Assembly: GCA_964475855.1 (NCBI GenBank) | Contig: CAYZAV010000001.1 | Span: forward strand, 143,014-207,013 | Origin: an uncultured Candidatus Saccharibacteria bacterium | GTDB lineage: Bacteria > Patescibacteriota > Minisyncoccia > Minisyncoccales > Staskawiczbacteraceae | Direction of reading: 5' to 3' | Length of the DNA: 64,000 nucleotides | Shown here: positions 1 through 64,000 of the stretch, piece by piece | How positions within the stretch are numbered: the first letter of the stretch is position 1 | Layout of the letters: every line of letters starts with the position of its first letter | The notes under the pieces: model-generated | Databases searched by the model: none | Told to the model about the DNA's origin: nothing | What the model saw: only the letters and a program-made list of their open reading frames with translations | Translations under genes and position numbers: made by a program

Positions 1-3000
1 TTTCAGGCTCTTTTGCACTTCCCCCATCTTCGTCTTCAACCGCAGATCCAAGTTCATCGCCTTTTCCATCTACTAGCGCAACTTCTGGCTCTTCGGGCGA
101 ATTGTCAGTAGGAAGATTTTCATACTTTTGTTGGTTAACCAATAAACTTTCTATCTTATTAATCAGAACATCCTTTTTGAGAACATTATTAATGTCTTCA
201 AAATATTCTTCAACATCAGGTAATTCTCTACCTTTGGCCGTATCCCTAACAACCCCTCTCCAATATTCTATTTTCTTAACAATATTTTCTACCTTCAAAT
301 CGCCCCTCATCCCTTTTATAATCCTTGCCTTATCTTCATCTCTATTCCGCAAAATTTCGTAAAGTGCCGGAAAGCTACCTGCATTTCCAATGTCAGTTTC
401 CACCTCTGTGTTTAGTTTTTCCCATTTTCTTTGTTCTGCAGCTTCTTCCTGTTGTTGTTGTTCATACTTCTTAGTTCCTTCTGTTTTTCCAAGCAATGTC
501 CATCCTTCTGGGAAAGCCTCGTTCTTAAAATTTTCCCATACAAACCTCGACCAGCGCGCCACTTTTGATTTTAGCTCTTCGTCTTCTTGTTCATCATCTC
601 CCTCCTCTCCTTCGTTAGAATCATCACCATTTTTGCCAACATTTGCCGCGGCGGCCTTTTTGGCATCATTTGACGTTCGTTCAGACGCTAACGGCGATTT
701 TTCTAAAGCACCAGGCTTCGGCCTTCTCGCCTTTTGCCTATCGCTAGCCAACGCCCTCTCTTTTACTTCGTTTTTTAACGCATTCAACTCTTTAAATTCT
801 GCATTAATTTCATCCCACAATCTGCCTTCCACTAACTTATCTTTCTCTGCTTTAAATTGTGCAATTTTTCTTTCAATAGCACTATATTTCGTGCGCAGGT
901 CTGGCCACCCGAACATATCGGTAAACTTATTAATTTCAATCAACATTAACTCCAACTGATTATCAATATCATTTACTGCCTTCGCTTTCTTCTCTACATG
1001 TCGCTGATCTTCTCCGGCAAGATTTATTTTTGGGGAATCCGCACTAGATTCAGCGCTATCAAATGGTCCAGCTAAGTCAAAAGAGCCCGAAGTTAATTCG
1101 CTTGGTTTCGACCCACTCCCACTATCAGAATCAAGACTTAGGTCGAAGTAGCCAGATTCAACTGATGGGATAGGATTATTACTATCTAAACTTAATTCAG
1201 AAGATTGGTTCGGATTGTCTTGGTTTGCGCTAGGATTTTTATCTAAATCTTCTTGGACTGTAAATTCTTCTGGTGGCCCCGGCTCGAAAAACTTTATTAA
1301 CCTATTTAAATTACTATTAATATCCCTATAAATCCATTGATAGGTTGCTGTTTCTGTAAACCCCTCAATAAGCACTCCCTCCTCAAAATCATTAAGATTC
1401 TTAACAATCCCATCGTATATTGGGGTTAGGTATGTTTTATCTATTTCTATCGTATCGCCTTTTTTCTTTGGATTATGAATTCTTACACGTTTTTCCGCTG
1501 GAATGGCATCAATTCTACTATTCATAAGCAGAAGACTATCTCGCATAGCCTTAATAGCAGCTTCCCTTGTCTCCCCCTTTTTCTTAACCCCATCTTCTGT
1601 ATCCAACTCAACTTCACTACCATTTTTTGGATCTTTTGGCGCTATCGGTTTTGACCCATCAGGTTTTTGCAACTCTGGCCTAGGACCAGTACGTTTTGCG
1701 TAAGCGGTTTTACCATTTCCATCTACATATTTAACCACTTGACTATATGGTGCAATAATAGGCTTGACACCTTCTTTATTAAATTCAAGAGAAAGTTCGC
1801 CAGAAGTGCTCATTTGTTCTCTTGCTATTCTTTCATCAAAATTACCGACCTCATCTCTTACAATTACCGAGTCTGCGCTATCTTCAAATTTAGCACTGCC
1901 AACAGCAATCGTCGGAACGCTAATTTCATCTTCCGTTGGCTCGCCCTTTTTCCATTCCCTGAATTCTATTTTTCCAATTTTCTGCTTTATAATTTTTTGG
2001 TTGCCATCTTTATTAAGCACAGGATTTCCATCCATATCAAAAACCCCAAACTCTAGTTCCGTTTCATTCAGTTTGCTTGCTTTAATAGTAGAAGCAAAAT
2101 TTCTAAGTTGCACATATTGCTGTACCAGATTACCTTCGGCATCTTTAGAAAACCGGTACGTTCGCCTACCAGCTACTCTTTTTAATAGCTTATTGATCCT
2201 TGCCTCCCACTCTTCCTTATTTTCCTTTTTTTCTTTCTTTAGCACCTCTCCCAGATTCTTTTTTTCAGGGCCTAATTCTTCCGTTTCATCGCCCTCTTTT
2301 TTCTCCCCCTTTTCAGTAGTTTTTAGATCCCCTGCAATTGGCTTATCCATCTTAAAGGTATCTCCATTCTCACCGAAAACTGCAGGAACTTTCACTGTAG
2401 TTAAATCCTCGCCAGATTTAGGGATTTCAGGTTGTTCTAAATGTTGGTTATAAAAATCAAATTTTTTATCCCAATAGCTATATATTTTTTCCCAACGTTC
2501 TTCAAAATTTCCTATATCTCCAACTTCAAAGCCCGGATCAAAAGATTCCACATCGAAGGCCCGCAACACAGCAATATCATGGTTTAAACCTTCAACGTCT
2601 TGAGGTTTTAGATTTTTCTTTTCAACAAGCGCGGTACACAAAGCTTCTAATCTGATGACTGAAATTTCCACATAACGACGGAATCGTTCCAGCTCTTCCC
2701 TCTCCTTTTCTGCATTCACCTCTCGCGCCGCAGCAATTTCAGGTAACTTTTCCAGTTCTTCCTGTGTCCGCCTCAAAGCTGCTAATTCATTGTCAATATT
2801 TTCGTCGGTTGCTACTTGTTCACCACCTGCAGTAGCAATATTTGGCGCAACTTCAGAGCCCTTGACCACCCCTTCATCTGGAGGAATAATTTGGTCAAAC
2901 AATTTATCTACGAGCTCTTGCGTTTTTGGATCAACAATTTCCGCTTCATTTGTTTGATCAACTTCTACATATCCACCTTCCTCCGCGGAAATTTCCTTCA

Positions 3001-3658
3001 TTTTTTCTAGTTCAGATTCCTTTTTTTCACCAGATGAGTAATAATCCAGTGGCTTCGACGACTTGATTGACTCTTCAATTGAAGTCCTTTTTGCTGCTTT
3101 TCTACTCTCAATAATGGCATATAGCCTATCTTGAGCTTTTTGCAACCGGTCTACCTTTTCTTTAAAATGGGAATTATCTAAATTACCCTTTTTATACTGC
3201 CTTCTTAGTTCCGTAATCCTATCTCCATATGCATCTTTTACGATCTTCTTTTTTGCTATCTTGGCCGCTTCAGGTAAACCTAAAATACCCCTTGCCTCTT
3301 TTTCCGATATTAAAACATCTTCTACTGTTTCTTGCACCCCCTTTCCTGTTTCCGATTCAATATCTTCAGTCGCCGGTTTAGGATTTTTTTCTCGCGAAAG
3401 AGTATCGGGCGCCCCCATATTCTGAAGAGTATCCTTTAGTTCGGTAACAGTTCCGGCGTATATATTATCCGCCGGGAGTTCAGAATTTCCTTGTGGAACG
3501 GGCAGTGCCGACTCTAAAGGTGCAACCGTATCAGGTGCTATCATAGCCTTAATCGTATCCCCTAGCTCAGCAGCATTTTTTACAACCAAATTATCTGCTG
3601 GGACTAAAGAATCTTCAGGTTTTTCTGGAATGTTATTTTCTGCTCGTTTTTCAGCCAT
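1..3658 (-). CDS. Large acidic hypothetical protein, N-terminus complete, C-terminus cut by window edge (at least 1219 codons)
   Basis: ATG at 3658-3656. Hand translation of the minus strand reaches position 2 with no stop. It is absent from the ORF track because it has no stop in the window. The + strand ORFs listed at 102-3010 are S/F/L-rich shadows of it. The product is E/K/D-rich with no TM segment or signal peptide seen, and no family was recognised. Confidence 0.8.
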   Translation of the reverse strand, partial: MAEKRAENNIPEKPEDSLVPADNLVVKNAAELGDTIKAMIAPDTVAPLESALPVPQGNSELPADNIYAGTVTELKDTLQNMGAPDTLSREKNPKPATEDIESETGKGVQETVEDVLISEKEARGILGLPEAAKIAKKKIVKDAYGDRITELRRQYKKGNLDNSHFKEKVDRLQKAQDRLYAIIESRKAAKRTSIEESIKSSKPLDYYSSGEKKESELEKMKEISAEEGGYVEVDQTNEAEIVDPKTQELVDKLFDQIIPPDEGVVKGSEVAPNIATAGGEQVATDENIDNELAALRRTQEELEKLPEIAAAREVNAEKEREELERFRRYVEISVIRLEALCTALVEKKNLKPQDVEGLNHDIAVLRAFDVESFDPGFEVGDIGNFEERWEKIYSYWDKKFDFYNQHLEQPEIPKSGEDLTTVKVPAVFGENGDTFKMDKPIAGDLKTTEKGEKKEGDETEELGPEKKNLGEVLKKEKKENKEEWEARINKLLKRVAGRRTYRFSKDAEGNLVQQYVQLRNFASTIKASKLNETELEFGVFDMDGNPVLNKDGNQKIIKQKIGKIEFREWKKGEPTEDEISVPTIAVGSAKFEDSADSVIVRDEVGNFDERIAREQMSTSGELSLEFNKEGVKPIIAPYSQVVKYVDGNGKTAYAKRTGPRPELQKPDGSKPIAPKDPKNGSEVELDTEDGVKKKGETREAAIKAMRDSLLLMNSRIDAIPAEKRVRIHNPKKKGDTIEIDKTYLTPIYDGIVKNLNDFEEGVLIEGFTETATYQWIYRDINSNLNRLIKFFEPGPPEEFTVQEDLDKNPSANQDNPNQSSELSLDSNNPIPSVESGYFDLSLDSDSGSGSKPSELTSGSFDLAGPFDSAESSADSPKINLAGEDQRHVEKKAKAVNDIDNQLELMLIEINKFTDMFGWPDLRTKYSAIERKIAQFKAEKDKLVEGRLWDEINAEFKELNALKNEVKERALASDRQKARRPKPGALEKSPLASERTSNDAKKAAAANVGKNGDDSNEGEEGDDEQEDEELKSKVARWSRFVWENFKNEAFPEGWTLLGKTEGTKKYEQQQQEEAAEQRKWEKLNTEVETDIGNAGSFPALYEILRNRDEDKARIIKGMRGDLKVENIVKKIEYWRGVVRDTAKGRELPDVEEYFEDINNVLKKDVLINKIESLLVNQQKYENLPTDNSPEEPEVALVDGKGDELGSAVEDEDGGSAKEPE

Positions 3659-3737
3659 GCAATAAATACCTTTAAATTAAATAATTTTACCACGTATATA
3701 AAAACAATACCAAGTACCGTGCCAAACAAACTAACTA

Positions 3738-3766
3738 TTGACAATGCTATATATAAATGATATATA
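3738..3766 (+). promoter_or_regulatory. Sigma70-type promoter, TTGACA-17-TATATA
   Basis: TTGACA at 3738-3743, 17-nt spacer, TATATA at 3761-3766. It lies about 40 nt upstream of the GTG at 3808. Confidence 0.6.
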
Positions 3767-3807
3767 TAAAACATCGCCTCAGCACCTTACTTTTTGGAGG
3801 AATTCCC

Positions 3808-4296
3808 GTGGCCGACGATCAGGTTAAGAAAATTAAAGAGACTGAAGAGTTCAAGATTGGAGGAGCAGTAGACGACGAGCAAAACAAAGACATCAGCAAC
3901 CTCCAATTGCAAATGAAGGAGCAAATGGAAGCTACGCAGGCCTTGGCCAAACAAGTCCAAGATTTGTCTGAAGCCGTCGCCGAGATGGGAAATTTCCGGA
4001 ACGCAATCACCCAGCTCTCAGACCAGCGACAAGCAGACGCTGTCAACATCCAGCGACGCGAAGAGGCCTCACTCAAGGCAGCACATGCGCTTGCAGAACT
4101 GACCAGGGTGATCAAAGAAAGAACTCTGCACTTCAAACAAGTCTTTACCAACGGATTGACTCCTTTGGCGCTGACCAACGAGACCACGGTCAATGGATCT
4201 CAAACGGTACTACCCCCACCAGAATCAATTCTAGTGCTAGAAGACGCCGACGGGGAAGTTCCTGTCACTCAAAGTAACGAAGCAAACAACGCATAG
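3808..4296 (+). CDS. Hypothetical coiled-coil-like protein (162 aa)
   Basis: GTG at 3808 is preceded by GGAGG (3796-3800) with a 7-nt spacing, in frame with track ORF 3757..4296. The upstream ATG at 3757 falls inside the promoter, so it is rejected. Q/E/A-rich; no family recognised. Confidence 0.6.
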   Translation: MADDQVKKIKETEEFKIGGAVDDEQNKDISNLQLQMKEQMEATQALAKQVQDLSEAVAEMGNFRNAITQLSDQRQADAVNIQRREEASLKAAHALAELTRVIKERTLHFKQVFTNGLTPLALTNETTVNGSQTVLPPPESILVLEDADGEVPVTQSNEANNA

Positions 4297-4302
4297 TCCC
4301 AG

Positions 4303-4336
4303 GCCCGAAACCTTTTATGGTTCCGGGCATTTTTTT
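4303..4336 (+). terminator. Rho-independent terminator
   Basis: Stem GCCCGAAACC / GGTTCCGGGC (one mismatch), loop TTTTAT, followed by ATTTTTTT. Confidence 0.7.
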
Positions 4337-4343
4337 ACATCAA

Positions 4344-4368
4344 TTTTGTCCCGCGTAGCGGGACAAAA
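4344..4368. other. Perfect 11-bp stem / 3-nt loop hairpin
   Basis: TTTTGTCCCGC-GTA-GCGGGACAAAA, lying between the terminator and the rpsT promoter. Confidence 0.6.
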
Positions 4369-4381
4369 TAATAGCTAGCTC

Positions 4382-4410
4382 TTGCAGAAAACACATCATT
4401 CTGCTATACT
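4382..4410 (+). promoter_or_regulatory. Promoter TTGCAG-17-TATACT for rpsT
   Basis: TTGCAG at 4382-4387, 17-nt spacer, TATACT at 4405-4410. The ATG is only about 11 nt downstream of the -10, implying a very short leader. Confidence 0.5.
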
Positions 4411-4420
4411 ATTTTTATAT

Positions 4421-4681
4421 ATGGCAATCACCAAATCAGCGAAAAAAGCTATCCGCCAGAACAAGAGGCGCAGGGCCCACAATGTGGTTTATTTGAATGG
4501 AATAAAAAAGCTTCTCAAACAAGCTAAGGATTTTGTGGTGCAAAAGAAAAATAAAGAGGCAAAAGAACTGTTGCCAAAAGTGTACCAGATTTTAGACAAA
4601 GCAGCTAAAGTGGGAATTATCAAAAAAAATACCGCATCACGTAGGAAATCCAGATTAACCAAGTTAATAGAGCGATCCTAA
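4421..4681 (+). CDS. rpsT: 30S ribosomal protein S20
   Basis: MAITKSAKKAIRQNKRRRAHN... is the typical S20 N-terminus. The track start at 4382 (TTG) overlaps the promoter, so the ATG at 4421 is preferred. Confidence 0.9.
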   Translation: MAITKSAKKAIRQNKRRRAHNVVYLNGIKKLLKQAKDFVVQKKNKEAKELLPKVYQILDKAAKVGIIKKNTASRRKSRLTKLIERS

Positions 4682-4710
4682 TCTACGAATTACATCCGAA
4701 TGATCCGAAT

Positions 4711-4736
4711 AAAAAACCGCCTTCTGGCGGTTTTTT
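4711..4736. terminator. Bidirectional rho-independent terminator
   Basis: AAAAAACCGCC-TTCT-GGCGGTTTTTT, lying inside cassette A. Confidence 0.8.
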
Positions 4737-4744
4737 GATTATCC

Positions 4745-5122
4745 TTAATATGACTGCAGGGCGGGATTTAGCACTCTTTTCGGTTTTAAATACGTGCTCC
4801 TAAAATTGACTATTAATCCTAATTCTAAATTACTTCCCGAAAGATACCTTTGCATTTGGAAATAATCTTCTTTAGTAATAAATTTTTTTGCCTTCACATC
4901 AATGATAATCTTGTCATCAATAAGAAAATCAAACCTATTTCCCTTCACTGGTGCATCTGGAATTTCAAACTCTCTTTTATAGGTAATTTGTTTTTCTTTG
5001 AGCACCAATTCCAAAGCATCCGCATATTGCTTTTCACGCAAAAACCGGCCGTGCTTATTTTGGATATCGAAACAAATCCCTGTTAATTCATATGATAATT
5101 GTGCGTGCAATATTCGGGTCAT
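4745..5122 (-). CDS. GxxExxY-family protein (PD-(D/E)XK nuclease fold)
   Basis: 125 aa. GRFLREKQY, DFLIDD...IDVK and LGLIVNF match the family pattern as I recall it (TIGR04256-like). Confidence 0.7.
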   Translation of the reverse strand: MTRILHAQLSYELTGICFDIQNKHGRFLREKQYADALELVLKEKQITYKREFEIPDAPVKGNRFDFLIDDKIIIDVKAKKFITKEDYFQMQRYLSGSNLELGLIVNFRSTYLKPKRVLNPALQSY

Positions 5123-5149
5123 TCGGATGTAATTCGTAAATTAGGATCG

Positions 5150-6085
5150 CTAGATTTGCGACACCAGCAAATCTAAAGCTGTTTCTAATTCTATTTTGCC
5201 GGTTTTAATATCTGAATCAGTTTGGAATATTTTATGATATATTTTTTTTAATTCCTCAAAGCTGAACTGGTGGCACTGCTCATACGTTTTTTTGACCACA
5301 AACGGGTGTAGCCCGCTTTTTTTGACAATAGAGTCATACATCATCCGTTTCTCAGCCAGCTCTTTAACAATTAATAAATTTTTAAACTGGAAGGCAATCA
5401 TACTTAATAGGTACAACACGTTATCACCTTCGTCCAAATGTTTGCGCAGCAGCACCAGCGCCTGCTTTTTATTTTTGTGCGCCAGGGCGTCAATAGTTTT
5501 AAAAATGTCCAGCGCAATACTTGGCCGTACCATTAATTCCACATCTTCTTTTTTAATGGTTACGCCCTTTTTATAATCCGCCAGTTTTTTGATTTCCTGG
5601 TGCAAGCGCCAGCAATCTGGGCCAGTATAGGCCGTCAGCAAATCCAGTGCATCCAAGTTTATTTTTGCGTTCAAAACCTGCAATTCGCTCTGCGCCCAAA
5701 GTTTCAAGTTTTTAGGATCCAGAGACTTGAATTCCTGGCATTTGGCCATTTTAACAAGCTGTTTGAAAATTTTTAACCGCTGGTCAGGTTCTTCATCTTC
5801 ATAGACAACAGTAATATCTTGTAACTCCTGCAGTGTTTTCACCTCTTCTAAAAAATCTTCCTGGAACTGTTTATTGGCAAATAAATTTTTCAGCACCACC
5901 AGCTTTTTTTCAGCAAACATGCCCACCGCCCGGAAGTGTCCGAAAAACTCCGCAAAGTCCGCCTCAATCGCATCCACCCGCATCAAATTCAGCCCGCTTT
6001 TACGAACATTTTTATACTGCCCCACAATCTCATCCAGTTTTTGCTTCGATCTATAACTATCTTGTCCGAATAAAAAAATTATCAT
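5150..6085 (-). CDS. holA: DNA polymerase III delta subunit
   Basis: 311 aa. The MIIFLFGQDSYRSKQKLDEI... N-terminus and overall length are typical of HolA. Confidence 0.8.
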   Translation of the reverse strand: MIIFLFGQDSYRSKQKLDEIVGQYKNVRKSGLNLMRVDAIEADFAEFFGHFRAVGMFAEKKLVVLKNLFANKQFQEDFLEEVKTLQELQDITVVYEDEEPDQRLKIFKQLVKMAKCQEFKSLDPKNLKLWAQSELQVLNAKINLDALDLLTAYTGPDCWRLHQEIKKLADYKKGVTIKKEDVELMVRPSIALDIFKTIDALAHKNKKQALVLLRKHLDEGDNVLYLLSMIAFQFKNLLIVKELAEKRMMYDSIVKKSGLHPFVVKKTYEQCHQFSFEELKKIYHKIFQTDSDIKTGKIELETALDLLVSQI

Positions 6086-6093
6086 GGGTCGCA

Positions 6094-6530
6094 GTTATAA
6101 AGTTTGTAAAGTTATAAAGTTCATAAAGTCCTGTGCCATAATCTTATAAAGTTTTTATTAAGCCTGAAATCATCCGAGATATTTCCTTAGACAAAGAATT
6201 TATTTTTTCAAATTCTTCTCTTGAAACATAATTTAAGTCTACTGCAGTATATGACATTGATCTTACCTCTGAACAAGAACCTTTGGCAATATACAAAAAT
6301 CTAATAAACTCTTTATTTCCCATTCTTTCGAATCCTTCTGCGATATTATTACCAACACTAACTGTTGCCCTTTTGATTTGGTCACAAAAACTAAAATCTC
6401 TGTTATTTTTAAATAACGCATATATTAGTACTGCCAATTGCCTGCTTTTTTGCCAAGCAACAATATCTTCAAATTTTTCGAATTTCATTTTAGAACTTTA
6501 TAACTTTACAAACTTTATGAACTTTATAAC
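6094..6530. mobile_element. IR-bounded cassette B carrying a four-helix-bundle gene
   Basis: Flanks 6094-6130 and 6493-6530 are built from the same 8-11-nt units (GTTATAAAGTT, TGTAAAGTT, ATAAAGTT, CATAAAGT) in inverted orientation with permuted order. The cassette occupies the whole mutM-holA spacer. Confidence 0.6.
6144..6488 (-). CDS. Four-helix-bundle protein (23S rRNA intervening-sequence protein family)
   Basis: FEDIVAWQKS...NNIAEGFER...KGSCSEV matches the family pattern. Confidence 0.85.
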   Translation of the reverse strand: MKFEKFEDIVAWQKSRQLAVLIYALFKNNRDFSFCDQIKRATVSVGNNIAEGFERMGNKEFIRFLYIAKGSCSEVRSMSYTAVDLNYVSREEFEKINSLSKEISRMISGLIKTL

Positions 6531-7405
6531 TATAGCACCTGACATTTCGGGCAATAGAATGCGCTTCGGGCGGCGATTACTTTGCGCACAATAATCGCTT
6601 TACACCGGGAACAATTCTTGCCTTCCATTTGATATGCTTTTTTATGACCTTCGAAATTGCCCTTATTACCATCAACATCACGGTAATCAGAAAAGCTGTC
6701 TCCACCAAAATCTATGCCAGCGTTGAGTACTTTTTTAATATATTTATAGAGCAACTGTAATTCTTGCCTACTTAAATTTTCTGCCCGCTTTTCAGGGTGG
6801 AGACGCGCCCACCATAGCGCCTCGCTGGCATAAATATTACCAATGCCGGCAATCACAAATGGATCCATTATGACTTGCTTTATCTTTCCGCGTTTTTTGG
6901 AAACAATAGCCGCAAACTTTTCAAACGTGAAATTATTTTCCAGCGGTTCAGGCCCTATTTTCTTAAATTCCGGCGACACCAACAGTTCGTCCGTTTTCCA
7001 TAATTCAACCTTGGCAAATTTGCGCATATCAGAAAGCGCAATCATGTCGCCATTATCCAAAAAGAATATTATGTGCAAAAATCCATTTATCCGTTCGCGC
7101 AACGGGCCTTCGTCAGCCGACACCCATGTTCCATGCTTCATGTTCCATGTTCCATGAAGAAAGTGTCCCGTCATTTTCATATGCACTAACAAAGAATATC
7201 CGTCTGACAATTCAAATATGACATTTTTCGCCCGACGCCAAACGCGGATAATTTTCTTGCCCTTCAATTCTTTTTTAAACTGCGTAAACGGCCGCGGCCG
7301 TTTCACCATCTTTTCCCAATCGCACCACACATCAACAAAGGCCCGGTTAAGGACCTTTGCTTGTAACCCATTGACGGTGGTTTGTACTTCAGGTAGTTCC
7401 GGCAT
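6530..7405 (-). CDS. mutM: Formamidopyrimidine-DNA glycosylase
   Basis: MPELPEV N-terminus (catalytic Pro2) and a C-terminal zinc finger CSRC...CPKC. The track start at 7513 adds 36 spurious residues. Confidence 0.9.
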   Translation of the reverse strand: MPELPEVQTTVNGLQAKVLNRAFVDVWCDWEKMVKRPRPFTQFKKELKGKKIIRVWRRAKNVIFELSDGYSLLVHMKMTGHFLHGTWNMKHGTWVSADEGPLRERINGFLHIIFFLDNGDMIALSDMRKFAKVELWKTDELLVSPEFKKIGPEPLENNFTFEKFAAIVSKKRGKIKQVIMDPFVIAGIGNIYASEALWWARLHPEKRAENLSRQELQLLYKYIKKVLNAGIDFGGDSFSDYRDVDGNKGNFEGHKKAYQMEGKNCSRCKAIIVRKVIAARSAFYCPKCQVL

Positions 7406-8024
7406 CTTCCCTTGGCTCGCCCAAGTTTTCAGTAGGGGCGGTTTCCACGCTTTTCGGCTTTCGTTTGCGCTCCACCTTTTTCTCCAACTGTTCCCGAAGC
7501 TCCACAAGTTCACCCCTCAACCCCGCCGTTTCCGTGTCGCGGTTTTTTGCATCCTGTTGGAATTTCTCCACACTTAAGGCTAGGCGCTCAAGCTCCATGG
7601 TCCTGTTTTTGATTTTTTGCTCTAGAGCTTCGATAGTTTCCTCCAAGGCCCCGGTCCTTGCCTTTACTTTCATATCAACCGACCGCTCCAGGGTCTGGGT
7701 TTCGTTTTTGCTTTCTTCAAATTCTTCAGCAATTTTGTTGAACACCCTGGCCAATTCCCCAATCTCATCCTTGCTTTCAGAATAAAACCGGCTTTTTAAA
7801 TCCCCTTTACTTAAACCATCGGCACGCTGCAACAACTTCTTGATCGGCACGGCAAAGTTTTGGCCCGTGGCAAATCCGAATAAAAAAATGTACACAATTA
7901 ACAAGCCAAGAATAATATAAAAATTAATATTGAGCGTTTCATAATTTAAGGCGATAAACGCCACGATAATGAAAAGCCCCGCAATGATAATAGGATACGC
8001 AATTTTAAAAGATAGCTTAGGCAT
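7389..8024 (-). CDS. Membrane protein with two TM segments, a HAMP domain and a coiled coil, no output domain
   Basis: Two N-terminal hydrophobic segments, a HAMP-like PIKKLLQRADGLSKGDL...DEIGELARVFNKIAEE, then an E/K-rich coil. Its 3' end overlaps the mutM start by 17 nt. Confidence 0.6.
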   Translation of the reverse strand: MPKLSFKIAYPIIIAGLFIIVAFIALNYETLNINFYIILGLLIVYIFLFGFATGQNFAVPIKKLLQRADGLSKGDLKSRFYSESKDEIGELARVFNKIAEEFEESKNETQTLERSVDMKVKARTGALEETIEALEQKIKNRTMELERLALSVEKFQQDAKNRDTETAGLRGELVELREQLEKKVERKRKPKSVETAPTENLGEPREDAGTT

Positions 8025-8046
8025 GGCTTGATTATATCAAATTGGA

Positions 8047-8931
8047 TTAAAAAACTATAGTGGACAAACGGTCGATTAAGGTGAAAAATCCCAATTCTTT
8101 AAACATCGTTTCCATTTTGGCTTTGTCAAAATTACCGAATTTGCAGGCTTCCAGATTAAAATCCATGTCCACATTTTTATCAGTGGTTACCAATTGTAAT
8201 GAAAGTAGCGCCTTGTCTTTGTTGGCTTTTAGCGCCTCTTTTACCTTAGGCTTAAGTACAGCCGTATCCGTTGCAATTTCAGCATACAAATTTTCAATCG
8301 TTCCGTAATTATTAATAATCTCTGCAGCTGTTGTTTTCCCAATGCCCGGCACGCCGGGAATATTATCTGAATTATCACCCGTCAGTGCCTTGAATTCATT
8401 CATCTGGTCAGGTCGCACCCCAAACCTTTCTATTACGCGCGGGGCGTCGTATATGACGCTCTCTTTTATTCCCTTGCCCATGGTATAGACATTTATATTT
8501 TCTTCCACTAATTGCAGGTTGTCCAAATCCCCGCTTAAGATAAATACTTTTGCCCCACCTTTTGCTTTTTGGGAAATGGTGGCAATTAGGTCGTCAGCCT
8601 CAAATCCCTCTTTTTCAAACATGGGAATGCCAAATACTTCAAGCACCTGTTTCATCATGGGCATCTGGGAAGCGATGCCATCGGGCATTTTCGCGCGGCC
8701 GGCTTTGTATTCCGCAAATTGTTCATGCCGGAAAGTTGGTTTTTTGGTGTCAAAACAGGCAACGATATGAGTAGCCTCAACATCCTTGATGGCTTTAAAC
8801 AAAATAAGTAAAAATCCATACACCGCGTTGGTTAGTTGGCCGTTTTTATTGGACAACGGCGGCAAAGCATGGAACGCCCTATATAATAGAGAGTGGCCGT
8901 CAATGATAATAAGACGCTTAACTTGATTCAT
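8047..8931 (-). CDS. Stand-alone 5'-3' exonuclease (Pol I N-terminal / FEN-like)
   Basis: IIIDGHSLLYRAFHA, GDNSDNIPGVPGIGKTTA. Confidence 0.85.
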   Translation of the reverse strand: MNQVKRLIIIDGHSLLYRAFHALPPLSNKNGQLTNAVYGFLLILFKAIKDVEATHIVACFDTKKPTFRHEQFAEYKAGRAKMPDGIASQMPMMKQVLEVFGIPMFEKEGFEADDLIATISQKAKGGAKVFILSGDLDNLQLVEENINVYTMGKGIKESVIYDAPRVIERFGVRPDQMNEFKALTGDNSDNIPGVPGIGKTTAAEIINNYGTIENLYAEIATDTAVLKPKVKEALKANKDKALLSLQLVTTDKNVDMDFNLEACKFGNFDKAKMETMFKELGFFTLIDRLSTIVF

Positions 8932-8975
8932 GATTTAGGATATAAGATTTACGAATTATACCACTAAAAAAACGA

Positions 8976-9005
8976 AATAAAAAAGCCTCCCTGATGCGGG
9001 AAGGC
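8976..9005 (-). terminator. Rho-independent terminator after the HD-domain gene
   Basis: On the minus strand, GCCTTCCC-GCATCA-GGGAGGC is followed by a T-run. Confidence 0.6.
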
Positions 9006-9012
9006 CTATCTG

Positions 9013-9816
9013 TTACATTGTCTCAACTTGCGTAATTAGCCACCAAAGGCCTTCTTCGCCAAGATTATCCAACACAATCTTCCTCCAGAGATTATAAAAG
9101 GTAAATTCAGTATCCTTGTGGATTGACTCGATGGTGTGGGGTTTTCCCAAATGCAGATAATTGCGACGGTGAAAGCGCATCGAATCAAGTAGCGCGCCGG
9201 GATTGGCAAAGATAGAATCGGTCCTACTCAAGAGTGGCTTGAGCAAAGGATATTTCTTGCCAAATTCTTTCAGCCTCGGGCCGTAACTCATGGCTGGCCT
9301 AAGGGCGAGCAAATTTCCGGCAAACAACTCATGCAGGCTTTCGCAGTAGGCATCAAGCTTATCGGCATAGCTTACCACCTGCGCCTCAACACAATCCTTC
9401 TGTAGGGCATGGTAAAGCAAACTCCCATAAAAATAATGCTTCCGCCCCAAGCTAAGCGTAGTTGGGGCATCGTCATCACTGGCCAAAAACCCAATCGCCT
9501 TGGCTTCATTATTGTGGACTTCGTTGAGTTCCGCGTCACTCATGGCTTCCTTGTGCCCAAGCTGGACATCGCCGGTAATCATTTCTGCATCGTCATGGAC
9601 AAGCGCCAAAATCTCGGCCTTGTCCGCATCGTAGCCCGGGATACTTTCGCCCGCAATTTTGGAAAGTTCACGGGTGATAAAGTACACCCGCAAGCTGTGC
9701 TGCCAGAGCGAAGAACGGTACAAAAAAACTTCAGCAATCGAGAAACGCTTGATAGAACGGAGCTTTTGCTCGCGATCAGCGCCAAACCGGCCAGTAATCT
9801 TTTTGTAATCGCCCAT
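9013..9816 (-). CDS. HD-domain phosphohydrolase
   Basis: LWQHSLRV...LVHDDAEMITGD contains the H...HD...D motif series. Confidence 0.65.
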   Translation of the reverse strand: MGDYKKITGRFGADREQKLRSIKRFSIAEVFLYRSSLWQHSLRVYFITRELSKIAGESIPGYDADKAEILALVHDDAEMITGDVQLGHKEAMSDAELNEVHNNEAKAIGFLASDDDAPTTLSLGRKHYFYGSLLYHALQKDCVEAQVVSYADKLDAYCESLHELFAGNLLALRPAMSYGPRLKEFGKKYPLLKPLLSRTDSIFANPGALLDSMRFHRRNYLHLGKPHTIESIHKDTEFTFYNLWRKIVLDNLGEEGLWWLITQVETM

Positions 9817-9877
9817 ACTATCCCCCTTTTAAGAATGGTACTATTAAGGTTCTACGCGTAGGACATAGTATAGAGTA

Positions 9878-10303
9878 CTATGAACTAACTGTCAATTCCC
9901 GTTTGTTTTCCTCTAGGTGCGTAAACTGAATCGAAATAATTTCTTTGGGCAACAATCCGGCAATTTTCTCTGGCCATTCAATGGCAATAATATTATGCGG
10001 ATTTTTTAGTATTTCTTCAAAACCAAGCTGTAAAATATCTTTTGGTTCATCTAGCCGATAACAATCAATATGATAAAAATTCTTAAATCTTTTTAAAATA
10101 ACAAACGTTGGACTGTTAACTACTTCACTGATTCCAAGCCCACGCGCAAAACCCTGTAAAAATGTTGTTTTTCCTGCTCCCAGGTCCCCACTCAAGGCCA
10201 AAACAACCGCGGATTTCCCTGGTTTTTTTCGCAGGATTTTCTTGGCAAATTCTGCAGCGATTTCTTGCGTCTCTTGTGCGCCAGTTGTTATATATTTGTC
10301 CAC
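9878..10303 (-). CDS. tsaE: tRNA t6A biosynthesis ATPase TsaE
   Basis: LSGDLGAGKTTFLQGFARGLG...SPTF...YHIDCYRL; GTG start. Confidence 0.85.
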   Translation of the reverse strand: MDKYITTGAQETQEIAAEFAKKILRKKPGKSAVVLALSGDLGAGKTTFLQGFARGLGISEVVNSPTFVILKRFKNFYHIDCYRLDEPKDILQLGFEEILKNPHNIIAIEWPEKIAGLLPKEIISIQFTHLEENKRELTVSS

Positions 10304-10338
10304 TTGCTTTATTTAATGAAATACTATAGTTTGAAACC

Positions 10339-11106
10339 ATGTACGACGAAGCAAAAAAACTTATCAGTGAATCTAAAAATATCTGCATTGTGCCCGCCCA
10401 AACCCATGAGCCACAAAGCTTAGCTGCTACTTTGGCTCTTTTTTATACGTTACGCGAAATGGGCAAAAATGTAAACGTGATTTCTGATGAATTCCCCGAA
10501 ATACTGCGATTTTTGGTGCCACCACTGGATTTTATCTCCGCCCCGAAAAATCTTGTCATCTCCATCCCGCGCACCAGCGCCGATGTTTCTCAAATTTACT
10601 ATGAAAAGGGCGAGGAAAGCCTTAAAATCCATCTGACCGTTGACCGGGGCCGGGTCAAAAAAGAAGACTTGTTACTCTATTTTGAAAATGCCAAACCCGA
10701 TGCCGTTATCACTCTTGGCATTCAAAATTTCAGGACAGAGCTGGAACACAAACTGGATTCATATGGCTTTTTACTGGACGCGCCCATCATCAATATTGAT
10801 ACCAATACCGATAACGTAAAATTCGGACAGGTTAACCTGGTTTCAAAAACATCAATCTCTGAAACAGTGCTTGATATTATTAACGCCATGGGTGCCACCA
10901 TCACCAAAGAAGCGGCTGATTGCCTGCTAACCGGACTTACGTTGCAGTATGAAAATTTTCAAAATCCCTCAACAACCCCGGAAGTATTTGAGCGGTGCGC
11001 CTTATTAATGAAACATGGCGCCGATCGTAAAAATATTATCAACCATTTGTACCTATCGCCCCAAAAAGAGACTTCTATCATGAAAGAAACTGTGATTGAA
11101 GCATAA
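10339..11106 (+). CDS. DHH-family-like protein with degenerate catalytic motifs
   Basis: The layout resembles the NrnA DHH domain, but the expected DHH position reads DTN (INIDTNTDNVKFG) and the motif I aspartates are absent. Confidence 0.4.
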   Translation: MYDEAKKLISESKNICIVPAQTHEPQSLAATLALFYTLREMGKNVNVISDEFPEILRFLVPPLDFISAPKNLVISIPRTSADVSQIYYEKGEESLKIHLTVDRGRVKKEDLLLYFENAKPDAVITLGIQNFRTELEHKLDSYGFLLDAPIINIDTNTDNVKFGQVNLVSKTSISETVLDIINAMGATITKEAADCLLTGLTLQYENFQNPSTTPEVFERCALLMKHGADRKNIINHLYLSPQKETSIMKETVIEA

Positions 11107-11115
11107 TAATATATC

Positions 11116-12438
11116 ATGGAAGAAACAGCACCAAAAAAACTATTGGGCTCCGTCACTATCTCTCCGGAAATTGCCGACGATGTCCAAAAAAATATCAGCA
11201 ACATCGCCCAATTTTCCAAAAAAATAGAGGAGTACGCCGCCCAAAGCACTACCAACTTATTGGACATAATTTTATTTGGCGCCATCCATTTACAAGTTTC
11301 CGATATCCATATTGAGCCGCAAAATGACAGTATCCGGTTGCGCACGCGCATTGATGGCGTATTGCAGGATACCGCCCAATTTGACACCGCTATTTACCAT
11401 AATTTATTAAGCAGGATAAAACTGCTTAGCAAGATAAAACTTAATATTACCGATAAACCACAAGACGGCCGGTTTTCCATTGCTGTTGGCGATGCGCTGG
11501 TTGAAATAAGAACCTCGAACTTACCGGCCGAATACGGCGAAGCAGTGGTAATGCGGGTACTTAACCCAAAAAACTTCATGGAACTTGAGGCGCTTGGCTT
11601 GAGAAAAGATTTATACGAAGTATTTGAAAAAGAGGTTAAAAAACCCAATGGTATGATTGTGGTAACTGGGCCAACAGGATCGGGAAAAACCACCACCCTG
11701 TACGCGTTTTTAATGAAAATCCAAAACCCGGAAATGAAAATTGTGACTATTGAAGATCCGATTGAATACCACCTAAAAGGCGTTTCACAAACCCAGGTTT
11801 CCCCCGAAAAAGGCTATACATTTTCTGAAGGGTTGCGCTCCATTGTCCGCCAAGACCCGGATGTTATTTTAATCGGTGAAATCCGTGATTTAGAAACAGC
11901 CAAAATTGCCCTGCAAGCTTCACTGACCGGGCATTTGGTGTTGTCCACCCTGCATACCAATGATGCTGCCGGCACTATTCCCCGCCTAGTTGATTTGGGC
12001 GAACAGCCTTCAAGCATCGCCCCGGCCCTGAAAATGGCGGTTGGCCAGCGACTGGTCAGGAAAGTATGTAAAAAATGTTCCGTGTTGACCGCGCCAAGCA
12101 AAGAAGAATTAGCTGAAATAAAAAAAGGGCTTGCCAAGTTACCCAAGCACATTGAGCTTCCCGCTGATTTGGCAAAAGTAAAAATCGCCAAAGCTTCAGA
12201 AAAAGGTTGCGAAGATTGCAACTTCACCGGATATCGCGGCCGCAAAGGGTTGTATGAATTATTCTTAGTTGATGATGAGATGGAACGCTTTATTTTAACC
12301 AACCCGCCCGTTTCAAAAATAAAAGAATTGCTGGTAAAAAAAGGCATGGTCACCCTGTGGCAATCCGGTTTAATTGAAGTGGTGGAGGGAAACACGACTA
12401 TGGAAGAGGTGAAGAAGGTAGTAGAAGCGGACGAGTAA
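11116..12438 (+). CDS. GspE/PilB-family secretion ATPase
   Basis: Walker A GPTGSGKTTT, ILIGEIRD, LSTLHTNDA, and a tetracysteine CKKC...CEDC. Confidence 0.85.
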   Translation: MEETAPKKLLGSVTISPEIADDVQKNISNIAQFSKKIEEYAAQSTTNLLDIILFGAIHLQVSDIHIEPQNDSIRLRTRIDGVLQDTAQFDTAIYHNLLSRIKLLSKIKLNITDKPQDGRFSIAVGDALVEIRTSNLPAEYGEAVVMRVLNPKNFMELEALGLRKDLYEVFEKEVKKPNGMIVVTGPTGSGKTTTLYAFLMKIQNPEMKIVTIEDPIEYHLKGVSQTQVSPEKGYTFSEGLRSIVRQDPDVILIGEIRDLETAKIALQASLTGHLVLSTLHTNDAAGTIPRLVDLGEQPSSIAPALKMAVGQRLVRKVCKKCSVLTAPSKEELAEIKKGLAKLPKHIELPADLAKVKIAKASEKGCEDCNFTGYRGRKGLYELFLVDDEMERFILTNPPVSKIKELLVKKGMVTLWQSGLIEVVEGNTTMEEVKKVVEADE

Positions 12439-12449
12439 TTTTATAACAA

Positions 12450-12587
12450 AAAAACAGCTCGGGAGTTGGAGGAGCATGCTATCTGGGATAGCAGTAAAGG
12501 TTTTCCTGAGGAATAGTTGAGCCGGAGCAAAACTATCCATAAACTAAAGAAAACCCATATAAGACCTCCAACTCCTGAGCTGTTTTT
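12450..12587 (+). other. 138-nt structured element closed by a 23-bp inverted repeat
   Basis: 12450-12472 equals the reverse complement of 12565-12587 at 22/23 positions. Inner hairpins lie at 12477-12493 and 12510-12538. The element ends in TTTTT. Confidence 0.5.
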
Positions 12588-12633
12588 ATCCCTTATTTAC
12601 CCAATATCTTCATTATATCACCCCATACTTTAT

Positions 12634-13644
12634 ATGTCAAGCATATTAGGCAAAAATACGCTTCCCTCCGAAGAATTGCTAGATTCGGCCCTGCGGCCAA
12701 AAACCTGGTCAGACTACGTCGGTCAGGAAAATATCAAGGAAAATTTGAAGGTTATTTTAACCGCCGCCAAGCAACGCAACCAATCCCCGGACCATTTGTT
12801 GTTATATGGCAACTCCGGGCTTGGCAAAACCACCCTGGCCTATTTAGTTGCTTTAGAAATGGGCAAGAAAATCCGCATTACCACCGGCCCGGCTATTGAA
12901 CGGGCAGGAGACTTGGCCGCCATTTTAACTAATTTACAAGAAGGCGACGTGTTGTTTCTGGACGAAATTCACCGCCTCCACAAAACGGTGGAAGAATACA
13001 TTTACCCGGCCATGGAGGAGTATAAACTGAATTTGATTTTAGGCAAAGGGCCGATGGCGCGGACCATGGAATTAAAACTCCCGCACTTTACCCTGATTGG
13101 TGCCACTACGCGGCCGGGATTACTCTCCGCCCCACTGCGAAACCGTTTTGGCGCCACCTTCCAGTTGAATTTTTACAAACCCGAAGACATTGAAAAAATT
13201 GTCCTGCGTTCTGCCAGGATTTTGGGCGTGCAAATTAATTCCGATGCCGTCCAGATTATTGCCCGACGGTCTCGCTTCACACCTCGCGTTGCCAACCGGC
13301 TGATAAAACGGGTGCGGGATTTTGCTCAAGTGGAAGGGCTGGATGTGATTACTAAAGAAATTACCGAACACGCCTTAACTTCCCTGGAAGTTGACCACGC
13401 GGGCCTCGAGCCGGGCGACATAAAAATACTGCAGGCTATGATTGAAAAATTTGACGGCGGGCCAGTTGGACTGCAATCATTGGCGGCCGCCGCACTGGAA
13501 GAAGAAGACACTATTTTAGACATGTACGAACCTTATTTAATGCAATGCGGATTTATTGAACGCACCCCAAAAGGCCGCGTGGCTTCACGCTTGGCCTATG
13601 AACATTTAGGAGTACCATACAATAAACAGCATAATTTAATATAA
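12634..13644 (+). CDS. ruvB: Holliday junction helicase RuvB
   Basis: [39 protein letters not shown]. The track start at 12517 runs through the structured element. Confidence 0.9.
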
Positions 13645-13656
13645 AACACTTTGTAA

Positions 13657-13688
13657 TAAAAAACCGCCTAATTTAATGGCGGTTTTTC
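13657..13688. terminator. Bidirectional terminator between ruvB and pyk
   Basis: AAAAAACCGCC-loop-GGCGGTTTTT. Confidence 0.75.
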
Positions 13689-13702
13689 GTTACAGCGAAA
13701 GA

Positions 13703-14725
13703 CTAGCTCGCCCAGTAGTTCATTTTATTGTAGTATTCGTCAGCCCGGTCAATGATTTTTTTCATCGTCACTACACATTCAAGGGGAAATTTTCCCACTG
13801 ATGTTTCATCAGAAAGCATCAGAGTATCCGCTCCGTCAAACACGGCATTAGCCACATCGGTTACTTCGGCATAGGTTGGATGCGCTTTTTCCACCATAGA
13901 AAGCATCATCTGGGTAGCAACCATGGCAGATTTTTTGTGCCAGTGGGCGTGCCTGATCAGTTCTTTTTGTAAAATAGGTAATTCCTCTAAAGGCATTTCA
14001 ATTCCCAGATCCCCGCGGGCGATCATGATACCATCAGATTCCCGGATAATTTTATCAATAGAAGGCATGGCAGTTCCACGCTCAATTTTGGCAATAATCT
14101 TGATATTTGGCCCGATGATTTTGCGCAGCTTGATAATATCCTGTTCGCTCTGCACAAACGAAAGTCCCATGTAGTCAACACCGACAGAAGCTCCAAATGC
14201 CGCGTCCTTCTCATCTTTTGGCGTCAAACCCCCGCTAGACAAATTGGTCTTTGGAAGGTTGATTCCCTTTTTACTGCTCAATAATCCCCCGCGTTCAACG
14301 GTGGCATAAATTTTTCCATTTTCGATTTTGGTAATAGCTAATTCAATAGCACCGTTTACCAAATAAAACGGGTGGCCGATTTCTAAGTCGTCGATTAACT
14401 CCTTGCTGTCAATCGGAATACAGGTTTTATCGCCAGCTTCACACTTGTCAAAAGAAAAGGTATATTCTTCACCCTCTTTCATGTGGATCTCTTCAGGAAG
14501 AACGCCCACGCGGATCCTTGGCCCACATAAATCTTGGAACACTTTTACATCCAAACCTGTTTCTTCTTTGATTTTTTTGACGTTTTCTTTAAGTTCCAAT
14601 AATTGCTCATTGGAGGCGTGTGCAAAATTAAGCCGGGCAGTATCCATACCAGCCAACGCCATTTTTTTTAACAACTCATAATCTCCTGACCGCTGTCCCA
14701 CATTTGCTACAATTTTTGGATTCAT
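13703..14725 (-). CDS. pyk: Pyruvate kinase, short form (A+B domains only)
   Basis: ARLNFAHAS, IIAKIE, IMIARGDLGIEMP. It is 340 aa versus about 470 aa for canonical enzymes. Confidence 0.85.
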   Translation of the reverse strand: MNPKIVANVGQRSGDYELLKKMALAGMDTARLNFAHASNEQLLELKENVKKIKEETGLDVKVFQDLCGPRIRVGVLPEEIHMKEGEEYTFSFDKCEAGDKTCIPIDSKELIDDLEIGHPFYLVNGAIELAITKIENGKIYATVERGGLLSSKKGINLPKTNLSSGGLTPKDEKDAAFGASVGVDYMGLSFVQSEQDIIKLRKIIGPNIKIIAKIERGTAMPSIDKIIRESDGIMIARGDLGIEMPLEELPILQKELIRHAHWHKKSAMVATQMMLSMVEKAHPTYAEVTDVANAVFDGADTLMLSDETSVGKFPLECVVTMKKIIDRADEYYNKMNYWAS

Positions 14726-14898
14726 AAGATATTAACCTTTTAATATATAAGGGGATTATACGGTATAGTGAGTAAAATTACAATACACCACGTCTGTATA
14801 ATTTGACAAATAGCAAGATACCACTGCAACACACAACTACCACTTGTGGCGATTTTTTTCTGTATTGGATATAATTAAAGAAGTCATAGAAATTCTTT

Positions 14899-16092
14899 AT
14901 GAAAAAAGCATTTATTATTATTGTCGCCATTATTGCCACTGGGTGTTTTAGTCCGTTTGTCAGTGCCGCTAACCCTTCCGATGTGGTTATCAATGAAATC
15001 GCCTGGATGGGAACGGCCGACTCCGCCAATGACGAGTGGCTGGAGTTAAAAAATAGTACCAATGAAGTCATAAAATTGGACAGTTGGCTACTTAAAACTA
15101 CGGACGGGAAAATGAAATTATATTTAACCGGCCAAATTGCGCCCCATGGCTTTTATCTGCTTGAGCGTACGGATGACAGTTCTGTTCCCGAAGTTAAAGC
15201 TGATTTTATATACACCGGCGCATTAAGTAATACCGGGCAATCACTGGAACTATACCAAAATTCAAGCACCCTGATTGACAGCATCAGCTTTTCCTCAAAG
15301 TGGCCGGCCGGAGACAACGCCACCAAAAAAACTATGGAAAAAGTTGGGAATGATTGGCAAACAAGCAAGGAACCCGGAGGAACTCCTGGAATGGAAAATC
15401 AGAAATCACAAGCACCAAATCCAAAACAAACCCAAAATACAAATGACCAAAAATTTAAAACTGAACCGGAAATAATAATATCGTATCCAGTAGGGATTAT
15501 TATCAATGAAGTATTACCCTCTCCGGAGGGTGCGGATGAAACTAATGAGTGGATTGAATTTAAAAACACCACTGCCACATCTATTAATATTTCCGGCTGG
15601 AAGTTACAAGATGCCGACGGCACCAAAACGGCATATGTGTTTCCTGAAAATTCAATCGTGTCAGCTAATGGATATTTGGTGGCAAAACGGCCCCAAACTA
15701 ATATTACGCTCAACAACGACCAGGATTCATTGCAATTAGTATTTCCCAACGGCATCATGGCTGATAGCATGTCCTATGGCAAAGCCAGTGCTAACCGATC
15801 ATACAATAAAACTGCTTCACAATGGCAATGGAGTAGTACTCAAACTCCAGGAAAAGCCAATGTAATTACCTTGGCAGCCGCCAAAAAAACATTGCCAAGC
15901 GCTAAAAAATCTGATATCAACAGTACTGTAGTAGCAAATACGTCCGTCGCGCCCAATCCATTTTTGGCCGAATTACCAAAAGAAACGGTAACCACCTCAA
16001 ACCCCTGGATGATATTTTTTATTGCTTTGGGGTTGGCTATTGTTTCAGCCGCCGCCATACTTTATATAAAATTATTTAGAAAAGCGAATTAA
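14899..16092 (+). CDS. Secreted protein with two lamin-tail domains and a C-terminal TM anchor
   Basis: Signal peptide, two copies of the I(I/V)NE(I/V)...NEW(L/I)E(L/F)KN motif, and a C-terminal hydrophobic helix followed by FRKAN. Confidence 0.7.
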   Translation: MKKAFIIIVAIIATGCFSPFVSAANPSDVVINEIAWMGTADSANDEWLELKNSTNEVIKLDSWLLKTTDGKMKLYLTGQIAPHGFYLLERTDDSSVPEVKADFIYTGALSNTGQSLELYQNSSTLIDSISFSSKWPAGDNATKKTMEKVGNDWQTSKEPGGTPGMENQKSQAPNPKQTQNTNDQKFKTEPEIIISYPVGIIINEVLPSPEGADETNEWIEFKNTTATSINISGWKLQDADGTKTAYVFPENSIVSANGYLVAKRPQTNITLNNDQDSLQLVFPNGIMADSMSYGKASANRSYNKTASQWQWSSTQTPGKANVITLAAAKKTLPSAKKSDINSTVVANTSVAPNPFLAELPKETVTTSNPWMIFFIALGLAIVSAAAILYIKLFRKAN

Positions 16093-16199
16093 GGTATCCC
16101 GCGAAAAAATAAGGTATCCAGCGGAAATCAGGCCGCAAGGTATACGATATAATTAAGCCTGATTTCCGAGGTGATTTTATTCGCCTCGCTCATAAAATC

Positions 16200-16919
16200 A
16201 TGTCTGGCCATAGTCATGCAAAAACCGTCGCGGCTACCAAAAACGCCAACGACGCCAAAAAGGGGAAGATCTTTTCCAAAATGGGAAGGGTAATCACCAT
16301 TGCCGCCAAACAGGGTGGCGGGGATCCAACTAGTAATATCCAACTCAAAGCCGCCATTGAAAAAGCCAAGGAGTTTAATATGCCCAAGGAAAATATTGAA
16401 CGGGCTATAAAAAAAGGTACGGGCGAGCTGGTGGGCGAAAATTTGGAAGAAGTTTCTTTTGAGGCATTGGGATTGGGTGGTATTGCCATTATTATTGAAG
16501 GTATTACGGATAATAAAAACCGGACGCTCGGGGAAATAAAAAGCATTGTAGGCCAGCACTATGCAAAAATGGCGGGCGAAGGAGCAGTGCGTTGGATGTT
16601 TGAAAGAAAAGGGTTGATAATCCTACTCATAGGAAATAAACCGCAAGAAGAGCTGGAATCAGCCGCCATAGAAGCCGGCGCCGATGATGTAAAACTGATA
16701 GGTGACATACTACAGATATATACCAAGCCTGAAGATTTTGAAGCGGTTAAAAAATCCTTGCAAGAAAAACAACTGACCATTGATTCTGCTTCAATATTAT
16801 GGGCACCAAAAGAAGAAATTACCCTGGAAGAAAAAGATACATTAAAAATCCAAGCATTATTTGAAGCGCTAGATGAAAACGACGCCATCCAGGATATATA
16901 TTCGAATTTAAAAAATTAA
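16200..16919 (+). CDS. yebC: YebC/PmpR-family transcriptional regulator
   Basis: MSGHSHAKTVAATKNANDAKKGKIFSK... Confidence 0.9.
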   Translation: MSGHSHAKTVAATKNANDAKKGKIFSKMGRVITIAAKQGGGDPTSNIQLKAAIEKAKEFNMPKENIERAIKKGTGELVGENLEEVSFEALGLGGIAIIIEGITDNKNRTLGEIKSIVGQHYAKMAGEGAVRWMFERKGLIILLIGNKPQEELESAAIEAGADDVKLIGDILQIYTKPEDFEAVKKSLQEKQLTIDSASILWAPKEEITLEEKDTLKIQALFEALDENDAIQDIYSNLKN

Positions 16920-17443
16920 TGATCATCCTTGGAATTGACCCAGGAACGGCTATTACCGGCTATGGTGTTATCCAAACCAAGCAGCCAAAACACATAGCCC
17001 AAGACCGGAACGAAAAACCCACCGTGATTGATTTTGGCTGTATTACTACCCTATCAACCAGCCTGCCCGGAGACCGCCTGGTCAGCATCCACGAGGAAAT
17101 AAACAAATTGATAGACAAGCACAGCCCCGACATTATTTCCGTGGAAAGTTTGTTCTTTTTTAAAAACCTAAAAACCGCTATGCCCGTCAGTCAGGCTAAG
17201 GGAGTAATTTTATTCACCGCCGCCAAAAAAAACATCCCCATTGTGGAATTTACGCCACTGCAAGTAAAAATGACGGTAGTGGGATATGGCCGGGCTGAAA
17301 AAAAACAGGTACAGGCGATGACCAAGCAGTTACTGGATTTGAGTCGGTTTGATGAAAAACAAAAAAGCCGAAAAAAAGATGATGCGTCCGATGCTTTGGG
17401 CATTGCCCTTTGTGCCATGTTTTCACATACGCTTAAGTTATAA
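16919..17443 (+). CDS. ruvC: Crossover junction endodeoxyribonuclease RuvC
   Basis: MIILGIDPGTAITGYGVI...; the ATG overlaps the yebC stop. Confidence 0.85.
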   Translation: MIILGIDPGTAITGYGVIQTKQPKHIAQDRNEKPTVIDFGCITTLSTSLPGDRLVSIHEEINKLIDKHSPDIISVESLFFFKNLKTAMPVSQAKGVILFTAAKKNIPIVEFTPLQVKMTVVGYGRAEKKQVQAMTKQLLDLSRFDEKQKSRKKDDASDALGIALCAMFSHTLKL

Positions 17444-17455
17444 ACAATCAAAGGC

Positions 17456-17483
17456 TTGACAATAGCTTGTGAAAAAATATAAT
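17456..17483 (+). promoter_or_regulatory. Near-consensus promoter TTGACA-16-TATAAT
   Basis: TTGACA at 17456-17461 and TATAAT at 17478-17483. Confidence 0.65.
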
Positions 17484-17505
17484 AGGGAAATATATAAACT
17501 TTAAC

Positions 17506-17569
17506 AGCGTCTAGCGGATAGCGTCTAGGGTCTAGTAAAAACTAAACCCTAAACCCTGAACGCTAAACC
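17506..17569 (+). repeat. Oligo-repeat hairpin (GCGTCTAG / CTAAACC units)
   Basis: 17521-17535 pairs with the 17548-17569 region at about 12/15 positions. Confidence 0.45.
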
Positions 17570-17578
17570 TTAACTATA

Positions 17579-17740
17579 GTGGAAGAGGATTTTCTAACCA
17601 CATTAAACCAGGCTGATGACTTCGAGGACGACCCGAATTCCATTGACGATAATGAAGAGGAGGAAGAAGAAAAATTAGAAGAAGAGGAAGAGGCTGATGA
17701 CGCAGAAGAAGATAGCATAATGGCCGACGAAGAAGAATAA
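17579..17740 (+). CDS. Possible 53-aa hyper-acidic micro-protein
   Basis: GTG start with no clear RBS. The product VEEDFLTTLNQADDFEDDPNSIDDNEEEEEEKLEEEEEADDAEEDSIMADEEE sits between a strong promoter and a terminator. The minus-strand track ORF 17574..17756 is its shadow. Confidence 0.3.
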   Translation: MEEDFLTTLNQADDFEDDPNSIDDNEEEEEEKLEEEEEADDAEEDSIMADEEE

Positions 17741-17757
17741 TCGACACACCTATCAAT

Positions 17758-17782
17758 TAAAAACCCCTCAAAGGGGTTTTTA
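17758..17782 (+). terminator. Rho-independent terminator
   Basis: AAACCCCT-CAA-AGGGGTTTTT. Confidence 0.75.
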
Positions 17783-17825
17783 ATTTGGCCGTTTACATTT
17801 GCGTAAAATGAGTTACTATTAGTCC

Positions 17826-20090
17826 ATGAATAAAAAAATTAGCAACTGGTTCAAAAAATACTTAACAAGAGTCACAAAGCCCTTCCGGCAAAAAAACGGT
17901 TGGCAGATTGCCTGGATGTTTGCCAAAGGCCTGGCCTTCGTATTACTATTTTTTTGCATCATCTTATTGTGCCTCTTTTTCTATTATACCTATGACCTAC
18001 CCCGGCCCGAAAAATTCAGTGAAAACCCACTCATCCAATCAACTAAAATTTATGACCGGACGGGCAAAGTACTGTTATATGATATTTATGGCGAGGAAAA
18101 ACGCGAAGTGGTGCCATTTGAGCAAATTTCTGACAACCTAAAAAAATCGATCCTGGCCTCTGAAGATTCCCGATTCTACCAACATGGCGGCATTGATTTA
18201 CGGGGAATTTTACGGGCAATTTTAATTGATTTAAAGCTCCGATCAAAAAGCCAAGGAGGATCCACTATCACTCAACAGTTAATCCGTTCCGTGTACTTGA
18301 CTAACCAGCGCAGTATTTCCCGGAAAGTAAAAGAAGTGGTTTTGAGTATTGAAATGGAACGGCGCTATTCCAAAGACCAAATTTTTGACTGGTATTTAAA
18401 CCAGGTGCCGTTTGGTCAAAATGCATATGGAGCAGAAGCCGCGGCCCAAACCTATTTCAATAAACCAGCTTCAGATTTGTCAGTTGCACAAGCCGCTACA
18501 TTGACTGCGCTTTTGCCGGCGCCAAGCTACTACTCACCCTATGGTTCACATCGCGACCAGCTTTTACAGCGCAAAGATTATATTTTAACCAGAATGGAGC
18601 AGCTTGGGTTTATTGACCAAGCCCAAAGAGAAGCGGCGCAGCAAGAACAAATCAATTTTTCAGACAATATCACACCCATCAAAGCTCCGCATTTTGTAAT
18701 GTATATAAAGCAATACCTGGAAGAAAAATACGGCCAAGATGAGTTAAAAGAAAAGGGATTAAAAGTGTACACAACACTTGATTGGGATCTGCAAGAATAT
18801 GCCGAAGGAGTTATCCGTGAGGCTGACAAAACTAATGTGCAGTTTAATGCCAATAACACCGCCATGGTGGTTATTGACCCGAAAACGGGAGAAATATTAT
18901 CATTAATCGGATCTAAAGATTATTTTGAAAAGTCTTATCCTAAGGGTTGTGATACCAAGGCTTCGGGCAGTTGTTTATTTGATCCAAAATATGATGTTGC
19001 CACGATTGGAAAACGCCAACCAGGATCTTCATTTAAACCTTTTGTGTATGCTACAGCTTTTGAAAAAGGATATACCCCTTCAACGATATTATGGGACGTG
19101 AACACTGAATTTAATGCGAGCTGCAGTCCGGACGCCAACCAAGTGCGCAGTGAAAATGGTTCATTGTGTTATAACCCTCAAGATTACGACGGCCTATATC
19201 GGGGTAAAGTTTCTATCCGGTCGGCCTTGGCACAATCCTTAAACATCCCTGCTGTTGAAACATTATATTTAGTGGGACTAAAAGACAGCCTAAAAACCGC
19301 CCAAGATCTTGGCATTACCACCTTAAACGAACCTGACCGCTACGGGTTAAGCTTGGTATTAGGGGGAGGTGAAGTCACTCTACTTGAAATGACATCAGCT
19401 TATGGAGTATTTGCCGCTGAGGGCCAGCGCATACCACCTGTCAGTATCTTAAAAATTGAAGATAATAGTGGAGTTATTATTGAAGAAAATAAAAAAGAAT
19501 CCTCTAAGGTAATAGATACCCAGGTTGCCCGGCAAATTAACAGTGTATTGTCCGACAATAGCGCTCGCGCACCTATTTTTGGGGTAAACAACGCCCTACA
19601 TTTTAACAATTACGAAGTGGCCGCCAAGACTGGAACCACCCAGTACTATAACGACGCTTGGACTATGGGCTATAGCCCTTTTGCTGTAGTGGGAGTTTGG
19701 GTGGGAAACAATAATAACGCCTCAACTAATAAACGAACAGGTATCGGTTTAGCTGCTCCTATATGGCGCAAGGTAATGGAAAAACTACTCACTACCCACG
19801 AAAAAGAATATTTCACCGCGCCTAGCCCAATAACTAGTGGTAATCCGGTACTTTTGGGACAATTCCCGGAAAACGATCCACCCCATAGTATTTTGCACTA
19901 CATCAATAAAAGTAACCCAAATGGGCCTGCCCCGGAAAACCCCGGCAAAGACCCTATGTACGCTTTTTGGGAAAAGGCCATACAAAACTGGCTGGGAGTA
20001 CAACCACCGCCCCCAATTGACCCTAATGCCCCACCAAGCGACCTAAACAACCCCACCCCCATTATCCCTCTGCCTCCCATATTGCCATAA
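17826..20090 (+). CDS. Class A penicillin-binding protein (transglycosylase + transpeptidase)
   Basis: EDSRFYQHGGID, GGSTITQQL, SSFKP, KTGT, and a proline-rich C-terminal tail. Confidence 0.9.
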   Translation: MNKKISNWFKKYLTRVTKPFRQKNGWQIAWMFAKGLAFVLLFFCIILLCLFFYYTYDLPRPEKFSENPLIQSTKIYDRTGKVLLYDIYGEEKREVVPFEQISDNLKKSILASEDSRFYQHGGIDLRGILRAILIDLKLRSKSQGGSTITQQLIRSVYLTNQRSISRKVKEVVLSIEMERRYSKDQIFDWYLNQVPFGQNAYGAEAAAQTYFNKPASDLSVAQAATLTALLPAPSYYSPYGSHRDQLLQRKDYILTRMEQLGFIDQAQREAAQQEQINFSDNITPIKAPHFVMYIKQYLEEKYGQDELKEKGLKVYTTLDWDLQEYAEGVIREADKTNVQFNANNTAMVVIDPKTGEILSLIGSKDYFEKSYPKGCDTKASGSCLFDPKYDVATIGKRQPGSSFKPFVYATAFEKGYTPSTILWDVNTEFNASCSPDANQVRSENGSLCYNPQDYDGLYRGKVSIRSALAQSLNIPAVETLYLVGLKDSLKTAQDLGITTLNEPDRYGLSLVLGGGEVTLLEMTSAYGVFAAEGQRIPPVSILKIEDNSGVIIEENKKESSKVIDTQVARQINSVLSDNSARAPIFGVNNALHFNNYEVAAKTGTTQYYNDAWTMGYSPFAVVGVWVGNNNNASTNKRTGIGLAAPIWRKVMEKLLTTHEKEYFTAPSPITSGNPVLLGQFPENDPPHSILHYINKSNPNGPAPENPGKDPMYAFWEKAIQNWLGVQPPPPIDPNAPPSDLNNPTPIIPLPPILP

Positions 20091-20092
20091 TA

Positions 20093-20136
20093 AAAAACAA
20101 ACGCTTCAATCTATGTGTGAAGCGTTTGTTTTTTTG
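20093..20136. terminator. Bidirectional terminator between the PBP gene and dnaN
   Basis: 12-bp stem ACAAACGCTTCA / TGAAGCGTTTGT flanked by an A-run and a T-run. Confidence 0.8.
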
Positions 20137-20151
20137 TCTACAATTCCAATA

Positions 20152-21276
20152 CTACATTGACTTAATTGGCATGACCACATAAATATAGCTAGCATCTCCC
20201 ACTGGGCGTAAGATACACGGCCCCTCTTCCTTGCTGACATCGAACACGATCTCTGAACTATGAATATTCATCAAGCCATCCACTAAATACTTATAATTAA
20301 AAGAGATTTCTATCGCTTCTCCCTCAATACTTGCCTCGATTGCGCCCTGGTGTTCGCCTATTTCAGCTGATTTTGCAAAAATACCCACCTCGTTTTTTTC
20401 AGGGCTTATGGCAATTTTAACCTCATTTACCTTTCCCGAGAATAGTGAAGCTGTTTTTATTTGGTTTAAAAATTCATCGCGTTTGACCGTCGCATGTGTT
20501 TTAAATTTCGTAGGAATAATATCTTGATAATTAGGGTATTCACCATCAATTAAACGGGAAGTGATTTGTACTTGTGGATGGGCAACTTCTTTCATGGGCA
20601 ATTCAAATAAAACCTGGTTATTTGAAAAATATATTTTCACAGCGCCATCTTTGCCATCTAAAATATGCAATATCTCCCGGGCGGGACGTTGGGGTAAAAT
20701 AAAGGCATACTCCTTATTGACCGGCTTTTGAAGGGAAACACTTTTTTCAGCCAGACGAAAACTATCCGTGGCTGCCATAGTAATATTGTTTTTGGAGAAT
20801 GAAAAATATAAGCCAGAAATTTCCGGCCGACTAGTGGATGTCATTGGAATATCAATAATTTGGGATAATGCTTCACATAACTTCCTAGCATCAACTTCTA
20901 AATATTCCGCGTCGGCAAATTTGGGAATAATAGGGAATTCTTCAGGATTATTACCTTGGATATTGGTTTTCAGTTTTTTACATTCAATATGTAAATTCTG
21001 ACCTTCGGCCTCCAATAAAATCTTTTCATTAGGTAGTGAACCCACAAAACTGGAAAGGAATTTAGCAGGTACCAACACTTTTCCCTGTTTTACAATCTTG
21101 GTTAATACCCATAACTTAATAGCTGTTTCAAGATCAGTGGAAACTAGGACTAAAAAACTGTCTTCTGTTTCCATTAATACATTATTAAGCACAGGTAGGG
21201 AAAGATTTTTACCCACAATCCGCTCCACTACTCCTAAACTATTTTTTAAATTTTCCTTTAATATTTCTATTTTCAT
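20152..21276 (-). CDS. dnaN: DNA polymerase III beta sliding clamp
   Basis: MKIEILKENLKNSL... is the typical DnaN start. The track start at 21303 adds 9 residues. The start choice is uncertain because no RBS is evident. Confidence 0.85.
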   Translation of the reverse strand: MKIEILKENLKNSLGVVERIVGKNLSLPVLNNVLMETEDSFLVLVSTDLETAIKLWVLTKIVKQGKVLVPAKFLSSFVGSLPNEKILLEAEGQNLHIECKKLKTNIQGNNPEEFPIIPKFADAEYLEVDARKLCEALSQIIDIPMTSTSRPEISGLYFSFSKNNITMAATDSFRLAEKSVSLQKPVNKEYAFILPQRPAREILHILDGKDGAVKIYFSNNQVLFELPMKEVAHPQVQITSRLIDGEYPNYQDIIPTKFKTHATVKRDEFLNQIKTASLFSGKVNEVKIAISPEKNEVGIFAKSAEIGEHQGAIEASIEGEAIEISFNYKYLVDGLMNIHSSEIVFDVSKEEGPCILRPVGDASYIYVVMPIKSM

Positions 21277-21606
21277 AGTAGTGAATGAGGGTTTATAAAT
21301 CATAAAGTTTTTACTTATGATTTATAAATCTGAATGAACGTTGAAAATATGCTTTGCATATCTTCATAAAAAGTTATCCCCGATTTTTACCAGACTTAGT
21401 AATAATAGTTAGTTAAATTAATTTTATATTTATTGTTATTATTAAGCACCCTATTTTTACTCTTTTCAGTAATAATTCCCAAGCCAGCTATCCTTAATAT
21501 TATTACATATAACTTGTGGATAATGGCGTTTATAATACGGGAAATGAGCGGGGGTTTTTGAGGGATGAGTTTTTTACTAAATAATTTATCCACTCCTTTC
21601 ACTGGT
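21277..21606. other. Candidate oriC segment (dnaA-dnaN spacer): DnaA boxes plus an AT-rich unwinding region
   Basis: TGTGGATAA at 21515-21523, TTATCCACT at 21586-21594 and 21607-21615, a degenerate TTATCCCC at 21374-21381, and an AT-rich tract at 21396-21470. Confidence 0.7.
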
Positions 21607-22965
21607 TTATCCACTATATACTCGCTGTTTTATTAAGTTTACTTCTTCGGTTAATTTACTATTTTCTTCCACTTCTTTGAGGATTTTTTTATAGGCATAA
21701 ATAACCGTAGTGTGGTCTTTGCCTCCAAATTTCCGGGCGATAGCTGGGAAGGAATATTTCAGTTCTTTGCGCAGTAAAAACATGGCAATTTGACGTGGTC
21801 GGACAATTTCCTTGCGCCTTGTTTCATGAAATAAGTGCTTTTCATCCATATTATAGAATTTTGCCACACTTTCAATAATTTTTTTATAGTTAGCCACATC
21901 AAAGGGAGAAAAGATAAAGCTTTTGAGTAGCTTTTTAGCCATTTCAAGGTTTGGAATATTGTTATTGATTTTATGGTAAATAAGCAGGCTATTAAGCGCG
22001 CCTTCTAACTCCCGGACATTCTTTTTAACATTAGAGGCAATATACTCTAAAATATCTTCAGGTAGTTTTAGGTTTTTTTCTTGGAGTTTGCTTTTTAAGA
22101 TGACGAGCCGGGTTTCATAGTCGGGCAAACTGACATCAATAGTCATGCCACCAGAAAGGCGTGAGCGTAGGCGTTCTTCTAATTCTGGGATGGCGTTGGG
22201 TTGCCGATCGCTAGAAAGAATGATTTGCTTATTTTTTTCGTATAACGAATTAAAGACATGGAAAAATTCTTCCTGGGTCTTGGTTTTACCTGAAATAAAC
22301 TGCACATCGTCTATAATTAACACATCAATGGGTGCTAGGCTCGCCTTGAACTGGTCCATACTATTAGTGCGGATAGCCGTCACAATACCTGAAACTAATT
22401 TTTCAGAAGAAATGTATTTTACTTTACGCCTTTTTACATCATTGGCAATTTTATTACCAATGGATTGTATTAAGTGTGTTTTACCTAAACCTACTCCCCC
22501 GTAAATAAATAAGGGGTTATAGCTATGACCGGGGTTTTCTGAAACAGCAAGTCCCGCGGCGTAGGCAAGTTCATTAAATGAACCCACTACAAAATTTTCA
22601 AACGTGTATTTTGGGTTAAGGTTAGTGTCTTTATTTATCTTAAATTCCTCAAACTTAAGTTGTTCAGCATCCATTTTTTCCACTTCCACCATTTCAACGG
22701 AGGATGATTTTTTTGAGGCTTGAGGGTTGATGACAAATTCTAATTCCTTGATAGTGCTATCCATGTCGTGCATGGTTTTGAGCATCAATTTATAGTATTT
22801 ATTGGAAAGCCATTCCTTGGAAAAGGCATTAGGGACAGAGATGGTAATTTTTTCATTGTCCTTAGAGCTGATTTCGGTATTCTGAAACCAGGTGGAAAAA
22901 TTCGCCTTTGAGATGTGGAGCTGCATTTGGGCCAGCACCGATTGCCAAAGTTCACCGTTATTCAT
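21607..22965 (-). CDS. dnaA: Chromosomal replication initiator DnaA
   Basis: GGVGLGKTHL, IDDVQF, and a C-terminal DNA-binding domain (RQIAMFLLRKEL...DHTTVIYA). Confidence 0.95.
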   Translation of the reverse strand: MNNGELWQSVLAQMQLHISKANFSTWFQNTEISSKDNEKITISVPNAFSKEWLSNKYYKLMLKTMHDMDSTIKELEFVINPQASKKSSSVEMVEVEKMDAEQLKFEEFKINKDTNLNPKYTFENFVVGSFNELAYAAGLAVSENPGHSYNPLFIYGGVGLGKTHLIQSIGNKIANDVKRRKVKYISSEKLVSGIVTAIRTNSMDQFKASLAPIDVLIIDDVQFISGKTKTQEEFFHVFNSLYEKNKQIILSSDRQPNAIPELEERLRSRLSGGMTIDVSLPDYETRLVILKSKLQEKNLKLPEDILEYIASNVKKNVRELEGALNSLLIYHKINNNIPNLEMAKKLLKSFIFSPFDVANYKKIIESVAKFYNMDEKHLFHETRRKEIVRPRQIAMFLLRKELKYSFPAIARKFGGKDHTTVIYAYKKILKEVEENSKLTEEVNLIKQRVYSG

Positions 22966-23075
22966 AATAATTTGTAGATGTAATACTCTATTTTTTCTAT
23001 TTATCCACTTCTTGTCAACTAAGGGTAAAATATGGCAGGTTGGGGTTAAACTGTGGATAACTTGTGTGGAAGTTT
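22966..23075. promoter_or_regulatory. DnaA-box cluster and dnaA promoter (second oriC half)
   Basis: TTATCCACT at 23001-23009, TGTGGATAA at 23052-23060, TGTGGAAGT at 23065-23073. The minus-strand TTGACA (reverse complement of 23023-23028) has a box in its spacer. Confidence 0.6.
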
Positions 23076-23082
23076 TTTATGT

Positions 23083-23111
23083 TTGACGCAAACCCCTTTT
23101 TAGACTATAGT
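23083..23111 (+). promoter_or_regulatory. Promoter TTGACG-17-TATAGT for rpmH
   Basis: Hexamers at 23083-23088 and 23106-23111. Confidence 0.55.
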
Positions 23112-23148
23112 AACCATAATATAATAATTAAAAAAGTTATACAATAAG

Positions 23149-23292
23149 ATGAGTTTTACTTATAACCCTAAAAAGAAAAAGCGTGCAAAAACTCACGGCT
23201 TTTTAAAGCGTACACAAACTAAAAATGGCAAACAAGTGATTGCGCGCCGCCGAGCAAAGGGCCGCAAGAGACTGACGGTGAAAACGTCATAA
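23149..23292 (+). CDS. rpmH: 50S ribosomal protein L34
   Basis: [47 protein letters not shown]. Not in the ORF track because it is shorter than 60 aa. Confidence 0.9.
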
Positions 23293-23300
23293 TAATTATC

Positions 23301-23639
23301 ATGTTGCCAAAAGAAAACCGCCTTTCTAAGAAAAATGATTTCGATGCGGTTTTTAAGGATGGGAAAGGAGTACGGACTGCCATAATTTCAGTCAAATCAA
23401 TAAAAAACTCTTTAAGCCACAACCGTTTCGGCTTTGTGGTTAGTAAGAAAATTTCCACCAAGGCTACGGTCCGCAATAAAGTCAAACGCAGATTACGCGA
23501 CATAGTCTCAAAGGTTACCCTATTGGCCGGCGTCGGTCAGGATGTGGTCATAGTTGCCATGCCCGGCATTGAAAAGAAGGAATTTTCCGAGGTGAAGACT
23601 GCCACCGAGTCAGTGTTAGTAAAATTAAATATACTATAG
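23301..23639 (+). CDS. rnpA: RNase P protein component
   Basis: Position after rpmH, and LPKENRLSKKNDFDAVF... Confidence 0.85.
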   Translation: MLPKENRLSKKNDFDAVFKDGKGVRTAIISVKSIKNSLSHNRFGFVVSKKISTKATVRNKVKRRLRDIVSKVTLLAGVGQDVVIVAMPGIEKKEFSEVKTATESVLVKLNIL

Positions 23640-23642
23640 CTA

Positions 23643-24374
23643 ATGTTTGAATTTTTAGTGACGGCGTTTGATTTCGCCCTTTATCGCCCTCTTTTTAATG
23701 CCCTTATCTTGATTTACAACTACCTACCGGGGCATGATTTTGGTTTGGCGATTATTATCCTAACTATCCTTATTAAGCTTATTTTATACCCTTTATCAGT
23801 AAAGGCGCTGAATTCCCAAGTAGCCATGCAAAAACTGCAGCCGAAACTGCAGGAAATCCAGAAAAAATATAAAGACGATAAAGAACAACAAGCCAAGGAA
23901 ACATTAGAGTTATACCGCACCGAAAAGATTAACCCGTTTAGTGGGTTGTTTTTGGCAGTTTTACAGCTTCCTATTTTAATTGCCCTCTACCGTGTTTTTT
24001 GGCGTGGATTAAAACCTGAGGAGCTCGGTCTTTTATATGGTTTTGTGGGTAACCCTCAACACATCAATACTATGTTTTTCGGGATACTTGATTTAACGCA
24101 TCCTAATTTCATCCTCGCCCTTGCTGCTGGTATTTTACAGTTTTTCCAGACCAAAATGCTGATGCCAAAAATAAAAAAAGAAAAGGGTGAGGCTCGTGAT
24201 ATTGCCACGATGATGCAAACCCAGATGACATATATTTTTCCCGTTATCACCGTTATTATTTTAATGAAACTGCCTTCGGCCCTTGGCCTATACTGGATTG
24301 CCAGCGGGATATTTTCCATTGCCCAGCAATATATATTAATGAAACCCAAAAAAGAAGCTGTGGTAAAACTGTAA
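23643..24374 (+). CDS. yidC: Membrane protein insertase YidC (short form)
   Basis: LQPKLQEIQKKYKDDKEQQ...INPFSG, multiple TM segments. Confidence 0.85.
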   Translation: MFEFLVTAFDFALYRPLFNALILIYNYLPGHDFGLAIIILTILIKLILYPLSVKALNSQVAMQKLQPKLQEIQKKYKDDKEQQAKETLELYRTEKINPFSGLFLAVLQLPILIALYRVFWRGLKPEELGLLYGFVGNPQHINTMFFGILDLTHPNFILALAAGILQFFQTKMLMPKIKKEKGEARDIATMMQTQMTYIFPVITVIILMKLPSALGLYWIASGIFSIAQQYILMKPKKEAVVKL

Positions 24375-24375
24375 T

Positions 24376-24840
24376 ATGACCAATGAAACCGACATCGAAA
24401 AAATAACAGCCATAGTTAAGGAATTTTTAGAAAAAATGACTATCCCTGTCCTTACTGTACAGGTGAACACAACCACTGAAGATGCCGCGGACATTGAAAT
24501 TACCATGGATGAAGCCCATTTTTTGATCGGCCAAAACGGCCAGACACTAGTAGATTTACAGCGAATTTTCAGGATGCTGGCCAATAAAGCATTTGGACAC
24601 ACTATTCATTTAGCCCTCGACATTAACGATTATAGCCGTAAAAAAAAGGATTACTTGAAAAATCTGGCCAAAAATGTGGCCAACGAGGTGTTTTTAACCC
24701 GTCAGAAAAAAATCTTGCCACCCATGTCCGCCTATGAACGGCGTATTATTCACGCCGAACTGGCCGGCCGCCAGGATATTATCTCTGAAAGTCAGGGCGA
24801 GGGCCTTGACCGGCGCGTGGTGGTCAGTCCGGTTATTTAG
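24376..24840 (+). CDS. jag: Jag/KhpB-like RNA-binding protein (KH + R3H)
   Basis: C-terminal R3H motif YERRIIHAELAG, and position after yidC. Confidence 0.75.
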   Translation: MTNETDIEKITAIVKEFLEKMTIPVLTVQVNTTTEDAADIEITMDEAHFLIGQNGQTLVDLQRIFRMLANKAFGHTIHLALDINDYSRKKKDYLKNLAKNVANEVFLTRQKKILPPMSAYERRIIHAELAGRQDIISESQGEGLDRRVVVSPVI

Positions 24841-26396
24841 TTTCCCGCAAAGGGCACAATATAGAGCCGGTAGAAATTCCGGTTGCTTTGCAATAAATTA
24901 ATACTTTTTACATTGGTAATTGGTTTTGTAAAAACATCACATCGCTTATCGGTACCGGTATCCCAGTTCTTGGCGTACAGGATAACATAGTAAGCATCCC
25001 TGCTAAACGTAATCCTCTGCAAACAGTCTCCAATACTCCTGCAATCATTAGCTAAATTATTTTGATTATATATTTCATATGGATCTGTTTTCATTAAATC
25101 AAGATTAAGGTTTGATGATTGTGTCAGGTTGCTTGGCCAATGATACTCTCCATTGATGGTAAAATCACTAGAATCAATATTTTTTCTATAGTTTTTGCTT
25201 TGAAGCGTAATCCCACGCAAACTACTAAGGTTTTGCGTTTCCACGTTTAAGATATAGGCCGAAGCGGCTATGTATGGTGCAGCAATAGTAGATTGCACAT
25301 ATAGTGGATTGGCGTTGTCCTCGGCAATTTTAATGCAACTACTATAACCTGCCGTAGTTTGCATAACTGGCGCCGTACATTCGCCACCTTCCCCATAGAT
25401 GGCATTACTTCCTATACTTAATACCACCCCATATTTTTGTTGTAATCCCCTGCCGCTTAAAATTTTCATGGATCGGGCCTGCTGTGGATAGGCCGGTCCT
25501 TTTCGCGCGTCAAATGGTTTAATAGCCCCGTTTGACCGTTGTGCATATGAGCTGATGCCAGTGCAATTATCTGTTAAGTAAAAATATACTCCGGGATTTT
25601 CATAATCCCAGATAAATGAAGCAACATTGGTAACATCAATAGTGTTGGCATTGGCCGGAGTCAATATGCCGTTTCCAGCGATACTGGTGGCAATTATGGG
25701 TTCAGTACCACCTGGAGTTGGGGCGCTACATGGGATTTTAATGGTAGTTACGTCCGGTAACCCATTTCCATTGCCATCAGTAATATCTCGGTCTATTTCC
25801 CATTCCGTATAGTTATATATCCAAACCAACAGTGTTTTTCCGGGGTCAGTGGGAGTGGTAGTGCATTTATAGAATAATTTTGAATCGGTCTCCCATCCAG
25901 TGTAGGAAGTCAACTCTTCTTCAACATCCGGTACAGCATTCTTTGCCTCATAATAAATATAGTCGCCAGTATAGTCATCTACTTCATTATCGCTGATATA
26001 ATACACTCCCGGCTGCACTGTTTCGGGAGTGGTTCCTGGAGTTATTAGTTCTGTGTTGATGGTCCGTAAAATAATAAACGAAGTCATTAAAAGGGCAATT
26101 CCCAATATTGATCCTAGTATTTGTTCGCGGGCGGCGCTGATGGTGGATGGGTTTCCGGCCGCCAAAAGAATTTTCAGGCCTGAAATGACCATAGAAAACA
26201 CTGCTATTAATCCCGCTGCCACCACCATAAACATGAAGAAATAGTTGATGTAATCAATAAAAGAGCTACTGCCGTCAATGGTTGGCGCCCCGGGAATAGG
26301 AATATAATTCACCTCCAGTGCGAAAGCGGTGCTGGCTTGGAGTAGCAAGAAAAGTGCAGTAGTGACTATGAAGGTAATTCTCTGTTTTGTTGGCAT
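24837..26396 (-). CDS. T4SS pilin-like (VirB2/TrbC-type hairpin) domain fused to a 400-aa Cys-containing extracellular domain
   Basis: Signal peptide ending AFA-LE, then two hydrophobic helices joined by AAGNPSTISAAREQILGSILG. The C-terminal region has 8 cysteines and no recognised family. Last gene of the T4SS-like operon. Confidence 0.5.
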   Translation of the reverse strand: MPTKQRITFIVTTALFLLLQASTAFALEVNYIPIPGAPTIDGSSSFIDYINYFFMFMVVAAGLIAVFSMVISGLKILLAAGNPSTISAAREQILGSILGIALLMTSFIILRTINTELITPGTTPETVQPGVYYISDNEVDDYTGDYIYYEAKNAVPDVEEELTSYTGWETDSKLFYKCTTTPTDPGKTLLVWIYNYTEWEIDRDITDGNGNGLPDVTTIKIPCSAPTPGGTEPIIATSIAGNGILTPANANTIDVTNVASFIWDYENPGVYFYLTDNCTGISSYAQRSNGAIKPFDARKGPAYPQQARSMKILSGRGLQQKYGVVLSIGSNAIYGEGGECTAPVMQTTAGYSSCIKIAEDNANPLYVQSTIAAPYIAASAYILNVETQNLSSLRGITLQSKNYRKNIDSSDFTINGEYHWPSNLTQSSNLNLDLMKTDPYEIYNQNNLANDCRSIGDCLQRITFSRDAYYVILYAKNWDTGTDKRCDVFTKPITNVKSINLLQSNRNFYRLYIVPFAGN

Positions 26397-26561
26397 ATAT
26401 TTATTACTTTGAAGTTTGGAGCTGGAAGTTAGGAGCTAGAATAGAATTTGGAATATTGAATTTAGGGTTCGTATTTTCTTTTTCCTGTGCTCCACATCAG
26501 CTTATCAGGGTTAATCTGGAAACTGGTGCGGCGTTGCGGATGAAGTACTTCCCTAGTTGAC

Positions 26562-26705
26562 TCAAGGAAGTATTCGCAATACATAATCCTCCGTTAACTC
26601 CCCTGGGAGGATTATGTATTGCGAATACTTCCGACCTATCTTATGCCGTTCTTGCCAAACATGAAGATCAGTAAATTTTGTAATTTTTCCAGTTGCAATA
26701 TTCAT
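26562..26705 (-). pseudogene. Four-helix-bundle protein remnant (47 codons)
   Basis: MNIATGKITKFTDLHVWQERHK... matches the family N-terminus (compare FEDIVAWQKS at 6144..6488), then loses similarity and stops. Confidence 0.5.
26566..26632. repeat. Perfect 27-bp inverted repeat with a 13-nt loop
   Basis: GGAAGTATTCGCAATACATAATCCTCC at 26566-26592 is the reverse complement of 26606-26632. Confidence 0.85.
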
Positions 26706-26735
26706 AATTCTATATTCTATTCCAGCTCCCAACTC

Positions 26736-28550
26736 CTAACTTCCATCTTCCGTAGCATTGCTTTGTTTTAACTTTTTCCGAGCTTCGCGGATTTTTTCCA
26801 CTTCGCCGGGGGCGGTGGTGATGATCTGGTCTTCTGTGTAACTGGCTTTAACACTCATAAATACATGTTTTTTACCGGCGAAAAATAACCCTTCGCCTAC
26901 CGAAGCTTCCAGGAGTAAATTCTTTTCTTGTTCAGTCAGATTAAACGTTTTTTCTAGGATTTCTACGGCCGCCGGTGATTGTTTAAGTAATAACTGCAGC
27001 GAAGAGTTGGTAATAATAGCCTTGCCATAGGAAGACTTCATAAAATCTTCAATGTCTTGGGTGATAGTGGTAACTCCCAACCAATACTTGCGTCCGCGTT
27101 TTACTAGGCCGAATAGGAATGAGGCGCCGTCTTCGGTTTGCATCAGCCACCAGGCTTCGTCCACTACTAGAATACGTTTTTTGGCCTTACTACGTACAAT
27201 ATTCCAAATATATCGCATAACAATAAAGAGGGCAATCGGTTTTAGTGTCTCTTCCATATCGCGGATGCCAAACACAATAAGCTGTTTATCAATGACGATG
27301 TTAGACTTTTGGTTGAAAAATCCGGAAAAACTGCCTTCGGTGAATTTTTTCAAGCGGCGGGCCAAGGATTCGGCTCCGGTCATATTTTCCAACACCTGTC
27401 CGAAATCAGCCATAATAGGCACGTTTTCCTGCCAGGTAGCCGGGTCGGATGTCGGGGTGATGTCGCGGATGGCATACGTTTCACTGATGGCTTGGTCTAA
27501 AATACTATCTTCTTCCGCTGTCAGTCCGCCCATCATAATGCGTAGCAATCCAACTAGGTTGATAACGTTGGAACGTAACACGTCTTCGGGATTATCATCG
27601 GGTCCGGGCACCGGCAAATCAAACGGGTTGACGTGGTGCTCGGATGTCAAAGAAATTTTAAAGAAATTACCCCCTACCCCATCAGCCAAAAATTCATATT
27701 CATTTTCCGGGTCAATAATAATGACATCAATGCCCCACATCAGGTAACGCAGGATTTCAAGCTTGATGGCGTAGGATTTCCCGGAGCCGGACTTTGCAAA
27801 CACTACCATGTTGGCGTTTTCCAAAGTAAAGCGGTCAAAGAGCACTAGGGAATTATTGTGGCCGTTAACGCCGTATAAAATGCCTTCGTTACTGCTTAAA
27901 TCAAAAGAAATAAAAGGAAAGGTGGTGCTTAATGGTTCGGTATTCATGGGCACATGAATATCCACCAAGTCCATGCCATAGGGGTTTGAAGAAATAAACC
28001 CTTCACGCTGTTTAAAGAGCGCCGGTTTTATGTAAATCAAGCGGGATTCAAAAATAGACCGCAGCGAACTTTCCACTTCCCGCATTTTTTCGGCGTTATT
28101 TTCATAAATGGTGATATATAACCCGAACCGGAACATTTTTTCCTGTGCCGTCACAATTTTGTCGCGCAGCGTTTCAATATCCTGGTAACCCGTTTCCAGG
28201 GCCGGGTCACGGATTAAGCCTTTTTCTTGGCGTTCCAATAATTCCGAAGCCACCTGCGTCACTTTGGACCGCAGTTTTTTCAAAATGACTTCATTGTTGA
28301 CCGGGTGGATGAAAAAACAGATATCCATGGGGACATTCAAATTAATGGCAGGGGAAAGCCAGCCGGTATTTAAATAGCGCGGATAAGAAAAAATAAAAAA
28401 TGATTTGACGAATTTTTCGCCAAGGTTAATGTGGTCCTGGGCAATGCCAATATATGGCGGCGCAATAATATCCTTAATATCAAGCGCTTCGCTGCCATGT
28501 TCGGTCAAATTATCCAAGTCTTCTTTTTTCTTAAAAAAAGGAATTTTCAT
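26736..28550 (-). CDS. virB4: VirB4/TrbE-family type IV secretion ATPase
   Basis: Walker A AKSGSGKS, Walker B ILVVDEAW, and overall Gram-positive-type VirB4 layout. Confidence 0.8.
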   Translation of the reverse strand: MKIPFFKKKEDLDNLTEHGSEALDIKDIIAPPYIGIAQDHINLGEKFVKSFFIFSYPRYLNTGWLSPAINLNVPMDICFFIHPVNNEVILKKLRSKVTQVASELLERQEKGLIRDPALETGYQDIETLRDKIVTAQEKMFRFGLYITIYENNAEKMREVESSLRSIFESRLIYIKPALFKQREGFISSNPYGMDLVDIHVPMNTEPLSTTFPFISFDLSSNEGILYGVNGHNNSLVLFDRFTLENANMVVFAKSGSGKSYAIKLEILRYLMWGIDVIIIDPENEYEFLADGVGGNFFKISLTSEHHVNPFDLPVPGPDDNPEDVLRSNVINLVGLLRIMMGGLTAEEDSILDQAISETYAIRDITPTSDPATWQENVPIMADFGQVLENMTGAESLARRLKKFTEGSFSGFFNQKSNIVIDKQLIVFGIRDMEETLKPIALFIVMRYIWNIVRSKAKKRILVVDEAWWLMQTEDGASFLFGLVKRGRKYWLGVTTITQDIEDFMKSSYGKAIITNSSLQLLLKQSPAAVEILEKTFNLTEQEKNLLLEASVGEGLFFAGKKHVFMSVKASYTEDQIITTAPGEVEKIREARKKLKQSNATEDGS

Positions 28551-28559
28551 GAGTAAAAT

Positions 28560-29231
28560 TTATTTAAGCAGTTCCGGCAATATTTCCGGATAGTATCCCA
28601 CTTCGGCTTCATCGGGATGGTGGATGGCCCAGTATAATTCTATCAGTTCCGGGGTAGTGAGCGGTATGACTTCCAACCCGCAGCGTTTTAAACCCATGGC
28701 TACGAATTCCATTCGCTGCCAGAGCTGGTTTTTCACTTTTTCAAAATTAGCATCAGAAAGGTTGTTGTCTTTGTCATTCGGGTCTTTTTTCTTAAATAGC
28801 CTTCCCAAACCCTTGCTTTTCAATCCCGCGCCCACCCCTAATATTTGGGAGATGGTATAAGGGATGACCACATAAAAACTTTTGGTCATAATGGAATTTC
28901 CCTTGACCAGTTCCCGGATAAACTGCTGATAAGAAGATGTTTGGGTTTTAAGTAGTTCGTTTTCCTGTTGTTCTTCCAAGGCTTTAATATTATCTAAATA
29001 TGGAGTGATATTGATTTTGCGTGACTGGATGACAATCTGGCAGGTAAAATCCAGGGAATTCAAAAAACTCTGGAAGGCGAAAATAATGGCATTTTGTTCT
29101 TCGGAAGATTTAAGGGCAAAATTCATAGAAGAAACCATCAAAATTCCCCGGATCCCATCGTTCTTCAAAACCACCACGCCTTCGCGTATTTCTTTTATCT
29201 CCAAAAATTCTTGTGTAGCAGGTTCTGGCAT
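28560..29231 (-). CDS. VirB4 N-terminal-domain-like protein (no ATPase domain)
   Basis: The FLEIKEIREGVVVLKNDGIRGILMVSSMNFALKSSEEQ pattern resembles the N-domain of conjugative VirB4 ATPases. It ends 9 nt before virB4. Confidence 0.45.
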   Translation of the reverse strand: MPEPATQEFLEIKEIREGVVVLKNDGIRGILMVSSMNFALKSSEEQNAIIFAFQSFLNSLDFTCQIVIQSRKINITPYLDNIKALEEQQENELLKTQTSSYQQFIRELVKGNSIMTKSFYVVIPYTISQILGVGAGLKSKGLGRLFKKKDPNDKDNNLSDANFEKVKNQLWQRMEFVAMGLKRCGLEVIPLTTPELIELYWAIHHPDEAEVGYYPEILPELLK

Positions 29232-29236
29232 ATGTT

Positions 29237-29714
29237 AATTTGAAATTTACAATTTGAAATTTGAATTCAATTTGAAATGGTTAAATATTAAATTTAAAAA
29301 TTAGTTTTTTGTTGAGTAAGCAATTTTACCGAATATTAGTATGAATTCTTTTGACTCTTGCCAGAGATTTCTGCAGTCTTCCTTTATTTTACCATTATCT
29401 ATAGATTCTCCTAGTAACTCCAACCAATACAGAGTTTCCTTGGATTCTTTCTTGCAGATAAATATTTTATTCTGAAAGTCTTTTCTGCTTGATGCGCCAT
29501 TTGCTTCCCGGTAATTCGCCCCGATACTGGTGCCTGAACGTATTAACTGATTGATTAAAGGTATGGTAGTGATGCTTTTTGGACATAGGTTGCAAAAAGT
29601 AATTAACTTGCGGGAAAAATCCAAGGTTCTTTTTTCTAAGTCGTAAGCTTTTTCAAATTCAGCCATTTGCTTTTTTCAAATTGAATTCAAATTTCAAATT
29701 GTAAATTTCAAATT
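29237..29714. mobile_element. IR-bounded cassette C: perfect 41-bp arms around a four-helix-bundle gene
   Basis: 29237-29277 is the exact reverse complement of 29674-29714. It sits between the start of 28560..29231 and the stop of 29714..30121. Confidence 0.85.
29301..29666 (-). CDS. Four-helix-bundle protein (23S rRNA intervening-sequence protein family)
   Basis: LIRSGTSIGANYREA...KESKETLYWLELL. Confidence 0.8.
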   Translation of the reverse strand: MAEFEKAYDLEKRTLDFSRKLITFCNLCPKSITTIPLINQLIRSGTSIGANYREANGASSRKDFQNKIFICKKESKETLYWLELLGESIDNGKIKEDCRNLWQESKEFILIFGKIAYSTKN

Positions 29715-30121
29715 TACTTGCGTGTCTCTACCTTAGTTTTAACATCTTTTAGCGCACTGTGCTGCATTTTCATGGACGTTTTGGCTGTTTCTAGTACGGC
29801 AATCGGTTCGGGTTTTTTATGGACTTTAAACGGATAGGGCACTTCTTTCTTTTTCCAGGTATAGGTTTTTGACTTGGTGGCAAACCCGATAAAATTCATC
29901 AAGACGGTAGTAACCGACATGTTGTTGAGTTTTATAAACGCCACTACAAACGTTATTAGCGCGGTAAACCCGGCAAGGACAATGGCAAACAGCAGGCGCA
30001 GGAGCAGGAAATATCCAAGGCACAAAAATCCGCCAATAACCACCATCCAAAATTGCTTGAATGTCAAAAAAGCAATAATTTTCCCCTCTTCTTCTATAAA
30101 TTGTGGTGTTGGATACTGCAT
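29714..30121 (-). CDS. PrgI-family (VirB3-like) membrane protein
   Basis: MQYPTPQFIEEEGKIIAFLTFKQF followed by two TM helices, the typical PrgI layout. Confidence 0.6.
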   Translation of the reverse strand: MQYPTPQFIEEEGKIIAFLTFKQFWMVVIGGFLCLGYFLLLRLLFAIVLAGFTALITFVVAFIKLNNMSVTTVLMNFIGFATKSKTYTWKKKEVPYPFKVHKKPEPIAVLETAKTSMKMQHSALKDVKTKVETRK

Positions 30122-30142
30122 AAAATTTATTCAATAAATTTT

Positions 30143-30224
30143 CGCGGAATAATGCGGAATTTTACGCGGAACTAAGCGGAATTTTTCGTTTTATTCCGTG
30201 TGAATTTCCGTGTCATTCTGCGCG
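30143..30224. repeat. Cargo-less oligo-repeat hairpin (GCGGAAT units)
   Basis: Four direct GCGGAA(T/C) units followed by the inverted units ATTCCGTG, TTTCCGTG and ATTCTGCGCG. Confidence 0.55.
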
Positions 30225-30233
30225 ATGATAATG

Positions 30234-30818
30234 TTAATTATCATCAATAGGTTCTCTATAACTATCCGGCCCTCTGGTCTCTGTTTCGGGCTGGATTACG
30301 GTGCGGGCTTTAGTTAATTTTTCAGCATTTTCTTCTACATTCTGGGTTTCCCTTAATTGTTCTTTGGTTTGGCGAAGTTTTTCAGCGTTTTCTTCAACAT
30401 TTTTAAACTCTACTTTTTTATCAAATGGAAAAACCGGTTTTTTGTTTGTACTTTCCATCAAGGCTCTTAAGGACTCTTTTTTAGCATTATACTTTATCAA
30501 TTCTTCTTCTTTGACAATATCCAATAATGGAACCAGGTTATGCATAATATCTAGTGATATGTTCTTAATAGTCGTTCGGGGTAGGCGCAGTTTTTCTTCT
30601 AGGGTATTAAAAAATACTTCGTTGGATATTTTCCCCTTAAGCAGATCTTTTATTAAATGGTCTACTATTACTACATTCGGCATCCTTTTTTCCCGGTAGT
30701 CTTTTGAAACTTGGTCGTCGGTTTCCTGTAAATTATTTTTCCGTAAAATTCCTTCAAGTGCCAAATCGGCCTTTTGGGGGAAAATAATAACTAAATTATC
30801 TTTTTTTGGAAGATTCAT
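30234..30818 (-). CDS. Hypothetical protein of the T4SS-like operon
   Basis: 194 aa with a C-terminal tandem NVEENAEKL repeat; no family recognised. Confidence 0.6.
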   Translation of the reverse strand: MNLPKKDNLVIIFPQKADLALEGILRKNNLQETDDQVSKDYREKRMPNVVIVDHLIKDLLKGKISNEVFFNTLEEKLRLPRTTIKNISLDIMHNLVPLLDIVKEEELIKYNAKKESLRALMESTNKKPVFPFDKKVEFKNVEENAEKLRQTKEQLRETQNVEENAEKLTKARTVIQPETETRGPDSYREPIDDN

Positions 30819-30824
30819 GATAGG

Positions 30825-33290
30825 TTAAGGCAGTCTAGTGATTGCCGTTTTAAGGTTATTTAACCTGCGTTCTTCAGTTGTATCTCCTGCGGTTACTGCA
30901 TCTGTAATTTGGTTGTCTATTCCACCTGCAATAGTAATCAAAGTTTTTAAATGTGCTCTTGTGCCTGCTGGTGCTGATTGGAAGTCCCTAATAATATTCG
31001 GTGTAAAAGCTCCGCTAGTTACTACAACATTTATAGTAAGGTCGCTAATAGGAATTTGCTGTTTGACATTTTCTTTCATGCTAGAAATTCTCCTTTCTAA
31101 TTGCTCTAGTCTTACCTCCTGTCGTGCAGTAGCAATGTTAGCAGGGTTCTTCACACCACCTAAATTATTATTAATATATTCATCAATTTTCTTTTGATTA
31201 AATTCTGAGGCCCGATAATCGGATTCTTCAATATTTCTTGGCTTGACTCCATTGCGGTTTGCTTCACCGACAAATTGTTCAAGCTCGGCGGCAGTAAGTC
31301 TTCCAAGCTGCCCATCTTTTGCCATCTGTTGAATAATTTGAGAACGGTCAAATGCAGCATCTTTCCCGGATCGCCCCACTCTGAGTTCGTCAACTCTTTG
31401 GTCTGCACTCATAGCTTCTACGCGCTTCAATCGATCATCTTCATTGACTTTTTTTAATTTATCTTCATCTCTTAGTTTTTGGTTGAGAGCTGTTCTCCCT
31501 GGGGGAAGGCCTCCAAGATATTCGCGTGTCTGAGTAAATTTATCTTTTGTCCAATTAAATGCATCTTTGCTCTTGTCTTTTAAATAAGTTCCCCCCATTT
31601 TTCCTATTCCACTAGCAGTCAACGAAGCCCCGCCAGTCACAATAGCACTGGCCACTTGGGTGGCGATGCCAATGGCGGCTTTGGCGATGGGGCCGGAATT
31701 TTTGGAGGCCATGCGAAGGCCGATGGCTAAAAAGCCAATGACTACGGCGAAGTTGGCTAAAATACGCATTAAGTGTTCGGGGCGGTCGGCGGTCCAGATC
31801 AGGGCGGGGTTGTTTAAAATATCAACCGAAAGCCGTAAAAAGAAAGCGGCGGGGATTAAGATAAAACAATATTTGATAAAATTATGCCACCACTCGCCCC
31901 ATATTTTATTGGCTTCGCCTGAAGGTAGGACCCGGAAGACAAAGACAATAGGGGAAACAATGAATAAAAAGGCCAGGGCAAGGTAGCGCTGCACCACCAT
32001 GAAGGAAAAATAGATAAACGCGGCGGCAATCATTAGGTATAGAATATTGAAAACAGAGCTGATGGTAAAGTATTGGATAGCCTGGTTAAAATCAATGGGG
32101 TGGCGAAGCGGTCTAACAATGTTGTTCCAGGCGTTATTGACTTTTAACACCAGTCCAATTTCTTTTTCACCCCCCACCGTCAGGGTGCGTATCACCAGAT
32201 TACTGGCATCAATGGTAATGCCCACAAACACCACTGAAAAATTAATCAGCAATGCGGTAATGATGATTTTAGGCAGCAGCGCTTTTGCCTTATCCGCCCA
32301 TTCGCGGATTTGCAAGATAAGCATGGTGGCGGCGGCAACCAGGGCAAGGACGATCAAAATATTAGCGTAACTTTTTACCGTATCCCAGGCGCTTAACAAT
32401 ACAGCTGAAATGCCAATACCCTTAGTGATAGACCAGCGGTTATCTGGGTCCTGAATCAGTTCGCTTAAAATATATCGGAATATTTCTGATGCATAATAGG
32501 CAATGTAGTAGCAAGCCCCCGAAAAGAAATTGGTGATTTCCACCAACAGAAAGGTGAAAAATTCATCCCAGGAAAGGGACCAGTGGGCGGAGAATTCGGT
32601 GAAGAAGTCGGTGACGCGGTCCATGGCGTTGGATATTCCATAGAAAATACCAGTAAAACTGCTAGGGTCTTCCACATTAATAACTAATGTATTAGAGCAG
32701 CCAGCTATTGGAAACCAAGTTCCTCCGGCATCATCTTTTGAGTTAGGCAATACCTCGTTGAAGCTCCCAGGGTTTTTTCTTCCAGCTGGCGGTAAAACTC
32801 CAAAGGGGCAGGCTATAATTTGGATGCGTCGAGGGAATGAGACATTCCAGTTTGTAGCATACATTGCAAACGTTGGCTCTAGATTAACCGTTACTTGAAG
32901 ATTGTTAATATAGGTTGTTTGACTTATCTTGACTGTATATTCTTTTATGGGCAGACCAAAGTCGTATACTTTAGATCCAATGCGTTGGGGATTATGCCAC
33001 TCACTCCAGTCGTAAATAGGCAAAACATCGTCAAATTGATATCGTGCCCAAATGCTGGTTTGTGGGGTAAAAAATAGTCCATTTATGGTGAATGTTTGTA
33101 GATTTCCTGAATAGCCTATGGGAAACGTAGATGTTGGCCGGTTTACAAAAACCCTTTTTGGTATCACAGATTCCAAAGATTCAACCGCAGAGGCACTTTT
33201 TGGTACAAAAAACCCACCTAACACAAACACTAAAACAGCCAAAAAGACTGTTTTTTTGTGGTTACGTATTGCGCTAAAAAAACTTGCCAT
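30825..33290 (-). CDS. VirB6/TrbL-like polytopic membrane protein with N-terminal extracellular and C-terminal cytoplasmic domains
   Basis: Signal peptide, a roughly 190-aa N-domain, a block of several TM helices, and a roughly 270-aa charged C-terminal region. First gene of the operon. Confidence 0.5.
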   Translation of the reverse strand: MASFFSAIRNHKKTVFLAVLVFVLGGFFVPKSASAVESLESVIPKRVFVNRPTSTFPIGYSGNLQTFTINGLFFTPQTSIWARYQFDDVLPIYDWSEWHNPQRIGSKVYDFGLPIKEYTVKISQTTYINNLQVTVNLEPTFAMYATNWNVSFPRRIQIIACPFGVLPPAGRKNPGSFNEVLPNSKDDAGGTWFPIAGCSNTLVINVEDPSSFTGIFYGISNAMDRVTDFFTEFSAHWSLSWDEFFTFLLVEITNFFSGACYYIAYYASEIFRYILSELIQDPDNRWSITKGIGISAVLLSAWDTVKSYANILIVLALVAAATMLILQIREWADKAKALLPKIIITALLINFSVVFVGITIDASNLVIRTLTVGGEKEIGLVLKVNNAWNNIVRPLRHPIDFNQAIQYFTISSVFNILYLMIAAAFIYFSFMVVQRYLALAFLFIVSPIVFVFRVLPSGEANKIWGEWWHNFIKYCFILIPAAFFLRLSVDILNNPALIWTADRPEHLMRILANFAVVIGFLAIGLRMASKNSGPIAKAAIGIATQVASAIVTGGASLTASGIGKMGGTYLKDKSKDAFNWTKDKFTQTREYLGGLPPGRTALNQKLRDEDKLKKVNEDDRLKRVEAMSADQRVDELRVGRSGKDAAFDRSQIIQQMAKDGQLGRLTAAELEQFVGEANRNGVKPRNIEESDYRASEFNQKKIDEYINNNLGGVKNPANIATARQEVRLEQLERRISSMKENVKQQIPISDLTINVVVTSGAFTPNIIRDFQSAPAGTRAHLKTLITIAGGIDNQITDAVTAGDTTEERRLNNLKTAITRLP

Positions 33291-33313
33291 TCCTATGTGG
33301 TATAAATTCAGTT

Positions 33314-33357
33314 ATTATACCACTAATTAGCCTGTCAATAAATTGTGGATATCCACA
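33314..33357 (-). promoter_or_regulatory. Operon promoter (extended -10 TGgTATAAT) with an upstream 14-bp palindrome TGTGGATATCCACA
   Basis: The reverse complement of 33314-33322 is TGGTATAAT. The palindrome lies at 33344-33357. Confidence 0.5.
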
Positions 33358-33370
33358 GCGTTTTCTGTGG

Positions 33371-33404
33371 AAAAAAAGCGCCCCGACCGTGGTCGGGGCG
33401 CTTT
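33371..33404 (-). terminator. Rho-independent terminator after rsmA and the small ORF
   Basis: GC-rich stem GCGCCCCGACC / GGTCGGGGCGC followed by T7 on the minus strand. Confidence 0.8.
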
Positions 33405-33416
33405 ACCAGCCTAATA

Positions 33417-33542
33417 TTAGTATTCTAATGCTTTAAGTAGCTCATTAAAATCAGCTTTAGTAGCTTTGGTGTCTAATTTTCCTTCTATATTACGGAATTT
33501 CTCATCCAAATATTGGATAAGCTCAGAAAAATCTTCTTTCAT
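33417..33542 (-). CDS. 41-aa ORF translationally coupled to rsmA
   Basis: ATGA overlap with the rsmA TGA stop. Product MKEDFSELIQYLDEKFRNIEGKLDTKATKADFNELLKALEY, with a terminator directly downstream. Too short for the ORF track. Confidence 0.45.
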   Translation of the reverse strand: MKEDFSELIQYLDEKFRNIEGKLDTKATKADFNELLKALEY

Positions 33543-34378
33543 AGATTTACTATAATCTCGCCGTAACTGCTTGTCAAATTTTTCCAATCCTGCAGGCTAA
33601 GCGTTTCTGCACGGCGTTTGGCATCAATATTATTTTTCAAAAGCCAAGCACTAATAGCTTCTTTATCTTTTTTAAGGGCTTTAGAGAGGTTTCCTGCTAA
33701 TTGCTTGCGCGGTGCTGAAAAACCGGCTTTAACTAGAGTGAAGAATATTTCAGGGTCAATTGTCGATTTTTCCTTGTGCGGGGTGATGGAAATAATAGCC
33801 GAGTCCACGTTGGGTGCCGGCCAGAAGCAATTTTTGGAAACGTAGGAAATAACTTTGGGAGTGGCGTAAAACTGTACCGAAAGGGCCAGAATACTCATGT
33901 CTGGCGGCTTGGCGCAAATACGCTTTGCCACTTCTTTTTGAACCATCAACACCATAATAGTTGGTTGGTGTTTTTCCTCCAGAAATTTTCTGATGATGGG
34001 CGAGGTGATATAGTACGGGATGTTGGCGACTAACTTATAATTTGAAATTTGAAATTTGAAATTTGAAATTTCGAGCGCGTTGCCCTGGACGACTTCTACA
34101 TTGTTAAAGCCTGCTAGTGTTTCTTGTAAAATTTCTACCATGGCGCGGTCTTTTTCTATGGCAATGACATTGCCCGCCTTTTCTGCCAATGCCCTGGTAA
34201 GAGTGCCAATGCCCGGACCAATTTCTAAAACTGTATCCTGGCTGGAAAGCTCTGCCGCCGCAATAATTTTTTCTAAAATCCGTCCGTCAATCAAAAAATT
34301 CTGGCCAAGCCGTTTGGATGGCGCGGCAGCATGTTTTGCTAATAATTCCTTGATTACCGAGGGGGAGATAATGTCCAT
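33539..34378 (-). CDS. rsmA: 16S rRNA (adenine1518/1519-N6)-dimethyltransferase
   Basis: LGQNFLID, EIGPGIGTLT, ANIPYYITSPI. Confidence 0.9.
   Translation of the reverse strand: MDIISPSVIKELLAKHAAAPSKRLGQNFLIDGRILEKIIAAAELSSQDTVLEIGPGIGTLTRALAEKAGNVIAIEKDRAMVEILQETLAGFNNVEVVQGNALEISNFKFQISNYKLVANIPYYITSPIIRKFLEEKHQPTIMVLMVQKEVAKRICAKPPDMSILALSVQFYATPKVISYVSKNCFWPAPNVDSAIISITPHKEKSTIDPEIFFTLVKAGFSAPRKQLAGNLSKALKKDKEAISAWLLKNNIDAKRRAETLSLQDWKNLTSSYGEIIVNL
34039..34074. repeat. Tandem AATTTGAA octamers (4.5 units) inside the rsmA coding sequence
   Basis: Encodes the in-frame NFKFQISN of ...EISNFKFQISNYKLVANIPY. It uses the same 12-mer AATTTGAAATTT that occurs twice in the cassette C arm. Confidence 0.8.
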
Positions 34379-34408
34379 ATATGCCGATTATATCACAAGA
34401 GAGCGTCT

Positions 34409-35599
34409 GTGGATAAGTGCTTGACTGGCAGGCTGGTTAGTGATACCATTAACGTAATATTAAAGTGGCTAATATTAGATACTAAATTGTCTACATTGTC
34501 TACTTTATCGGGGGGAAAATTTAACGGGGATTTGAAGCATAAACAGGGCCGGAATCCATTGGGAGGCGGCTTTTATTTTGGCCTGGCATCATTTGTGTTG
34601 TTTGGCCTTTTATTTTTCAGTTCCAATGGTTTGGCTAAGCTAACAAACCTGCAAGCCAACGATCCTGTATTTTTAACCTCGCTTGCCGGCAATGGTTCAG
34701 AGGCTGATAATGGGGATTTGTTTTTTGCCCAAACCAGGACGTATTCCCCGGAAACCCCTGATTTAAAAATTATTGAAGGCGCGTTTGTCTATGGAGTTTC
34801 AACCCCTCAAGTTTTCAATACCCAGTCATTCGGAGTAATAATCGGCGGCAGCGACCAGCCACAAGACCGCAAAGAGGTTACTGATTATGTGGTCCAGCAG
34901 GGCGATACCGTAGCCTTGGTAGCACAGGCATTTGGGATTTCAACCAATACTGTGCTTTGGGCAAACGATTTATCTAAAAATTCAACCTTAAAAGAAGGCC
35001 AGACACTGGTAATCTTGCCCACAACCGGAGTATTACACGTGGTAAAATCCGGAGATACCATCGGCCAGGTGGGAAAAACCTATACATCAGATGTCAGTGA
35101 AATTATTGCCTTTAACAATCTTACCGGAGAGGGTGATATCTTTATCGGAGATGTGTTGATTGTGCCAGGGGGAGTTGTCCCGGTAAAATTACCTTCGGTA
35201 AGCGCTACGGCGTTGGCCGACAGCTTCTTTATTTATCCAGCCGAAGGGCACATCAGCCAGGGTCTGCATTATTACAATGGCGTGGATGTTGCCAATAAAT
35301 GCGGCACACCAGTGTACGCTGCGGCAGCGGGAACGGTAAGCAGGGCGCTTGGCAAGGGAGGTTATAACGGCGGGAAGGGAAATTATATCACCATTTTACA
35401 TACCGGCGAAGTTTCCACCTATTATGGTCATTTGATGAGCCTGTTTGTAAAACCTGGTGACACGGTAAATGTGGGAGACCGGATCGGGTTAATGGGTCAA
35501 ACCGGCCAAGCCACCGGCTGTCACGTGCATTTCCAGGTTATGGGAGCAAAAAATCCATTGGCAAAGTTTTCCGTAGGGACGGCATTGCAGTATAAATAA
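34409..35599 (+). CDS. LysM (two copies) + M23 peptidase, membrane-anchored
   Basis: Two LysM repeats (VVQQGDTVALVAQAFGIS..., VVKSGDTIGQVGKTYTS...) and an M23 motif (GVDVA...GNYITILH...GCHVHFQV). The start is uncertain: there is no in-frame ATG before the TM segment, and GTG 34409 or TTG 34532 are both possible. Confidence 0.75.
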   Translation: MDKCLTGRLVSDTINVILKWLILDTKLSTLSTLSGGKFNGDLKHKQGRNPLGGGFYFGLASFVLFGLLFFSSNGLAKLTNLQANDPVFLTSLAGNGSEADNGDLFFAQTRTYSPETPDLKIIEGAFVYGVSTPQVFNTQSFGVIIGGSDQPQDRKEVTDYVVQQGDTVALVAQAFGISTNTVLWANDLSKNSTLKEGQTLVILPTTGVLHVVKSGDTIGQVGKTYTSDVSEIIAFNNLTGEGDIFIGDVLIVPGGVVPVKLPSVSATALADSFFIYPAEGHISQGLHYYNGVDVANKCGTPVYAAAAGTVSRALGKGGYNGGKGNYITILHTGEVSTYYGHLMSLFVKPGDTVNVGDRIGLMGQTGQATGCHVHFQVMGAKNPLAKFSVGTALQYK

Positions 35600-35612
35600 T
35601 TGTGTAGGGCGC

Positions 35613-35645
35613 AAAAAAAACTCCGGAAGCACCGGAGTTTTTTTG
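35613..35645. terminator. Bidirectional terminator
   Basis: A8-CTCCGG-AAGCA-CCGGAG-T7. Confidence 0.8.
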
Positions 35646-35663
35646 CCTTACTGGGAGAACGGG

Positions 35664-35978
35664 TTACTCTGTAGCTTTATTGGCTTTTGCCATCAGATAA
35701 GTTGCTATTACATCGGCGGTACTAACTGGTAAGGTTGAAAAGATGCCTTCAAGAAAAACATCTAAGCCGCTTATTAAAAATATGTTGCTACGCTTAAACC
35801 CTTTGAACCATTTATATGCAAAAAATGCTCCTGCAAATGGCCAGCTGAAAATCAGCCCTATATGCGGTATTATAGAAAAAATATCGCAGAGAATAGCAAT
35901 GATAAGCCATATAAAAAAGGCTAAAAGTCCAAATGTTTCCGGGGCGGGCTGGGCTATTTCTTCTTGTTCGGTTTGCAT
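35664..35978 (-). CDS. Small hypothetical membrane protein
   Basis: 104 aa, three predicted hydrophobic helices. Confidence 0.5.
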   Translation of the reverse strand: MQTEQEEIAQPAPETFGLLAFFIWLIIAILCDIFSIIPHIGLIFSWPFAGAFFAYKWFKGFKRSNIFLISGLDVFLEGIFSTLPVSTADVIATYLMAKANKATE

Positions 35979-35983
35979 ATTTT

Positions 35984-37507
35984 TTAGTTTTTTATGCGAT
36001 ACATCAATGCCTCGGCAATATGATCGTGTTGGATATTGTTAGAAAGTGCCAAATCGGCAATGGTCCGGGCAACTTTCAAGATGCGGTGGTATCCCCTGGC
36101 GGACAGTTTGCCCGAATCAATATATTTTTTAAGCAGCGCCCCTGATGTTTCATTATACCCGCAGTATTTTTTTATCTGTGGGATGCCCATTTCCGCGTTC
36201 ACTAATATGTGATCATTGGCAAAACGGTGGGTTTGCATGTTCCGCGCGGCGGCAATGCGTTCTTTTACTTGGTTGCTTTGGTTTTCTCCGGCGTCCGTAG
36301 TTAGTTTTTCATATTTTACCGCTGGTACTTCAATGAAAATATCAATTCGGTCCATTAGGGGGCCTGACAGCTTGCGCTTATACATGGTAATGGCGCCTTG
36401 AGCGCAGGTGCAAGGTTTTTCCGGACTGTTTAAAAAGCCACAGGGGCAGGGGTTGGAAGCCCCTACTAGCATAAACCGGCAGGGAAAGGTAAAGGTGTGC
36501 CGGGCCCGCGAAACAGTTATTTTTCCCTCTTCAATAGGTTGACGCAGTGATTCCAAGACATCACGGTGGAATTCCGGAAATTCATCTAAAAATAGCACTC
36601 CCCGGTGGGCTAGCGTAATTTCTCCCGGCCGCGGCGGACTACCTCCGCCAATCAGTGCCACATCGCTGGAAACATGATGGGGAGCCCGAAACGGCCGTGC
36701 CTGCATTAACGGTTTGTTCTCGGGTAATAATCCGGCAACACTATAAATTTTAGTAACCTCCAGAGATTCTTCAAAGGTCAGTGCGGGCAAGATGGAAGGC
36801 AAGGATTTTGCCAGCAAACTTTTACCTCCTCCTGGCGGCCCGGAGAAAAATAAATTATGCCCGCCGGCAGCTGTGATTTCCAGGGCTCGCTTGGCATATT
36901 CTTGGCCTTTGACCCAACTAATATCAATCAGAGTCTCATTAGCTTGTGATGTTTGGTCTGTGGGCTGTAATAAAAAGGGGGCAATGCGTTTTTTGTTTTC
37001 CAGATGGGCCAGGGTTTCGGCCAGTGTTTGCACGCCAATCACGTCCACATCTTTGATGAGCGCCGCCTCGGCCGCATTTTGCAGGGGCAAGATAATTTCT
37101 TTGATGCCGTGGCTGCGTGCCAGCAAAGCAAATGAAAGCGCCCCTTTGATGGGCCGTAGCTTGCCATCCAGCGCAAGTTCTCCCAGACAAATCTTCCCAT
37201 CAGAAACAAAATTAGTCTGTTTTGAGGCAATTAAAAAAGCCAAGGCGATTGGCAAATCATACAGCGAACCCTCTTTTTTCAAATCAGCCGGGGCAAGGTT
37301 GACTAAAATCCGGAACGTCCGAGTGTGGGGTGATAATAATTTGGCGGATTTGATGGCTGATTCTATCCGTTCTTTTGATTCTTCTACCGCTTTGTCGGGC
37401 AAACCCACAATGGAAAACGACCGCAATCCATGCGAAACATCAACTTCCACTTCAACTAGCTTGGCGTCCAAGCCCGTGATGGCCGCCGAAAAAACTTTGC
37501 TTGGCAT
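35984..37507 (-). CDS. YifB/ComM-family Mg-chelatase-like AAA ATPase
   Basis: N-terminal Lon-protease-like domain, GPPGGGKS, VLFLDEFPEF. Confidence 0.85.
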   Translation of the reverse strand: MPSKVFSAAITGLDAKLVEVEVDVSHGLRSFSIVGLPDKAVEESKERIESAIKSAKLLSPHTRTFRILVNLAPADLKKEGSLYDLPIALAFLIASKQTNFVSDGKICLGELALDGKLRPIKGALSFALLARSHGIKEIILPLQNAAEAALIKDVDVIGVQTLAETLAHLENKKRIAPFLLQPTDQTSQANETLIDISWVKGQEYAKRALEITAAGGHNLFFSGPPGGGKSLLAKSLPSILPALTFEESLEVTKIYSVAGLLPENKPLMQARPFRAPHHVSSDVALIGGGSPPRPGEITLAHRGVLFLDEFPEFHRDVLESLRQPIEEGKITVSRARHTFTFPCRFMLVGASNPCPCGFLNSPEKPCTCAQGAITMYKRKLSGPLMDRIDIFIEVPAVKYEKLTTDAGENQSNQVKERIAAARNMQTHRFANDHILVNAEMGIPQIKKYCGYNETSGALLKKYIDSGKLSARGYHRILKVARTIADLALSNNIQHDHIAEALMYRIKN

Positions 37508-37522
37508 ATACCCATATTCCTA

Positions 37523-37879
37523 TTACTTATTGCAGTCCATGCACAGCCTTGCTTCTGGGCAGACCATTAGTCGGTCTTCGTTGATTCCCTTGTCACACTT
37601 TTCGCACGTTCCGTAATTTCCCGCTGTCATTTTTTCCAGGGCATGGTTTACGTCTTTAAGTTTTAATTCAAGACTGTGTTCCAGGCTCAGTAAATTATCG
37701 TATTCCTGCATCTCGCCGGCTTTTTCCTCCATATCGGTGTCATCAGCTTTGACCGGTTTTACATCCCAATTGTCTTTGACGTTTTTATCGCGTTCGGCAA
37801 AACTTTCCAATTCTTTTTCCAGGGAAGATTTTTCTTCCTGTAATTTTGCAGTTATTGTTTTGATAAATTCTTTATTCAC
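37523..37879 (-). CDS. TraR/DksA-family C4 zinc-finger protein
   Basis: CEKCDKGI...LCMDCNK after a coiled coil. Confidence 0.7.
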   Translation of the reverse strand: MNKEFIKTITAKLQEEKSSLEKELESFAERDKNVKDNWDVKPVKADDTDMEEKAGEMQEYDNLLSLEHSLELKLKDVNHALEKMTAGNYGTCEKCDKGINEDRLMVCPEARLCMDCNK

Positions 37880-37900
37880 GGTAATTCAATAGTTAAATAG

Positions 37901-38521
37901 TTAATTTGCATTTGCCCATTTTTCAATGTCCTCCATAAATTTACGGCGTTGTTCGTTTTCCGCCGTGGCCGTTTCCATGAGTTTTTCCCTTGGCGGCGTA
38001 GTAGGTTGGGCGGGCTTTGGCGGCGCCTCTGCCTCTATTTTTTTTACTCCTTCACTAAGGGAAGCAACACTGGCGGTAATTTCCTCTTTTTTCTGCGAAA
38101 GTTCGGTACGCTTCGCCTCAACATTGACGATGTTTTTTTGGACATCAGCCAATTTTTTCTCAACCATCCAACGCTGTTTTTCCAGTGTTTCTTTTTTGAT
38201 TTCGTCAGGTTCTTTTTCCTGGCGGTCAATTACGCTTGATAGTGATTGCTCTAATTGTTTTTGTTTAGCCGGATTGTTGCTTGGCATGACAACCTTATCA
38301 ACCTCTTTTTCCACTGCCTTAAGTTCGTTTTCCAAGGTTGATTTTTGTTTTTCCATCAGGAAAATCTGTTGCTTTTGGGCTTCGGGGTCTTTTTTCACCG
38401 TTCCCAAATCCAATATTTTCCGGCTCTCCTTGGTCGCATCAGCTTCCCGGAGCCTGGCCAGGTCCTTTTTCATCGTCCGAATAGCCGTTTTTTGGATGGT
38501 TTCCTGTTGGTCAATAGCCAT
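37901..38521 (-). CDS. Hypothetical K/E-rich coiled-coil protein
   Basis: 206 aa; no family recognised. Confidence 0.5.
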   Translation of the reverse strand: MAIDQQETIQKTAIRTMKKDLARLREADATKESRKILDLGTVKKDPEAQKQQIFLMEKQKSTLENELKAVEKEVDKVVMPSNNPAKQKQLEQSLSSVIDRQEKEPDEIKKETLEKQRWMVEKKLADVQKNIVNVEAKRTELSQKKEEITASVASLSEGVKKIEAEAPPKPAQPTTPPREKLMETATAENEQRRKFMEDIEKWANAN

Positions 38522-38526
38522 ACTAC

Positions 38527-38595
38527 TAGTAATCAGTAACAGGTAATCAGTAATTAGTAAATTCTTTTTACCAGTTACTCGCTACCAGTTACTTT
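38527..38595. repeat. Oligo-repeat hairpin (CAGTAAC / GGTAA units) filling the pnp to downstream-gene spacer
   Basis: AGTAACAGGTAATCAGTAA pairs imperfectly with TTACCAGTTACTCGCTACCAGTTACT. Confidence 0.4.
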
Positions 38596-40712
38596 TTTGT
38601 TTTTGGCGTAAATCCCGCGTCTTTGGCAGATAAATTAATCCTACCTAAGTCATCAATACCCATAACGATAACCGGGATGGTTTCACCTTCCTTGACCACT
38701 TCCTGCACATTTTTTATTTGGTACGATACAAATTTGGAGATGTGCACCAATCCTGATTGCCCGGGCAAAATATCCACAAATGCCCCAAAGTCCATGATTT
38801 TGCGTACCACGCCTTCAAATTTTTCCCCTACAGCCACCTCGCGCACCATACTGCTGATTCTGGCTGCGCAGGCATCCACACCCGCCTGGCTTTGGCCGGT
38901 AATAAATACGAGGCCCGAATCCTCGATGGAAATGCTTACGTCAAATTCGTCAATCATCTTATTGATGACGCTGCCCTTTGGCCCAACCACCTCTCCGATC
39001 CTGGCCGGGTTGATCATCATAGAATGTATCTTTGGCGCATACGGCGAAAGCTGTTTGCGCGGCTCAGCAATTCCCTCCTTTATTATATCAAGAATTTTCA
39101 ATCTTGCATCTTTTGCGCGGCGCAAAGCTTCCTGCATGATTTCGGCGCTAATGCCATCAATTTTAATGTCCATCTGGATGGCAGTAATGCCATTTTTGGT
39201 ACCGGCCACTTTAAAGTCCATGTCACCAAAATGGTCTTCTGGACCCTGAATATCGGTCAAAACCACATGCTTTCCTGAAACCTCGTCTTTGGCGAGACCA
39301 ATGGAAATTCCAGCCACGGGTTCTAAAATAGGCACGCCGGCGTCCATTAAGGCAATGGTTGCCGCGCATACCGAAGCCATGGAAGTGGATCCATTACTAC
39401 TTAAAGCTTCAGACACAATTCTGATAGTATATGGGAAAACGGCCGGATCAGGAATAACTGGTAGTAATGCCTTTTCAGCCAAATGTCCGTGCCCGATTTC
39501 ACGCCGTTTTGGTCCGCGCATTGGTGCAGTTTCCCCGGTGGAATATGGCGGAAAATTATAGTGGTGCATAAAGCGTTTTTTGCCAACCACTTCCATGCCT
39601 TCCAAAATTTGCTGGTCATCCGGGCCGCCGAGGGTCAGGATAGACAAAATTTTGGTCATGCCTCGGTGGAAAACACCAGATCCATGCGTGCGTGGCAACA
39701 CGGCCACTTCAGCCCACAATGCCCTGATTTCATGGTCTTTTCTGCCATCGGGCCGTTGGTTTTTTTCAATGATGTTATGGATGATAATCCGTTCCATTTC
39801 TTTTTCAAAAAATGGCAGTACCTGCTTTTCCTTGCCGGTATCGGGATATTTTTCTTTGATATAGGTAGTTAATTCGGTGCGCAATTCTTCGGCCGGGCCT
39901 AAGTTCTTTTCCCCTGGCGCAGCGTTGGTGATGGCTTTTTCCAACCGGTCACCCAAAAACGCCTTGATGTCAGTTTCAATATCAGAATGCACTGCTGGTT
40001 GAAATGTTTCTTTTTCGCGGCCCACCTTGGCAATGATGTTTTTCTGGAAATCAATGATTTGTTGCAATGTTTCCTGTGCAAATTCCACCGCAGCCATGAC
40101 ATCGTCTTCGGCTACCTGCTTGGCTCCCATTTCAATCATGTTGATCAATACTTTGCTGTCTTTCAAAATGGCGGTAAACGTCAAATCCATGTCGCCTTCA
40201 GCACGTTCTTTGTATGTTGGATTGATAATAAAATTTCCGCCCACGCGCCCGATGCGTACCGCCCCCAATGGCCCATTCCAGGGGATTTGCGACATTCCGA
40301 GGGCTATGGAAGCGCCAACCATGGCGGCAATGTCTGGGTCGTTTTCCTGGTCCCAAGTCAAACAGGTAATAATCACCTGCACTTCTTTTTTGAAATCTTT
40401 TGGGAATAATGGCCGTACTGCCCGGTCAATCATTCGGCTGGTTAAAACCGCCTCGTCCGTTGGCCGGCTTTCGCGCTTTAAAAAGCGACTGCCATAAATT
40501 TTCCCGGCAGCATAAAACTTTTCCTCGTACTCCACCATTAGCGGGAAAAAATCTTTCCCCTCAACACTATTTTGCGAAAGTGTGGCGTTGGCGATAACCT
40601 CGGTTTCGCCATACTGCACTACGCATGATCCACTTGCCTGTACCGCCCATTCGGGAAACTTCACCTTCAGTTTTTTCCCGCCCACCATAAGCTCAAATGC
40701 TTCTTTTTTCAT
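38589..40712 (-). CDS. pnp: Polyribonucleotide nucleotidyltransferase
   Basis: 707 aa: two RNase PH domains, KH and S1 (GVVRKIMDFGAFVDI). Confidence 0.95.
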   Translation of the reverse strand: MKKEAFELMVGGKKLKVKFPEWAVQASGSCVVQYGETEVIANATLSQNSVEGKDFFPLMVEYEEKFYAAGKIYGSRFLKRESRPTDEAVLTSRMIDRAVRPLFPKDFKKEVQVIITCLTWDQENDPDIAAMVGASIALGMSQIPWNGPLGAVRIGRVGGNFIINPTYKERAEGDMDLTFTAILKDSKVLINMIEMGAKQVAEDDVMAAVEFAQETLQQIIDFQKNIIAKVGREKETFQPAVHSDIETDIKAFLGDRLEKAITNAAPGEKNLGPAEELRTELTTYIKEKYPDTGKEKQVLPFFEKEMERIIIHNIIEKNQRPDGRKDHEIRALWAEVAVLPRTHGSGVFHRGMTKILSILTLGGPDDQQILEGMEVVGKKRFMHHYNFPPYSTGETAPMRGPKRREIGHGHLAEKALLPVIPDPAVFPYTIRIVSEALSSNGSTSMASVCAATIALMDAGVPILEPVAGISIGLAKDEVSGKHVVLTDIQGPEDHFGDMDFKVAGTKNGITAIQMDIKIDGISAEIMQEALRRAKDARLKILDIIKEGIAEPRKQLSPYAPKIHSMMINPARIGEVVGPKGSVINKMIDEFDVSISIEDSGLVFITGQSQAGVDACAARISSMVREVAVGEKFEGVVRKIMDFGAFVDILPGQSGLVHISKFVSYQIKNVQEVVKEGETIPVIVMGIDDLGRINLSAKDAGFTPKTKK

Positions 40713-40722
40713 TATTTTTTGC

Positions 40723-40822
40723 AGCGATCCGAATAACCCGAATCTTCATCCGAATAACCCGAATAATCCTGCCGCCCAGCGGATTCGGAACATTCGGATG
40801 CTATCCGTAAATTAGGATCGCT
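40723..40822. repeat. Cargo-less hairpin with the same termini as cassette A
   Basis: Starts AGCGATCC and ends GGATCGCT. The reverse complement of the right arm is AGCGATCCTAATTTACGgatagCATCCGAATG, against cassette A AGCGATCCTAATTTACGaattaCATCCGAATG. Confidence 0.7.
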
Positions 40823-40827
40823 ATTAA

Positions 40828-41328
40828 TTATTTTTTTAACAAAAACTTTTCATTCCCGTCCAGATCAATAAACTCGTCTGCCACTTCAATTAATTTTCCT
40901 GAAGTGGTTTTGCCAAACGCCAATATTTCCACGCGCTTGCCCTGGTTTTTTAAGTATTCTACTAGTGGAATAAAGTCGCCATCGCCAGAACAAAGTACAA
41001 TAACATCTAAACCGGGCGATGTACGGATAGCATCAATAACAATACCCACGTCCCAATCAGCTTTTTTGGCGCCGCCATAAAATTCCTGCAAATCGCGTAC
41101 CCGGGTTTCAATGCCTAGCTTGCTTAATGCATCAAAAAACGGCTTTTCTTCGCCGGTTTTTGTGCGCACCACGTATCCAAACGCCCGGATGAATTTACGT
41201 CCCGCCACCGCGGCCTTGAGTACTTCAGCAAAATTAACCTTTGACTGGTACAAATTCCGCGCCGAATAATACAAATTCTGCACATCAATCAGGACTTCGA
41301 CCCTTTGTTCTTTTGATTTAGTTAGCAT
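40828..41328 (-). CDS. NYN-domain (LabA-like) protein
   Basis: LIDVQNLYYSARN...VLCSGDGDFIPLVEYLKNQGKRVEILAF. Confidence 0.7.
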   Translation of the reverse strand: MLTKSKEQRVEVLIDVQNLYYSARNLYQSKVNFAEVLKAAVAGRKFIRAFGYVVRTKTGEEKPFFDALSKLGIETRVRDLQEFYGGAKKADWDVGIVIDAIRTSPGLDVIVLCSGDGDFIPLVEYLKNQGKRVEILAFGKTTSGKLIEVADEFIDLDGNEKFLLKK

Positions 41329-41331
41329 ACA

Positions 41332-41429
41332 ATAGTTTTTAGTTGATAGTTATTAGTTTTGGTTTTGCAGTTTCTAGTTTTAACTGTTAACAAAGTAACT
41401 AAAACTAATTACCAATAACTATTAACTAT
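41332..41429. repeat. Oligo-repeat hairpin, TAGTT family
   Basis: The left half TAGTTTTTAGTTGATAGTTATTAGTTTTGGTTTTG is inverted in the right half. The same sequence family occurs at 53139-53240. Confidence 0.55.
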
Positions 41430-41692
41430 TTTTTCAGGCCGATCTTTTTAATGACATCCTTGTAGCGTGCTTCGTCTTCCTTCATTAAATAGGCCAATAA
41501 TTTCTTCCTTTTTACTACCATGCGCAATAGTCCGCGCTTAGAGTGCAAATCTTTTGGGTGGTCTTTTAAATGCAAAATCAGGGCATCCATTTCTTCTGAA
41601 AGCAGCCCAATTTGCACATCGGCAGAACCGGTGTCTTTTTCGTTAATGGCGTGCGCTTTGACAATCTTTACCTTCTTCTCTTTTTTTAACAT
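41426..41692 (-). CDS. rpsO: 30S ribosomal protein S15
   Basis: TGSADVQIGLLSEEMDALILHLKDHPKDLHSKRGLL. Confidence 0.9.
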   Translation of the reverse strand: MLKKEKKVKIVKAHAINEKDTGSADVQIGLLSEEMDALILHLKDHPKDLHSKRGLLRMVVKRKKLLAYLMKEDEARYKDVIKKIGLKK

Positions 41693-41842
41693 TGTTGATA
41701 TAAAACCAGCTTCCGGCTGGCCTGTTAGATAATGGGCTAAGTATAGTATGTTTTTTTATATTTGTAAAGTGTCGCGTAATAATTTATAAAATAAATTAAA
41801 CGCGACTACAACGTAAAATTTGCTTTGCAAATTTGTTCGTTG

Positions 41843-41915
41843 TGCTCCCAGTTGGATTCGAACCAACGACCTTATCCTTAAGAGGGATTTGCTCTACCAG
41901 CTGAGCTATGGGAGC
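41843..41915 (-). tRNA. tRNA-Lys (anticodon CUU), no encoded CCA
   Basis: Hand-folded cloverleaf: acceptor GCTCCCA/TGGGAGC, D arm GCTC-AGCTGGTA-GAGC, anticodon loop CT-CTT-AA, T arm GTTGG-TTCGAAT-CCAAC. Confidence 0.9.
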
Positions 41916-41928
41916 GCGGGGTTTGCGT

Positions 41929-42387
41929 TTAAAACGAACTCCAGGCGCCAGTGTACCCTATCAACATTAACACAATGCTGATGAACAGCCAAGAGCCGAA
42001 GATGAACATCAGGGCAATAACAGATCCCCAGAGCATGGTTTTACCCATGTCGTAATATTTGGGTGCGGCGCCCGAAACCATAATTAAAATGCCTCCGGTC
42101 ACAATCAACAAACCCGCCAATGGCACAGAAATGGTCCAAACGATAAAGTTGTATATGCGTAGCGCCATCACAAAAATATCAGCCATTTCACATCGGCAAT
42201 CAGGGTATTGGCCACAGGGTACCAGCGAGCCGGCGGTGTCGGGGTGGACATAGTTTATACCGGTCGGGTCAGGCGGAGGGGGAAACACATGCGGCACATC
42301 GCACTCAACGGCACGGACCGGTAGTGAAAAAGAAAGCAAAGACAAAGCCAGGAATGAAAGAAGGGTTATGGAAAAAAGTTTCTTCAT
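41929..42387 (-). CDS. Orphan T4SS pilin-like (VirB2/TrbC-type) protein
   Basis: Signal peptide (VRA-VE), a four-Cys segment with LVPCG, and two TM helices joined by SGAAPKYYDMGKTMLWGS. The architecture parallels the N-terminus of 24837..26396. Confidence 0.5.
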   Translation of the reverse strand: MKKLFSITLLSFLALSLLSFSLPVRAVECDVPHVFPPPPDPTGINYVHPDTAGSLVPCGQYPDCRCEMADIFVMALRIYNFIVWTISVPLAGLLIVTGGILIMVSGAAPKYYDMGKTMLWGSVIALMFIFGSWLFISIVLMLIGYTGAWSSF

Positions 42388-42391
42388 AAAA

Positions 42392-42470
42392 GTTTACCCT
42401 GAGCGAAGTCGAAGAGTTTACACTGAGCGAGCGTAGCGAAGTCGAAGCGTTTACACTGAGCCTGTCGAAG
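42392..42470. repeat. Three tandem units GTTTAC(A/C)CTGAGC...GTCGAAG
   Basis: Units at 42392-42414, 42416-42446 (with an 8-nt internal duplication) and 42448-42470. The array abuts the tRNA-Arg 3' end. Confidence 0.8.
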
Positions 42471-42472
42471 TG

Positions 42473-42544
42473 TGCTCCCGGAGGGATTCGAACCCCCAAT
42501 AACAGGTTCGAAGCCTGTCGTGATATCCGTTTCACCACGGGAGC
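42473..42544 (-). tRNA. tRNA-Arg (anticodon UCG), no encoded CCA
   Basis: Hand-folded: acceptor GCTCCCG/CGGGAGC, D arm GTGA-AACGGATA-TCAC, anticodon stem ACAGG/CCTGT with loop CT-TCG-AA, T arm GGGGG-TTCGAAT-CCCTC. Confidence 0.9.
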
Positions 42545-42604
42545 AGTTTTGCTAATCATACATAAAAAATTGAAATTAATCAATTTTGGGGATAAGATGG
42601 TGGT

Positions 42605-44059
42605 ATGGTCATTCCCAAAGAAGTTAAAATTATACTGGAAAAACTGAAAAGCGCAGGCTTTGAGGCCTACATCGTCGGCGGATGCGTGCGCGATTTTTTA
42701 TTGGGGCACGAACCAAAAGACTGGGATGTGACCACTAATGCCAAGCCTGAAGAAATTCAAAAGGTGTTTCCCGACAGTTTTTACGAGAATACGTTTTTAA
42801 CGGTGACGGTCAAGATGCCTGGAATGGAGGTAGAAGTAACTACTTATCGATCTGAAGCCAAATATTCTGACAAGCGCCATCCGGATGCGGTGGAATACGC
42901 GAAGACGTTGGAGGAGGATTTAAGCCGGCGGGATTTTACCGTCAATGCAATGGCGATAGATCATGAAGCATGGAACATGAAACATGGAACAGGGGTGATC
43001 GACCCGTTTGGTGGCCAAGAGGATTTAAAGAAAAAAATTATCAGGACGGTGGGAAATGCCAATGATCGTTTTGGGGAAGATGCGTTGCGTATGTTGCGGG
43101 CGGTGCGGTTTGCGGCAGTGCTTGATTTTACGATAGAAGAAAAAACGGCTGAAGCGATAAAAAAGAACAGCCTGTGGATTGATGCCGTTTCAAAGGAGCG
43201 CATCAGGGATGAGTTTGTGAAAATGGTTATGTCGCTCAGGGCAGCTGACGGTGTTGAGTTGCTGCGGGAATTTGGTTTGCTGAAAATTATTATCCCGGAA
43301 TTACAAGAAAATGTAGGGGTAGGACAAAATAAGCATCATATTTATGATTGCTATGAGCATGCCTTAAAGGCGCTGGAGTATACGGCTAAGAAAAAATTTA
43401 GCTTGCACGTGCGTCTGGCCGCCTTGTTACACGACGTTGGAAAGCCGCGGGTGAAAATGGGAGAAGGCAAAGAATCAACGTTTTATAACCACGAAATGAT
43501 TGGGGCTCGCCTGGCCTTCCAAATTTTGCAGCGCCTGAAATTTTCCAATAATGATGTTAATGCGGTGGTCAATTTGGTGCGCCACCATATGTTTTACTAT
43601 AATGTGGATGAAGTGACGGAATCTTCCGTGCGCCGGCTGGTTAAAAAAGTGGGCCCTGAAAATATGGAGGCGCTTTTACAGGTGCGTGAAGCGGATCGGA
43701 TTGGCAGTGGTGTGCCAAAGGCAGAGCCCTATAAGCTGCGCCACTTAAAATATATCATTGAAAAAGTTTCCAAGGACCCGATTTCGGTCAAAATGTTAGC
43801 GATAGATGGCAAAGACGTGATGGATGTGCTGGGTATTGCGCCAGGGCCAAAGATAGGACAAATTTTGGACGCGCTATTAGGACATGTGCTTGATGATCCA
43901 TCTAAAAACACCGCCGAATTTTTGAAGAGTGAAATTAAGGTTCTGGGCGCGCTTAGTGAAAAAGAATTACAAAGCCTGGCCGAAAAAAGCAAGGAAGATA
44001 CATTTGGCGCACAGTCAGTTGAAGACGAAAAAGTGAAAAGCAAGTATTGGGTGAAGTAA
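42605..44059 (+). CDS. cca: CCA-adding enzyme (tRNA nucleotidyltransferase with HD domain)
   Basis: VGGCVRDFLLG...DWDVTT, RRDFTVNA, and an HD region LLHDVGKP. Confidence 0.85.
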   Translation: MVIPKEVKIILEKLKSAGFEAYIVGGCVRDFLLGHEPKDWDVTTNAKPEEIQKVFPDSFYENTFLTVTVKMPGMEVEVTTYRSEAKYSDKRHPDAVEYAKTLEEDLSRRDFTVNAMAIDHEAWNMKHGTGVIDPFGGQEDLKKKIIRTVGNANDRFGEDALRMLRAVRFAAVLDFTIEEKTAEAIKKNSLWIDAVSKERIRDEFVKMVMSLRAADGVELLREFGLLKIIIPELQENVGVGQNKHHIYDCYEHALKALEYTAKKKFSLHVRLAALLHDVGKPRVKMGEGKESTFYNHEMIGARLAFQILQRLKFSNNDVNAVVNLVRHHMFYYNVDEVTESSVRRLVKKVGPENMEALLQVREADRIGSGVPKAEPYKLRHLKYIIEKVSKDPISVKMLAIDGKDVMDVLGIAPGPKIGQILDALLGHVLDDPSKNTAEFLKSEIKVLGALSEKELQSLAEKSKEDTFGAQSVEDEKVKSKYWVK

Positions 44060-44092
44060 AAACCCGCGTGCCCTATCGGCACGCGGGTTTTT
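44059..44092. terminator. Bidirectional terminator
   Basis: 11-bp stem ACCCGCGTGCC / GGCACGCGGGT followed by T5. Confidence 0.8.
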
Positions 44093-44094
44093 AG

Positions 44095-44283
44095 CTATTT
44101 ATTCCTGTCAGCCCGCATGTTTTCTGGGCGCAGAGTGTCCTTAGTATTTTCTGTACCCCGCTTGGCCGATTCTTCATTTTTCCTTGCAGTATCTCCTTGC
44201 ATATTGTGCGGCCTTAAGGCGTCACGCGTTTTTTCAGATGCGCGATCCTCTGATTTTTCGGTGTCTGTTTTTGGGTCATCCAT
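44095..44283 (-). CDS. Possible 62-aa hydrophilic protein with an internal repeat
   Basis: TRDALRPHNMQGD and TKDTLRPENMRAD repeat; no RBS evident. Confidence 0.3.
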   Translation of the reverse strand: MDDPKTDTEKSEDRASEKTRDALRPHNMQGDTARKNEESAKRGTENTKDTLRPENMRADRNK

Positions 44284-44438
44284 AATATTATTTTTTTAAC
44301 GTTAATATTGCTATTATATCCGACCTTTGCGTACCACTTAAGACGCTGCCAGAAGTCGTTGCTTACAAGCTTTTTTGCTTTACATTTTGGCTATAAGGTC
44401 TATGATGAGTATAGTCTTACTATTAACTATTATTACCT

Positions 44439-45419
44439 ATGGAAAATACGGTTATTAATCCACATAACGAATTAGCATTGCCAAAGCGTAATTTGCCGCG
44501 CGATGTGTTTTTGCATTTGTTAGCCATGGTCACTTTATACTGGTCTGCCATCACGTTTATCATGCTGCTTTGGCAACATGTGAACTATTTTTTTCCTGAC
44601 GCGCTCAACATATACTATAGTGGCCTTGCTAGCCCCATCCGCTTTGCCATTGCTTCGTTGGTAATCGTCTTCCCTATTTTTATCCTGGTTTCATGGTTTT
44701 TAAACAAAATTTATGCTAAAGAAGCCGGGGTGCGTGAAAGTAAAATCCGCAAATGGCTGATTTACCTGACTCTGTTTGTCGCTTCACTTGTAATTATTGG
44801 CGACTTAATTAGCATTATTAATACTTTTTTGGGTGGTGAGCTGACCATGCGTTTTATTCTGAAAGCGCTTTCGGTTATTGTAGTGGCCGTGGTGGTATTC
44901 TGGTATTACTTAGATGATGTAAAAAGGCCAACCTCTTCCCCATTGGCGAAATATTTTGCCTGGGTGGCCGGGGTTGCCGTGGCCATTGCAGTTATTGGAG
45001 CCTTTTTTATCATTGGCTCTCCCATGAAGGCGAGGTCAGAGCAGTTTGACCAGCAACGCCTAAGTGATCTGCAAAGCATCCAGTGGCAAGTGGTAAATTA
45101 CTGGCAGAGCAAAGAGAAAATGCCAGCCAGTCTAGCTGATTTAACGGACTCCATTTCTGGTTATATGGCTCCGGTTGACCCTGAAACGGGCAATGCGTAT
45201 GAATATCGGGTAAAAAATGCAGCGGGATTGAATTTTGAATTGTGTGCCACATTTAACCTTGAATATGCCGAAGGACTTGATGGCAGAACACCAAAAGCTA
45301 TGCCCGTGTATCCATATGATGATATGAACTCCCAAGCTTGGAGCCATGCCGCCGGCCGTATCTGTTTTGACCGGACGATTGATCAGCAATTATATCCACC
45401 ACTCACTAAGGGAAAATAA
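44439..45419 (+). CDS. Polytopic membrane protein with a C-terminal pilin-like globular domain
   Basis: Several N-terminal TM helices (DUF5671-like from memory). The C-terminus RLSDLQSIQWQVVNYW...PVDPETGNAYEY...LCATF resembles pseudopilin cores. Confidence 0.4.
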   Translation: MENTVINPHNELALPKRNLPRDVFLHLLAMVTLYWSAITFIMLLWQHVNYFFPDALNIYYSGLASPIRFAIASLVIVFPIFILVSWFLNKIYAKEAGVRESKIRKWLIYLTLFVASLVIIGDLISIINTFLGGELTMRFILKALSVIVVAVVVFWYYLDDVKRPTSSPLAKYFAWVAGVAVAIAVIGAFFIIGSPMKARSEQFDQQRLSDLQSIQWQVVNYWQSKEKMPASLADLTDSISGYMAPVDPETGNAYEYRVKNAAGLNFELCATFNLEYAEGLDGRTPKAMPVYPYDDMNSQAWSHAAGRICFDRTIDQQLYPPLTKGK

Positions 45420-45420
45420 G

Positions 45421-45651
45421 ATGGAACTAGAACAGTCAAAAAATCCCGAACAGGAAAAGGCCACTAATATGGAGATCACCTTATTTCTAAGTCAACACAT
45501 TGATAATCCTTGTGAAGTTGAGGTGTATGCTGGACAAAAGGAAAATATTCGGGGTTTTTATCTTAAGGAGGCTGAAAAAATTCTCTTAACTATGACAGAT
45601 GAAAATGCCAGAAAAATGATGGAAGAAAAAATTGCCGAGTATAAAGAATAG
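45421..45651 (+). CDS. Hypothetical protein (76 aa)
   Basis: The ATG at 45421 follows the upstream stop directly. The track start at 45346 overlaps the previous gene. Confidence 0.45.
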   Translation: MELEQSKNPEQEKATNMEITLFLSQHIDNPCEVEVYAGQKENIRGFYLKEAEKILLTMTDENARKMMEEKIAEYKE

Positions 45652-45654
45652 AAT

Positions 45655-46038
45655 ATGGACACCAGGCAACTAGGCGAATTAGGTGAAAAAATAGCCTGTG
45701 GATATCTTGTTGAAAAGGGGTTTACTATCCTGGGGAAAAACTATAGGATAACGTTCGGAGAAATAGACATTATTGCGCGTCATAAAGATATTATTCATTT
45801 TGTGGAAGTAAAAGCCCTTCGACAGGCTCAGGGCGAGCCATTAATCGAGGGCTTTTTTCCTGAAGAGCATGTCAATTACAAAAAGCAGCGAAAATTGCTG
45901 CAGATGGCCCAGATCTGGCTTGAGCAAAACCGTTATCCACAAGATTTCCCCTATCAAATAGATATCGTGGGTATTTTGGTAAATGAAACCGTCCGCAGCG
46001 CCAAACTCCATTATTTTCCTAATGCCGTCGGGGGATAG
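45655..46038 (+). CDS. yraN: YraN-family endonuclease (UPF0102)
   Basis: GELGEKIACGYLVEKGFTILGKNYR...GEIDIIA...FVEVK. Confidence 0.8.
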   Translation: MDTRQLGELGEKIACGYLVEKGFTILGKNYRITFGEIDIIARHKDIIHFVEVKALRQAQGEPLIEGFFPEEHVNYKKQRKLLQMAQIWLEQNRYPQDFPYQIDIVGILVNETVRSAKLHYFPNAVGG

Positions 46039-46063
46039 TCATCTTCCTACGCGCGCCATTTGT

Positions 46064-46114
46064 TGACAAGAGATTTTGTTACTGTATACTTAATTTATAC
46101 CTGGGGGGTAGGTA
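46064..46114 (+). promoter_or_regulatory. Promoter-like hexamers plus a CsoR-type operator candidate TACCtGGGGGGtaGGTA
   Basis: TTGACA at 46064-46069 and TATACT at 46085-46090 (short 15-nt spacer). The G-tract pseudo-palindrome at 46098-46114 lies 18 nt upstream of the csoR ATG. Confidence 0.5.
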
Positions 46115-46132
46115 CTAGTAACCTATAAAACT

Positions 46133-46408
46133 ATGATTTCACATAATAAACAAAAAGCCTTGATTAGTTTCAAAAAAGCTCAAAGCCATATCTCAAAAAT
46201 TATAGAGATGGTTGAGCAAGATAAATATTGCATTGATGTTATGCAGCAGAATTTGGCTGTGCTTGGTTTACTTAAATCAGCCCACAAAATGCTAATGGAA
46301 AATCATTTGAATATGTGTTTTAAGGACGCAATGGCAAGTAAGAATGAAAAAAAGAAACAAGAAATGACACAGGAAATCCTTAAAGTTACTAACCTATTCA
46401 ATAAATAA
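46133..46408 (+). CDS. csoR: CsoR/RcnR-family metal-sensing repressor
   Basis: YCIDVMQQ...HL..C pattern (the C-H-C ligand set). Confidence 0.75.
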   Translation: MISHNKQKALISFKKAQSHISKIIEMVEQDKYCIDVMQQNLAVLGLLKSAHKMLMENHLNMCFKDAMASKNEKKKQEMTQEILKVTNLFNK

Positions 46409-46409
46409 C

Positions 46410-47429
46410 ATGGCACAAGAACAAACATACTATATTAAGGGAATGCATTGTGCCGCTTGCGAAATCCTGATTGAAAAGAAGCTCTTGGAAATTCCAGGTG
46501 TTAAAGCTGTTGATGCCTCAATTGTGGATGGAAAGGCTGTTGTCGAATACGAAGGTGAAAAACCTGCTTTAGGTTTCTTGAATAACATTTTCAGGAAAGA
46601 TAATTATTCCTTTTCAGAAAGCCAAAGTTTTGTTGCTGAAAATACTAATACTTCGGGAAACTCAATGTTGCTTGGTTTGGCTATAGCAGTAATCATTATT
46701 GCGGTATTTTTAGGATTAGAAAGAATGGGAATATCTGGATTTTTTAACATAAGCTCTAGTTCCTCGTTATTCTCATTCTTTGGTTTTGGGATATTGGCTG
46801 GTTTTTCCAGTTGTGCTGCATTAGTGGGTGGTATTGTATTATCTATGGCAAAGCAATGGAGTGAACTGTATTCAGCAGAAGACTCTTCTGTTAAAAAGCT
46901 ACAACCACATATTTTATTTAATACAGGACGCATTTTATCTTATGCAATACTTGGTGGAGTTTTAGGGTTAATTGGTAGTAGGTTGTCGTTATCTTTCACG
47001 GTAACAGCCTGGCTCATTATTGTTATTTCCCTGTTAATGATTACGCTTGCCCTTCAAATGTTAGACATGAAAGCATTCAGAAAATTCCAAATTAGGTTGC
47101 CCAAAAGCATTACCCAAGGAATTGCCAATGAAAAGAAATTTAAAGGCAGATATATGCCATTTATGATGGGAGCGGCCACTTTCTTTTTACCTTGTGGCTT
47201 TACCATTACCGCCCAAACCATTGCCTTGCTATCGGCTAATACAATCCAGGGAGCTTTGATTATGGGACTTTTTGCCTTGGGGACAGCTCCCGTACTCTTG
47301 CTTATTGGCATATCCAGCGTAAAATTTCTTTCAAAGCCGCACTTAGCATTAACTTTTTCAAAAGTAGCAGGGTTTTTGGTATTATTTTTCGCTATATATA
47401 ATATTTATAATCAAATACAATTATTATGA
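46410..47429 (+). CDS. HMA-domain protein fused to a polytopic membrane domain (DsbD_2/TauE-like)
   Basis: N-terminal GMHCAACE metal-binding motif, with membrane Cys motifs SSCAALVGG and FFLPCGFT. Confidence 0.55.
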   Translation: MAQEQTYYIKGMHCAACEILIEKKLLEIPGVKAVDASIVDGKAVVEYEGEKPALGFLNNIFRKDNYSFSESQSFVAENTNTSGNSMLLGLAIAVIIIAVFLGLERMGISGFFNISSSSSLFSFFGFGILAGFSSCAALVGGIVLSMAKQWSELYSAEDSSVKKLQPHILFNTGRILSYAILGGVLGLIGSRLSLSFTVTAWLIIVISLLMITLALQMLDMKAFRKFQIRLPKSITQGIANEKKFKGRYMPFMMGAATFFLPCGFTITAQTIALLSANTIQGALIMGLFALGTAPVLLLIGISSVKFLSKPHLALTFSKVAGFLVLFFAIYNIYNQIQLL

Positions 47430-47842
47430 ACCAGAAAATTATTCAATATGGGTCAGTCGCAGTTATTATCGTTGCTGTTTTGATTTCAGGATATATCATG
47501 TTAAATCCGAAATCCGAAGCACGAAATCCGAATACGAGTGGTTTGGCTCCAATAGTTGATGGAAAACAAGAAGTTAAAATGACTGTGCTCGCCGTAGACT
47601 ACTCCCCTCGCACTTTTAAGGTAAAAGCAGGCGTGCCAGTAAAATGGGAAATCACTTCCTCGGGTCAAGCTGGATGTGCCAGCGGAGCCGTATATATCAA
47701 TGGCTTAGTAGAAAGTCCCATTTACTTAAATCCAGAGCAGGGACAAGTTAAAGTGGTAGAATTTACGCCGCAAACACCAGGAACATATAAATTTAATTGC
47801 AGTATGAATATGGCGCGCGGAACTATAGAAGTTATTAACTAA
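47426..47842 (+). CDS. Membrane-anchored cupredoxin-like protein
   Basis: N-terminal TM segment, GCASG, and C-terminal FNCSMNMARG ligand-like motifs. Confidence 0.55.
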   Translation: MNQKIIQYGSVAVIIVAVLISGYIMLNPKSEARNPNTSGLAPIVDGKQEVKMTVLAVDYSPRTFKVKAGVPVKWEITSSGQAGCASGAVYINGLVESPIYLNPEQGQVKVVEFTPQTPGTYKFNCSMNMARGTIEVIN

Positions 47843-47851
47843 TTTAAGTCA

Positions 47852-50068
47852 ATGATTTCAAAAACTTTCATCATAAAAGGGATGCACTGTGCTTCTTGCT
47901 CAAGCCTTATAGAAATGACCCTCAAGAAAATTGAAGGAGTATTTTCTGTGGAAGCTAATTATGCAACTGAAACCGCTAAAATCTCTTTTGATGAAACAAA
48001 AATTACTCCAGAAAATCTTTCAAAAAAGATAGAGCCTTTGGGTTATTCATTTATTATGCCAGCTGAACACGCCGCCCACACTGGTATTGGCCAATCCAAA
48101 AAAGAAAAACTGGCTGAAATCAAAGAGCAGAAAAATAAAGTGTTATCGGCTATCCCACTTGCCGTAATTAGTATTTTTATTATGGGCTGGGACATATTGG
48201 CACAATTTAATTGGGTTCCTGCCATGAATTATACAACCAGTGAATTTTTCCATCACCTATTACCGATTATAGCCACCTATATGCTTTTTGTAGTTGGCAA
48301 GCCGTATCTTTTAGGGATGTATCGGTTTTTTCGTTATGGGAAAGCAAATATGGACAGCTTAATTGGTATTGGGACTTCTGTCGCCTTTTTGTATAGCTTC
48401 ATTGTAACGGCCTTTGAAGAACCACTGGCTCAATTCATTAATGTCCAGCACACCTACTATGATATTACCATTGTAGTTATTGCTTTCATTACTCTTGGAA
48501 AATATTTAGAAGCCAAGTCAAAGTTAAAAACAGGGGACGCCATAGAAAAGTTACTCAACCTTCAAGCCAAAACAGCATTGGTGATAAAAAACGGCAAGGA
48601 AGTGGAAATTCCGGTAAATGAAGTAAAACACGGGGACCTGATTATTATCAAACCCGGGGCTAAAATTCCTGTTGACGGCATTATTACCGAAGGCAGTTCG
48701 TTTATTGATGAATCAATGGTTACTGGCGAACCTATGCCAACAGAAAAGAAAGTTGGAGATTCAGTTGTTAGTGGAACTCTAAATACTAACAGCACATTTA
48801 CGTTTAAGGCCACTAAAGTTGGCTCTGAAACTTTACTCGCTCATATTGTTAAAATGGTGCAGGATGCCCAAGGAAGCCGAGCACCCATTCAGGCTTTGGC
48901 TGATAAAATTTCCAGTGTCTTTGTGCCAATAGTTTTAGTGATCTCTGTAGTTACTTTAATTATTTGGCTTACCGTGGGAACATATTATCTAGGTTTTTCC
49001 CAGGCTCTTTCCTTGGGATTAACTTCTTTCGTAGGTATTCTTATTATTGCTTGTCCCTGTGCATTGGGTCTGGCTACGCCTACGGCAATCATTGTAGGTG
49101 TCGGCAAAGGAGCGAGAGAGGGTATTCTTATTAAGGATGCCGCAACGCTGGAAAAACTTCACAAGGTAGACACGGTTATTATGGATAAAACAGGAACGCT
49201 AACCCGCGGCAAGCCGGAAGTAACCCATGTTTCAGACGAAAGCATTATGCAAATTTTTGCTTCTCTGGAAAGTAAATCAGAGCATCCAATTGCTTCTGCT
49301 ATTGTGGCTTACGCAGCTGCGCGAAACATTTCTTTGCTGCCGGTTTCTGATTTTTCTGCGATTCACGGAAAAGGGGTGAAAGGCGTCATTAATGGTAAGA
49401 AATATTTTGCCGGCAACGCAAAAATGATGATTGATATTGGGCTAGAGGTTGATGGCGGGCCACAGCTTGCACTGGCCACGAAAGAAAAAGTATTGGGAAC
49501 CGTTATGGTTGCCGATGCGGTAAAACCAGAAGCGATTGAGGCTATTAACAATCTTCACAAACTTGGTATTAAAACGGTTATGCTTACGGGAGATAGTAAA
49601 AATACCGCCAACGCTATTGCCAAAGAGGTTGGCATTGACGAAGTGATTGCGGAAGTGCTTCCTGAAGATAAATTGAATACCGTAAAAGAGTTTCAAAAGA
49701 AGGGAAGAATAGTTGCTATGGCTGGAGACGGGGTAAACGATGCTCCTGCACTTGCCCAAGCTGATGTGGGCATTGCTATGGGAACGGGAACTGATGTGGC
49801 TATAGAGACTGCTGGAATCACTCTTTTGCACGGAGATGTCTCCAAGATAGTTAAAGTCATTAAATTATCGAAAATTACGATGAGAGGCATTAAGCAGAAT
49901 CTTTTTTGGGCCTTTATCTATAACTTGGCGGGTATACCGCTTGCTGCAGGTTTATTTTTCCCAATATTCGGCTGGACATTGAATCCCATTTTTGCTGGAC
50001 TTGCCATGGCTTTTTCAAGTTTGAGTGTAGTAAGTAATAGTTTAAGGATTAAGGCAAAGAAACTATAA
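47852..50068 (+). CDS. copA: Copper-translocating P-type ATPase
   Basis: GMHCASC HMA domain, CPC in [28 protein letters not shown]. Confidence 0.9.
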
Positions 50069-50157
50069 AAACTAAGCCTTTTTGGGGGGGGGCGAGCTGA
50101 CAGCGCGGTTTATTTTAAAGGCGCTATCGGTGATTGCCGTTTCCTTCCCCATTAGCC

Positions 50158-50382
50158 GGTGAATATCTTGTTGAAAAAGGGTTTACCATCCTGGGTAAAA
50201 ACCATAGGGTAAAGTTTGGAGAAATAGATATTATCGCGCGGCATAAAGATAGTATTCATTTCGTGGAAGAAAACCGTTATCTACAGGATTTTTCCTATCA
50301 AATAGATATTATTGGTATTTTGGTTGACGAAGTCGTTCGCCGCGCCAAGTTGCATTATTTTCCGAATGCGGTTAGTGGGTAA
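50158..50382 (+). pseudogene. Decayed second copy of yraN
   Basis: 60 of 73 alignable residues are identical to 45655..46038 (counted from the track translations). It lacks the N-terminus and the internal 39 aa that include the EVK catalytic motif. Confidence 0.7.
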
Positions 50383-50420
50383 TAGTGAAATCAACGAGAC
50401 CCGGCCTCGTTGCGAAATCA

Positions 50421-50449
50421 TTGACGTAATTAAAATAGTGTGCTAAATT
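50421..50449 (+). promoter_or_regulatory. Promoter TTGACG-17-TAAATT
   Basis: Hexamers at 50421-50426 and 50444-50449. Confidence 0.45.
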
Positions 50450-50498
50450 AAAGAGATGTCTGAACCTTGAAAACTGAACTCTGTCTTTGGAGATTTTG

Positions 50499-52304
50499 AT
50501 GAAGACTTTGATGACGGTCACTGGTTATTTTCTGGAACTGAAAGCCGTTTTGATTTCGGTCAACCGGCAGGTGTGGGGTATTGATCCCTGGTATGTGGCC
50601 TACAGCTGGATTGCGGAAGCTTTTTCGTATCTGACCAATGTGGCGCCATTCCTGTTTGTCGTCATTGGTGTCGGCTATGTCATTGAAACGCCAGAGCTAA
50701 GCTCGGCCGTGGTATTGGTGGGGGTTGGTGTATTCACCGCCTATTTGGCCGTGAAAAGCATCTTGGAATCCTGGTCGGATGAACGGCGCAGCCTGTTTGA
50801 CAATCTGTTGTCAACTCGGCTGGAGCTATCCTATATTGAGCATCTTGCCACATTGGATTTGGGTCGCTTGACTGACCCTGCCTTTATCAAACTTGCGCGT
50901 CTGGCCGAAAGCCGGGGCAAGCAATCGGTCAAAAATCTGTGGGAGTCCCAGAAAAACCTGGTTGGCGCTACGGTTGCGGTCCTGGCATTCGCATCCCTGT
51001 TGCTGACACTTGATTGGGTGATCGGGATTCTTGCCATTTTCATGGCGGCTCCCGCGATTGCCAAGCGCTGGTTTTCCGAACAGAAACTCCGGGAGCTTGA
51101 TGAAATGGAAACGCTGATATACCGCCAACGCAGTACGTTTCGCGATGCTATTTCCGATCCCGAAATGGCCATTTTGACCCGTCTGCTTAAATTAACCAAG
51201 CCATTTTTCAGCAGGTATTTTGATCTTACCGACATCCTGAAAACCAACGTCTACCTGCTTGCCCGCTTCCAAAAATGGTGGGACTTGTTTGTCGGGTTTA
51301 CGATGTTGGTATGCATTGTCGTGTTCGGCCTGTATTTCTCATCTGGGTTGGTGGCAGGCCGCTATACCCTGGTAGAAATCGGAGGAATTCTTACCAGCTT
51401 GCGGTTAATCACATTTAGCATCCAGCAATTTGGCTGGTCGCTTGGCCAAATTGGCAAGGAGCGCAAAGACTACGGGTATTTGGAAGAATTTTTCCAAACC
51501 CGGCCGCTGGTTGACGAGTGCGGATGCCGTCCCATTATTTTGGCCGCTACTCCGGAGTTGAAATTTAATGACCTTACGTTTGCCTATCCCAGACAAACGA
51601 AAAATGTCATTAATGGTATTTCTTTTACCATTGCCCCCGGCGAAAAATCCGCCTTGGTCGGGCCAAATGGCTGTTGTAAGACAACCCTGTTGCGCCTGAC
51701 TAGCAAGGTGTACGTTTCCAAAGGCAGTATTTGGGCTGGCCAACACCGGTTGGATGAAATGCTGCAAGATTCCTGGCTGCGTCACGTGGTCATGATTACC
51801 CAATCTGCCTCGTTGTCCGGCATGGAAATTGCCAGGGCTATCACTGGTCAGGAACGGGCAAAAGCTGATCTGCAGCGCCTCAACAAAGCATTGGCATTTG
51901 CCGGTGCTGATAGTATTGTCAGTGAACTCCCACTCGGGCTGGATACCTGGATTGGCGAAGAGTGGCCAAACGGCAAGGGGTTTTCCCCGGGCGAGCGCAA
52001 ACGGTTTATCTTGGCCGCCGCCTTTTATCAGCTGCTTTGTCCACAGGTCTTCATCGCCCTGTTTGATGAACCAACGGAAAGTTGCGATGCCGAAACCAAA
52101 GCCAAGTTTTACCAGGCAATTACCCAAGCTCCCGAATTTGTCGAAAAGACCATTTTGGTAAGCCTGCACGATCCACTGTACCTGCATTTTTTTGACCGCG
52201 TGCTCCAATTTGAATCGGGCAGGCTGGTCAACGATTTGCGTGGCCCATCGGAAATCGAAGCCTATCAAGGCACCATTAGCCTGGCATTGGCCCAGGATTT
52301 GTAA
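50499..52304 (+). CDS. Fused ABC transporter (permease + ATPase) with a non-canonical P-loop
   Basis: The ATG at 50499 is preceded by GGAG (50489-50492). The motifs are Walker A GPNGCCKT (C where the invariant G precedes K), signature FSPGE, Walker B LFDEPT, and an H-loop SLHD. Confidence 0.7.
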   Translation: MKTLMTVTGYFLELKAVLISVNRQVWGIDPWYVAYSWIAEAFSYLTNVAPFLFVVIGVGYVIETPELSSAVVLVGVGVFTAYLAVKSILESWSDERRSLFDNLLSTRLELSYIEHLATLDLGRLTDPAFIKLARLAESRGKQSVKNLWESQKNLVGATVAVLAFASLLLTLDWVIGILAIFMAAPAIAKRWFSEQKLRELDEMETLIYRQRSTFRDAISDPEMAILTRLLKLTKPFFSRYFDLTDILKTNVYLLARFQKWWDLFVGFTMLVCIVVFGLYFSSGLVAGRYTLVEIGGILTSLRLITFSIQQFGWSLGQIGKERKDYGYLEEFFQTRPLVDECGCRPIILAATPELKFNDLTFAYPRQTKNVINGISFTIAPGEKSALVGPNGCCKTTLLRLTSKVYVSKGSIWAGQHRLDEMLQDSWLRHVVMITQSASLSGMEIARAITGQERAKADLQRLNKALAFAGADSIVSELPLGLDTWIGEEWPNGKGFSPGERKRFILAAAFYQLLCPQVFIALFDEPTESCDAETKAKFYQAITQAPEFVEKTILVSLHDPLYLHFFDRVLQFESGRLVNDLRGPSEIEAYQGTISLALAQDL

Positions 52305-52314
52305 ATTACCCATA

Positions 52315-52347
52315 CTCCGCTATTATCATGGCGGAGCTTTTATTTTG
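52315..52347 (+). terminator. Rho-independent terminator
   Basis: CTCCGC-loop-GCGGAG followed by CTTTTATTTT. Confidence 0.55.
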
Positions 52348-52359
52348 AGGGACTATATA

Positions 52360-52387
52360 TTGACGGAATGCTAATATGTAGTAGTAT
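52360..52387 (+). promoter_or_regulatory. Promoter TTGACG-16-TAGTAT
   Basis: Hexamers at 52360-52365 and 52382-52387. Confidence 0.45.
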
Positions 52388-52437
52388 TAAATTAATAAGG
52401 GAATGTTTCCCTTTGCACCTACACAAGGAGATCGAAT

Positions 52438-52980
52438 ATGTTCTGGTTCATCGTCTTTGCGCTGATGGTATTGCAACAGGTTGTCAATATGTGGCGGAAA
52501 GGAATCTTTTACCGCGCGGAGGTTGTTTTGCTGGGTATCTCCGCCTTGCTATGCGCATTGATATTGGCTAGTGTCACGGCTTTCTCAGTGGGTGCTCTGG
52601 TTGGTGCCCAAGAAAAGCAATGGGTTTTGGAAGAAACCGAAGAAATCATCAAGTTGGTCAGCTTGCGCGACCAACAAGGAGGGGCCGCCGGACGCTTTAT
52701 GCTTGGCACCGGTACTATCGGCAACGCTGATTATTATTACTTCTACAAAGAAGTTGGTGACGGCTATCAAGCCGACAAGGTGCGCGTGGGCAACAACGCG
52801 ACCATCTTCGAACGAAAGTCAGAGGCCGAAAAACAGCCGGGCAGCGAGTTGAAAATCCGTAGGATTACGTTTAAGTTGAAGTATTCTTCTTGGTTTTACT
52901 TCTCCTTCCCGCCCAATTCCACCGTAGAATACCAGTTCTTCATTCCTCAAGGAAGCTTAAAGAAAAGCTTCAGCCTGTAG
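52438..52980 (+). CDS. Hypothetical membrane protein (180 aa)
   Basis: Strong RBS AAGGAG 7 nt upstream, two N-terminal TM helices; no family recognised. Confidence 0.6.
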   Translation: MFWFIVFALMVLQQVVNMWRKGIFYRAEVVLLGISALLCALILASVTAFSVGALVGAQEKQWVLEETEEIIKLVSLRDQQGGAAGRFMLGTGTIGNADYYYFYKEVGDGYQADKVRVGNNATIFERKSEAEKQPGSELKIRRITFKLKYSSWFYFSFPPNSTVEYQFFIPQGSLKKSFSL

Positions 52981-52998
52981 TAAGGCAAATAGTGTTAA

Positions 52999-53030
52999 GG
53001 GCCTGGCTTTACGCCACGCCCCCTTTTTTT
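52999..53030 (+). terminator. Rho-independent terminator
   Basis: GGGCCTGGC-TTTAC-GCCACGCCC (8/9 paired) followed by CCTTTTTTT. Confidence 0.65.
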
Positions 53031-53098
53031 ACCCAAAATTTGACAGTGGGACTGTTGTTTGTTAAGCTGTAAGTAACTTATCTTGATGACTAAACGAT

Positions 53099-53126
53099 GT
53101 CCGTCTGAAAACGGGCTTTCTTTTTT
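53099..53126 (+). terminator. Weak terminator-like hairpin in the nusA leader (attenuator candidate)
   Basis: 6-bp stem GTCCGT/ACGGGC with one G-U pair, followed by an interrupted T-run TTTCTTTTTT. Confidence 0.4.
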
Positions 53127-53138
53127 ATAAATTTAAAA

Positions 53139-53240
53139 ATAGTTTATAGTTATTAGTTCATAGTTTTAGTTAACTAGTTACTAGTTAGCAAAACTAATGA
53201 CTAAAAAACCAAAACTAATAACTAAAAACTAAAGACTAAT
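53139..53240. repeat. Oligo-repeat hairpin, TAGTT family, abutting the nusA ATG
   Basis: The reverse complement of the right half contains TAGTTTTTAGTTATTAGTTTTGGTTTT, near-identical to 41335-41367. Confidence 0.55.
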
Positions 53241-54446
53241 ATGGACATAAAAAACTTCCAGCGTGCGCTGGCGCAAATTGCTGAAACTCGGGGCATTTCG
53301 CCTGAAGCCATCATTGAAACTATTGAGGCGGCTTTGGCAACGGCTTACAAAAAGGACTATGGGCAGAAGGGGCAGAAAATAAAAGCCAAATTTAACCAGG
53401 TATCGGGTGATGCCCAGTTTTGGCAACTGAAATTGGTGGTGGATGAAAGTATGCTGTATACGGAAGAGGAAATTGAAGAAATGAAGGCCCAGAAATTGGT
53501 ACCGGCTGAAGATTTTGGTGTGGCGCGCGAAGGAGAAGAGCCGATTAAAAAAGTGGTCTTTAATGCTGAAAAGCATATCATGCTGGCCGATGCCAAGAAA
53601 GAAAATAAGGGTATTGCTGTGGGCGAAGAGCTGGAAATCCCCTTGGTATCAAAGCAAGATTACGGCCGGATTGCCGCCCAAACTGCTAAACAGGTTATTT
53701 TACAGAAAATCCGTGAAGCGGAAAAAGATGTCATTGCCTCCGAATATCGAAGCAAGGAAGGGGAAATCATCTCCGGCGTGGTACAGCGCATGGAGGGAAG
53801 CGTGGTACTGGTGGATATTGGCAAGACGCTAGGTATTTTAAACCGCGAAGAACAAATTCCCGGCGAATATTACAAGCAAGCCCAACGCCTAAAATTTTAT
53901 ATTCTAAAAGTGGAAGAAACGCCAAGGGGAAGCGTGGTGGTTTTGAGTCGCGCCTATCCAAAACTGGTTTCGCGGTTGTTTGAATTAGAGGTTCCTGAAA
54001 TTGCTTCGGGGGTGGTGGAAATTAAATCCATTGCGCGTGAAGCAGGGTATCGCACCAAAATAGCTGTGGCTTCAACAGAAGATCGGATTGACCCGATTGG
54101 CAGTTGTGTGGGCCAGCGGGGCAGTCGCATTATGGCGGTGATTAATGAATTGGGCGGAGAAAAAATTGATGTTATCGGCTGGAGCGATGACCCGCAAAAA
54201 TTTATTGCCAATGCATTGAGCCCGGCTAAAGTGTCCAGGGTGCATATTGGTGAAAAAAATTCAGCCGCGGTTGATGTGGGCGAAGACCAGTTGAGTCTCG
54301 CTATTGGCAAGGAGGGCAGGAATGTGAGGCTGGCAAGTAATTTGACAGGCTGGAAGATTGATATCAAGCCGGTTGCGGCACCAAAGGAAACAAAAGCGGC
54401 AGAAGATGCAGAAGTTACAAAGGACGCACCAAAAGAAGAAAAATAG
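53241..54446 (+). CDS. nusA: Transcription termination/antitermination factor NusA
   Basis: N-terminal domain, S1 and two KH domains (GSCVGQRGSRI, AIGKEGRNVRLA). Confidence 0.9.
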   Translation: MDIKNFQRALAQIAETRGISPEAIIETIEAALATAYKKDYGQKGQKIKAKFNQVSGDAQFWQLKLVVDESMLYTEEEIEEMKAQKLVPAEDFGVAREGEEPIKKVVFNAEKHIMLADAKKENKGIAVGEELEIPLVSKQDYGRIAAQTAKQVILQKIREAEKDVIASEYRSKEGEIISGVVQRMEGSVVLVDIGKTLGILNREEQIPGEYYKQAQRLKFYILKVEETPRGSVVVLSRAYPKLVSRLFELEVPEIASGVVEIKSIAREAGYRTKIAVASTEDRIDPIGSCVGQRGSRIMAVINELGGEKIDVIGWSDDPQKFIANALSPAKVSRVHIGEKNSAAVDVGEDQLSLAIGKEGRNVRLASNLTGWKIDIKPVAAPKETKAAEDAEVTKDAPKEEK

Positions 54447-54458
54447 GAAGATAAACCT

Positions 54459-55307
54459 ATGCAAAGGGAGTTAATTGTTAGATTGCACAAAAACTTTGAA
54501 GATTGTGCTCATGAGAAAAATGGGGTTGAGTTTTGGTATGCCCGGGAGTTGCAAGGACTTTTAGGGTATGATAAATGGAGTAACTTTGAAAATGTAATTG
54601 CTAAAGCAAAGATTGCTTGTGAAAATGCTAAACAGGCAGTTGCTGATCATTTTGCCGACGTCGGTAAAACGATCCAAATGCCCAAGGGGGCTAGCAAAGA
54701 AATACCTGATGTCATGTTAACCAGATATGCCTGCTATCTGATCGCTCAGAATGGTGACCCTAGAAAAGATGAAATAGCTTTTGCTATGACGTACTTTGCC
54801 GTGCAGACAAGGAGGCAGGAAGTGGTGGAGCAAAGATTGGCACAATGGGAACGGCTAAAAGCCAGGGGAAAACTTTCCATTTCAGAAAAAACGTTATCGG
54901 GCATTTTATTTGAGAGAGGTGTTGATGGGCAAGGGTTTGCTAGAATTAGAAGCAAGGGCGATGCAGCGCTCTTTGGAGGAAATACAACTCAAGATATGAA
55001 AAGCAAACTTGGTGTGCCAGAGAATAGGGCATTGGCAGATTTTTTGCCAAGTGTAACTATTAAGGCTAAAGACTTTGCTAATGAAATTACGAGTTTTAAT
55101 GTAAAAAAAGATAAAAATGTAAAGGGTGAGGTACCTATTACGGGTGAGCATATAAAAAATAATAACAATGTTCGTGAAGTTCTTGCAAAGAGTGGAATTC
55201 GCCCCGAATTATTGCCGCCAGAAGAAGATATTAAAAAGCTTGAGCGAAAACTGAAGTCTGAAGATAAGAAATTACCAAAGTCAGTCAAGAAGCTAGAAAG
55301 AAAATAA
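54459..55307 (+). CDS. dinD: DNA damage-inducible protein D (DinD-like, BRO-N type)
   Basis: EFWYARELQGLLGY, LTRYACYLIAQNGDP and YFAVQTRRQE parallel E. coli DinD as I recall it. Confidence 0.7.
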   Translation: MQRELIVRLHKNFEDCAHEKNGVEFWYARELQGLLGYDKWSNFENVIAKAKIACENAKQAVADHFADVGKTIQMPKGASKEIPDVMLTRYACYLIAQNGDPRKDEIAFAMTYFAVQTRRQEVVEQRLAQWERLKARGKLSISEKTLSGILFERGVDGQGFARIRSKGDAALFGGNTTQDMKSKLGVPENRALADFLPSVTIKAKDFANEITSFNVKKDKNVKGEVPITGEHIKNNNNVREVLAKSGIRPELLPPEEDIKKLERKLKSEDKKLPKSVKKLERK

Positions 55308-55323
55308 TTAACTTCTTTAAACT

Positions 55324-55938
55324 ATGCCAAAACAAGAGGGCGATCCGTTACCAGAAGAAAAACCGATAAAAAATTCTCCACCAGAATTATTAGAAACAAC
55401 CCCCGCGAATCAAAATCTGGAAGAACGTGAAGAAGAGTTAAAAGAAAGGCTTCTTGGGGAACTTAATCAGAAGATTGAATATGCCATGGCTTCGGACATA
55501 GAAGATCCCGAATTCGGCCATAAGCACGACATTGTAAGGTTGCAACATGATAAAACATTTATTGAAAGTATGCTTCCGAGAGATACTAAGACATTCCTTG
55601 GAACAAAATTTGGGAGTCGGGAATGGCATCAACGACTTCTTGAAGACGCGTTAAGAGAGGAGGAAATTCTTCAACAAGAAGATGCAAAACTAAGTGAAGA
55701 GTATAAGAGTGTTAGCGGAGAAATGATAAAAGCTGCGGGATTGGTTAAGTCACAGGAATTATGGTCAAAAGCTAGGAATATTTTGACTTTTGGTATTTAC
55801 AAAGGAAGGGATTACCAAAAAGAATACGAAGATCTTAAAAAACATAGGGATGAGGTGCAAGAAAAAATTCTGGAAAATGAGAGAAAATTAAGGCTCGCTA
55901 AATCTCAGGAAGATTCAGCTATAAAAGCGTTAAAATAA
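55324..55938 (+). CDS. Hypothetical charged protein (204 aa)
   Basis: No family recognised. Confidence 0.5.
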   Translation: MPKQEGDPLPEEKPIKNSPPELLETTPANQNLEEREEELKERLLGELNQKIEYAMASDIEDPEFGHKHDIVRLQHDKTFIESMLPRDTKTFLGTKFGSREWHQRLLEDALREEEILQQEDAKLSEEYKSVSGEMIKAAGLVKSQELWSKARNILTFGIYKGRDYQKEYEDLKKHRDEVQEKILENERKLRLAKSQEDSAIKALK

Positions 55939-55981
55939 GAAAAATAAATATTAAAAAACAAATTATTAATATATTAAAAGT

Positions 55982-57976
55982 ATGTTAATCACCTATTTCC
56001 CTATTATCGTCTCGTTGTTCGCCATTGCGTTTGTATGGTTTCTGATTGCTAAAATCAGGAAGGCGCCTGCTGCTAAAGACAGGGCGGTGGCCATTACGGC
56101 GGCTATCCAAGAAGGGGCATACTCGTATTTAAAACGCCAATACAAAACGGTGGGAGTGGTGGCTGCGGTAATGTTCGTAGTGTTATTTTTCTTCATGGGC
56201 TGGAAAATTGCCATTGGATTTTTAATCGGGGCCGTGCTTTCCGGAGTTTCCGGGTTCATTGGTATGATCATTTCCACCCAGGCAAATACTCGGGTGGCAA
56301 AAGCGGCTGAACGCGGACTTGACCACGCTTTGGATATTTCATTTAAGGGTGGCTTGGTTACCGGATTGATGGTGGTAAGCTTGGGCTTGCTGGCTGTTTC
56401 CGGATATTACTTTGCTACGGGAATTGAAGGGTTGGTTGCTTTGGGATTTGGAGCCAGCTTGATTTCCATGTTTGCCAGAGTTGGCGGTGGAATTTATACC
56501 AAGGCCGCTGATGTGGGAGCTGACTTGGTGGGAAAGGTGGAAAAAGGCATTCCTGAAGACGACCCAAGAAACCCAGCCGTTATTGCCGACCAAGTGGGTG
56601 ACAACGTGGGAGATTGCGCAGGTATGGCCGCTGACATTTTTGAAACGTACTCTGTTTCTATGGTTGCAACCATGGTGCTTGGGGCATTATTGTTCCCCCG
56701 CGCCCCGCAATTTGTTTTGTTGCCACTATTCTTGGGCAGCATTTCTATTTTAACGTCTATTATCGGTAGTTTTTTTGTGAAGCTTGGAAAATCGCAAAGC
56801 ATTATGGGCAGCATGTACAAAGGCTTGGCCGTTTCTATGGTGCTTTCGGCTATTGGTTTTTATCCGGTTATTAACAACATGATGGCGGGACAAACTATTA
56901 GCGTAAATAATTTGTATGGCTCAACACTGGTTGGGCTCTTGGTGGCTGCCGGAATGTTTGTGATTACGGAATATTACACTTCTAAAAAATTCAGCCCGGT
57001 GCGTAGTATCGCCAAGGCTTCTGAAACTGGTCACGGCACGAATATTATCCGTGGTTTGGGACTTGGCATGCAGTCAACAGCGTTGCCGGTGTTATTGATT
57101 GCGTTTGGAACTATTGTCAGTTTTTGGCTAGCAGGAACCTATGGCGTGGCATTGGCAGTTGTTTCTATGCTTTCGCTTTCAGGAATTGTGGTGGGTATTG
57201 ATGCTTTTGGCCCGATTACCGATAACGCCGGAGGAATTGCCGAAATGTCCGGAATGCCCGAAAACATCAGGAAAATTACCGATGCTTTGGATGCTGTTGG
57301 AAATACTACTAAAGCGGTTACCAAGGGATATGCTATTGCTTCAGCCGGATTGGCGGCACTAGTTTTGTTTGCGGCATATGGCGAAGAAGTGGTGGCAAGG
57401 TCCGGATCTGCCGAAGCCGGGGTATTCGTGCTTTCAAATCCAAATGTCATTGCCGGATTATTGATCGGAGGTTTGCTACCTTATTTATTCGCTTCATTCT
57501 TGATGGGCGCGGTGGGAAAAACGGCCGGCAAAGTGGTTGAAGAAGTGCGCCGCCAGTTCCGCGATATCAAAGGATTGATGGAAGGCACGGCAAAACCCGA
57601 ATATGGAAAGTGTGTGGATATTGTAACCGCCGCCGCCATTAAAGAAATGATGATCCCGGCTTTGATTCCCGTGCTGGCACCTGTTTTGGTGGGCGTGATT
57701 TTAGGCCCGCAAGCGCTAGGAGGCTTATTAATTGGTGCTACAGTTACCGGATTGTTTGTGGGTATTTCCATGACCACCGGAGGAGCCGCCTGGGACAACG
57801 CCAAAAAATACATTGAAGAAGGAAACCATGGTGGAAAGGGCAGTTTTGCGCATCAAGCAGCCGTTACTGGCGACACTGTTGGAGACCCGTACAAAGATAC
57901 TGCTGGACCTGCTATTAACCCTATGATTAAGGTGCTGAATATTGTGGCACTGTTGATTGTGGCGTTTCTGGTTTAA
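55982..57976 (+). CDS. hppA: Membrane-bound ion-translocating pyrophosphatase
   Basis: [50 protein letters not shown]. Confidence 0.95.
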
Positions 57977-58016
57977 TTTGAAGTAGTAAATTTTTTTAAG
58001 TAGTATCTAAGTTAAG

Positions 58017-58364
58017 ATGGATATAAAGAAAATTACGCTACCAGTAGCAATTGTGGTTGTGGCAATTATTTTGGCAGCCGGATTTTATATGGCTCAGAAT
58101 AATAAACAACAATCTATTGAAAGACAACAAGCGCTTGAGATGGAAGAAGATAGGGCACAGCAAAAATTGGAAAATGAAATAGCAGAGCTAAAATTAAAAC
58201 AAGACGAGTGTAAGTCATTGTCATCTGGGGTGGCAAAGAGATGGAATAATATTATAGGAGTCACCTACGACAAATTCTGGGGAGAATGTGTCGTAACGTA
58301 TACGGATACTAAAACCGGAGAAGTGAAGACTTCCCCGCTGAGTTTTATGCAAGATGTTAAATAG
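58017..58364 (+). CDS. Hypothetical membrane-anchored protein
   Basis: 115 aa, N-terminal TM segment. Confidence 0.5.
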   Translation: MDIKKITLPVAIVVVAIILAAGFYMAQNNKQQSIERQQALEMEEDRAQQKLENEIAELKLKQDECKSLSSGVAKRWNNIIGVTYDKFWGECVVTYTDTKTGEVKTSPLSFMQDVK

Positions 58365-58389
58365 ATCGCCTATCTCCAAAGAATAAATT

Positions 58390-58785
58390 ATGAACTATAA
58401 AGGCGTAATTATAGAAGAAAGCCTAGATAGTAAAGACGTTTTAAGAGACGTCACTATTATAAGTACAAAAATTGAGCCAATTACCGAAGAACATAAAACT
58501 CCGTGGCTCAAGCAATGGACGCTGTACACAGTTGAAATCCCAGAAGAAAAAGCTGATGAAATTGTTGGAAAATTGGCAAAAGATTTAGAAACAAAACACA
58601 ATGCTTGGTACGCAGATTTTAAGAATGATAAATTTCATTATATTGTGTTCAGTGGTGGCAAGGTATTCAAGGTTGATTTACAAAATCCTATTTTATATAA
58701 AGAAGCCAAGGCACACGGGATTTCATTGGGAATTCCGGAATATCAAGTAGATTTTGCGCCAGAAGATAAAATTTGGGAAAGGTAG
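58390..58785 (+). CDS. Hypothetical protein
   Basis: 131 aa; no family recognised. Confidence 0.5.
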   Translation: MNYKGVIIEESLDSKDVLRDVTIISTKIEPITEEHKTPWLKQWTLYTVEIPEEKADEIVGKLAKDLETKHNAWYADFKNDKFHYIVFSGGKVFKVDLQNPILYKEAKAHGISLGIPEYQVDFAPEDKIWER

Positions 58786-58790
58786 AAAAC

Positions 58791-59129
58791 ATGAAGAAGA
58801 TAGAAAAGGATTTTCTTAAAAAATTTCTATTGCGTCACGAAGGGTTACTATCGCCTGTAGATTTATTTAATAGCGTGGGAGAGCATAAAAGCGAAAAACT
58901 GATTCATAAACTGATAGCAACTGGATTTATAGAAGAAGTCCCACATAGGGTTTATGAAAGAGACTATACTTTTTACCGATTGACAGAAAAGGCTCATAGT
59001 ATATTTTATCCCTTCCATCAAAAAATCTATTTTTTAATCAAAGGTGATATTAGAACAGTAATTGTTTCATCTATTGTCGCAATAGCAACCACATTAATAG
59101 CTTTAGTCCTGAATAATTTATTTACATAA
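58791..59129 (+). CDS. Hypothetical protein with a C-terminal TM segment
   Basis: ATG at 58791 (MKKIEKDF...). The track start at 58773 overlaps the previous gene. Confidence 0.45.
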   Translation: MKKIEKDFLKKFLLRHEGLLSPVDLFNSVGEHKSEKLIHKLIATGFIEEVPHRVYERDYTFYRLTEKAHSIFYPFHQKIYFLIKGDIRTVIVSSIVAIATTLIALVLNNLFT

Positions 59130-59140
59130 TATAAGCAATA

Positions 59141-60403
59141 ATGAAAACCGAACTTAAAAAATTACCAAAATCTGAAGTGGAAATTTCCTTTGAAATGCCA
59201 GCGGAAGATTTTGCCAAATATGTAGACAGGGCGTTGGAGCATTTGAAGGGACACGTGAAAATGGACGGGTTTCGCCAAGGACAGGTGCCAAAAGAAATGG
59301 TGGAAAAGAAAGTTGGGCAGGAAAATTTGCTGATGGAAGCGGGAGATTTGGCAGTGAAAGAGGCGTACACCAAATTTGTGAACGAGAATAATTTAGAACC
59401 CATTGGCGACCCAGATGTGCAGATAAAAAAAATAGCCAAAGGCAGTGAAATGGTGTTTACGGTGAAAGTGGCAGTGCTGCCGGAAGTTGAGTTGCCCGAT
59501 TATAAAAAAATCGCAGCTGAAGCCAAGGGGTTGGAAATTTCAGTTGAGGCGCAAGAAATTGACGAGGCTTTGAACTATTTGCAACGCTCACGGGCAAAAT
59601 TTACTGACAAGACTGGCGCGGCAGAAAAAAAGGACTACATTAAAATTGAATATACTAGCGAGCATATTGCCAGCGGTAAACCGGTAAAAGATATTTTTAT
59701 TCTGGGAGAAGGCGGATTTTTGAAGGATTTTGAAGATAATTTACTGGGTATGAAAACAGGGGAAGAGAAAGAATTTATGGCAAAATTCCCCGAAAATGCA
59801 CCTAAGGAGCTGGTTGGAAAAGAGGGGAAATTCCAGGTGAAAATGCTGGCGGTGCAAACCATGGAATTGCCGGAAATGAATGACGAATTTGCTAAGGGGC
59901 TTGGGGTATTCGAAAATGTTGCGGCACTGAAAGAAAATGTGCGTGAAGGCATTACCCTGGAAAAACAGGACGCCGAAAAACAACGCAAGCGCAGCGAAAT
60001 ACTAAGTATCATTACCAAAGAAATTACCTTTAATTTACCTGAAAAAATGGTGGAGAGCGAACAAATCCGCCTATTTGAAGACTTAAAAAACCAGGTGAGT
60101 TCGCAGTTTAGCATCCCATTTGAACAATATCTTGCCAGTGTTAAAAAAACGGAGGAAGAAATCAAGGCAAGTTACAAATTGGAAGCCGAAAAACGGATTA
60201 AAAACTTTCTGACCCTGCGCCAGATTGGCTTGGTTGAAAAGATTGATGTTTCTAATGAAGAGCTAGAAAAAGAGATGAATAAAGAAGTGGCACGATACAG
60301 TAAAGACCAAGTTTCCAAAATTGACATAAGCCGGTTAAAGGAGTACACTAAAGGAGCGATATTTAACGAGAAAGTATTTGAAAAACTGGAGAGTTTTTCT
60401 TAG
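59141..60403 (+). CDS. tig: Trigger factor
   Basis: N-terminal ribosome-binding region with GFRQGQVP, and position upstream of clpP. Confidence 0.85.
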   Translation: MKTELKKLPKSEVEISFEMPAEDFAKYVDRALEHLKGHVKMDGFRQGQVPKEMVEKKVGQENLLMEAGDLAVKEAYTKFVNENNLEPIGDPDVQIKKIAKGSEMVFTVKVAVLPEVELPDYKKIAAEAKGLEISVEAQEIDEALNYLQRSRAKFTDKTGAAEKKDYIKIEYTSEHIASGKPVKDIFILGEGGFLKDFEDNLLGMKTGEEKEFMAKFPENAPKELVGKEGKFQVKMLAVQTMELPEMNDEFAKGLGVFENVAALKENVREGITLEKQDAEKQRKRSEILSIITKEITFNLPEKMVESEQIRLFEDLKNQVSSQFSIPFEQYLASVKKTEEEIKASYKLEAEKRIKNFLTLRQIGLVEKIDVSNEELEKEMNKEVARYSKDQVSKIDISRLKEYTKGAIFNEKVFEKLESFS

Positions 60404-60418
60404 AATAATTCAAAAATA

Positions 60419-61006
60419 ATGCCAATAGTACCAACTATTGTAGAGAGAACACAGCGCGGTGAGCGCGTATACGACATATTTTCTAGGCTTTTGGAAGAGC
60501 GTATTGTTTTTTTGGCCGGCCCGGTTACGGATATGAACGCAAATGTGGTTATCGCACAAATGCTGTATCTGGTAAGTAAGGACCCTAAAAAAGACATTAA
60601 GCTTTACATTAACAGTCCCGGCGGTTCAGTTACCGCTGGTTTGGCAATTTACGACACCATGCAGTTCATCCAGTGCCCGGTTTCCACCATTTGCGTGGGG
60701 CTTGCGGCTTCCATGGGGGCGGTGCTTTTGGCGGCGGGAACTAAAGGCAAGCGGTTTGCCCTGCCTAATGCCGAAATCATGCTCCACCAGGTGGCCAGCG
60801 GAGTTGAAGGACAGGCAACGGAAATAGAAATAGCTGCAAAGCAGATTATAAAAATCAAAGGCAAGATCAATGAGATCCTGGCCGGCCAAACAGGCCAGCC
60901 CAAAGAGGTAATTGAAAAAGATACCGACCGTGATTTTTATATGACTGCTATTGAAGCCCAAAAGTACGGGCTGATTGATGAGGTGATCGTGGGAACCAAA
61001 AAATAA
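60419..61006 (+). CDS. clpP: ATP-dependent Clp protease proteolytic subunit
   Basis: [27 protein letters not shown], and MLHQ (Ser-His-Asp triad context). Confidence 0.95.
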
Positions 61007-61093
61007 CGGTTAACCCTGTAGCCATAGGAATTCGTATACAAGCAACTCACCATGTTGGATGAGTTTTTTTGCTATCATTAACACAAAAAATAT

Positions 61094-62629
61094 ATGGACA
61101 ATAGTATATTAATTTTGGTGCTCTCAGTGAGCGCATCATTGCTTGGAGGTTCGTTTTTTGGCTATTACATCAGGCAGGTGCTTGCCCGTCAGCGGGCCGG
61201 ATCATTGGAGGCCAAGATGCTAAAAAGGGTGCAGCAGGTGAAAGAGGAGACTGCGGCATTGGTAAAAACAGCTGAAGCCAAAGCGTCTGAAGTCACAGAA
61301 AGAGTCCAAAAAGACATTGACCAGCGCAGGCGGGAGTTTTTGAAGGCCGAACAAGTGTTGCTGGACCGCGAAAAGTTGATGGATAATAAAATAGAAGTTT
61401 TCGACAAGAAGGAAAAGGAACTTGAGGATAAAGTTGTCAAAGTAAAAGGCGTCAAGGACGATCTTGAAAAATTACGCGAAGAAGCCGAAGTTAAGCTAGA
61501 AAAAGTGGCAAGCTTGACGCGCGAAGATGCCAAAAAAGAATTGCTGACTTCGGTTGAAGTGAGCAGTCAGAAAGAAATTTTAGAACGTATGCGCAAACTG
61601 GAAGAATCGGGTAAAGAAGCTTTGCAGATAAAAGCCCGGGAAATTGTAACCCTGGCTATTCAAAAGTGCGCTGTGGCACATACCCAGGAATTAAGCACCA
61701 CCAGCGTTATTTTACCGAGCGAAGACATTAAAGGCCGGATTATCGGCAAAGAAGGGCGCAATATTAAGACGTTTGAAAAAATGACAGGCGTTGAGCTGAT
61801 TTTGGATGAAACACCTGACTCTGTGGTTATCTCTTGCTTTAACCCTATCCGTCGCCAGATTGCCAAAATGGCACTTGATAAACTGATTGCCGACGGTCGC
61901 ATCCAGCCGGCAAAAATTGAAGAAAAAGTAGCCGAAGCAACCGCGGAAATTGGCGACATTGTTAAAAAGGCCGGTGAAAAAGCCATTTTTGACATGGCAT
62001 TGTTGGGCATTAATGATAAATTGATACAAATTTTGGGCCGGTTGCATTACCGCACCAGTTATGGCCAGAATGTGCTGCAGCATTCTATGGAAGTGGCGTT
62101 GATTGCCGAAACTATTGCTGACGAACTGGGCGCTAACAGCCAGGTGGCCAAGCGTGGAGGATTGTTCCACGACATTGGAAAGGCACTGGACCAGCAAATC
62201 CAGGGTAGCCACATTGAAATCGGGATCAAGATTTTGGAAAAGTATGGCGAAAGCGAAGCAGTGGTGCATTCCATGCGATCCCATCATGGCGACTATCCAC
62301 ATGACAGCATTGAAGCCGTTATTGTTACCGTGGCTGATAGCATTTCAGCTTCACGGCCAGGTGCACGTAAAGACAGTATTGAAAATTATTTACAACGCTT
62401 GAAGGCATTGGAAGATATTGCCAACCGTTTTGACGGCGTTGAAAAAACCTACGCTATTCAGGCAGGGCGTGAAATCCGCGTGTTTGTTAAATCTGATAAG
62501 GTAGACGACTTAGCCTCACAGAAAATGGCCAAACAAATCGCCCAAAATATTGAAGAAGAATTAAAGTATCCGGGTGAAATCAAGGTTACGGTTATCCGGG
62601 AAAATCGGGTAGTGGAGTACGCTAGATAG
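61094..62629 (+). CDS. rny: Ribonuclease Y
   Basis: N-terminal TM segment, coiled coil, KH (GRIIGKEGRNI) and HD (LFHDIGKA). Confidence 0.9.
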   Translation: MDNSILILVLSVSASLLGGSFFGYYIRQVLARQRAGSLEAKMLKRVQQVKEETAALVKTAEAKASEVTERVQKDIDQRRREFLKAEQVLLDREKLMDNKIEVFDKKEKELEDKVVKVKGVKDDLEKLREEAEVKLEKVASLTREDAKKELLTSVEVSSQKEILERMRKLEESGKEALQIKAREIVTLAIQKCAVAHTQELSTTSVILPSEDIKGRIIGKEGRNIKTFEKMTGVELILDETPDSVVISCFNPIRRQIAKMALDKLIADGRIQPAKIEEKVAEATAEIGDIVKKAGEKAIFDMALLGINDKLIQILGRLHYRTSYGQNVLQHSMEVALIAETIADELGANSQVAKRGGLFHDIGKALDQQIQGSHIEIGIKILEKYGESEAVVHSMRSHHGDYPHDSIEAVIVTVADSISASRPGARKDSIENYLQRLKALEDIANRFDGVEKTYAIQAGREIRVFVKSDKVDDLASQKMAKQIAQNIEEELKYPGEIKVTVIRENRVVEYAR

Positions 62630-62650
62630 TTATCTTTATTCTAAAAGCAT

Positions 62651-62679
62651 AAGCCGGTAGATGTTTCTACTGGCTTTTT
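62651..62679 (+). terminator. Rho-independent terminator after rny
   Basis: AGCCGGTAG-ATGTTT-CTACTGGCT followed by TTTT. Confidence 0.7.
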
Positions 62680-62693
62680 GTTAATAGTCCTTA

Positions 62694-63209
62694 TTAATTC
62701 ACCAACGAGTCAACAATTTTTTTGATCGTGGCGGCATCTCGGTTGCTAATGTTTGCCGGCACTTCCAGTATGGCTATTTGCCCGTCCCCTAGTGCTATGT
62801 GTAGCTTATGCACACCCCTGTGAGTTGGAAAAGATATGTTGTGGATAGATGTATCTTTTTTATCATCTTTAATATTTTTAACCGTATATTTGCGTTCTTT
62901 TGCTTCCCAATTGACAATGGCATCGGGTTTTGCCCCATATCTTTTATAATCCCGGATAACACTTAACAGACGTCCTTTGTAGGTGTTAAGTGACTGGATA
63001 CTGTAACTTTCTTTATATTTACTGATGAGGCCGAGGTAAATTTCCCCCATCCGCTGCTGGATCAGGTCCAATGATTCCCGTTCGTCTTCAGTTAGTATGC
63101 TGTCAAATAATTTCAACGCCGCCCGCCTGCCGTGCGCCGTATTAGCTGGATATTTCCGGTTTTTTTCGGCCAGATCTATGAAATCATATAAGGTATTGAA
63201 TTCGTTCAT
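62694..63209 (-). CDS. Hypothetical protein (171 aa)
   Basis: No family recognised. Its own TATAAT (reverse complement of 63231-63236) lies upstream. Confidence 0.5.
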   Translation of the reverse strand: MNEFNTLYDFIDLAEKNRKYPANTAHGRRAALKLFDSILTEDERESLDLIQQRMGEIYLGLISKYKESYSIQSLNTYKGRLLSVIRDYKRYGAKPDAIVNWEAKERKYTVKNIKDDKKDTSIHNISFPTHRGVHKLHIALGDGQIAILEVPANISNRDAATIKKIVDSLVN

Positions 63210-63239
63210 GATGGTTATCTTTATACTATCTATTATACC

Positions 63240-63270
63240 AAAAACCAGCTATCTTTTCAAAGATAGCTGG
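63240..63270 (-). terminator. Rho-independent terminator after the PAS gene
   Basis: Perfect 11-bp stem CCAGCTATCTT / AAGATAGCTGG followed by T5 on the minus strand. Confidence 0.75.
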
Positions 63271-63289
63271 CAGAACATAATTCAATAAA

Positions 63290-63844
63290 TTACTTCTTTT
63301 TCAATTCCTCAAGTTCTTTTGTCAGCGCCAGCATACTGTCTTCTAGTATGTCGGTGCGTTCGGTTATCCGTATCTCAAATTGGTTGGTATGGTCAGCCAA
63401 CCTTTTGGCAATATCCATCATTTCTGTGACATCTTCTATGGCAAGCAGGATAATGGGTGGAAATACTTCAGAGGTGGTATTTTCTTTATAAATCCGACGG
63501 GCATTTAAGATCATTACTTTCCGCCCGATTAACGGGAACTCATGGATAACTTCAAACCCTTTAAAAAACGTATTTTTTGGCAGGATATCTTCAAGTAGCC
63601 TACGCAACGCCGGAATATCCCACTGGCCATTACCCAGTTCATAGACAATCTTTTTTTCGGTGTCTTTTTCCTCAACTTGGAATGTTTGGTAAAAAGACTC
63701 GTTGGCTGCCATAATGCGAAGGTCTTTATCAAGAATTAAAAAAGGCTCTCGCATGACATCAACCACTGTTTTTATATACGTCCAGCTTTCTTGCCAGATT
63801 TGTTCTGTAAATTCACTGCCCCGAATATGTGTTTTGTTGTTCAT
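63290..63844 (-). CDS. Stand-alone PAS-domain protein with a C-terminal coiled coil
   Basis: FLILDKDLRIMAANESFYQTF...YELGNGQWDIPALRRLLE...MILNARRI resembles the PAS domains of CheR-associated sensors. Confidence 0.6.
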   Translation of the reverse strand: MNNKTHIRGSEFTEQIWQESWTYIKTVVDVMREPFLILDKDLRIMAANESFYQTFQVEEKDTEKKIVYELGNGQWDIPALRRLLEDILPKNTFFKGFEVIHEFPLIGRKVMILNARRIYKENTTSEVFPPIILLAIEDVTEMMDIAKRLADHTNQFEIRITERTDILEDSMLALTKELEELKKK

Positions 63845-63850
63845 ATAAAA

Positions 63851-63943
63851 TTAAGCCGTAAAATGGTAAATATTATTACAGGTGTCATGTAGAGGACTTC
63901 TATCATATAACATTGTAATATCCTATGACTATTTACGGCTTAA
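63851..63943. promoter_or_regulatory. Inverted repeat ATTAAGCCGTAAA / TTTACGGCTTAAT in a divergent promoter region
   Basis: The core 63851-63862 is the reverse complement of 63932-63943. Confidence 0.4.
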
Positions 63944-63947
63944 TATT

Positions 63948-64000
63948 ATGACGAGTCTAAAACGCCTGGAAAAGCTTCAGGCGCTATTGACCGGTGCACA
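63948..64000 (+). CDS. Start of an ORF running off the right edge
   Basis: ATG at 63948, MTSLKRLEKLQALLTGA...; only 17 codons are visible. Confidence 0.3.
   Translation, partial: MTSLKRLEKLQALLTGA

What the first reader, a model, noticed from the sequence alone, without database searches (positions are those of the whole stretch)
7127..7149. The same 23-nt motif, in the same reading frame (W-N-M-K-H-G-T), is embedded in two unrelated housekeeping enzymes (mutM and cca)
- The reverse complement of 7127-7149 is CATGGAACATGAAGCATGGAACA. cca carries CATGGAACATGAAACATGGAACA at 42969-42991, a 22/23 match.
- Both are read as WNMKHGT: ...LHGTWNMKHGTWVSA... in Fpg and ...DHEAWNMKHGTGVID... in the CCA-adding enzyme.
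- My back-of-envelope expectation for a match of at least 22/23 anywhere in 64 kb (both strands, uniform composition) is about 0.004. The internal CATGGAA/CATGAA repetition inflates that figure somewhat.
- In Fpg the segment follows the HMKMTG strand, where orthologs vary in length.
- Inference: these are in-frame footprints (single arms) of an oligo-repeat element of the kind that flanks the cassettes, tolerated in surface loops.
Basis: partly seen in the sequence, partly recalled or inferred. Interest (0 to 1): 0.55.

Follow-up and report, generated by a model that had tools for sequence, protein, structure and literature searches.

The report
Translated seven-base tandem repeat in enzymes
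The shared 23-base motif is a tandem repeat of the seven-base unit CATGGAA that sits in frame inside two housekeeping genes of a candidate-phyla-radiation bacterium. It is one case of a wider, little-described habit of these genomes of carrying such repeats inside conserved enzymes.

Summary
Window 7127-7149 (minus strand, fpg) and 42969-42991 (cca) match at 22 of 23 bases, and shuffled sequence gave no such match.

Both sites are period-7 tandem arrays of CATGGAA, with CATGAAR variant units. Because 7 and 3 share no factor, every frame of a pure array gives the same cyclic peptide HGTWNME. The unit has no stop codon on either strand. "Same reading frame" is therefore mostly automatic.

- **cca:** the array is a 7-residue (21-nt) insertion. 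The nearest orthologue and solved structures lack it. It lies in a low-confidence loop that is a hot spot for heptamer arrays and palindromes across related bacteria.
- **fpg:** this is not a recent insertion. Every orthologue examined has a heptamer array at this site. Each lineage has its own unit (GAACATG, GAATATG, GAATCTG and others), which indicates concerted evolution. The model folds it as a confident beta-hairpin.

The window is rich in period-7 arrays (16 against 1.6 expected), including a third in-frame array in rsmA.

Best explanation: coding heptanucleotide microsatellites, maintained by slippage and filtered by selection.

Elsewhere (CATGGAA)n arrays do form hairpin arms and flank PF05635 cassettes, but mobility is unproven.

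The parts
7124..7156 (-). (CATGGAA)n heptanucleotide array in fpg, 4.7 units: CATGGAA CATGGAA CATGAAG CATGGAA CATGG. It encodes H84-W94 (HGTWNMKHGTW).
   Evidence: period 7, 84% matches; lag-7 identity 0.66; predicted beta-hairpin, strands 87-90 and 93-96, with high pLDDT.
6530..7405 (-). fpg/mutM coding sequence (291 aa, start MPELPEV)
   Evidence: PF01149, PF06831, PF06827; matches solved Fpg structures, E about 1e-45.
42962..42993 (+). (CATGRAA)n heptanucleotide array in cca: CATGAAG CATGGAA CATGAAA CATGGAA CAGG. It encodes H120-G130 (HEAWNMKHGTG).
   Evidence: period 7 and 14; net +7 aa against the nearest orthologue and solved structures; pLDDT below 50 at residues 124-129.
42605..44059 (+). 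cca coding sequence (CCA-adding enzyme with HD domain, 484 aa)
   Evidence: PF01743, PF12627, PF01966, PF13735.
34039..34071 (-). Third in-frame heptamer array of the same kind: a perfect (AAATTTC)4.7 in rsmA/ksgA, encoding ISNFKFQISNY just before the ANIPYY motif. The unit equals that of the cassette arms at 29237 and 29686.
   Evidence: 100% matches; PF00398. KsgA genes in L092 and L115 carry (TTCCATG)n in the same loop.
6093..6531 (-). PF05635 (23S rRNA IVS protein, Avd-like four-helix-bundle) gene cassette bracketed by inverted tandem oligo arrays, inserted between fpg and holA.
   Evidence: E=9e-35; arm duplex -37 kcal/mol. Orthologous loci L202, L204 and L206 lack it, while L207 and L208 have it.
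29237..29715 (-). Second PF05635 cassette, bracketed by inverted (AATTTGA)n arrays
   Evidence: E=3e-14; arm duplex -41.6 kcal/mol.

Best explanation
The two 23-mers are two separate in-frame heptanucleotide microsatellites built from the same unit, CATGGAA (equivalently GAACATG), in a Staskawiczbacteria-like (CPR/Patescibacteria) genome that is generally rich in 7-nt tandem arrays.

**Shown**
- Both sites are period-7 arrays.
- The unit is stop-free on both strands.
- Because 7 and 3 are coprime, all frames of a pure array give the cyclic peptide H-G-T-W-N-M-E.
- The cca array is a net 21-nt (3-unit, 7-residue) gain in a flexible loop that repeatedly acquires heptamer arrays and palindromes in related bacteria.
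- The fpg array occupies a 14-residue (42 nt, 6-unit) extension that canonical Fpg lacks. It is present in all orthologues examined and keeps the invariant core TG|GAA, which supplies the conserved Trp (TGG) and Gly (GGA). The remaining unit positions change together within a lineage.

**Inferred**
- Arrays arise from local proto-repeats. G-x-W codons place GG at 7-nt spacing, and the native cca site reads GCC ATG GCC ATG GAT GAA AAG.
- They are kept homogeneous by slipped-strand mispairing or unequal exchange in 7-nt steps.
- Selection passes only stop-free units, net length changes that are multiples of 3 nt, and positions in permissive surface elements.
- The fpg/cca identity then reflects both arrays being in the same, commonly reached unit state. 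Ectopic conversion from other CATGGAA arrays in the genome may help.
For: **Array nature and background**
- establish the arrays.
- 16 period-7 TRF rows in the window against 1.6 in simulated sequence.
- period 7 dominates in 954 kb and 393 kb of mostly CPR DNA (538 and 121 rows), with 212 and 66 distinct units.

**cca**
- +7 aa against the 86%-identical P0122 and against solved CCA enzymes.
- the loop is 22-57 aa long in 80 metagenomic orthologues. Of 32 long loops, 19 have best autocorrelation at lag 7, with different units.
- the native site is rich in CATGG, ATGGA and ATGAA.

**fpg**
- all 120 orthologues have the same length with G-x-W-x4-G-x-W.
- all nine orthologues show lag-7 periodicity (0.54-0.69), with units GAACATG, GAATATG, GAATCTG (4 near-perfect copies), GAAATTG and others.
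- the array is 31/33 nt identical to a 63%-identical orthologue, but only 18/33 to the closest orthologue.
- unit class is scattered over the protein tree (22 Fitch changes for 30 taxa).
- unit identity is 0.77 within a species against 0.67 between species. Codons fed by the same unit position co-vary (permutation p<=0.003).
- 11-14 extra residues against solved Fpg. P0049 lacks 14 aa.

**Selection filter**
- in-gene CATGGAA arrays are all 3-5 units and are read 23:8 as hydrophilic HGTWNME rather than FHVPCSM. Long arrays occur only outside genes.
- The window's intergenic units carry stops by direct reading (AATTTGA, TAGTTAT, CTAAACC, AGCGTCT).

**Literature**
- Heptanucleotide repeats are the most abundant long simple-sequence-repeat class in many prokaryotes, attributed to polymerase slippage (Mrazek 2007, as summarised in PMC4679880 and PMC4692102).
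Against: - Slippage of single 7-nt units shifts the frame, so in-gene turnover needs 3-unit steps or compensated events. No polymorphic alleles were seen.
- cca insert sizes in relatives are not quantised in 7-residue steps.
- The same unit recurs at many unrelated loci within particular genomes (up to about 10 arrays in a single genome, the bin CAIPMZ01). Many intergenic copies share a conserved flank (CAAAA, 24 of 125) and an inverted partner array. This points to copying or selection on the sequence itself rather than purely local birth.
- The cca CATGRAA insertion appears in at least 4 separate places in the cca tree.
In viral contigs it is not.
- The co-variation statistics do not correct for shared ancestry.
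Confidence: 0.6

Rival explanations
1. The arrays are solo arms (or decayed copies) of a dispersed hairpin element built from two inverted heptamer arrays. That element sometimes carries a PF05635 (Avd-like) gene in its loop, spreads within CPR genomes and occasionally lands in frame in permissive loops, as Rickettsia palindromic elements do.
For: -: 23 of 44 gene-start-proximal (CATGGAA)n arrays in other genomes have an inverted partner array 3' of them.
- these form hairpins of about -30 kcal/mol, and the CATGGAA-strand RNA is the more stable one in 15 of 17 (G.U wobbles).
- a shared CAAAA flank and spacer.
- PF05635 cassettes are flanked by CATGGAA-type arrays in L048 and L098.
- the window's own cassettes have inverted tandem-array arms, and one arm unit (AATTTGA) recurs in frame in rsmA.
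- cca of L118, L119 and L175 has a two-arm in-frame version. Shorter forms (P0139, P0180, window) look like right-side truncations.
- patchy distribution in the cca tree.
- hits cluster in particular genomes, including those whose cca carries the array (MHPA01, JAHFKW01).
Against: - Neither window array has a partner arm or folds unusually well (cca z=-0.7).
- Only 2-3 of 31 in-gene arrays elsewhere have partners.
- Units differ from locus to locus in the window and between cassettes and nearby in-gene arrays (L146, L159), unlike a copy-and-paste family.
- No transposase, target-site duplication or empty/filled pair with clean boundaries was found. The cca site is a replacement, not a clean insertion.
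- The fpg array is ancestral to the clade and changes unit in place.
Confidence: 0.25
2. Ectopic gene conversion or template switching within this genome copied the array of one gene (or of a third CATGGAA array) onto the other. The two sites are then identical by recent descent.
For: - 22 of 23 identity, including the CATGAAR variant unit next to CATGGAA units.
- Both native sites offer microhomology (CATGG/TGGAA).
- The array in fpg is decoupled from the gene's phylogeny.
Against: - The fpg sequence is fully accounted for by orthologues from other genomes that carry almost the same 33 nt (P0004 and P0099, 31/33).
- cca orthologues in other genomes carry the same unit with the same K variant.
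- The order of units differs between the two genes.
- Identity ends at the array edges, apart from GGGTG, which is native flank in both genes.
Confidence: 0.1
3. The peptide WNMKHGT is selected at the protein level in both enzymes (a convergent functional motif), and the DNA similarity is a by-product.
For: In fpg the two Trp and two Gly residues are invariant or nearly so, and the segment is predicted as a confident beta-hairpin.
Against: - In cca the segment is absent from the nearest relatives and from solved enzymes, and it is predicted disordered.
- Synonymous codons are shared (GGA, ACA, CAT), and the DNA is 7-nt periodic, which a peptide constraint does not require.
- The same DNA array occurs in many unrelated genes, on both strands and in intergenic DNA.
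Confidence: 0.03

Closest known systems
Long simple sequence repeats of 5-11 nt in prokaryotes, in which heptanucleotides predominate (Mrazek et al. 2007, as summarised in PMC4679880 and PMC4692102)
   Same: Head-to-tail 7-nt units, strong genome-wide excess of period 7, many different units per genome, and a proposed origin by polymerase slippage.
   Different: Those repeats are described as mainly intergenic and under-represented in coding regions. Here short arrays sit in frame in conserved housekeeping enzymes, recur at the same loops across species, and in fpg persist across a whole clade with concerted unit changes. I found no paper describing such repeats in CPR bacteria.
TAACTGA direct repeats of Beggiatoaceae, cyanobacteria and Bacteroidetes (MacGregor 2015, PMC4679880)
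   Same: A single heptamer family is dispersed at many loci per genome and across phyla, mostly a few nucleotides upstream of start codons. It is occasionally translated when in the stop-free orientation. The CATGGAA arrays in other genomes show the same start-codon proximity.
   Different: The unit differs. TAACTGA has stops in all forward frames, so it cannot sit inside genes in that orientation. CATGGAA is stop-free on both strands. The two window copies are internal to genes, not upstream.
GGGAATC / GGGGA(T/C)T repeats of Xanthomonas and Nostoc (PMC4692102), and cyanobacterial STRR heptamers
   Same: Heptamer families with a preference for about four units, located within 50 bp of gene ends, sometimes as inverted pairs.
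   Different: Those are G-rich, G-quadruplex-forming and under-represented in coding DNA. CATGGAA has no G-tracts, and its intergenic copies pair with an inverted array to form hairpins.
Rickettsia palindromic elements (RPE) inserted in frame in protein genes (from my own knowledge, Ogata et al. 2000)
   Same: Repeat DNA that is tolerated in frame in housekeeping proteins and adds a surface peptide segment.
   Different: RPEs are 100-150 bp palindromic elements of fixed sequence. The window arrays are 30-33 nt, are tandem rather than palindromic, and have no partner arm. Some cca orthologues, with two inverted arms or perfect palindromes, come closer.
23S rRNA intervening sequences carrying a PF05635 ORF between inverted terminal repeats (Pfam PF05635; homology to DGR Avd noted in PMC10053308)
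   Same: The window's cassettes (6093-6531 and 29237-29715) have exactly this architecture: an ORF bracketed by arms that pair at about -37 to -42 kcal/mol.
   Different: The cassettes lie between protein genes, not in rRNA, and their arms are tandem oligo arrays. The fpg and cca arrays themselves have neither an ORF nor a second arm.

Membership tests
Simple sequence repeat / microsatellite (long SSR, 5-11 nt unit) | Head-to-tail copies of a short unit, longer than chance allows | tested here: met
   period 7, 4.7 and 3.3-4.3 copies; no shuffle reaches the observed matches; 16 period-7 arrays in the window against 1.6 expected.
Simple sequence repeat / microsatellite (long SSR, 5-11 nt unit) | Array turnover by gain or loss of units, giving concerted evolution or length polymorphism | tested here: inconclusive
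   Concerted unit changes between species are seen in fpg. No within-population length variants were available: the seven contigs carrying P0001 encode the identical protein.
Contingency locus (phase-variable SSR) | Unit length not a multiple of 3, with copy number varying so that the gene switches in and out of frame; usually surface or restriction genes | tested here: not met
   The unit is 7 nt. However, all 120 fpg orthologues keep one length and frame, cca stays in frame in every orthologue, and both are housekeeping enzymes.
TAACTGA-type start-codon-proximal heptamer repeats | Unit TAACTGA | tested here: not met
   The unit is CATGGAA.
TAACTGA-type start-codon-proximal heptamer repeats | Arrays lie within a few nucleotides upstream of start codons | tested here: not met
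   Both window arrays are more than 80 codons inside their genes. The feature is met by 44 of 125 CATGGAA arrays in other genomes, where the last ATG often serves as the start codon.
Cyanobacterial STRR | Specific heptamer units (CCCCAGT, TTGGTCA, CAACAGT; recalled from memory) in heterocystous cyanobacteria | tested here: not met
   The unit differs, and the organism is Staskawiczbacteria-like (source names).
Rickettsia palindromic elements / in-frame palindromic repeats | In-frame residence in protein genes | tested here: met
   insertion status for cca.
Rickettsia palindromic elements / in-frame palindromic repeats | Palindromic (hairpin-forming) element of about 100-150 bp with a family consensus | tested here: not met
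   The arrays are 30-33 nt. Folding z-scores are -2.45 (fpg, partly flank pairing) and -0.7 (cca). No partner arm lies within 130 nt.
REP/REPIN/MITE-type mobile repeats | Terminal inverted repeats or a hairpin, target-site duplication, and a cognate transposase (RAYT or IS) | tested here: inconclusive
   The window copies have no inverted partner and no duplication. A transposase was not searched for genome-wide, since only 64 kb was available.
IVS-like PF05635 cassette | PF05635 ORF bracketed by inverted repeats that can pair | tested here: not met
   This holds for 6093-6531 and 29237-29715, but not for the fpg and cca arrays, which have no ORF and no second arm.
DGR variable region | Reverse transcriptase plus template/variable repeat pair with adenine-specific differences | not tested
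   I did not search for a reverse transcriptase. The two copies differ at one G/A position only and are tandem arrays, which does not resemble a template/variable repeat pair.

The most novel reading that the evidence does not exclude
CPR genomes may harbour a previously undescribed family of hairpin elements made of two inverted heptamer arrays. These act at the RNA level (G.U-wobble asymmetry), sometimes carry an Avd-like PF05635 gene in the loop, and are generated or moved by a dedicated mechanism. That mechanism would also write tandem heptamers in frame into essential genes, so that enzymes such as Fpg, CCA-adding enzyme, KsgA, TsaD, TatD, NrdG and PriA repeatedly gain element-derived peptides. 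At least one of these (the Fpg hairpin) would have been kept as structure.
Probability: 0.2. Interest if true: 0.75.

Novelty: new variant of a known kind. Interest (0 to 1): 0.5.

Why it matters
- **A non-triplet microsatellite inside essential enzymes.** It can live there for long evolutionary times, be translated, and even become a conserved structural element (the Fpg beta-hairpin), while still evolving in concert at the DNA level. This is an unusually clean natural example of DNA-level repeat dynamics shaping protein sequence.
- **Alignment and phylogeny.** Identical peptides in unrelated proteins, and phylogenetically scattered "motifs", can be repeat artefacts rather than homology or convergence.
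- **Testable leads in ultra-small bacteria.** It points to hot-spot loops in cca, ksgA and other genes. It also points to an association between heptamer-array hairpins, start codons and Avd-like cassettes.

Tried and rejected
- My first home-made period scan was faulty. I replaced it with TRF plus simulated sequences.
- **Chance** is rejected.
- **Assembly artefact** is rejected. The identical Fpg protein is encoded on seven contigs from NCBI, ENA and Logan assemblies. Orthologues from unrelated samples carry the same array.
- **"fpg segment is a recent insertion"** is rejected by the orthologue alignment.
- **"The HGTW class of fpg is one clade"** is rejected by the tree test.
- **Local birth from the proto-unit CATGGAT at the cca site** is plausible but unproven. 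The observed units are CATGGAA/CATGAAA, not CATGGAT.
- **Rfam** finds only two tRNAs in the window.
- **Literature** searches found no description of heptamer repeats in CPR bacteria and no link between PF05635 genes and tandem repeats.
- **Viral-contig scans** intended to judge whether CATGGAA is special gave 3 hits against 2 and 4 for composition-matched controls, which is uninformative for bacteria.
- **Unit sharing between PF05635 cassette arms and nearby in-gene arrays** holds in the window (AATTTGA) but not in L146 or L159. It is weak evidence.
Full report
**1. The observation**

The minus strand of 7124-7156 reads CATGGAA CATGGAA CATGAAG CATGGAA CATGG inside an ORF whose product is a 291-residue Fpg/MutM. 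Window 42962-42993 reads CATGAAG CATGGAA CATGAAA CATGGAA CAGG inside a 484-residue CCA-adding enzyme. No dinucleotide-preserving shuffle of the window gave a match even with three mismatches. Tandem Repeats Finder reports both sites as period-7 arrays.

**2. Why "same frame" is largely automatic**

Seven and three are coprime, so three units (21 nt) restore the frame. Each of the three frames of a pure (CATGGAA)n array reads the same cyclic peptide H-G-T-W-N-M-E. The opposite strand reads F-H-V-P-C-S-M. None of the 14 cyclic triplets is a stop codon.

The variant unit CATGAAR creates a TGA in one frame, so two of three frames remain open. Sharing a frame therefore adds a factor of about two, not an independent coincidence.

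By contrast, several of the window's intergenic heptamer units contain stops on at least one strand by direct reading: AATTTGA, TAGTTAT, CTAAACC and AGCGTCT. This is a simple filter on which units can survive inside genes.

**3. The genome and its repeat background**

Source names on the homologues place the window in Candidatus Staskawiczbacteria (Parcubacteria, CPR/Patescibacteria) or close to it.

- The window has 16 period-7 TRF rows against 1.6 in Markov-simulated sequence. Other periods are near expectation or only modestly raised.
- Most arrays are intergenic. Many are inverted pairs forming hairpins (38525-38595, 40729-40810, 41332-41430, 53139-53241).
- Two pairs bracket small genes that Pfam identifies as PF05635 "23S rRNA intervening sequence protein" (6144-6488, E=9e-35; 29301-29666, E=3e-14). 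Their arms pair at -37 and -42 kcal/mol.
- A third in-frame array, a perfect (AAATTTC)4.7, lies in rsmA/ksgA at 34039-34071. It encodes ISNFKFQISNY just before the ANIPYY motif, and its unit equals that of the cassette arms 5 kb away.

**4. cca: a real, lineage-specific insertion in a hot-spot loop**

Among 120 orthologues of 68-87% identity, about 70 have a six-residue loop (MDxxKK) between RRDFTxNAxA and (I/V)DPFGG. The 86%-identical P0122 has MGLDKK where the window has IDHEAWNMKHGTG. Against solved CCA-adding enzymes (6ibp, 1miv) the window protein has exactly seven extra residues, which is 21 nt or three units. An AlphaFold model puts pLDDT below 50 on residues 124-129 (NMKHGT), indicating a flexible loop.

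The same array type occurs in five other orthologues (P0132, P0139, P0154, P0180, P0198). These are scattered among base-state neighbours in a tree built without the loop, so it was gained or lost at least four times. Three orthologues (L118, L119, L175) carry a second, roughly inverted array, (TTTCAAG)n, and L118 folds into an imperfect hairpin of -22 kcal/mol.

In 80 further metagenomic orthologues the loop ranges from 22 to 57 residues. Of 32 long loops, 19 have their best DNA autocorrelation at lag 7, with units that differ between species. Several others are near-perfect palindromes, down to -50.6 kcal/mol.

The native site reads GCC ATG GCC ATG GAT GAA AAG AAA. This is rich in CATGG, ATGGA and ATGAA and could seed this unit.

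**5. fpg: an old array that evolves in concert**

All 120 orthologues (62-76% identity) have the same length here and the pattern G-x-W-x4-G-x-W, so it is not a recent insertion. Relative to solved Fpg proteins the clade has 11-14 extra residues exactly at this point. One orthologue (P0049) lacks 14 residues, which is 42 nt or six units.

The DNA of nine orthologues is 7-nt periodic in every case (lag-7 identity 0.54-0.69), but with lineage-specific units:

| Orthologue | Units |
|---|---|
| Window, P0004, P0099 | GAACATG |
| P0114 | GAATATG |
| P0026 | GAATCTG x4, nearly perfect |
| P0064 | GAAATTG |
| P0083, P0003 | A-rich units |

The constant part of the unit, TG|GAA, supplies Trp (TGG) and Gly (GGA). 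The peptides of the main classes are the translations of the unit variants. (TGGAAAA)3 gives WKMENGK, close to the commonest orthologue type, VG[K/N]WKLEN.KW, differing at M/L. (TGGAACA)3 gives WNMEHGT. (TGGAATA)3 gives WNMEYGI.

Several results show that the array's state is decoupled from the gene's history:

- The window array is 31/33 nt identical to that of a 63%-identical orthologue, but only 18/33 to the closest orthologue.
- The HGTW-type class (30 of 120) needs 22 changes on the protein tree, close to random labelling (mean 26.6).
- Units are more alike within a species (0.77) than between species at the same unit index (0.67).
- Codons fed by the same unit position co-vary (permutation p<=0.003, not corrected for ancestry).

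This is the signature of concerted evolution of a tandem array. The model (mean pLDDT 90.6) makes residues 87-96 a two-stranded beta-hairpin, so here the repeat-encoded peptide is structured.

**6. The unit elsewhere**

I estimate about four would be expected for random uniform sequence. Forty-four of the 117 record titles name CPR lineages and 22 more are unnamed bins. The rest include Gammaproteobacteria MAGs, Bacteroidota, a Thiomargarita and a cyanobacterium. Hits cluster in particular genomes, with up to about ten arrays in one bin. Those genomes include two whose cca carries the array (MHPA01, JAHFKW01).

Of the 125 arrays:

- 31 are internal to long ORFs. All are 3-5 units, and 23 are read as HGTWNME against 8 as FHVPCSM.
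- 44 abut the 5' end of an ORF, 31 of them in the TTCCATG orientation. The last ATG often serves as the start codon, for example in adenylate kinase.
- 15 lie at 3' ends and 32 are otherwise intergenic. A further three lie at locus edges and could not be classified.

Internal arrays recur at the same site in orthologous genes of different genomes: NrdG-like activase, TatD, TsaD, PriA, KsgA.

Gene-proximal intergenic arrays are usually the left arm of a hairpin, (CATGGAA)n-CAAAA-spacer-(TTCTATG/TTATGTG)n. Twenty-three of the 44 have such a partner, against 2-3 of 31 internal arrays and neither window array. The CATGGAA-strand RNA is the more stable in 15 of 17 because of G.U wobbles. PF05635 genes in other loci are likewise bracketed by inverted oligo arrays, and in L048 and L098 by CATGGAA-type arrays.

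DNA around these hits and around the cca genes is generally dominated by period-7 arrays of very many units. In unselected CPR DNA, CATGGAA is not among the commonest units. In viral contigs it is no commoner than composition-matched controls.

**7. Interpretation**

The best-supported reading is that both sites are coding heptanucleotide microsatellites.

- The period-7 excess matches the known predominance of heptanucleotide long simple sequence repeats in many prokaryotes, attributed to polymerase slippage (summarised in PMC4679880 and PMC4692102).
- Selection then explains what is seen inside genes: stop-free units, short arrays, net lengths divisible by three, the hydrophilic strand, and permissive loops.
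- Homogenisation explains why fpg arrays keep their periodicity over deep divergence and switch unit as a block.
- With only two freely variable positions in the fpg unit, the GAACATG state is reached often (about a quarter of orthologues). Its coincidence with a cca array of the same unit is therefore not extraordinary.

What this reading does not explain well is the within-genome multiplicity of one unit, the conserved flank and partner arm of intergenic copies, and the repeated appearance of the same array at the cca site. A related possibility is that ectopic conversion from other arrays seeds new sites. Protein-level convergence and chance are effectively excluded.

**8. Comparison with known systems**

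The closest known kinds are:

- long simple sequence repeats generally;
- the TAACTGA family of Beggiatoaceae, cyanobacteria and Bacteroidetes, which shows the same start-codon proximity and dispersed single unit;
- the G-rich heptamers of Xanthomonas and Nostoc;
- cyanobacterial STRR.

For in-frame residence the nearest parallel is Rickettsia palindromic elements, but the window arrays are neither palindromic nor of that size. The cassettes match the architecture of 23S rRNA intervening sequences with a PF05635 ORF.

I found no report of heptamer arrays in CPR bacteria. I also found none of a translated heptamer array conserved and concertedly evolving in a core enzyme. I therefore rate this as a new variant of a known kind.

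**9. Limits**

- Only 64 kb of the source genome was available.
- No population variants were accessible.
- Trees are neighbour-joining on single proteins.
- The co-variation tests ignore shared ancestry.
- ORF-based classification of arrays stands in for gene calls.
- The specialness of CATGGAA among heptamers in bacteria could not be controlled.

Noticed in passing
window 34039-34071 (-), in rsmA/ksgA 33539-34378: A perfect (AAATTTC)4.7 array lies in frame, encoding ISNFKFQISNY just before the ANIPYY motif. Its unit is the same as the arms of the PF05635 cassette at 29237/29686. KsgA genes of L092 and L115 carry (TTCCATG)n in the same loop.
   Followed up: partly
window 6093-6531 and 29237-29715: Two PF05635 (23S rRNA IVS protein / Avd-like) genes are each bracketed by inverted tandem oligo arrays that pair at -37 and -42 kcal/mol. 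The first is an insertion between fpg and holA: it is absent in L202, L204 and L206 and present in L207, L208 and L218. Eight of nine PF05635 ORFs seen in all loci have such arms.
   Followed up: partly
window 26411-26441/26698-26740, 38525-38595, 40729-40810, 41332-41430, 53139-53241: Intergenic hairpins are built from two inverted arrays of 7-9-nt units, each locus with its own unit. One lies downstream of rpsO (S15) and another upstream of nusA. They may be terminators or processing sites. The first pair encloses about 250 bp of unknown content.
   Followed up: no
window 47503-47532, in ORF 47426-47842: An (AAATCCG)n array of about 4 units lies near the N-terminus (residues 26-36, after a hydrophobic helix) of a 138-residue protein. 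It is possibly a fourth translated heptamer array.
   Followed up: no
window 17506-17573: Two adjacent arrays with unrelated units, (AGCGTCT)n then (CTAAACC)n, lie upstream of the 754-residue ORF at 17826. They are not complementary to each other.
   Followed up: no
L094, L099, L061, L040, L079, L065, L112 and others (species-representative genomes): (TTCCATG)n arrays abut start codons, so that the ATG of the last unit is the start codon (adenylate kinase, an epimerase, IspF, ribosomal protein L6, pilin-like genes). No Shine-Dalgarno-like sequence lies between. This resembles the TAACTGA repeats of Beggiatoaceae.
   Followed up: partly
L021, L041, L045, L056, L062, L069, L087, L088, L111, L114 and others: A composite hairpin, (CATGGAA)n-CAAAA-spacer-(TTCTATG/TTATGTG)n, recurs. 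G.U wobbles make the CATGGAA-strand RNA more stable in 15 of 17 loci, which hints at an RNA-level role and a defined functional strand.
   Followed up: partly
L185, L157, L168, L171, L194 (cca loop): In-frame near-perfect palindromic insertions (down to -50.6 kcal/mol) occupy the same cca loop that takes heptamer arrays in other species. These are closer to Rickettsia-type palindromic elements.
   Followed up: no
L004/L110, L024/L077, L083/L101, L001/L069, L092/L115: The CATGGAA array occupies the same site in orthologous genes of different genomes: NrdG-like radical-SAM activase, TatD, TsaD, PriA (reverse orientation) and KsgA. Whether these are old arrays like the one in fpg or repeated gains was not examined.
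   Followed up: no
L204 1383-1464: A GC-rich palindromic hairpin (-39 kcal/mol) lies between fpg and holA, at the position where the window has the PF05635 cassette.
   Followed up: no

Follow-up and report, generated by a model that had tools for sequence, protein, structure and literature searches.

A cassette with perfect 41-nt inverted-repeat arms and an rRNA intervening-sequence protein gene at a stop/start junction of a T4SS-like operon in Candidatus Staskawiczbacteria

Introduction

Intervening sequences (IVSs) of bacterial rRNA genes are about 430 nt long, have ends that pair as a stem of 28 bp, are cut out by RNase III, and carry an ORF of the S23p family, the same family as that of the ORF described here (PMC4990558). 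Their distribution is sporadic, and their origin and function have been unclear since the first descriptions around 1990; according to an old proposal, the IVS ORF serves mobility (PMC4990558). Among CPR bacteria, rRNA insertions with ORFs of the type 23S_rRNA_IVP have been reported (bioRxiv 10.1101/2024.02.27.582315). Both S23p and Avd form pentameric barrels (PMC4990558; bioRxiv 10.1101/2023.10.23.563531). Avd, which belongs to diversity-generating retroelements, is a pentameric, positively charged, S23p-like four-helix-bundle (4HB) barrel that functions while bound to structured nucleic acid (bioRxiv 10.1101/2023.10.23.563531).

Here we describe cassette C, an element with a gene of the S23p family that lies between two protein-coding genes in a genome of Candidatus Staskawiczbacteria (Parcubacteria/CPR). 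The analysis covered a 64-kb stretch of DNA, hereafter “the window”, together with related genomes and metagenome loci. A first-pass annotation had described a cassette with a four-helix-bundle gene within a T4SS-like operon and had considered a recent insertion as one of two possible reasons for its perfect arms. The four-helix-bundle identity is supported by the matches of the encoded protein to PF05635 and TIGR02436. That the cassette is discrete and belongs to something mobile is supported by the patchy occupation of the junction among relatives and by the occurrence of the same cassette lineage at another junction.

Results

Boundaries of cassette C

Cassette C is located between a PrgI-like (T4SS) gene (29714..30121, minus strand; PF12666, E = 2.5e-7) and a VirB4 N-terminal / TrsD-like / TraC-like gene (VirB4N; 28560..29231, minus strand; NCBIfam matches, PF26593 in homologues), and has the same orientation as both. 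The VirB4N gene is followed by a gene for a VirB4/TraG P-loop ATPase. In operon direction, the 5′ arm of the cassette (29674..29714, minus strand, period 7) is the exact reverse complement of the 3′ arm (29237..29277, minus strand), which at 29237-29277 reads AATTTGAAATTTACAATTTGAAATTTGAATTCAATTTGAAA. This identity, already recorded in the first-pass annotation, makes the 41 nt the longest perfect inverted repeat in the window (span ≤700 nt). It is far above the values for shuffled sequences, i.e. at most 16 nt in dinucleotide shuffles of the whole window (n = 30) and at most 14 nt in shuffles of the AT-rich segment 29232-29713 (n = 500). The perfect match does end at 41 nt, as had been claimed, but the repeat is not strictly inextensible: with one mismatch per side, three pairs are gained, giving 44 nt at 98% (29234-29277 / 29674-29717).

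The arms abut the codons of both neighbours. Between the 3′ arm and the ATG of the VirB4N gene there are five bases (AACAT on the gene strand). On the other side, the TAA stop codon of the PrgI-like gene overlaps the 5′ arm by a single base (29714), which is the final one of the codon in reading direction. The 5′ arm consists of five AATTTGA/AATTTAC heptads, the fifth of which is separated by a 4-nt interruption (ATTC). The heptad AATTTGA recurs in the window as a perfect array of 4.7 units at 34039-34071; the KsgA heptad array showed no length insertion in comparison with solved KsgA structures. A search for copies of the 41-mer, one of the checks proposed earlier, was run on the window, and there is no second copy within these 64 kb; related arms are present in three relatives (L015, L047, and L008). 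Regarding strand skews of the arms, the AT skew was not significant and the GC skew was weak.

The whole cassette has a length of 478 nt, with 396 nt between the arms and a single ORF (29301..29666, minus strand). The folding energy of the segment, another proposed check, was calculated to be −115 kcal/mol for RNA of the gene strand (z = −5.6). Independent assemblies of sister samples contain the very same cassette sequence, and its orientation is the same in all of their contigs; the identity between independent assemblies argues against an assembly artefact. Some short-read contigs stop inside an arm, because the arm is longer than the assembler k-mer (Logan).

Encoded protein

The ORF encodes a protein of 121 aa that belongs to the 4HB or “23S rRNA intervening-sequence protein” family (PF05635, E = 3e-14; TIGR02436, E = 9e-20). 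The matches extend over the full length and exceed the curated cut-offs, with scores of 70.9 bits for TIGR02436 (cut-off 24) and 53.5 bits for PF05635 (cut-off 33.8). The profile of the cargo family matches PDB 2RLD, an uncharacterised Bacteroides protein that was deposited with five chains. Searches with family profiles detected no transposase, integrase, or recombinase in cassette C, the 4HB gene being its only ORF. We know of no nuclease motif in PF05635. PADLOC returned no match to a defence system, and no relative of the 4HB protein was found on viral contigs. The window contains no rRNA gene, and neither a reverse transcriptase, a template repeat, or a variable repeat nor an invertase gene adjoins cassette C.

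For the cargo ORFs of four related cassettes, i.e. those of the window, L015, L047, and L008, the identities at codon positions 1, 2, and 3 are 0.83, 0.91, and 0.51, respectively. Judged by this pattern, the cargo ORF is under purifying selection.

Occupancy of the junction in related genomes

A scan with the VirB4N protein retrieved the same operon in 80 species-level genomes, and both genes flanking cassette C could be placed in 77 of them. The PrgI/VirB4N junction is empty in 42 of these 77 relatives, many of which have TAAATG, TAA-N-ATG, or TAAaacATG at this site. Another 13 have an ORF-less hairpin of 56-157 nt with the same kinds of units, and 22 have a cassette of 430-580 nt. The cassettes at this single junction represent at least eight arm/cargo lineages, comprising several 4HB clades as well as GxxExxY. 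Further cassette sites in the relatives are located upstream of PrgI, at the junction of VirB4N and the ATPase gene, and after the ATPase gene. The first-pass annotation had proposed this comparison and had named, as the outcome opposed to its reading, the same gene with diverged, non-complementary flanks in all relatives; this outcome is clearly absent.

The closest homologues of the window 4HB protein among the 80 genomes are those of L015, L047, and L008 (76-77% identity), and all three are bounded by homologous arms. This cassette lineage occupies the PrgI/VirB4N junction in L015 and L047 and the next junction in L008; the metagenome locus L087 has the same arrangement and arms as L008. 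The closest relative of the host, L166 (VirB4N identity of 90%), harbors 4HB cassettes at the three other junctions and solely an ORF-less hairpin at the PrgI/VirB4N junction. The operon of L167 (VirB4N identity of 79%) is fully clean, with spacers of 3-13 nt. L052 has two copies of 488 nt that are 100% identical and reside at two junctions of one contig, the identical block starting at the upstream stop codon and reaching the downstream ATG; a target duplication is absent. L166 also contains ORF-less derivatives with the same termini as the cassettes of that genome, and some of the empty junctions are footprint-like, e.g. that of L054 (TAAtaaatttcaaatttcaaattaacacATG). The comparison of these genomes shows that the gain and loss of cassettes, their intragenomic duplication, and their decay to ORF-less hairpins proceed at a much higher rate than the divergence of the host genes.

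Further cassettes and ORF-less hairpins in the window

The window contains two more cassettes with ORFs. Cassette A (4666..5156, minus strand) carries a GxxExxY / PDDEXK_3 ORF (4745..5122) between 46-nt arms that match at 91%; it follows holA and overlaps the 3′ end of rpsT. A terminator-like hairpin (4710-4737) is located within its arms, between the ORF and the distal arm, so that the stem of cassette A would form only on read-through. Cassette B (6093..6531, minus strand) carries a PF05635 4HB ORF (6144..6488), has arms of ATAAAGTT units, and lies between fpg and holA. Both are co-oriented with the host genes and extend from the stop codon of the upstream gene toward the next gene. The earlier statement that cassettes A and C have arms of equal length applies loosely, in that about 41 nt is typical of the family, but not literally, given the 46 nt at 91% of cassette A. 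The arm sequences of A and C are indeed unrelated, as had been stated, yet the type of arm follows the type of cargo.

A decayed sister cassette was found after the VirB4 ATPase gene (26397..26735, minus strand) by DNA alignment with an intact cassette of L166 (6975-7358). In this 339-nt spacer, the arms and the first ~60 nt of the 4HB ORF, without the ATG, are kept, while the middle is replaced. A perfect 27-bp hairpin (26566-26632) is nested inside, and the predicted fold has an energy of −117.6 kcal/mol.

Many intergenic spacers of the window contain ORF-less hairpins, the arms of which likewise consist of tandem short units. One of them, with GCGGAAT units (30137..30230, unstranded), lies between the gene for a protein of 194 aa and the PrgI-like gene, at a junction that in relatives has ORF-containing cassettes. 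A second one has TAGCGTC/TAGGGTC units (17500..17575, unstranded), a unit family that bounds 4HB cassettes in L007, L009, L016, and L052, and a third one has TAGTTAT units (53140..53231, unstranded), with a second copy of this unit family at 41329-41425. A MITE-like hairpin (40713..40827, minus strand) fills an entire stop-to-start spacer and has common termini (AGCGATCC...GGATCGCT) and about 45 nt in common with the arms of cassette A; on the basis of this similarity, it is related to cassette A as a MITE is to its parent. HMM searches detected no ORF remnants in the ORF-less hairpins, and the decayed cassette is recognizable only by the DNA alignment with L166. A comparison of the sharing of ORF-less hairpins and of cassettes within the same genome is confounded by the cassettes’ own arms and was unusable. 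The ORF-free stretches at 960-3756 lie antisense to a long ORF on the minus strand, which continues beyond the edge of the window.

Insertion site, orientation, and expression

The arms of the cassettes begin 0-10 nt past the upstream stop codon, and 0-8 nt separate their end from the downstream ATG. Relatives with filled and with empty junctions alike have an intact PrgI C-terminus (L[KR]TK). A TAA stop codon is present at 14 of 23 filled sites versus 37 of 42 empty sites (p = 0.024), TGA and TAG being more common at filled sites, and a TAA or TAG is often left directly upstream of the downstream ATG. The stop codon usage and the leftover TAA or TAG suggest that a cassette inserts at or just before the native stop codon and brings a replacement. 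The compared cassettes have no consistent target-site duplication. In this respect the first-pass annotation, which had found none, stands insofar as no unambiguous duplication exists; for cassette C itself, however, a TAA on both sides would fit a duplication of 3 bp. TAA is likewise present on both sides in L015, and is absent in L052, L018, and L047.

The cassette ORFs are co-oriented with the host operon in 53 of 53 cases in 80 loci and in 3 of 3 cases in the window, i.e. in 56 of 56 cases (p = 1.4e-17). For 80 metagenome loci retrieved with a 4HB profile, co-orientation was seen for 65 of 72 upstream neighbors and for 63 of 75 downstream neighbors, and the contexts were very diverse. Rfam searches of 20 metagenome cassette loci identified tRNAs only and no rRNA context. 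The gene strand within cassette C has no promoter-like site; a strong promoter-like site (TTGACA-17-TATAGT) is located upstream of the operon at 33577-33549.

Periodicity and conservation of the arms

The best period was 7 nt for 75 of 96 arms of 4HB cassettes, compared to 4 of 66 shuffled arms. The 4HB arms have a median length of 41.5 nt (IQR 34-48) and contain 4-6 heptads each. GxxExxY cassettes have the same architecture, but their arm periods are variable and not heptad. The unit sequences differ between cargo clades, e.g. AATTTGA, AATTTCT, CTAATTA, TAGGGTC, GAATCTT, and AAATCCA, and they travel with the cargo across junctions and hosts.

A generic measure of arm identity was dropped, as shuffled arms already reached 0.73-0.77, and was replaced by a region-wise analysis of one alignment. 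For the four related cassettes (window, L015, L047, and L008), the pairwise identity is 0.93 for the 5′ arm (mean 92.7%) and 0.88 for the 3′ arm. These values are similar to those of second codon positions and far above those of third positions (0.51) and of the short inner spacer (0.55). Slippage can keep tandem units uniform even in the absence of selection, and therefore the conservation argument rests mainly on this one four-sequence alignment.

The mismatches between sense-strand arms of about 100 cassettes comprise 105 of the G:U type, 108 of the A:C type, and 381 others. There is no excess of G:U over A:C (p = 0.89), and the counts are at random expectation. In terms of duplex energy, the antisense strand has a slight advantage (28 vs 15). 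The conserved sequence and the missing G:U excess argue for terminal repeats that act at the DNA level rather than for RNA stems selected for pairing. Selection on the stem, one of two causes that had been offered for the perfect arms, is thus unsupported as far as RNA pairing is concerned, since the sequence is conserved without covariation.

The second offered cause, a recent insertion, is not needed. Over the aligned stretch, the 5′ arm of the window cassette shows no difference from that of L015, and it deviates little from that of L008, although the ORFs are only 76-77% identical. The 3′ arm has two heptads in an order not shared by L015, L047, or L008, and exactly this order makes it mirror its own 5′ arm. 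This reordering points to arm-to-arm homogenization, which would account for the perfect complementarity of the cassette C arms.

Discussion

A proposed IVS-type cassette in an operon

We propose that cassette C is a member of a family of small (about 0.45 kb), promoterless, palindrome-bounded, IVS-type selfish cassettes that colonize stop/start junctions of operons in Staskawiczbacteria and related Parcubacteria, a reading that we consider somewhat better than evenly supported. The designation as an IVS-type selfish cassette, here in an mRNA, is based on an anatomy that equals that of ORF-containing rRNA IVSs. Expression of the cassette would rely on read-through, with transcription starting at the promoter of the operon. 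The transcribed arms would necessarily pair as a 41-bp duplex, which would loop out the cargo and place the PrgI stop codon near the VirB4N start codon. By analogy with rRNA IVSs, this duplex would be a likely substrate of RNase III. An insertion may be tolerable because the paired arms would loop out the cargo and rejoin stop and start, with cleavage by RNase III being likely.

At the DNA level, the arms could function as arrays by which the termini are recognized, the most plausible binder being the encoded 4HB pentamer, and template switching or gene conversion inside the palindrome may have made them perfect. A more far-reaching version of this idea is that the 4HB “IVS proteins” are sequence-specific binders of heptad arrays that serve as maintenance or mobility factors of transposase-less palindromic cassettes, which would enter operon stop/start junctions as well as rRNA hairpin loops. 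A homopentamer would read about five units of 7 nt in a TRAP-like wrap. We put this forward tentatively and with considerable doubt. A link between pentamer and heptad cannot be general, because the GxxExxY cassettes have no heptad period. If the heptad-binding reading were true, it would explain the nature and origin of bacterial rRNA IVSs and the conservation of their ORF, and a very large protein family that is so far uncharacterised would gain a function.

Alternative explanations

The 41-bp stem might instead be an RNA element of benefit to the host, i.e. a device of the operon mRNA for RNase III processing or translational coupling that determines the relative amounts of PrgI, the 4HB protein, and VirB4, with selection for pairing keeping the arms perfect. 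The co-orientation of the cassettes with the operon, the proximity of the arms to stop and start codons, the very stable fold, and the precedent of RNase III excision of rRNA IVSs (PMC4990558) are compatible with such a role. However, 42 of 77 relatives have nothing inserted at the junction and the operon of L167 is clean, showing that the host does not need the element. The equal frequencies of G:U and A:C mismatches (105 vs 108) and the conservation of the arms in sequence rather than by covariation also speak against it, as do the persistence of ORF-less and decayed copies and the terminator-like hairpin of cassette A, which precedes the distal arm and would restrict the stem to read-through transcripts. 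We regard a host-beneficial RNA element as unlikely.

A similarly unlikely explanation is a non-autonomous, MITE-like transposon that owes its movement to an enzyme acting in trans, i.e. an unlinked host or IS transposase or a structure-specific recombinase, with the 4HB and GxxExxY proteins as passive cargo and the heptads as a by-product of slippage. It would account for the terminal inverted repeats, the ORF-less copies with the same termini, the identical copies within one genome, and a cargo that has no catalytic domain. Against it stand the many arm families, which follow the cargo lineage, and as they differ, a single sequence-specific enzyme acting in trans cannot serve all cassettes. 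Furthermore, the heptad period is specific to 4HB cassettes, a consistent target-site duplication was not found, and the cargo is under purifying selection, as judged by codon positions, and always in sense orientation. Just two cargo families are seen, and both are known by name from rRNA IVS contexts.

An invertible DNA switch, in which the 396-bp segment is turned around when the two 41-bp arms recombine, is very improbable: a short segment between perfect inverted repeats and contigs that break within an arm would be compatible with it, but 56 of 56 cassettes are in sense orientation, all contigs of the sister samples agree, the breaks are explained by the k-mer length of the assembler (Logan), and no invertase gene is adjacent. 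Chance similarity of low-complexity sequence or an assembly artefact, for which the AT-rich and repetitive arms could be cited, has a negligible probability in view of the shuffles (≤16 nt), the identical sequence in independent assemblies, and the homologous arms in other species. The uniform orientation, the independent assemblies, the homology of the arms elsewhere, and the short repeats in shuffles led us to exclude both the switch and the artefact.

Novelty and significance

The literature that we searched contains no account of IVS-like cassettes outside rRNA, nor of GxxExxY, PF05635, or PF13366 in such a context. Database annotation already implies that many members of the cargo family are found outside rRNA. 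The architecture of the cassettes, their habitat at stop/start junctions, the rate of turnover, the ORF-less derivatives, and the heptad arms appear to be new.

The IVS-type cassette family that we propose would mean that elements of this type are abundant outside rRNA, where empty sites, ORF-less copies, decayed copies, and identical duplicates are seen together. The rules of insertion, the rates of turnover, and the association of arm sequence with protein lineage thereby become directly testable. The cassettes are also relevant to the annotation and assembly of CPR genomes: they break contigs, lengthen intercistronic spacers by about 0.5 kb, and can provide the stop codons of their neighbors.

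Comparison with known systems

Integron cassettes resemble the cassettes described here in being promoterless, with small co-oriented ORFs that depend on an upstream promoter. A further resemblance lies in recombination sites for which the palindromic structure matters more than the sequence. Integron cassettes, with their attC sites, form arrays at the attI/intI platform. In contrast, the present cassettes occur singly, scattered between housekeeping or T4SS genes, without an adjacent integrase/attI array, and two mutually complementary arms flank the ORF.

REP/RAYT elements (REPIN) share with them one gene between inverted palindromic repeats, together with dispersed intergenic ORF-less derivatives in the same genome. 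RAYT is a Y1 transposase of the IS200/IS605 type, whereas the cargo of the present cassettes is a 4HB or a GxxExxY PD-(D/E)XK-like protein, and many families coexist in one genome.

The Correia/NEMIS MITEs of Neisseria are located in operons, are 100-155 bp long and ORF-less, form a stem that is cut by RNase III, duplicate a TA target, and have one TIR sequence. Terminal inverted repeats, an intergenic position within operons, presumed co-transcription, many copies, and a stem that is a putative RNase III substrate are common to both groups. Unlike Correia/NEMIS elements, the cassettes have a conserved ORF, many unrelated arm families, heptads, and no clear duplication. Cassette C also differs from Avd loci, in that it is not accompanied by a neighboring reverse transcriptase, template repeat, or variable repeat.

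The IVSs of 23S and 16S rRNA in Leptospira, Coxiella, Brucella, and Xanthomonas, and those of the CPR, have the same cargo family (PF05635 / S23p). After RNase III has excised an rRNA IVS, the transcript is not religated. The sizes are alike (478 nt for cassette C, 428-444 nt for the IVS of Coxiella), and so are the complementary termini (41 bp and 28 bp, respectively). As with rRNA IVSs, cassette C is presumably part of the host transcript, the distribution is sporadic, ORF-less versions exist, and mobility is suspected. Two features set it apart: cassette C resides at the stop/start junction of protein-coding genes and not in an rRNA helix, rRNA being absent both from the window and from the surroundings of 20 related cassettes, and its arms are heptad arrays.

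Cassette copies and derivatives

Recent copying within a genome is indicated most clearly by L052, the locus of a relative, in which two cassettes encoding the four-helix-bundle protein (3021-3494 and 6097-6570; 488 nt, 100% identical) lie 3 kb apart on the same contig. Both span the region from the stop codon (TGA) of the upstream gene to the ATG of the downstream gene. The locus of the closest relative, L166, contains a hairpin without an ORF (3891-4000) and an adjoining cassette with an ORF (4670-5116), which have the unit family AAAATGGAAAATGA in common; the two look like an autonomous/non-autonomous pair within one operon.

Nested in the decayed cassette that follows the VirB4 ATPase gene is a perfect stem of 27 bp closed by a loop of 13 nt (26566-26632; GGAAGTATTCGCAATACATAATCCTCC...), which has the look of a further small, palindromic and unrelated insertion.

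Arms, neighbouring genes and composition

Cassette A, the GxxExxY/PDDEXK_3 cassette, reaches into both flanking genes. One arm covers the final 16 nt of rpsT, which is encoded on the opposite strand (4666-4681), and at 5150-5156 an arm overlaps the stop codon of holA, so that the cassette provides a neighbouring gene with its C-terminal codons and its stop codon.

The GC skew of the 5′ arm was counted for the 72 cassettes of L006-L165 in which it is non-zero. On the sense strand, C exceeded G in 49 of these, an excess that may reflect either a weak strand asymmetry or phylogenetic non-independence. The AT skew was not significant.

Repeats and a promoter-like site outside the cassettes

A perfect array of 4.7 AATTTGA units is present at 34039-34071, within the ksgA/rsmA-like ORF 33539..34378 (minus strand), and this heptad is common to the array and the arms of cassette C, the four-helix-bundle cassette of the window. 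The array encodes the variable linker of the KsgA-like protein (...GNALE-ISNFKFQISNYK-LVANIPYY). Compared with solved KsgA structures, the array is not a length insertion. As seven is not a multiple of three, a change in copy number would cause a frameshift. The tandem units of roughly 30 nt (…GAGCGAAGTCGAAGAGTTTACACT…) that adjoin a tRNA-Arg gene at 42388-42470 are of a type different from the heptad arrays.

The 3′ end of the same ksgA-like gene contains a near-consensus sigma-70-like promoter on the minus strand (33549-33577; TTGACA-17-TATAGT, 11/12), and the first gene of the T4SS-like operon (821 aa) is located downstream of it.

The two VirB4 ORFs

In the window, the ORFs for the VirB4 N-terminal part and the ATPase share one reading frame, and one TAA and two codons lie between them (28550-28562). 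In several relatives, a cassette is located between the two parts. The N-terminal part appears as a protein of its own, of ~220 aa, in every homologue listed, and it has a Pfam family of its own, PF26593.

What the first reader, a model, noticed from the sequence alone, without database searches (positions are those of the whole stretch)
40723..40822. Cargo-less 100-bp hairpin sharing its terminal sequence with cassette A, between pnp and the NYN-domain gene
- The element begins AGCGATCC and ends GGATCGCT.
- Over the first 32 nt, the reverse complement of its right arm is identical to the arms of cassette A except for a 5-nt block (GATAG versus AATTA).
- Its left arm is a CCGAATAACCCGAAT-unit variant.
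- It starts 11 nt from the pnp start codon and ends 6 nt from the stop of 40828..41328.
- This is the best evidence in the window that the cassette arms form a repeated, dispersed family that exists with and without cargo.
Basis: seen in the sequence. Interest (0 to 1): 0.55.

Follow-up and report, generated by a model that had tools for sequence, protein, structure and literature searches.

The report
Dispersed hairpin repeat upstream of pnp
The 100-base hairpin in front of the pnp gene is one copy of an apparently undescribed family of palindromic repeats found across the tiny-celled Patescibacteria. The family's longer form carries a small nuclease gene of unknown function, so the hairpin gives a concrete lead to what that gene family does.

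Summary
Window 40723-40822 is an imperfect 100-nt hairpin (-47 kcal/mol, z -5.4). One arm is 88% identical over 40 nt to both arms of the cassette at 4671-5151, whose cargo is a GxxExxY PD-(D/E)XK nuclease.

A 19-base arm pattern found 54 loci in one-genome-per-species bacteria. 52 of them carry the extended consensus, and almost all are Patescibacteria of many classes, with up to about 11 copies per genome. Most copies are cargo-less hairpins of 75-154 nt with one conserved asymmetric architecture. They fill the spacer between two co-directional housekeeping genes, in either orientation, without target-site duplications.

Conversely, the closest GxxExxY genes in metagenomes are flanked by inverted repeats of the same unit type.

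At this locus the hairpin is an old resident. The order rpsO-NYN-hairpin-pnp recurs in Staskawiczbacteria and Portnoybacteria, and 13 of 31 base pairs show compensatory changes.

Best reading: a REPIN/MITE-like repeat, the cargo-less form of the GxxExxY cassette. It is retained here as a structured pnp leader, probably a double-strand RNase processing site as in E. coli rpsO-pnp. That function is inferred, not shown. No Rfam family and no paper found describes it.

The parts
40723..40822 (-). Complete cargo-less hairpin element. Its canonical orientation is that of the NYN and pnp transcripts.
   Evidence: Covariance model R1 scores 93 bits (E 9e-22) on the minus strand against 55.5 bits on the plus strand. 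Fold -47.2 kcal/mol, z -5.4.
40783..40822 (-). 5' arm: AGCGATCCTAATTTACGGATAGCATCCGAATGTTCCGAAT, the family's most conserved part
   Evidence: 88% identical to the arms of cassette A (I5, D15). Matches the cross-genome consensus AGCGATCCTAATCTACGAAT..CATCCGAATGATCCGAAT.
40765..40782 (-). Variable apex with a small G+C-rich stem-loop (CCGCTGGGCGGCAGGATT)
   Evidence: The apex is the only non-conserved part in the alignment of 28 elements. Structure.
40723..40764 (-). 3' arm: four tandem ATTCGG-type units ending in ATTCGGATCGCT
   Evidence: Alignment A1 consensus ATTCGG..CATTCGGATG.TAATTCGGATCATTCGGATCGCT
38589..40712 (-). pnp (polynucleotide phosphorylase). Its ATG lies 10 nt after the hairpin, with no Shine-Dalgarno sequence.
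   Evidence: Pfam RNase_PH, RNase_PH_C, KH_1, S1. Upstream sequence.
40828..41328 (-). NYN-domain gene, a resident member of the rpsO-NYN-pnp operon. Its stop lies 5 nt before the hairpin.
   Evidence: Pfam NYN, E 8e-34. Same gene order in L003-L008 and L040.
41426..41692 (-). rpsO (ribosomal protein S15), first gene of the operon
   Evidence: Pfam Ribosomal_S15
4671..5151 (-). Cassette A, the cargo-carrying relative of the hairpin, in the order: 5' arm 5112-5151, GxxExxY ORF, internal terminator-like hairpin, 3' arm 4671-4710
   Evidence: Arms of 46 nt are 91% complementary (I3). The same arm family appears. The cassette is syntenic, directly after holA, in L062, L078, L083, L085, L104 and L115.
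4745..5122 (-). Cargo: GxxExxY protein (PD-(D/E)XK nuclease fold, 125 aa). Its ATG lies inside the CATCCGAATG stem of the 5' arm.
   Evidence: PF13366, E 2e-20. TIGR04256, E 6e-20. AlphaFold pLDDT 88. Weak fold matches to Cas4, lambda exonuclease and MGME1.
4712..4738 (.). Bidirectional terminator-like hairpin AAAAAACCGCCTTCTGGCGGTTTTTT, inside cassette A between the ORF and the 3' arm
   Evidence: Sequence. Relatives without the cassette keep only such a terminator at the holA/rpsT junction.

Best explanation
The element is one copy of a Patescibacteria-wide family of about 75-150-nt palindromic intergenic repeats.

Architecture:
- Each arm is made of about four tandem 8-11-nt units (CCGAAT on one arm, ATTCGG on the other).
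- An 8-bp clamp AGCGAUCC/GGAUCGCU closes the stem.
- The mismatches and internal loops are conserved and asymmetric.
- The apex is variable.

It is the cargo-less form of a cassette whose apex holds a GxxExxY PD-(D/E)XK nuclease gene. That makes it a REPIN/MITE-like partner of a low-copy gene.

At this locus it is not a recent insertion. It has sat between the NYN gene and pnp since before Staskawiczbacteria and Portnoybacteria diverged, and it is kept as a hairpin by compensatory changes.

Inferred mechanism: the rpsO-NYN-pnp transcript folds here into a duplex of about 35 bp, 10 nt before the pnp start. A double-strand-specific RNase (RNase III type) cuts it. This uncouples pnp mRNA from the upstream genes and sets its 5' end and stability, as the long leader stem-loop does in E. 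coli rpsO-pnp.

Shown: family membership, architecture, distribution, the cargo link, orthology and structural conservation.

Inferred: transcription through the element, RNase cleavage, and any role of the GxxExxY nuclease in spreading or maintaining the repeats.
For: Family:
- The pattern AGCGATCCTAATNTACGRAT gives 54 loci in genome contigs. My own arithmetic, assuming uniform base composition, gives about 9 chance hits.
- 52 of the 54 loci share about 20 further conserved bases beyond the pattern.
- 35 complete hairpins show one architecture.
- Model R1 finds about 62 elements, including ones that do not match the pattern. The canonical strand beats the reverse strand by about 25-35 bits.
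- 3' arms are 82% identical within a genome and 72% between genomes (p 4e-19).

Position:
- 40 of 45 classifiable elements lie between co-directional genes.
- They start 0-5 nt after the upstream stop codon and end 1-11 nt before the downstream ATG.

Cargo link:
- All but two of the 78 GxxExxY loci with enough flank yielded a flanking inverted match of 10 nt or more, almost all built of the same xCGAAT/xCTAAT units; the search was not compared with a control.
- The stricter arm profiles detect arms in only 33 of 80 loci upstream and 28 of 80 downstream (22 with both), counted per locus.
- As profile hits, that is 36 to the 5'-arm profile upstream and 25 to the 3'-arm profile downstream, against 11 elsewhere in 217 kb.
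- L032 (a Saccharibacteria genome) has the same arms around a GxxExxY pseudogene.

This locus:
- The order NYN-hairpin-pnp is present in L003-L007, L040, L044 and L008. In L008 the PNPase is only 42% identical.
- Over 7 orthologous hairpins, 86% of cells are paired against 75% in shuffles and 28-48% when the partners are slid. 13 of 31 pairs changed on both sides, matched by 0 of 500 shuffles.
- The sense strand folds better than the antisense strand in 6 of 8 orthologues.

Precedent: the E. coli pnp leader stem-loop is cut by RNase III (PMC5029454).
Against: - There are no transcript, cleavage or protein data.
- No RNase III motif was found in the window, and the rest of the genome was not examined.
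- Family-wide, fold stability does not track the transcribed strand (mean difference -0.3 kcal/mol, p 0.74, n 40).
- Orientation relative to the flanking genes is 25 sense to 15 antisense. A generic RNA role is therefore not required, and a DNA-level constraint fits the family as well.
- The sequence of the 5' arm is conserved far beyond what a stem needs. This points to sequence-specific recognition by something unknown.
- There is no target-site duplication and no recognised transposase, so mobility is inferred only from dispersal, genome-specific variants, tandem or nested copies (L056, L046) and presence/absence at junctions.
- Only one canonical hairpin and one cassette lie in this 64-kb window. 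The source genome was not in the scanned genome collection.
- The seed loci were found with a 5'-arm pattern, so conservation of the first 20 nt is partly due to how they were found.
Confidence: 0.6

Rival explanations
1. Selfish or neutral palindromic repeat. The hairpin is a non-autonomous MITE/REPIN-like element that persists in spacers because it does no harm. It has no role in pnp expression.
For: - The family sits next to many unrelated housekeeping genes: dnaK, mreB, rpsS, secF, secY, topA, tuf.
- It occurs in both orientations, 25 to 15.
- There is no family-wide preference for the transcribed strand.
- Junctions gain and lose such elements. The rpsO-NYN spacer is 0 nt in L003, L005 and L006 but holds hairpins in the window, L040 and L007.
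Against: - At the NYN-pnp junction a hairpin is present in every relative examined, down to 42% PNPase identity.
- It is kept by compensatory changes.
- It favours the sense strand in 6 of 8 orthologues.
- In genomes this compact, a useless 100-nt tract would be expected to be lost, as at the other junctions.
Confidence: 0.22
2. DNA-level site. The palindrome works as a cruciform or as folded single-stranded DNA, recognised through its conserved bulges and terminal sequence by the GxxExxY nuclease or another enzyme. This would resemble REP sequences with RAYT, or attC sites with integrase. Its location in the pnp leader would then be incidental.
For: - The asymmetry is intrinsic to the element and independent of transcription direction.
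- Sequence is conserved beyond what pairing needs.
- The two arms co-evolve; L085 has a 42-nt perfect inverted repeat that has diverged from the window's.
- Variants are genome-specific.
- The cargo has an intact PD-(D/E)XK active site: invariant E30, D65, K77 and K79.
Against: - No activity is known for any GxxExxY protein. Pfam lists PDDEXK_3 as of unknown function (PMC3424549).
- Fold matches are weak, with best E 2e-3.
- There is no tyrosine recombinase or HUH transposase at the loci examined.
- G-U pairs specific to the sense strand at the pnp site argue for an RNA constraint there.
Confidence: 0.15
3. Intrinsic terminator or attenuator that ends the rpsO-NYN transcript before pnp.
For: A very stable hairpin lies directly after the NYN stop codon. 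Cassettes of the family contain genuine terminator-like hairpins.
Against: On the transcribed strand the hairpin is followed by GCAAAAAATAATG, with no run of U. The same holds for the orthologues: ACAAAAAAATG, AAAATAAACAATG. A stem of about 35 bp with internal loops is not the short G+C-rich stem of intrinsic terminators.
Confidence: 0.03
4. Chance palindrome of low-complexity sequence with a coincidental resemblance to cassette A.
For: The arms are built of short tandem units, which produce inverted matches more easily than random sequence does.
Against: - 0 of 200 shuffles fold as well.
- 0 of 100 shuffles give three arm matches.
- 52 loci in other genomes share the non-repetitive terminal sequence and the whole architecture.
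Confidence: 0.01

Closest known systems
REPINs and their RAYT transposases (REP sequences of Proteobacteria; PMC3116915, PMC3337134)
   Same: - About 100-nt hairpins in extragenic space, many copies per genome.
- Genome-specific sequence populations.
- Long vertical persistence.
- A low-copy gene flanked by the same repeat in inverted orientation.
- No target-site duplication.
   Different: - The flanked gene is a 125-aa PD-(D/E)XK GxxExxY protein, not an HUH/Y1 transposase.
- The arms are arrays of four 8-11-nt units rather than two REP palindromes carrying GTAG.
- Near-identical arm sequence is shared across whole classes of Patescibacteria, whereas REP sequences are lineage-specific.
- Mobilisation has not been shown.
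Correia repeat enclosed elements of Neisseria (PMC2649163) and other bacterial MITEs (PMC10969869, PMC2229807)
   Same: A short palindromic element close to genes that is co-transcribed with them. For Correia elements, the duplex binds RNase III and is either cleaved or protected by it, which alters expression of the neighbouring gene. This is the mode of action proposed here.
   Different: - Correia elements have a TA target duplication, 26-bp terminal repeats around a distinct core, and outward promoters.
- Here there is no duplication, the whole element is one stem, and a cargo-carrying relative exists.
RNase III stem-loop of the E. coli pnp leader in the rpsO-pnp operon (PMC5029454)
   Same: A long imperfect stem-loop between the upstream gene and the pnp start, in an operon that begins with rpsO. 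It is conserved at this position among relatives and maintained through compensatory changes.
   Different: - There is no sequence relation.
- Here the hairpin belongs to a repeat family found in front of many other genes.
- It ends only 10 nt before an ATG that lacks a Shine-Dalgarno sequence.
- A NYN gene lies between rpsO and pnp.
- Cleavage and autoregulation are untested.
Intervening sequences of 23S rRNA that carry small ORFs (own knowledge: Leptospira, Coxiella and others; excised by RNase III). The Pfam family name '23S rRNA-intervening sequence protein' (PF05635) reflects this.
   Same: A small gene enclosed by long inverted repeats that pair in the transcript. The same window holds two PF05635/TIGR02436 genes enclosed in this way. 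Cargo-less hairpin versions exist.
   Different: The elements here lie between protein-coding genes, not in rRNA. No rRNA was found in any fetched locus. The cargo of this arm family is GxxExxY, not the four-helix-bundle protein.
Integron attC sites
   Same: Imperfect palindromes of 60-140 nt with conserved unpaired bases, a variable apex and strand asymmetry, adjacent to small promoterless genes.
   Different: - The R''/R' core sequence (GTTRRRY) is absent.
- There is no integrase and no tandem cassette array.
- The neighbours are core housekeeping operons.

Membership tests
The hairpin family defined here (model R1) | Full-length match to the covariance model of sequence plus structure, on one preferred strand | tested here: met
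   93 bits, E 9e-22, model positions 1-98 of 98 on the minus strand; 55.5 bits on the plus strand. Caveat: the window's own sequence was one of the 28 used to build the model.
The hairpin family defined here (model R1) | Members exist in other genomes and at other loci | tested here: met
   54 pattern loci. About 62 model hits in 384 kb, including loci that do not match the pattern, such as L004, L005, L023:1563 and L033:834.
MITE | Short, non-coding, with terminal inverted repeats | tested here: met
   100 nt, no ORF, and the arms pair over the whole length
MITE | Target-site duplication flanking the element | tested here: not met
   The longest flanking direct repeats of 35 elements have the same distribution as with shuffled partners
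MITE | A parent element with the same termini that encodes a transposase | tested here: inconclusive
   A relative with the same termini exists (cassette A, L032, L062-L141), but its gene is a GxxExxY nuclease with no known transposase activity
REPIN-RAYT system | Many extragenic hairpin copies per genome that form genome-specific sequence clusters | tested here: met
   11 elements on 10 contigs of the JACQLU01 genome and 7 in MHOT01. Identity 82% within genomes against 72% between. Not shown for the source genome itself.
REPIN-RAYT system | Associated gene is a RAYT (IS200/IS605-type HUH tyrosine transposase) flanked by the repeats | tested here: not met
   The flanked gene is PF13366/TIGR04256
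RNase III-processed pnp leader (E. coli type) | Long stem-loop in the pnp 5' leader, conserved in relatives | tested here: met
   Hairpins of -31 to -58 kcal/mol that end 8-12 nt before the pnp ATG in 8 relatives. Compensatory changes.
RNase III-processed pnp leader (E. coli type) | Cleavage by RNase III and PNPase-dependent autoregulation | not testable with these tools
   No transcript or enzyme data. No rnc motif in the window.
Intrinsic (Rho-independent) terminator | Short G+C-rich stem followed by a run of U on the transcribed strand | tested here: not met
   The stem is followed by GCAAAAAAUAAUG
Any Rfam family | Match at or near the gathering score | tested here: not met
   Only two tRNAs reach the gathering score in the window. 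Nothing above 19 bits in 40600-41500 with E up to 10.
Integron attC | R''/R' core sites, and an adjacent integrase or cassette array | tested here: not met
   The ends are AGCGATCC/GGATCGCT. The neighbours are core genes.

The most novel reading that the evidence does not exclude
GxxExxY proteins, a very large family of small PD-(D/E)XK nucleases with no known function, are the enzyme partners of a vertically persisting population of hairpin repeats. This would be a REPIN-RAYT-like replicator built on a different enzyme. The nuclease would recognise the conserved asymmetric hairpin or cruciform and copy or maintain it. Patescibacteria would then have co-opted the hairpins as intercistronic processing signals in core operons such as rpsO-NYN-pnp, rplB-rpsS and secD-secF. 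The four-helix-bundle ('23S rRNA intervening sequence') cassettes in the same genome, each with its own unit-repeat arms, would be parallel systems of the same kind.
Probability: 0.3. Interest if true: 0.8.

Novelty: new variant of a known kind. Interest (0 to 1): 0.62.

Why it matters
- Interspersed palindromic repeats are known in Proteobacteria, Neisseria and pneumococci. I found no description for Patescibacteria, a group with genomes of about 1 Mb in which 100-nt non-coding tracts are costly.
- Here a 40-nt non-coding arm is shared almost unchanged between classes whose flanking proteins are only 42-62% identical. This implies recognition by a conserved factor.
- The link to GxxExxY genes gives the first concrete, testable context for that protein family, and by analogy for the four-helix-bundle '23S rRNA intervening sequence' proteins.
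- If the hairpins are processing sites, they would also explain how long Shine-Dalgarno-less operons of these organisms are cut into separately regulated messages.

Tried and rejected
1. NYN gene as cargo flanked by two hairpins: rejected. rpsO-NYN-pnp is conserved, with a 0-nt rpsO-NYN spacer in L003, L005 and L006.
2. The hairpin as a pnp-specific leader unrelated to cassette A: rejected once the genome scan showed the family in front of many genes.
3. The hairpin end as a Shine-Dalgarno donor: not supported. The organism hardly uses Shine-Dalgarno sequences (7 of 64 genes). Only the antisense orientation offers AGGA.
4. Outward -10/-35 promoters in the arms: only weak hexamer resemblance when read by eye. 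Not pursued.
5. Family-wide RNA-strand asymmetry: tested and absent.
6. Target-site duplication: absent.
7. Viral origin: 0 hits to the pattern in viral contigs.
8. Link to rRNA intervening sequences through the fetched loci: they contain no rRNA motifs.
9. Rfam: no family.
10. Literature: searches for GxxExxY, PDDEXK_3, intervening sequence protein plus inverted repeat, Patescibacteria plus MITE, and CPR plus hairpin plus RNase III found nothing that describes the family.
12. L002 seemed to have a longer spacer. This was only a different start-codon call on identical DNA.

Full report
**1. The observation**

Positions 40723-40822 begin AGCGATCC and end GGATCGCT. They lie between the stop of a NYN-domain gene (40828..41328, minus strand) and the ATG of pnp (38589..40712, minus strand). 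Gene identities come from Pfam.

As RNA of the transcribed (minus) strand, the spacer folds into one long imperfect hairpin of -47.2 kcal/mol. Shuffles average -29.0 (z -5.4, 0 of 200 as good).

The arm next to the NYN gene is 88% identical over 40-41 nt to both arms of the inverted-repeat cassette at 4671-5151 (I3, I5, D15). Three matches to the 18-mer with up to 3 mismatches occur against 0.07 expected. Every detail in the finding is correct.

**2. The surroundings**

The source is a Candidatus Staskawiczbacteria genome, judged from names on close PNPase homologues.

The gene order is rpsO - NYN - pnp, all on the minus strand. The same order occurs in relatives with 74-81% identical PNPase (L003-L007, L040, L044). 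It also occurs in a Portnoybacteria genome with only 42% identical PNPase (L008). The NYN gene is therefore a resident of the operon, not cargo.

The organism almost lacks Shine-Dalgarno sequences (7 of 64 genes). A hairpin that ends 10 nt before an ATG therefore does not displace a ribosome-binding site.

The cargo of cassette A is a 125-aa GxxExxY protein (PF13366, TIGR04256).

**3. A dispersed family**

- **Genome scan.** The pattern AGCGATCCTAATNTACGRAT gave 54 loci in one genome per species. My own arithmetic for uniform base composition gives about 9 chance hits.
- **Extended consensus.** All but two loci (Loosdrechtia and Saprospiraceae) continue with the consensus ..CATCCGAATGATCCGAATA.
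- **Taxonomy.** Nearly all come from Patescibacteria of many classes: Saccharibacteria, Parcubacteria, and Staskawicz-, Doudna-, Woese-, Roizman- and Portnoybacteria. One genome carries copies on up to 10 contigs.
- **Architecture.** 35 hits are complete hairpins of 73-154 nt with one architecture:
  - an 8-bp clamp AGCGAUCC/GGAUCG(C/G)N;
  - a U-C mismatch;
  - AAU/AUU;
  - an internal loop;
  - CGAAU/AUUCG;
  - a second loop;
  - CAUCCGAAUG/CAUUCGGAUG;
  - a further short stem;
  - a variable apex that is often G+C-rich.
- **Asymmetry.** The 3' arm is four tandem ATTCGGAT-type units. The 5' arm deviates from their complement in a conserved way (TAAT, CTACGAAT), so the element is asymmetric.
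- **Covariance model.** Model R1 (98 positions, 33 pairs) scores the window's element at 93 bits on the minus strand and 55.5 on the plus strand. It finds about 62 elements in 384 kb of loci. These include copies that lack the search pattern and the pnp-leader hairpins of L004 (56 bits) and L005/L006 (48 bits).
- **No known family.** No Rfam family matches. The pattern is absent from viral contigs.

**4. Where the copies sit**

- Of 45 classifiable elements, 40 lie between two co-directional genes. 25 are in the sense orientation and 15 in the antisense orientation.
- They start 0-5 nt after the upstream stop codon, often overlapping it, and end 1-11 nt before the next ATG.
- The neighbours are ordinary core genes: pnp x3, dnaK x3, mreB, rpsS x2 (after rplB), secF (after secD), secY, topA and tuf.
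- There is no target-site duplication.
- 3' arms are more alike within a genome (82%) than between genomes (72%; p 4e-19).
- Tandem or nested copies occur in L056 and L046.
- Family-wide, the fold is no more stable on the transcribed strand than on the other strand (mean difference -0.3 kcal/mol, p 0.74, n 40).

**5. The cargo link**

The window's GxxExxY protein was used to fetch 80 metagenome loci with 44-72% identity.

- **Same unit type.** All but two of the 78 loci with enough flank yielded a flanking inverted match of 10 nt or more, almost all built of the same unit type (ATCCGAAT, ATGCGAAT, CTACTAAT and similar). They often start (A/G)GCGA(T/C)(C/A)C(T/C)AAT.
- **Strict profiles.** Arm profiles built from the hairpins give 36 hits to the 5'-arm profile directly upstream, in 33 of the 80 loci, and 25 hits to the 3'-arm profile directly downstream. 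Only 11 hits fall anywhere else in 217 kb. The opposite arrangement is essentially absent.
- **Gene orientation.** The gene therefore runs from the AGCGATCCTAAT end to the ATTCGGATCGCT end.
  - Its ATG lies inside the CATCCGAATG stem.
  - Many homologues end in HSDxHSD tails, which are the translated 3' arm.
  - A terminator-like hairpin lies between the ORF and the 3' arm.
- **Distant example.** A Saccharibacteria locus (L032) has the same arms around a frameshifted GxxExxY gene.
- **Copy ratio.** In about 423 kb of fetched loci (hairpin loci, pnp relatives and holA relatives) there is one GxxExxY gene to about 60 hairpins.
- **The protein.** It has invariant E30, D65, K77 and K79 and a confident PD-(D/E)XK model (pLDDT 88).
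  - Fold matches are weak: Cas4, lambda exonuclease, MGME1 and tRNA-splicing endonucleases, best E 2e-3.
  - There is no PDB sequence match.
  - Pfam's survey lists the family as of unknown function (PMC3424549).

**6. History of the two loci**

*The cassette after holA.* It is syntenic in L062, L078, L083, L085, L104 and L115, where the upstream ORF ends ...ALDLLVSQI*.

- Its arms have diverged between genomes but stay complementary within each genome. L085 has a 42-nt perfect repeat.
- Other relatives have only a bidirectional terminator at that junction (L144, L146).
- L145 has a terminator plus a 16-nt remnant, AGCGACACTAATTTAG, directly after the holA stop.

*The NYN-pnp junction.* It holds a hairpin in every relative examined.

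- Over seven orthologues, 86% of pair cells are standard pairs. The figure is 75% in column shuffles and 28-48% when the partners are slid.
- 13 of 31 pairs changed on both sides, matched by 0 of 500 shuffles.
- The sense strand folds better in 6 of 8 orthologues, by up to 17 kcal/mol in the most diverged copies.
- By contrast, the rpsO-NYN spacer varies:
  - 0 nt in L003, L005 and L006;
  - a family member in L040 and L007;
  - an unrelated ORF in L004;
  - in the window, a hairpin of a different unit type.

**7. Interpretation**

*Shown:*
- The element is a member of a widespread repeat family, undescribed as far as Rfam and the searched literature go.
- That family is the cargo-less counterpart of the GxxExxY cassette.
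- This copy is an old resident of the pnp leader, maintained as a hairpin.

*Inferred:* the operon transcript folds here into a duplex of about 35 bp that a double-strand-specific RNase cuts. Two precedents support this. RNase III cleaves the long stem-loop of the E. coli pnp leader and so starts PNPase autoregulation (PMC5029454). It also binds, and cleaves or protects, Correia elements of Neisseria (PMC2649163).

*Alternatives that remain open:*
- The family-wide lack of strand preference and the strong sequence conservation fit a DNA-level constraint as well, such as recognition of the folded palindrome by the nuclease, as REP sequences are recognised by RAYTs (PMC3116915, PMC3337134).
- A harmless selfish repeat also remains possible. 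It fits this particular copy less well.

*Ruled out:* an intrinsic terminator, because no run of U follows the stem, and a chance palindrome.

**8. Limits**

- The seed loci were chosen by a 5'-arm pattern, which inflates the apparent conservation of the first 20 nt.
- The model was built from these seeds and includes the window's own copy.
- Gene calls in the loci are simple longest-ORF calls.
- The source genome outside the window was not scanned.
- Mobility, transcription, cleavage and nuclease activity are all untested.

**9. Verdict**

The kind of element, an interspersed palindromic repeat with a gene-carrying relative, is known. Its architecture, its partner gene and its breadth across Patescibacteria are new as far as I could find.

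Noticed in passing
window 41333-41433 and 53135-53238: A second hairpin family, built of TAGTTAT-type units. One copy fills the rpsO-NYN spacer (97 nt, -19 kcal/mol, z -3.1). An inverted copy (81-84% complementary) lies just upstream of the ORF at 53241, which reads like NusA (-30.5 kcal/mol, z -5.8). Relatives L003, L005 and L006 have a 0-nt rpsO-NYN spacer.
   Followed up: partly
window 6093-6531: A cassette between fpg and holA. A four-helix-bundle protein (PF05635/TIGR02436, ORF 6144-6488, minus strand) is enclosed by 40-nt inverted repeats of ATAAAGTT units. At the same junction, relatives have no spacer at all (L143) or unrelated small ORFs, some PaaX_M-like (L142, L144-L146). The junction is a hot spot.
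   Followed up: partly
window 29234-29717 and 34032-34071: A third cassette. Another four-helix-bundle gene (29301-29666, minus strand) is enclosed by 44-nt arms that are 98% complementary and made of AAATTTGA units. A solo tract of the same units lies at 34032-34071 and does not fold on its own.
   Followed up: partly
window 30143-30224: A hairpin built of four GCGGAAT-type units per arm, between two minus-strand genes. The 110-nt window around it folds much better as plus-strand RNA (-54 kcal/mol) than as minus-strand RNA (-35.5 kcal/mol). Weak structural match to model R1 (17.5 bits).
   Followed up: partly
window 26566-26632 and 63845-63949: Two further strong intergenic hairpins. One is a perfect 27-bp stem with a 13-nt loop (-45.7 kcal/mol, z -9.4). 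The other is about 100 nt (-27.3 kcal/mol, z -5.2; R1 18 bits).
   Followed up: no
window 4665-4681 and 5150-5152: Host genes borrow the arms of cassette A. The last four codons and the stop of rpsT (..IERS*) lie inside the left arm. The holA stop codon TAG overlaps the first bases of the other arm.
   Followed up: no
whole window (64 predicted genes): Only 7 of 64 genes have even a weak Shine-Dalgarno-like motif. Several have TATAAT-like boxes 8-25 nt before the ATG, which suggests short or absent leaders.
   Followed up: partly
window 40828-41692; L003-L008, L040, L044: A NYN-domain gene (a putative ribonuclease) is conserved between rpsO and pnp in Staskawiczbacteria and Portnoybacteria. 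The NYN protein is 85-93% identical among the Staskawiczbacteria relatives and 62% identical in the Portnoybacteria locus L008, while PNPase is 42-81% identical. In L007 an MNT/HEPN-like pair lies between NYN and the hairpin, and in L044 another ORF does.
   Followed up: partly
window 45692-46037 versus 50153-50381: Two direct repeats of 121 and 112 nt (88% and 79% identity), 4.4 kb apart. They overlap ORFs 45655-46038 and 50134-50382 and look like a partial gene duplication.
   Followed up: no
window 7121-7157 and 42961-42997; L059 about 4080-4110: A CATGTTCCATG-unit tract occurs twice in the window as an inverted pair (89% complementary), both copies apparently inside ORFs. It occurs again in an intergenic region of another Staskawiczbacteria genome (L059). 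It may be yet another unit-repeat family.
   Followed up: no
proteins P0121-P0240: Many GxxExxY homologues sit on very short contigs (0.5-5 kb). This is expected if the cassettes or their arms are repeats that break metagenome assemblies.
   Followed up: no
L042 (MHOT01 Staskawiczbacteria) 3437-5859: Three four-helix-bundle genes lie within 2.5 kb of one another in a locus that also carries a hairpin of the family studied here.
   Followed up: no
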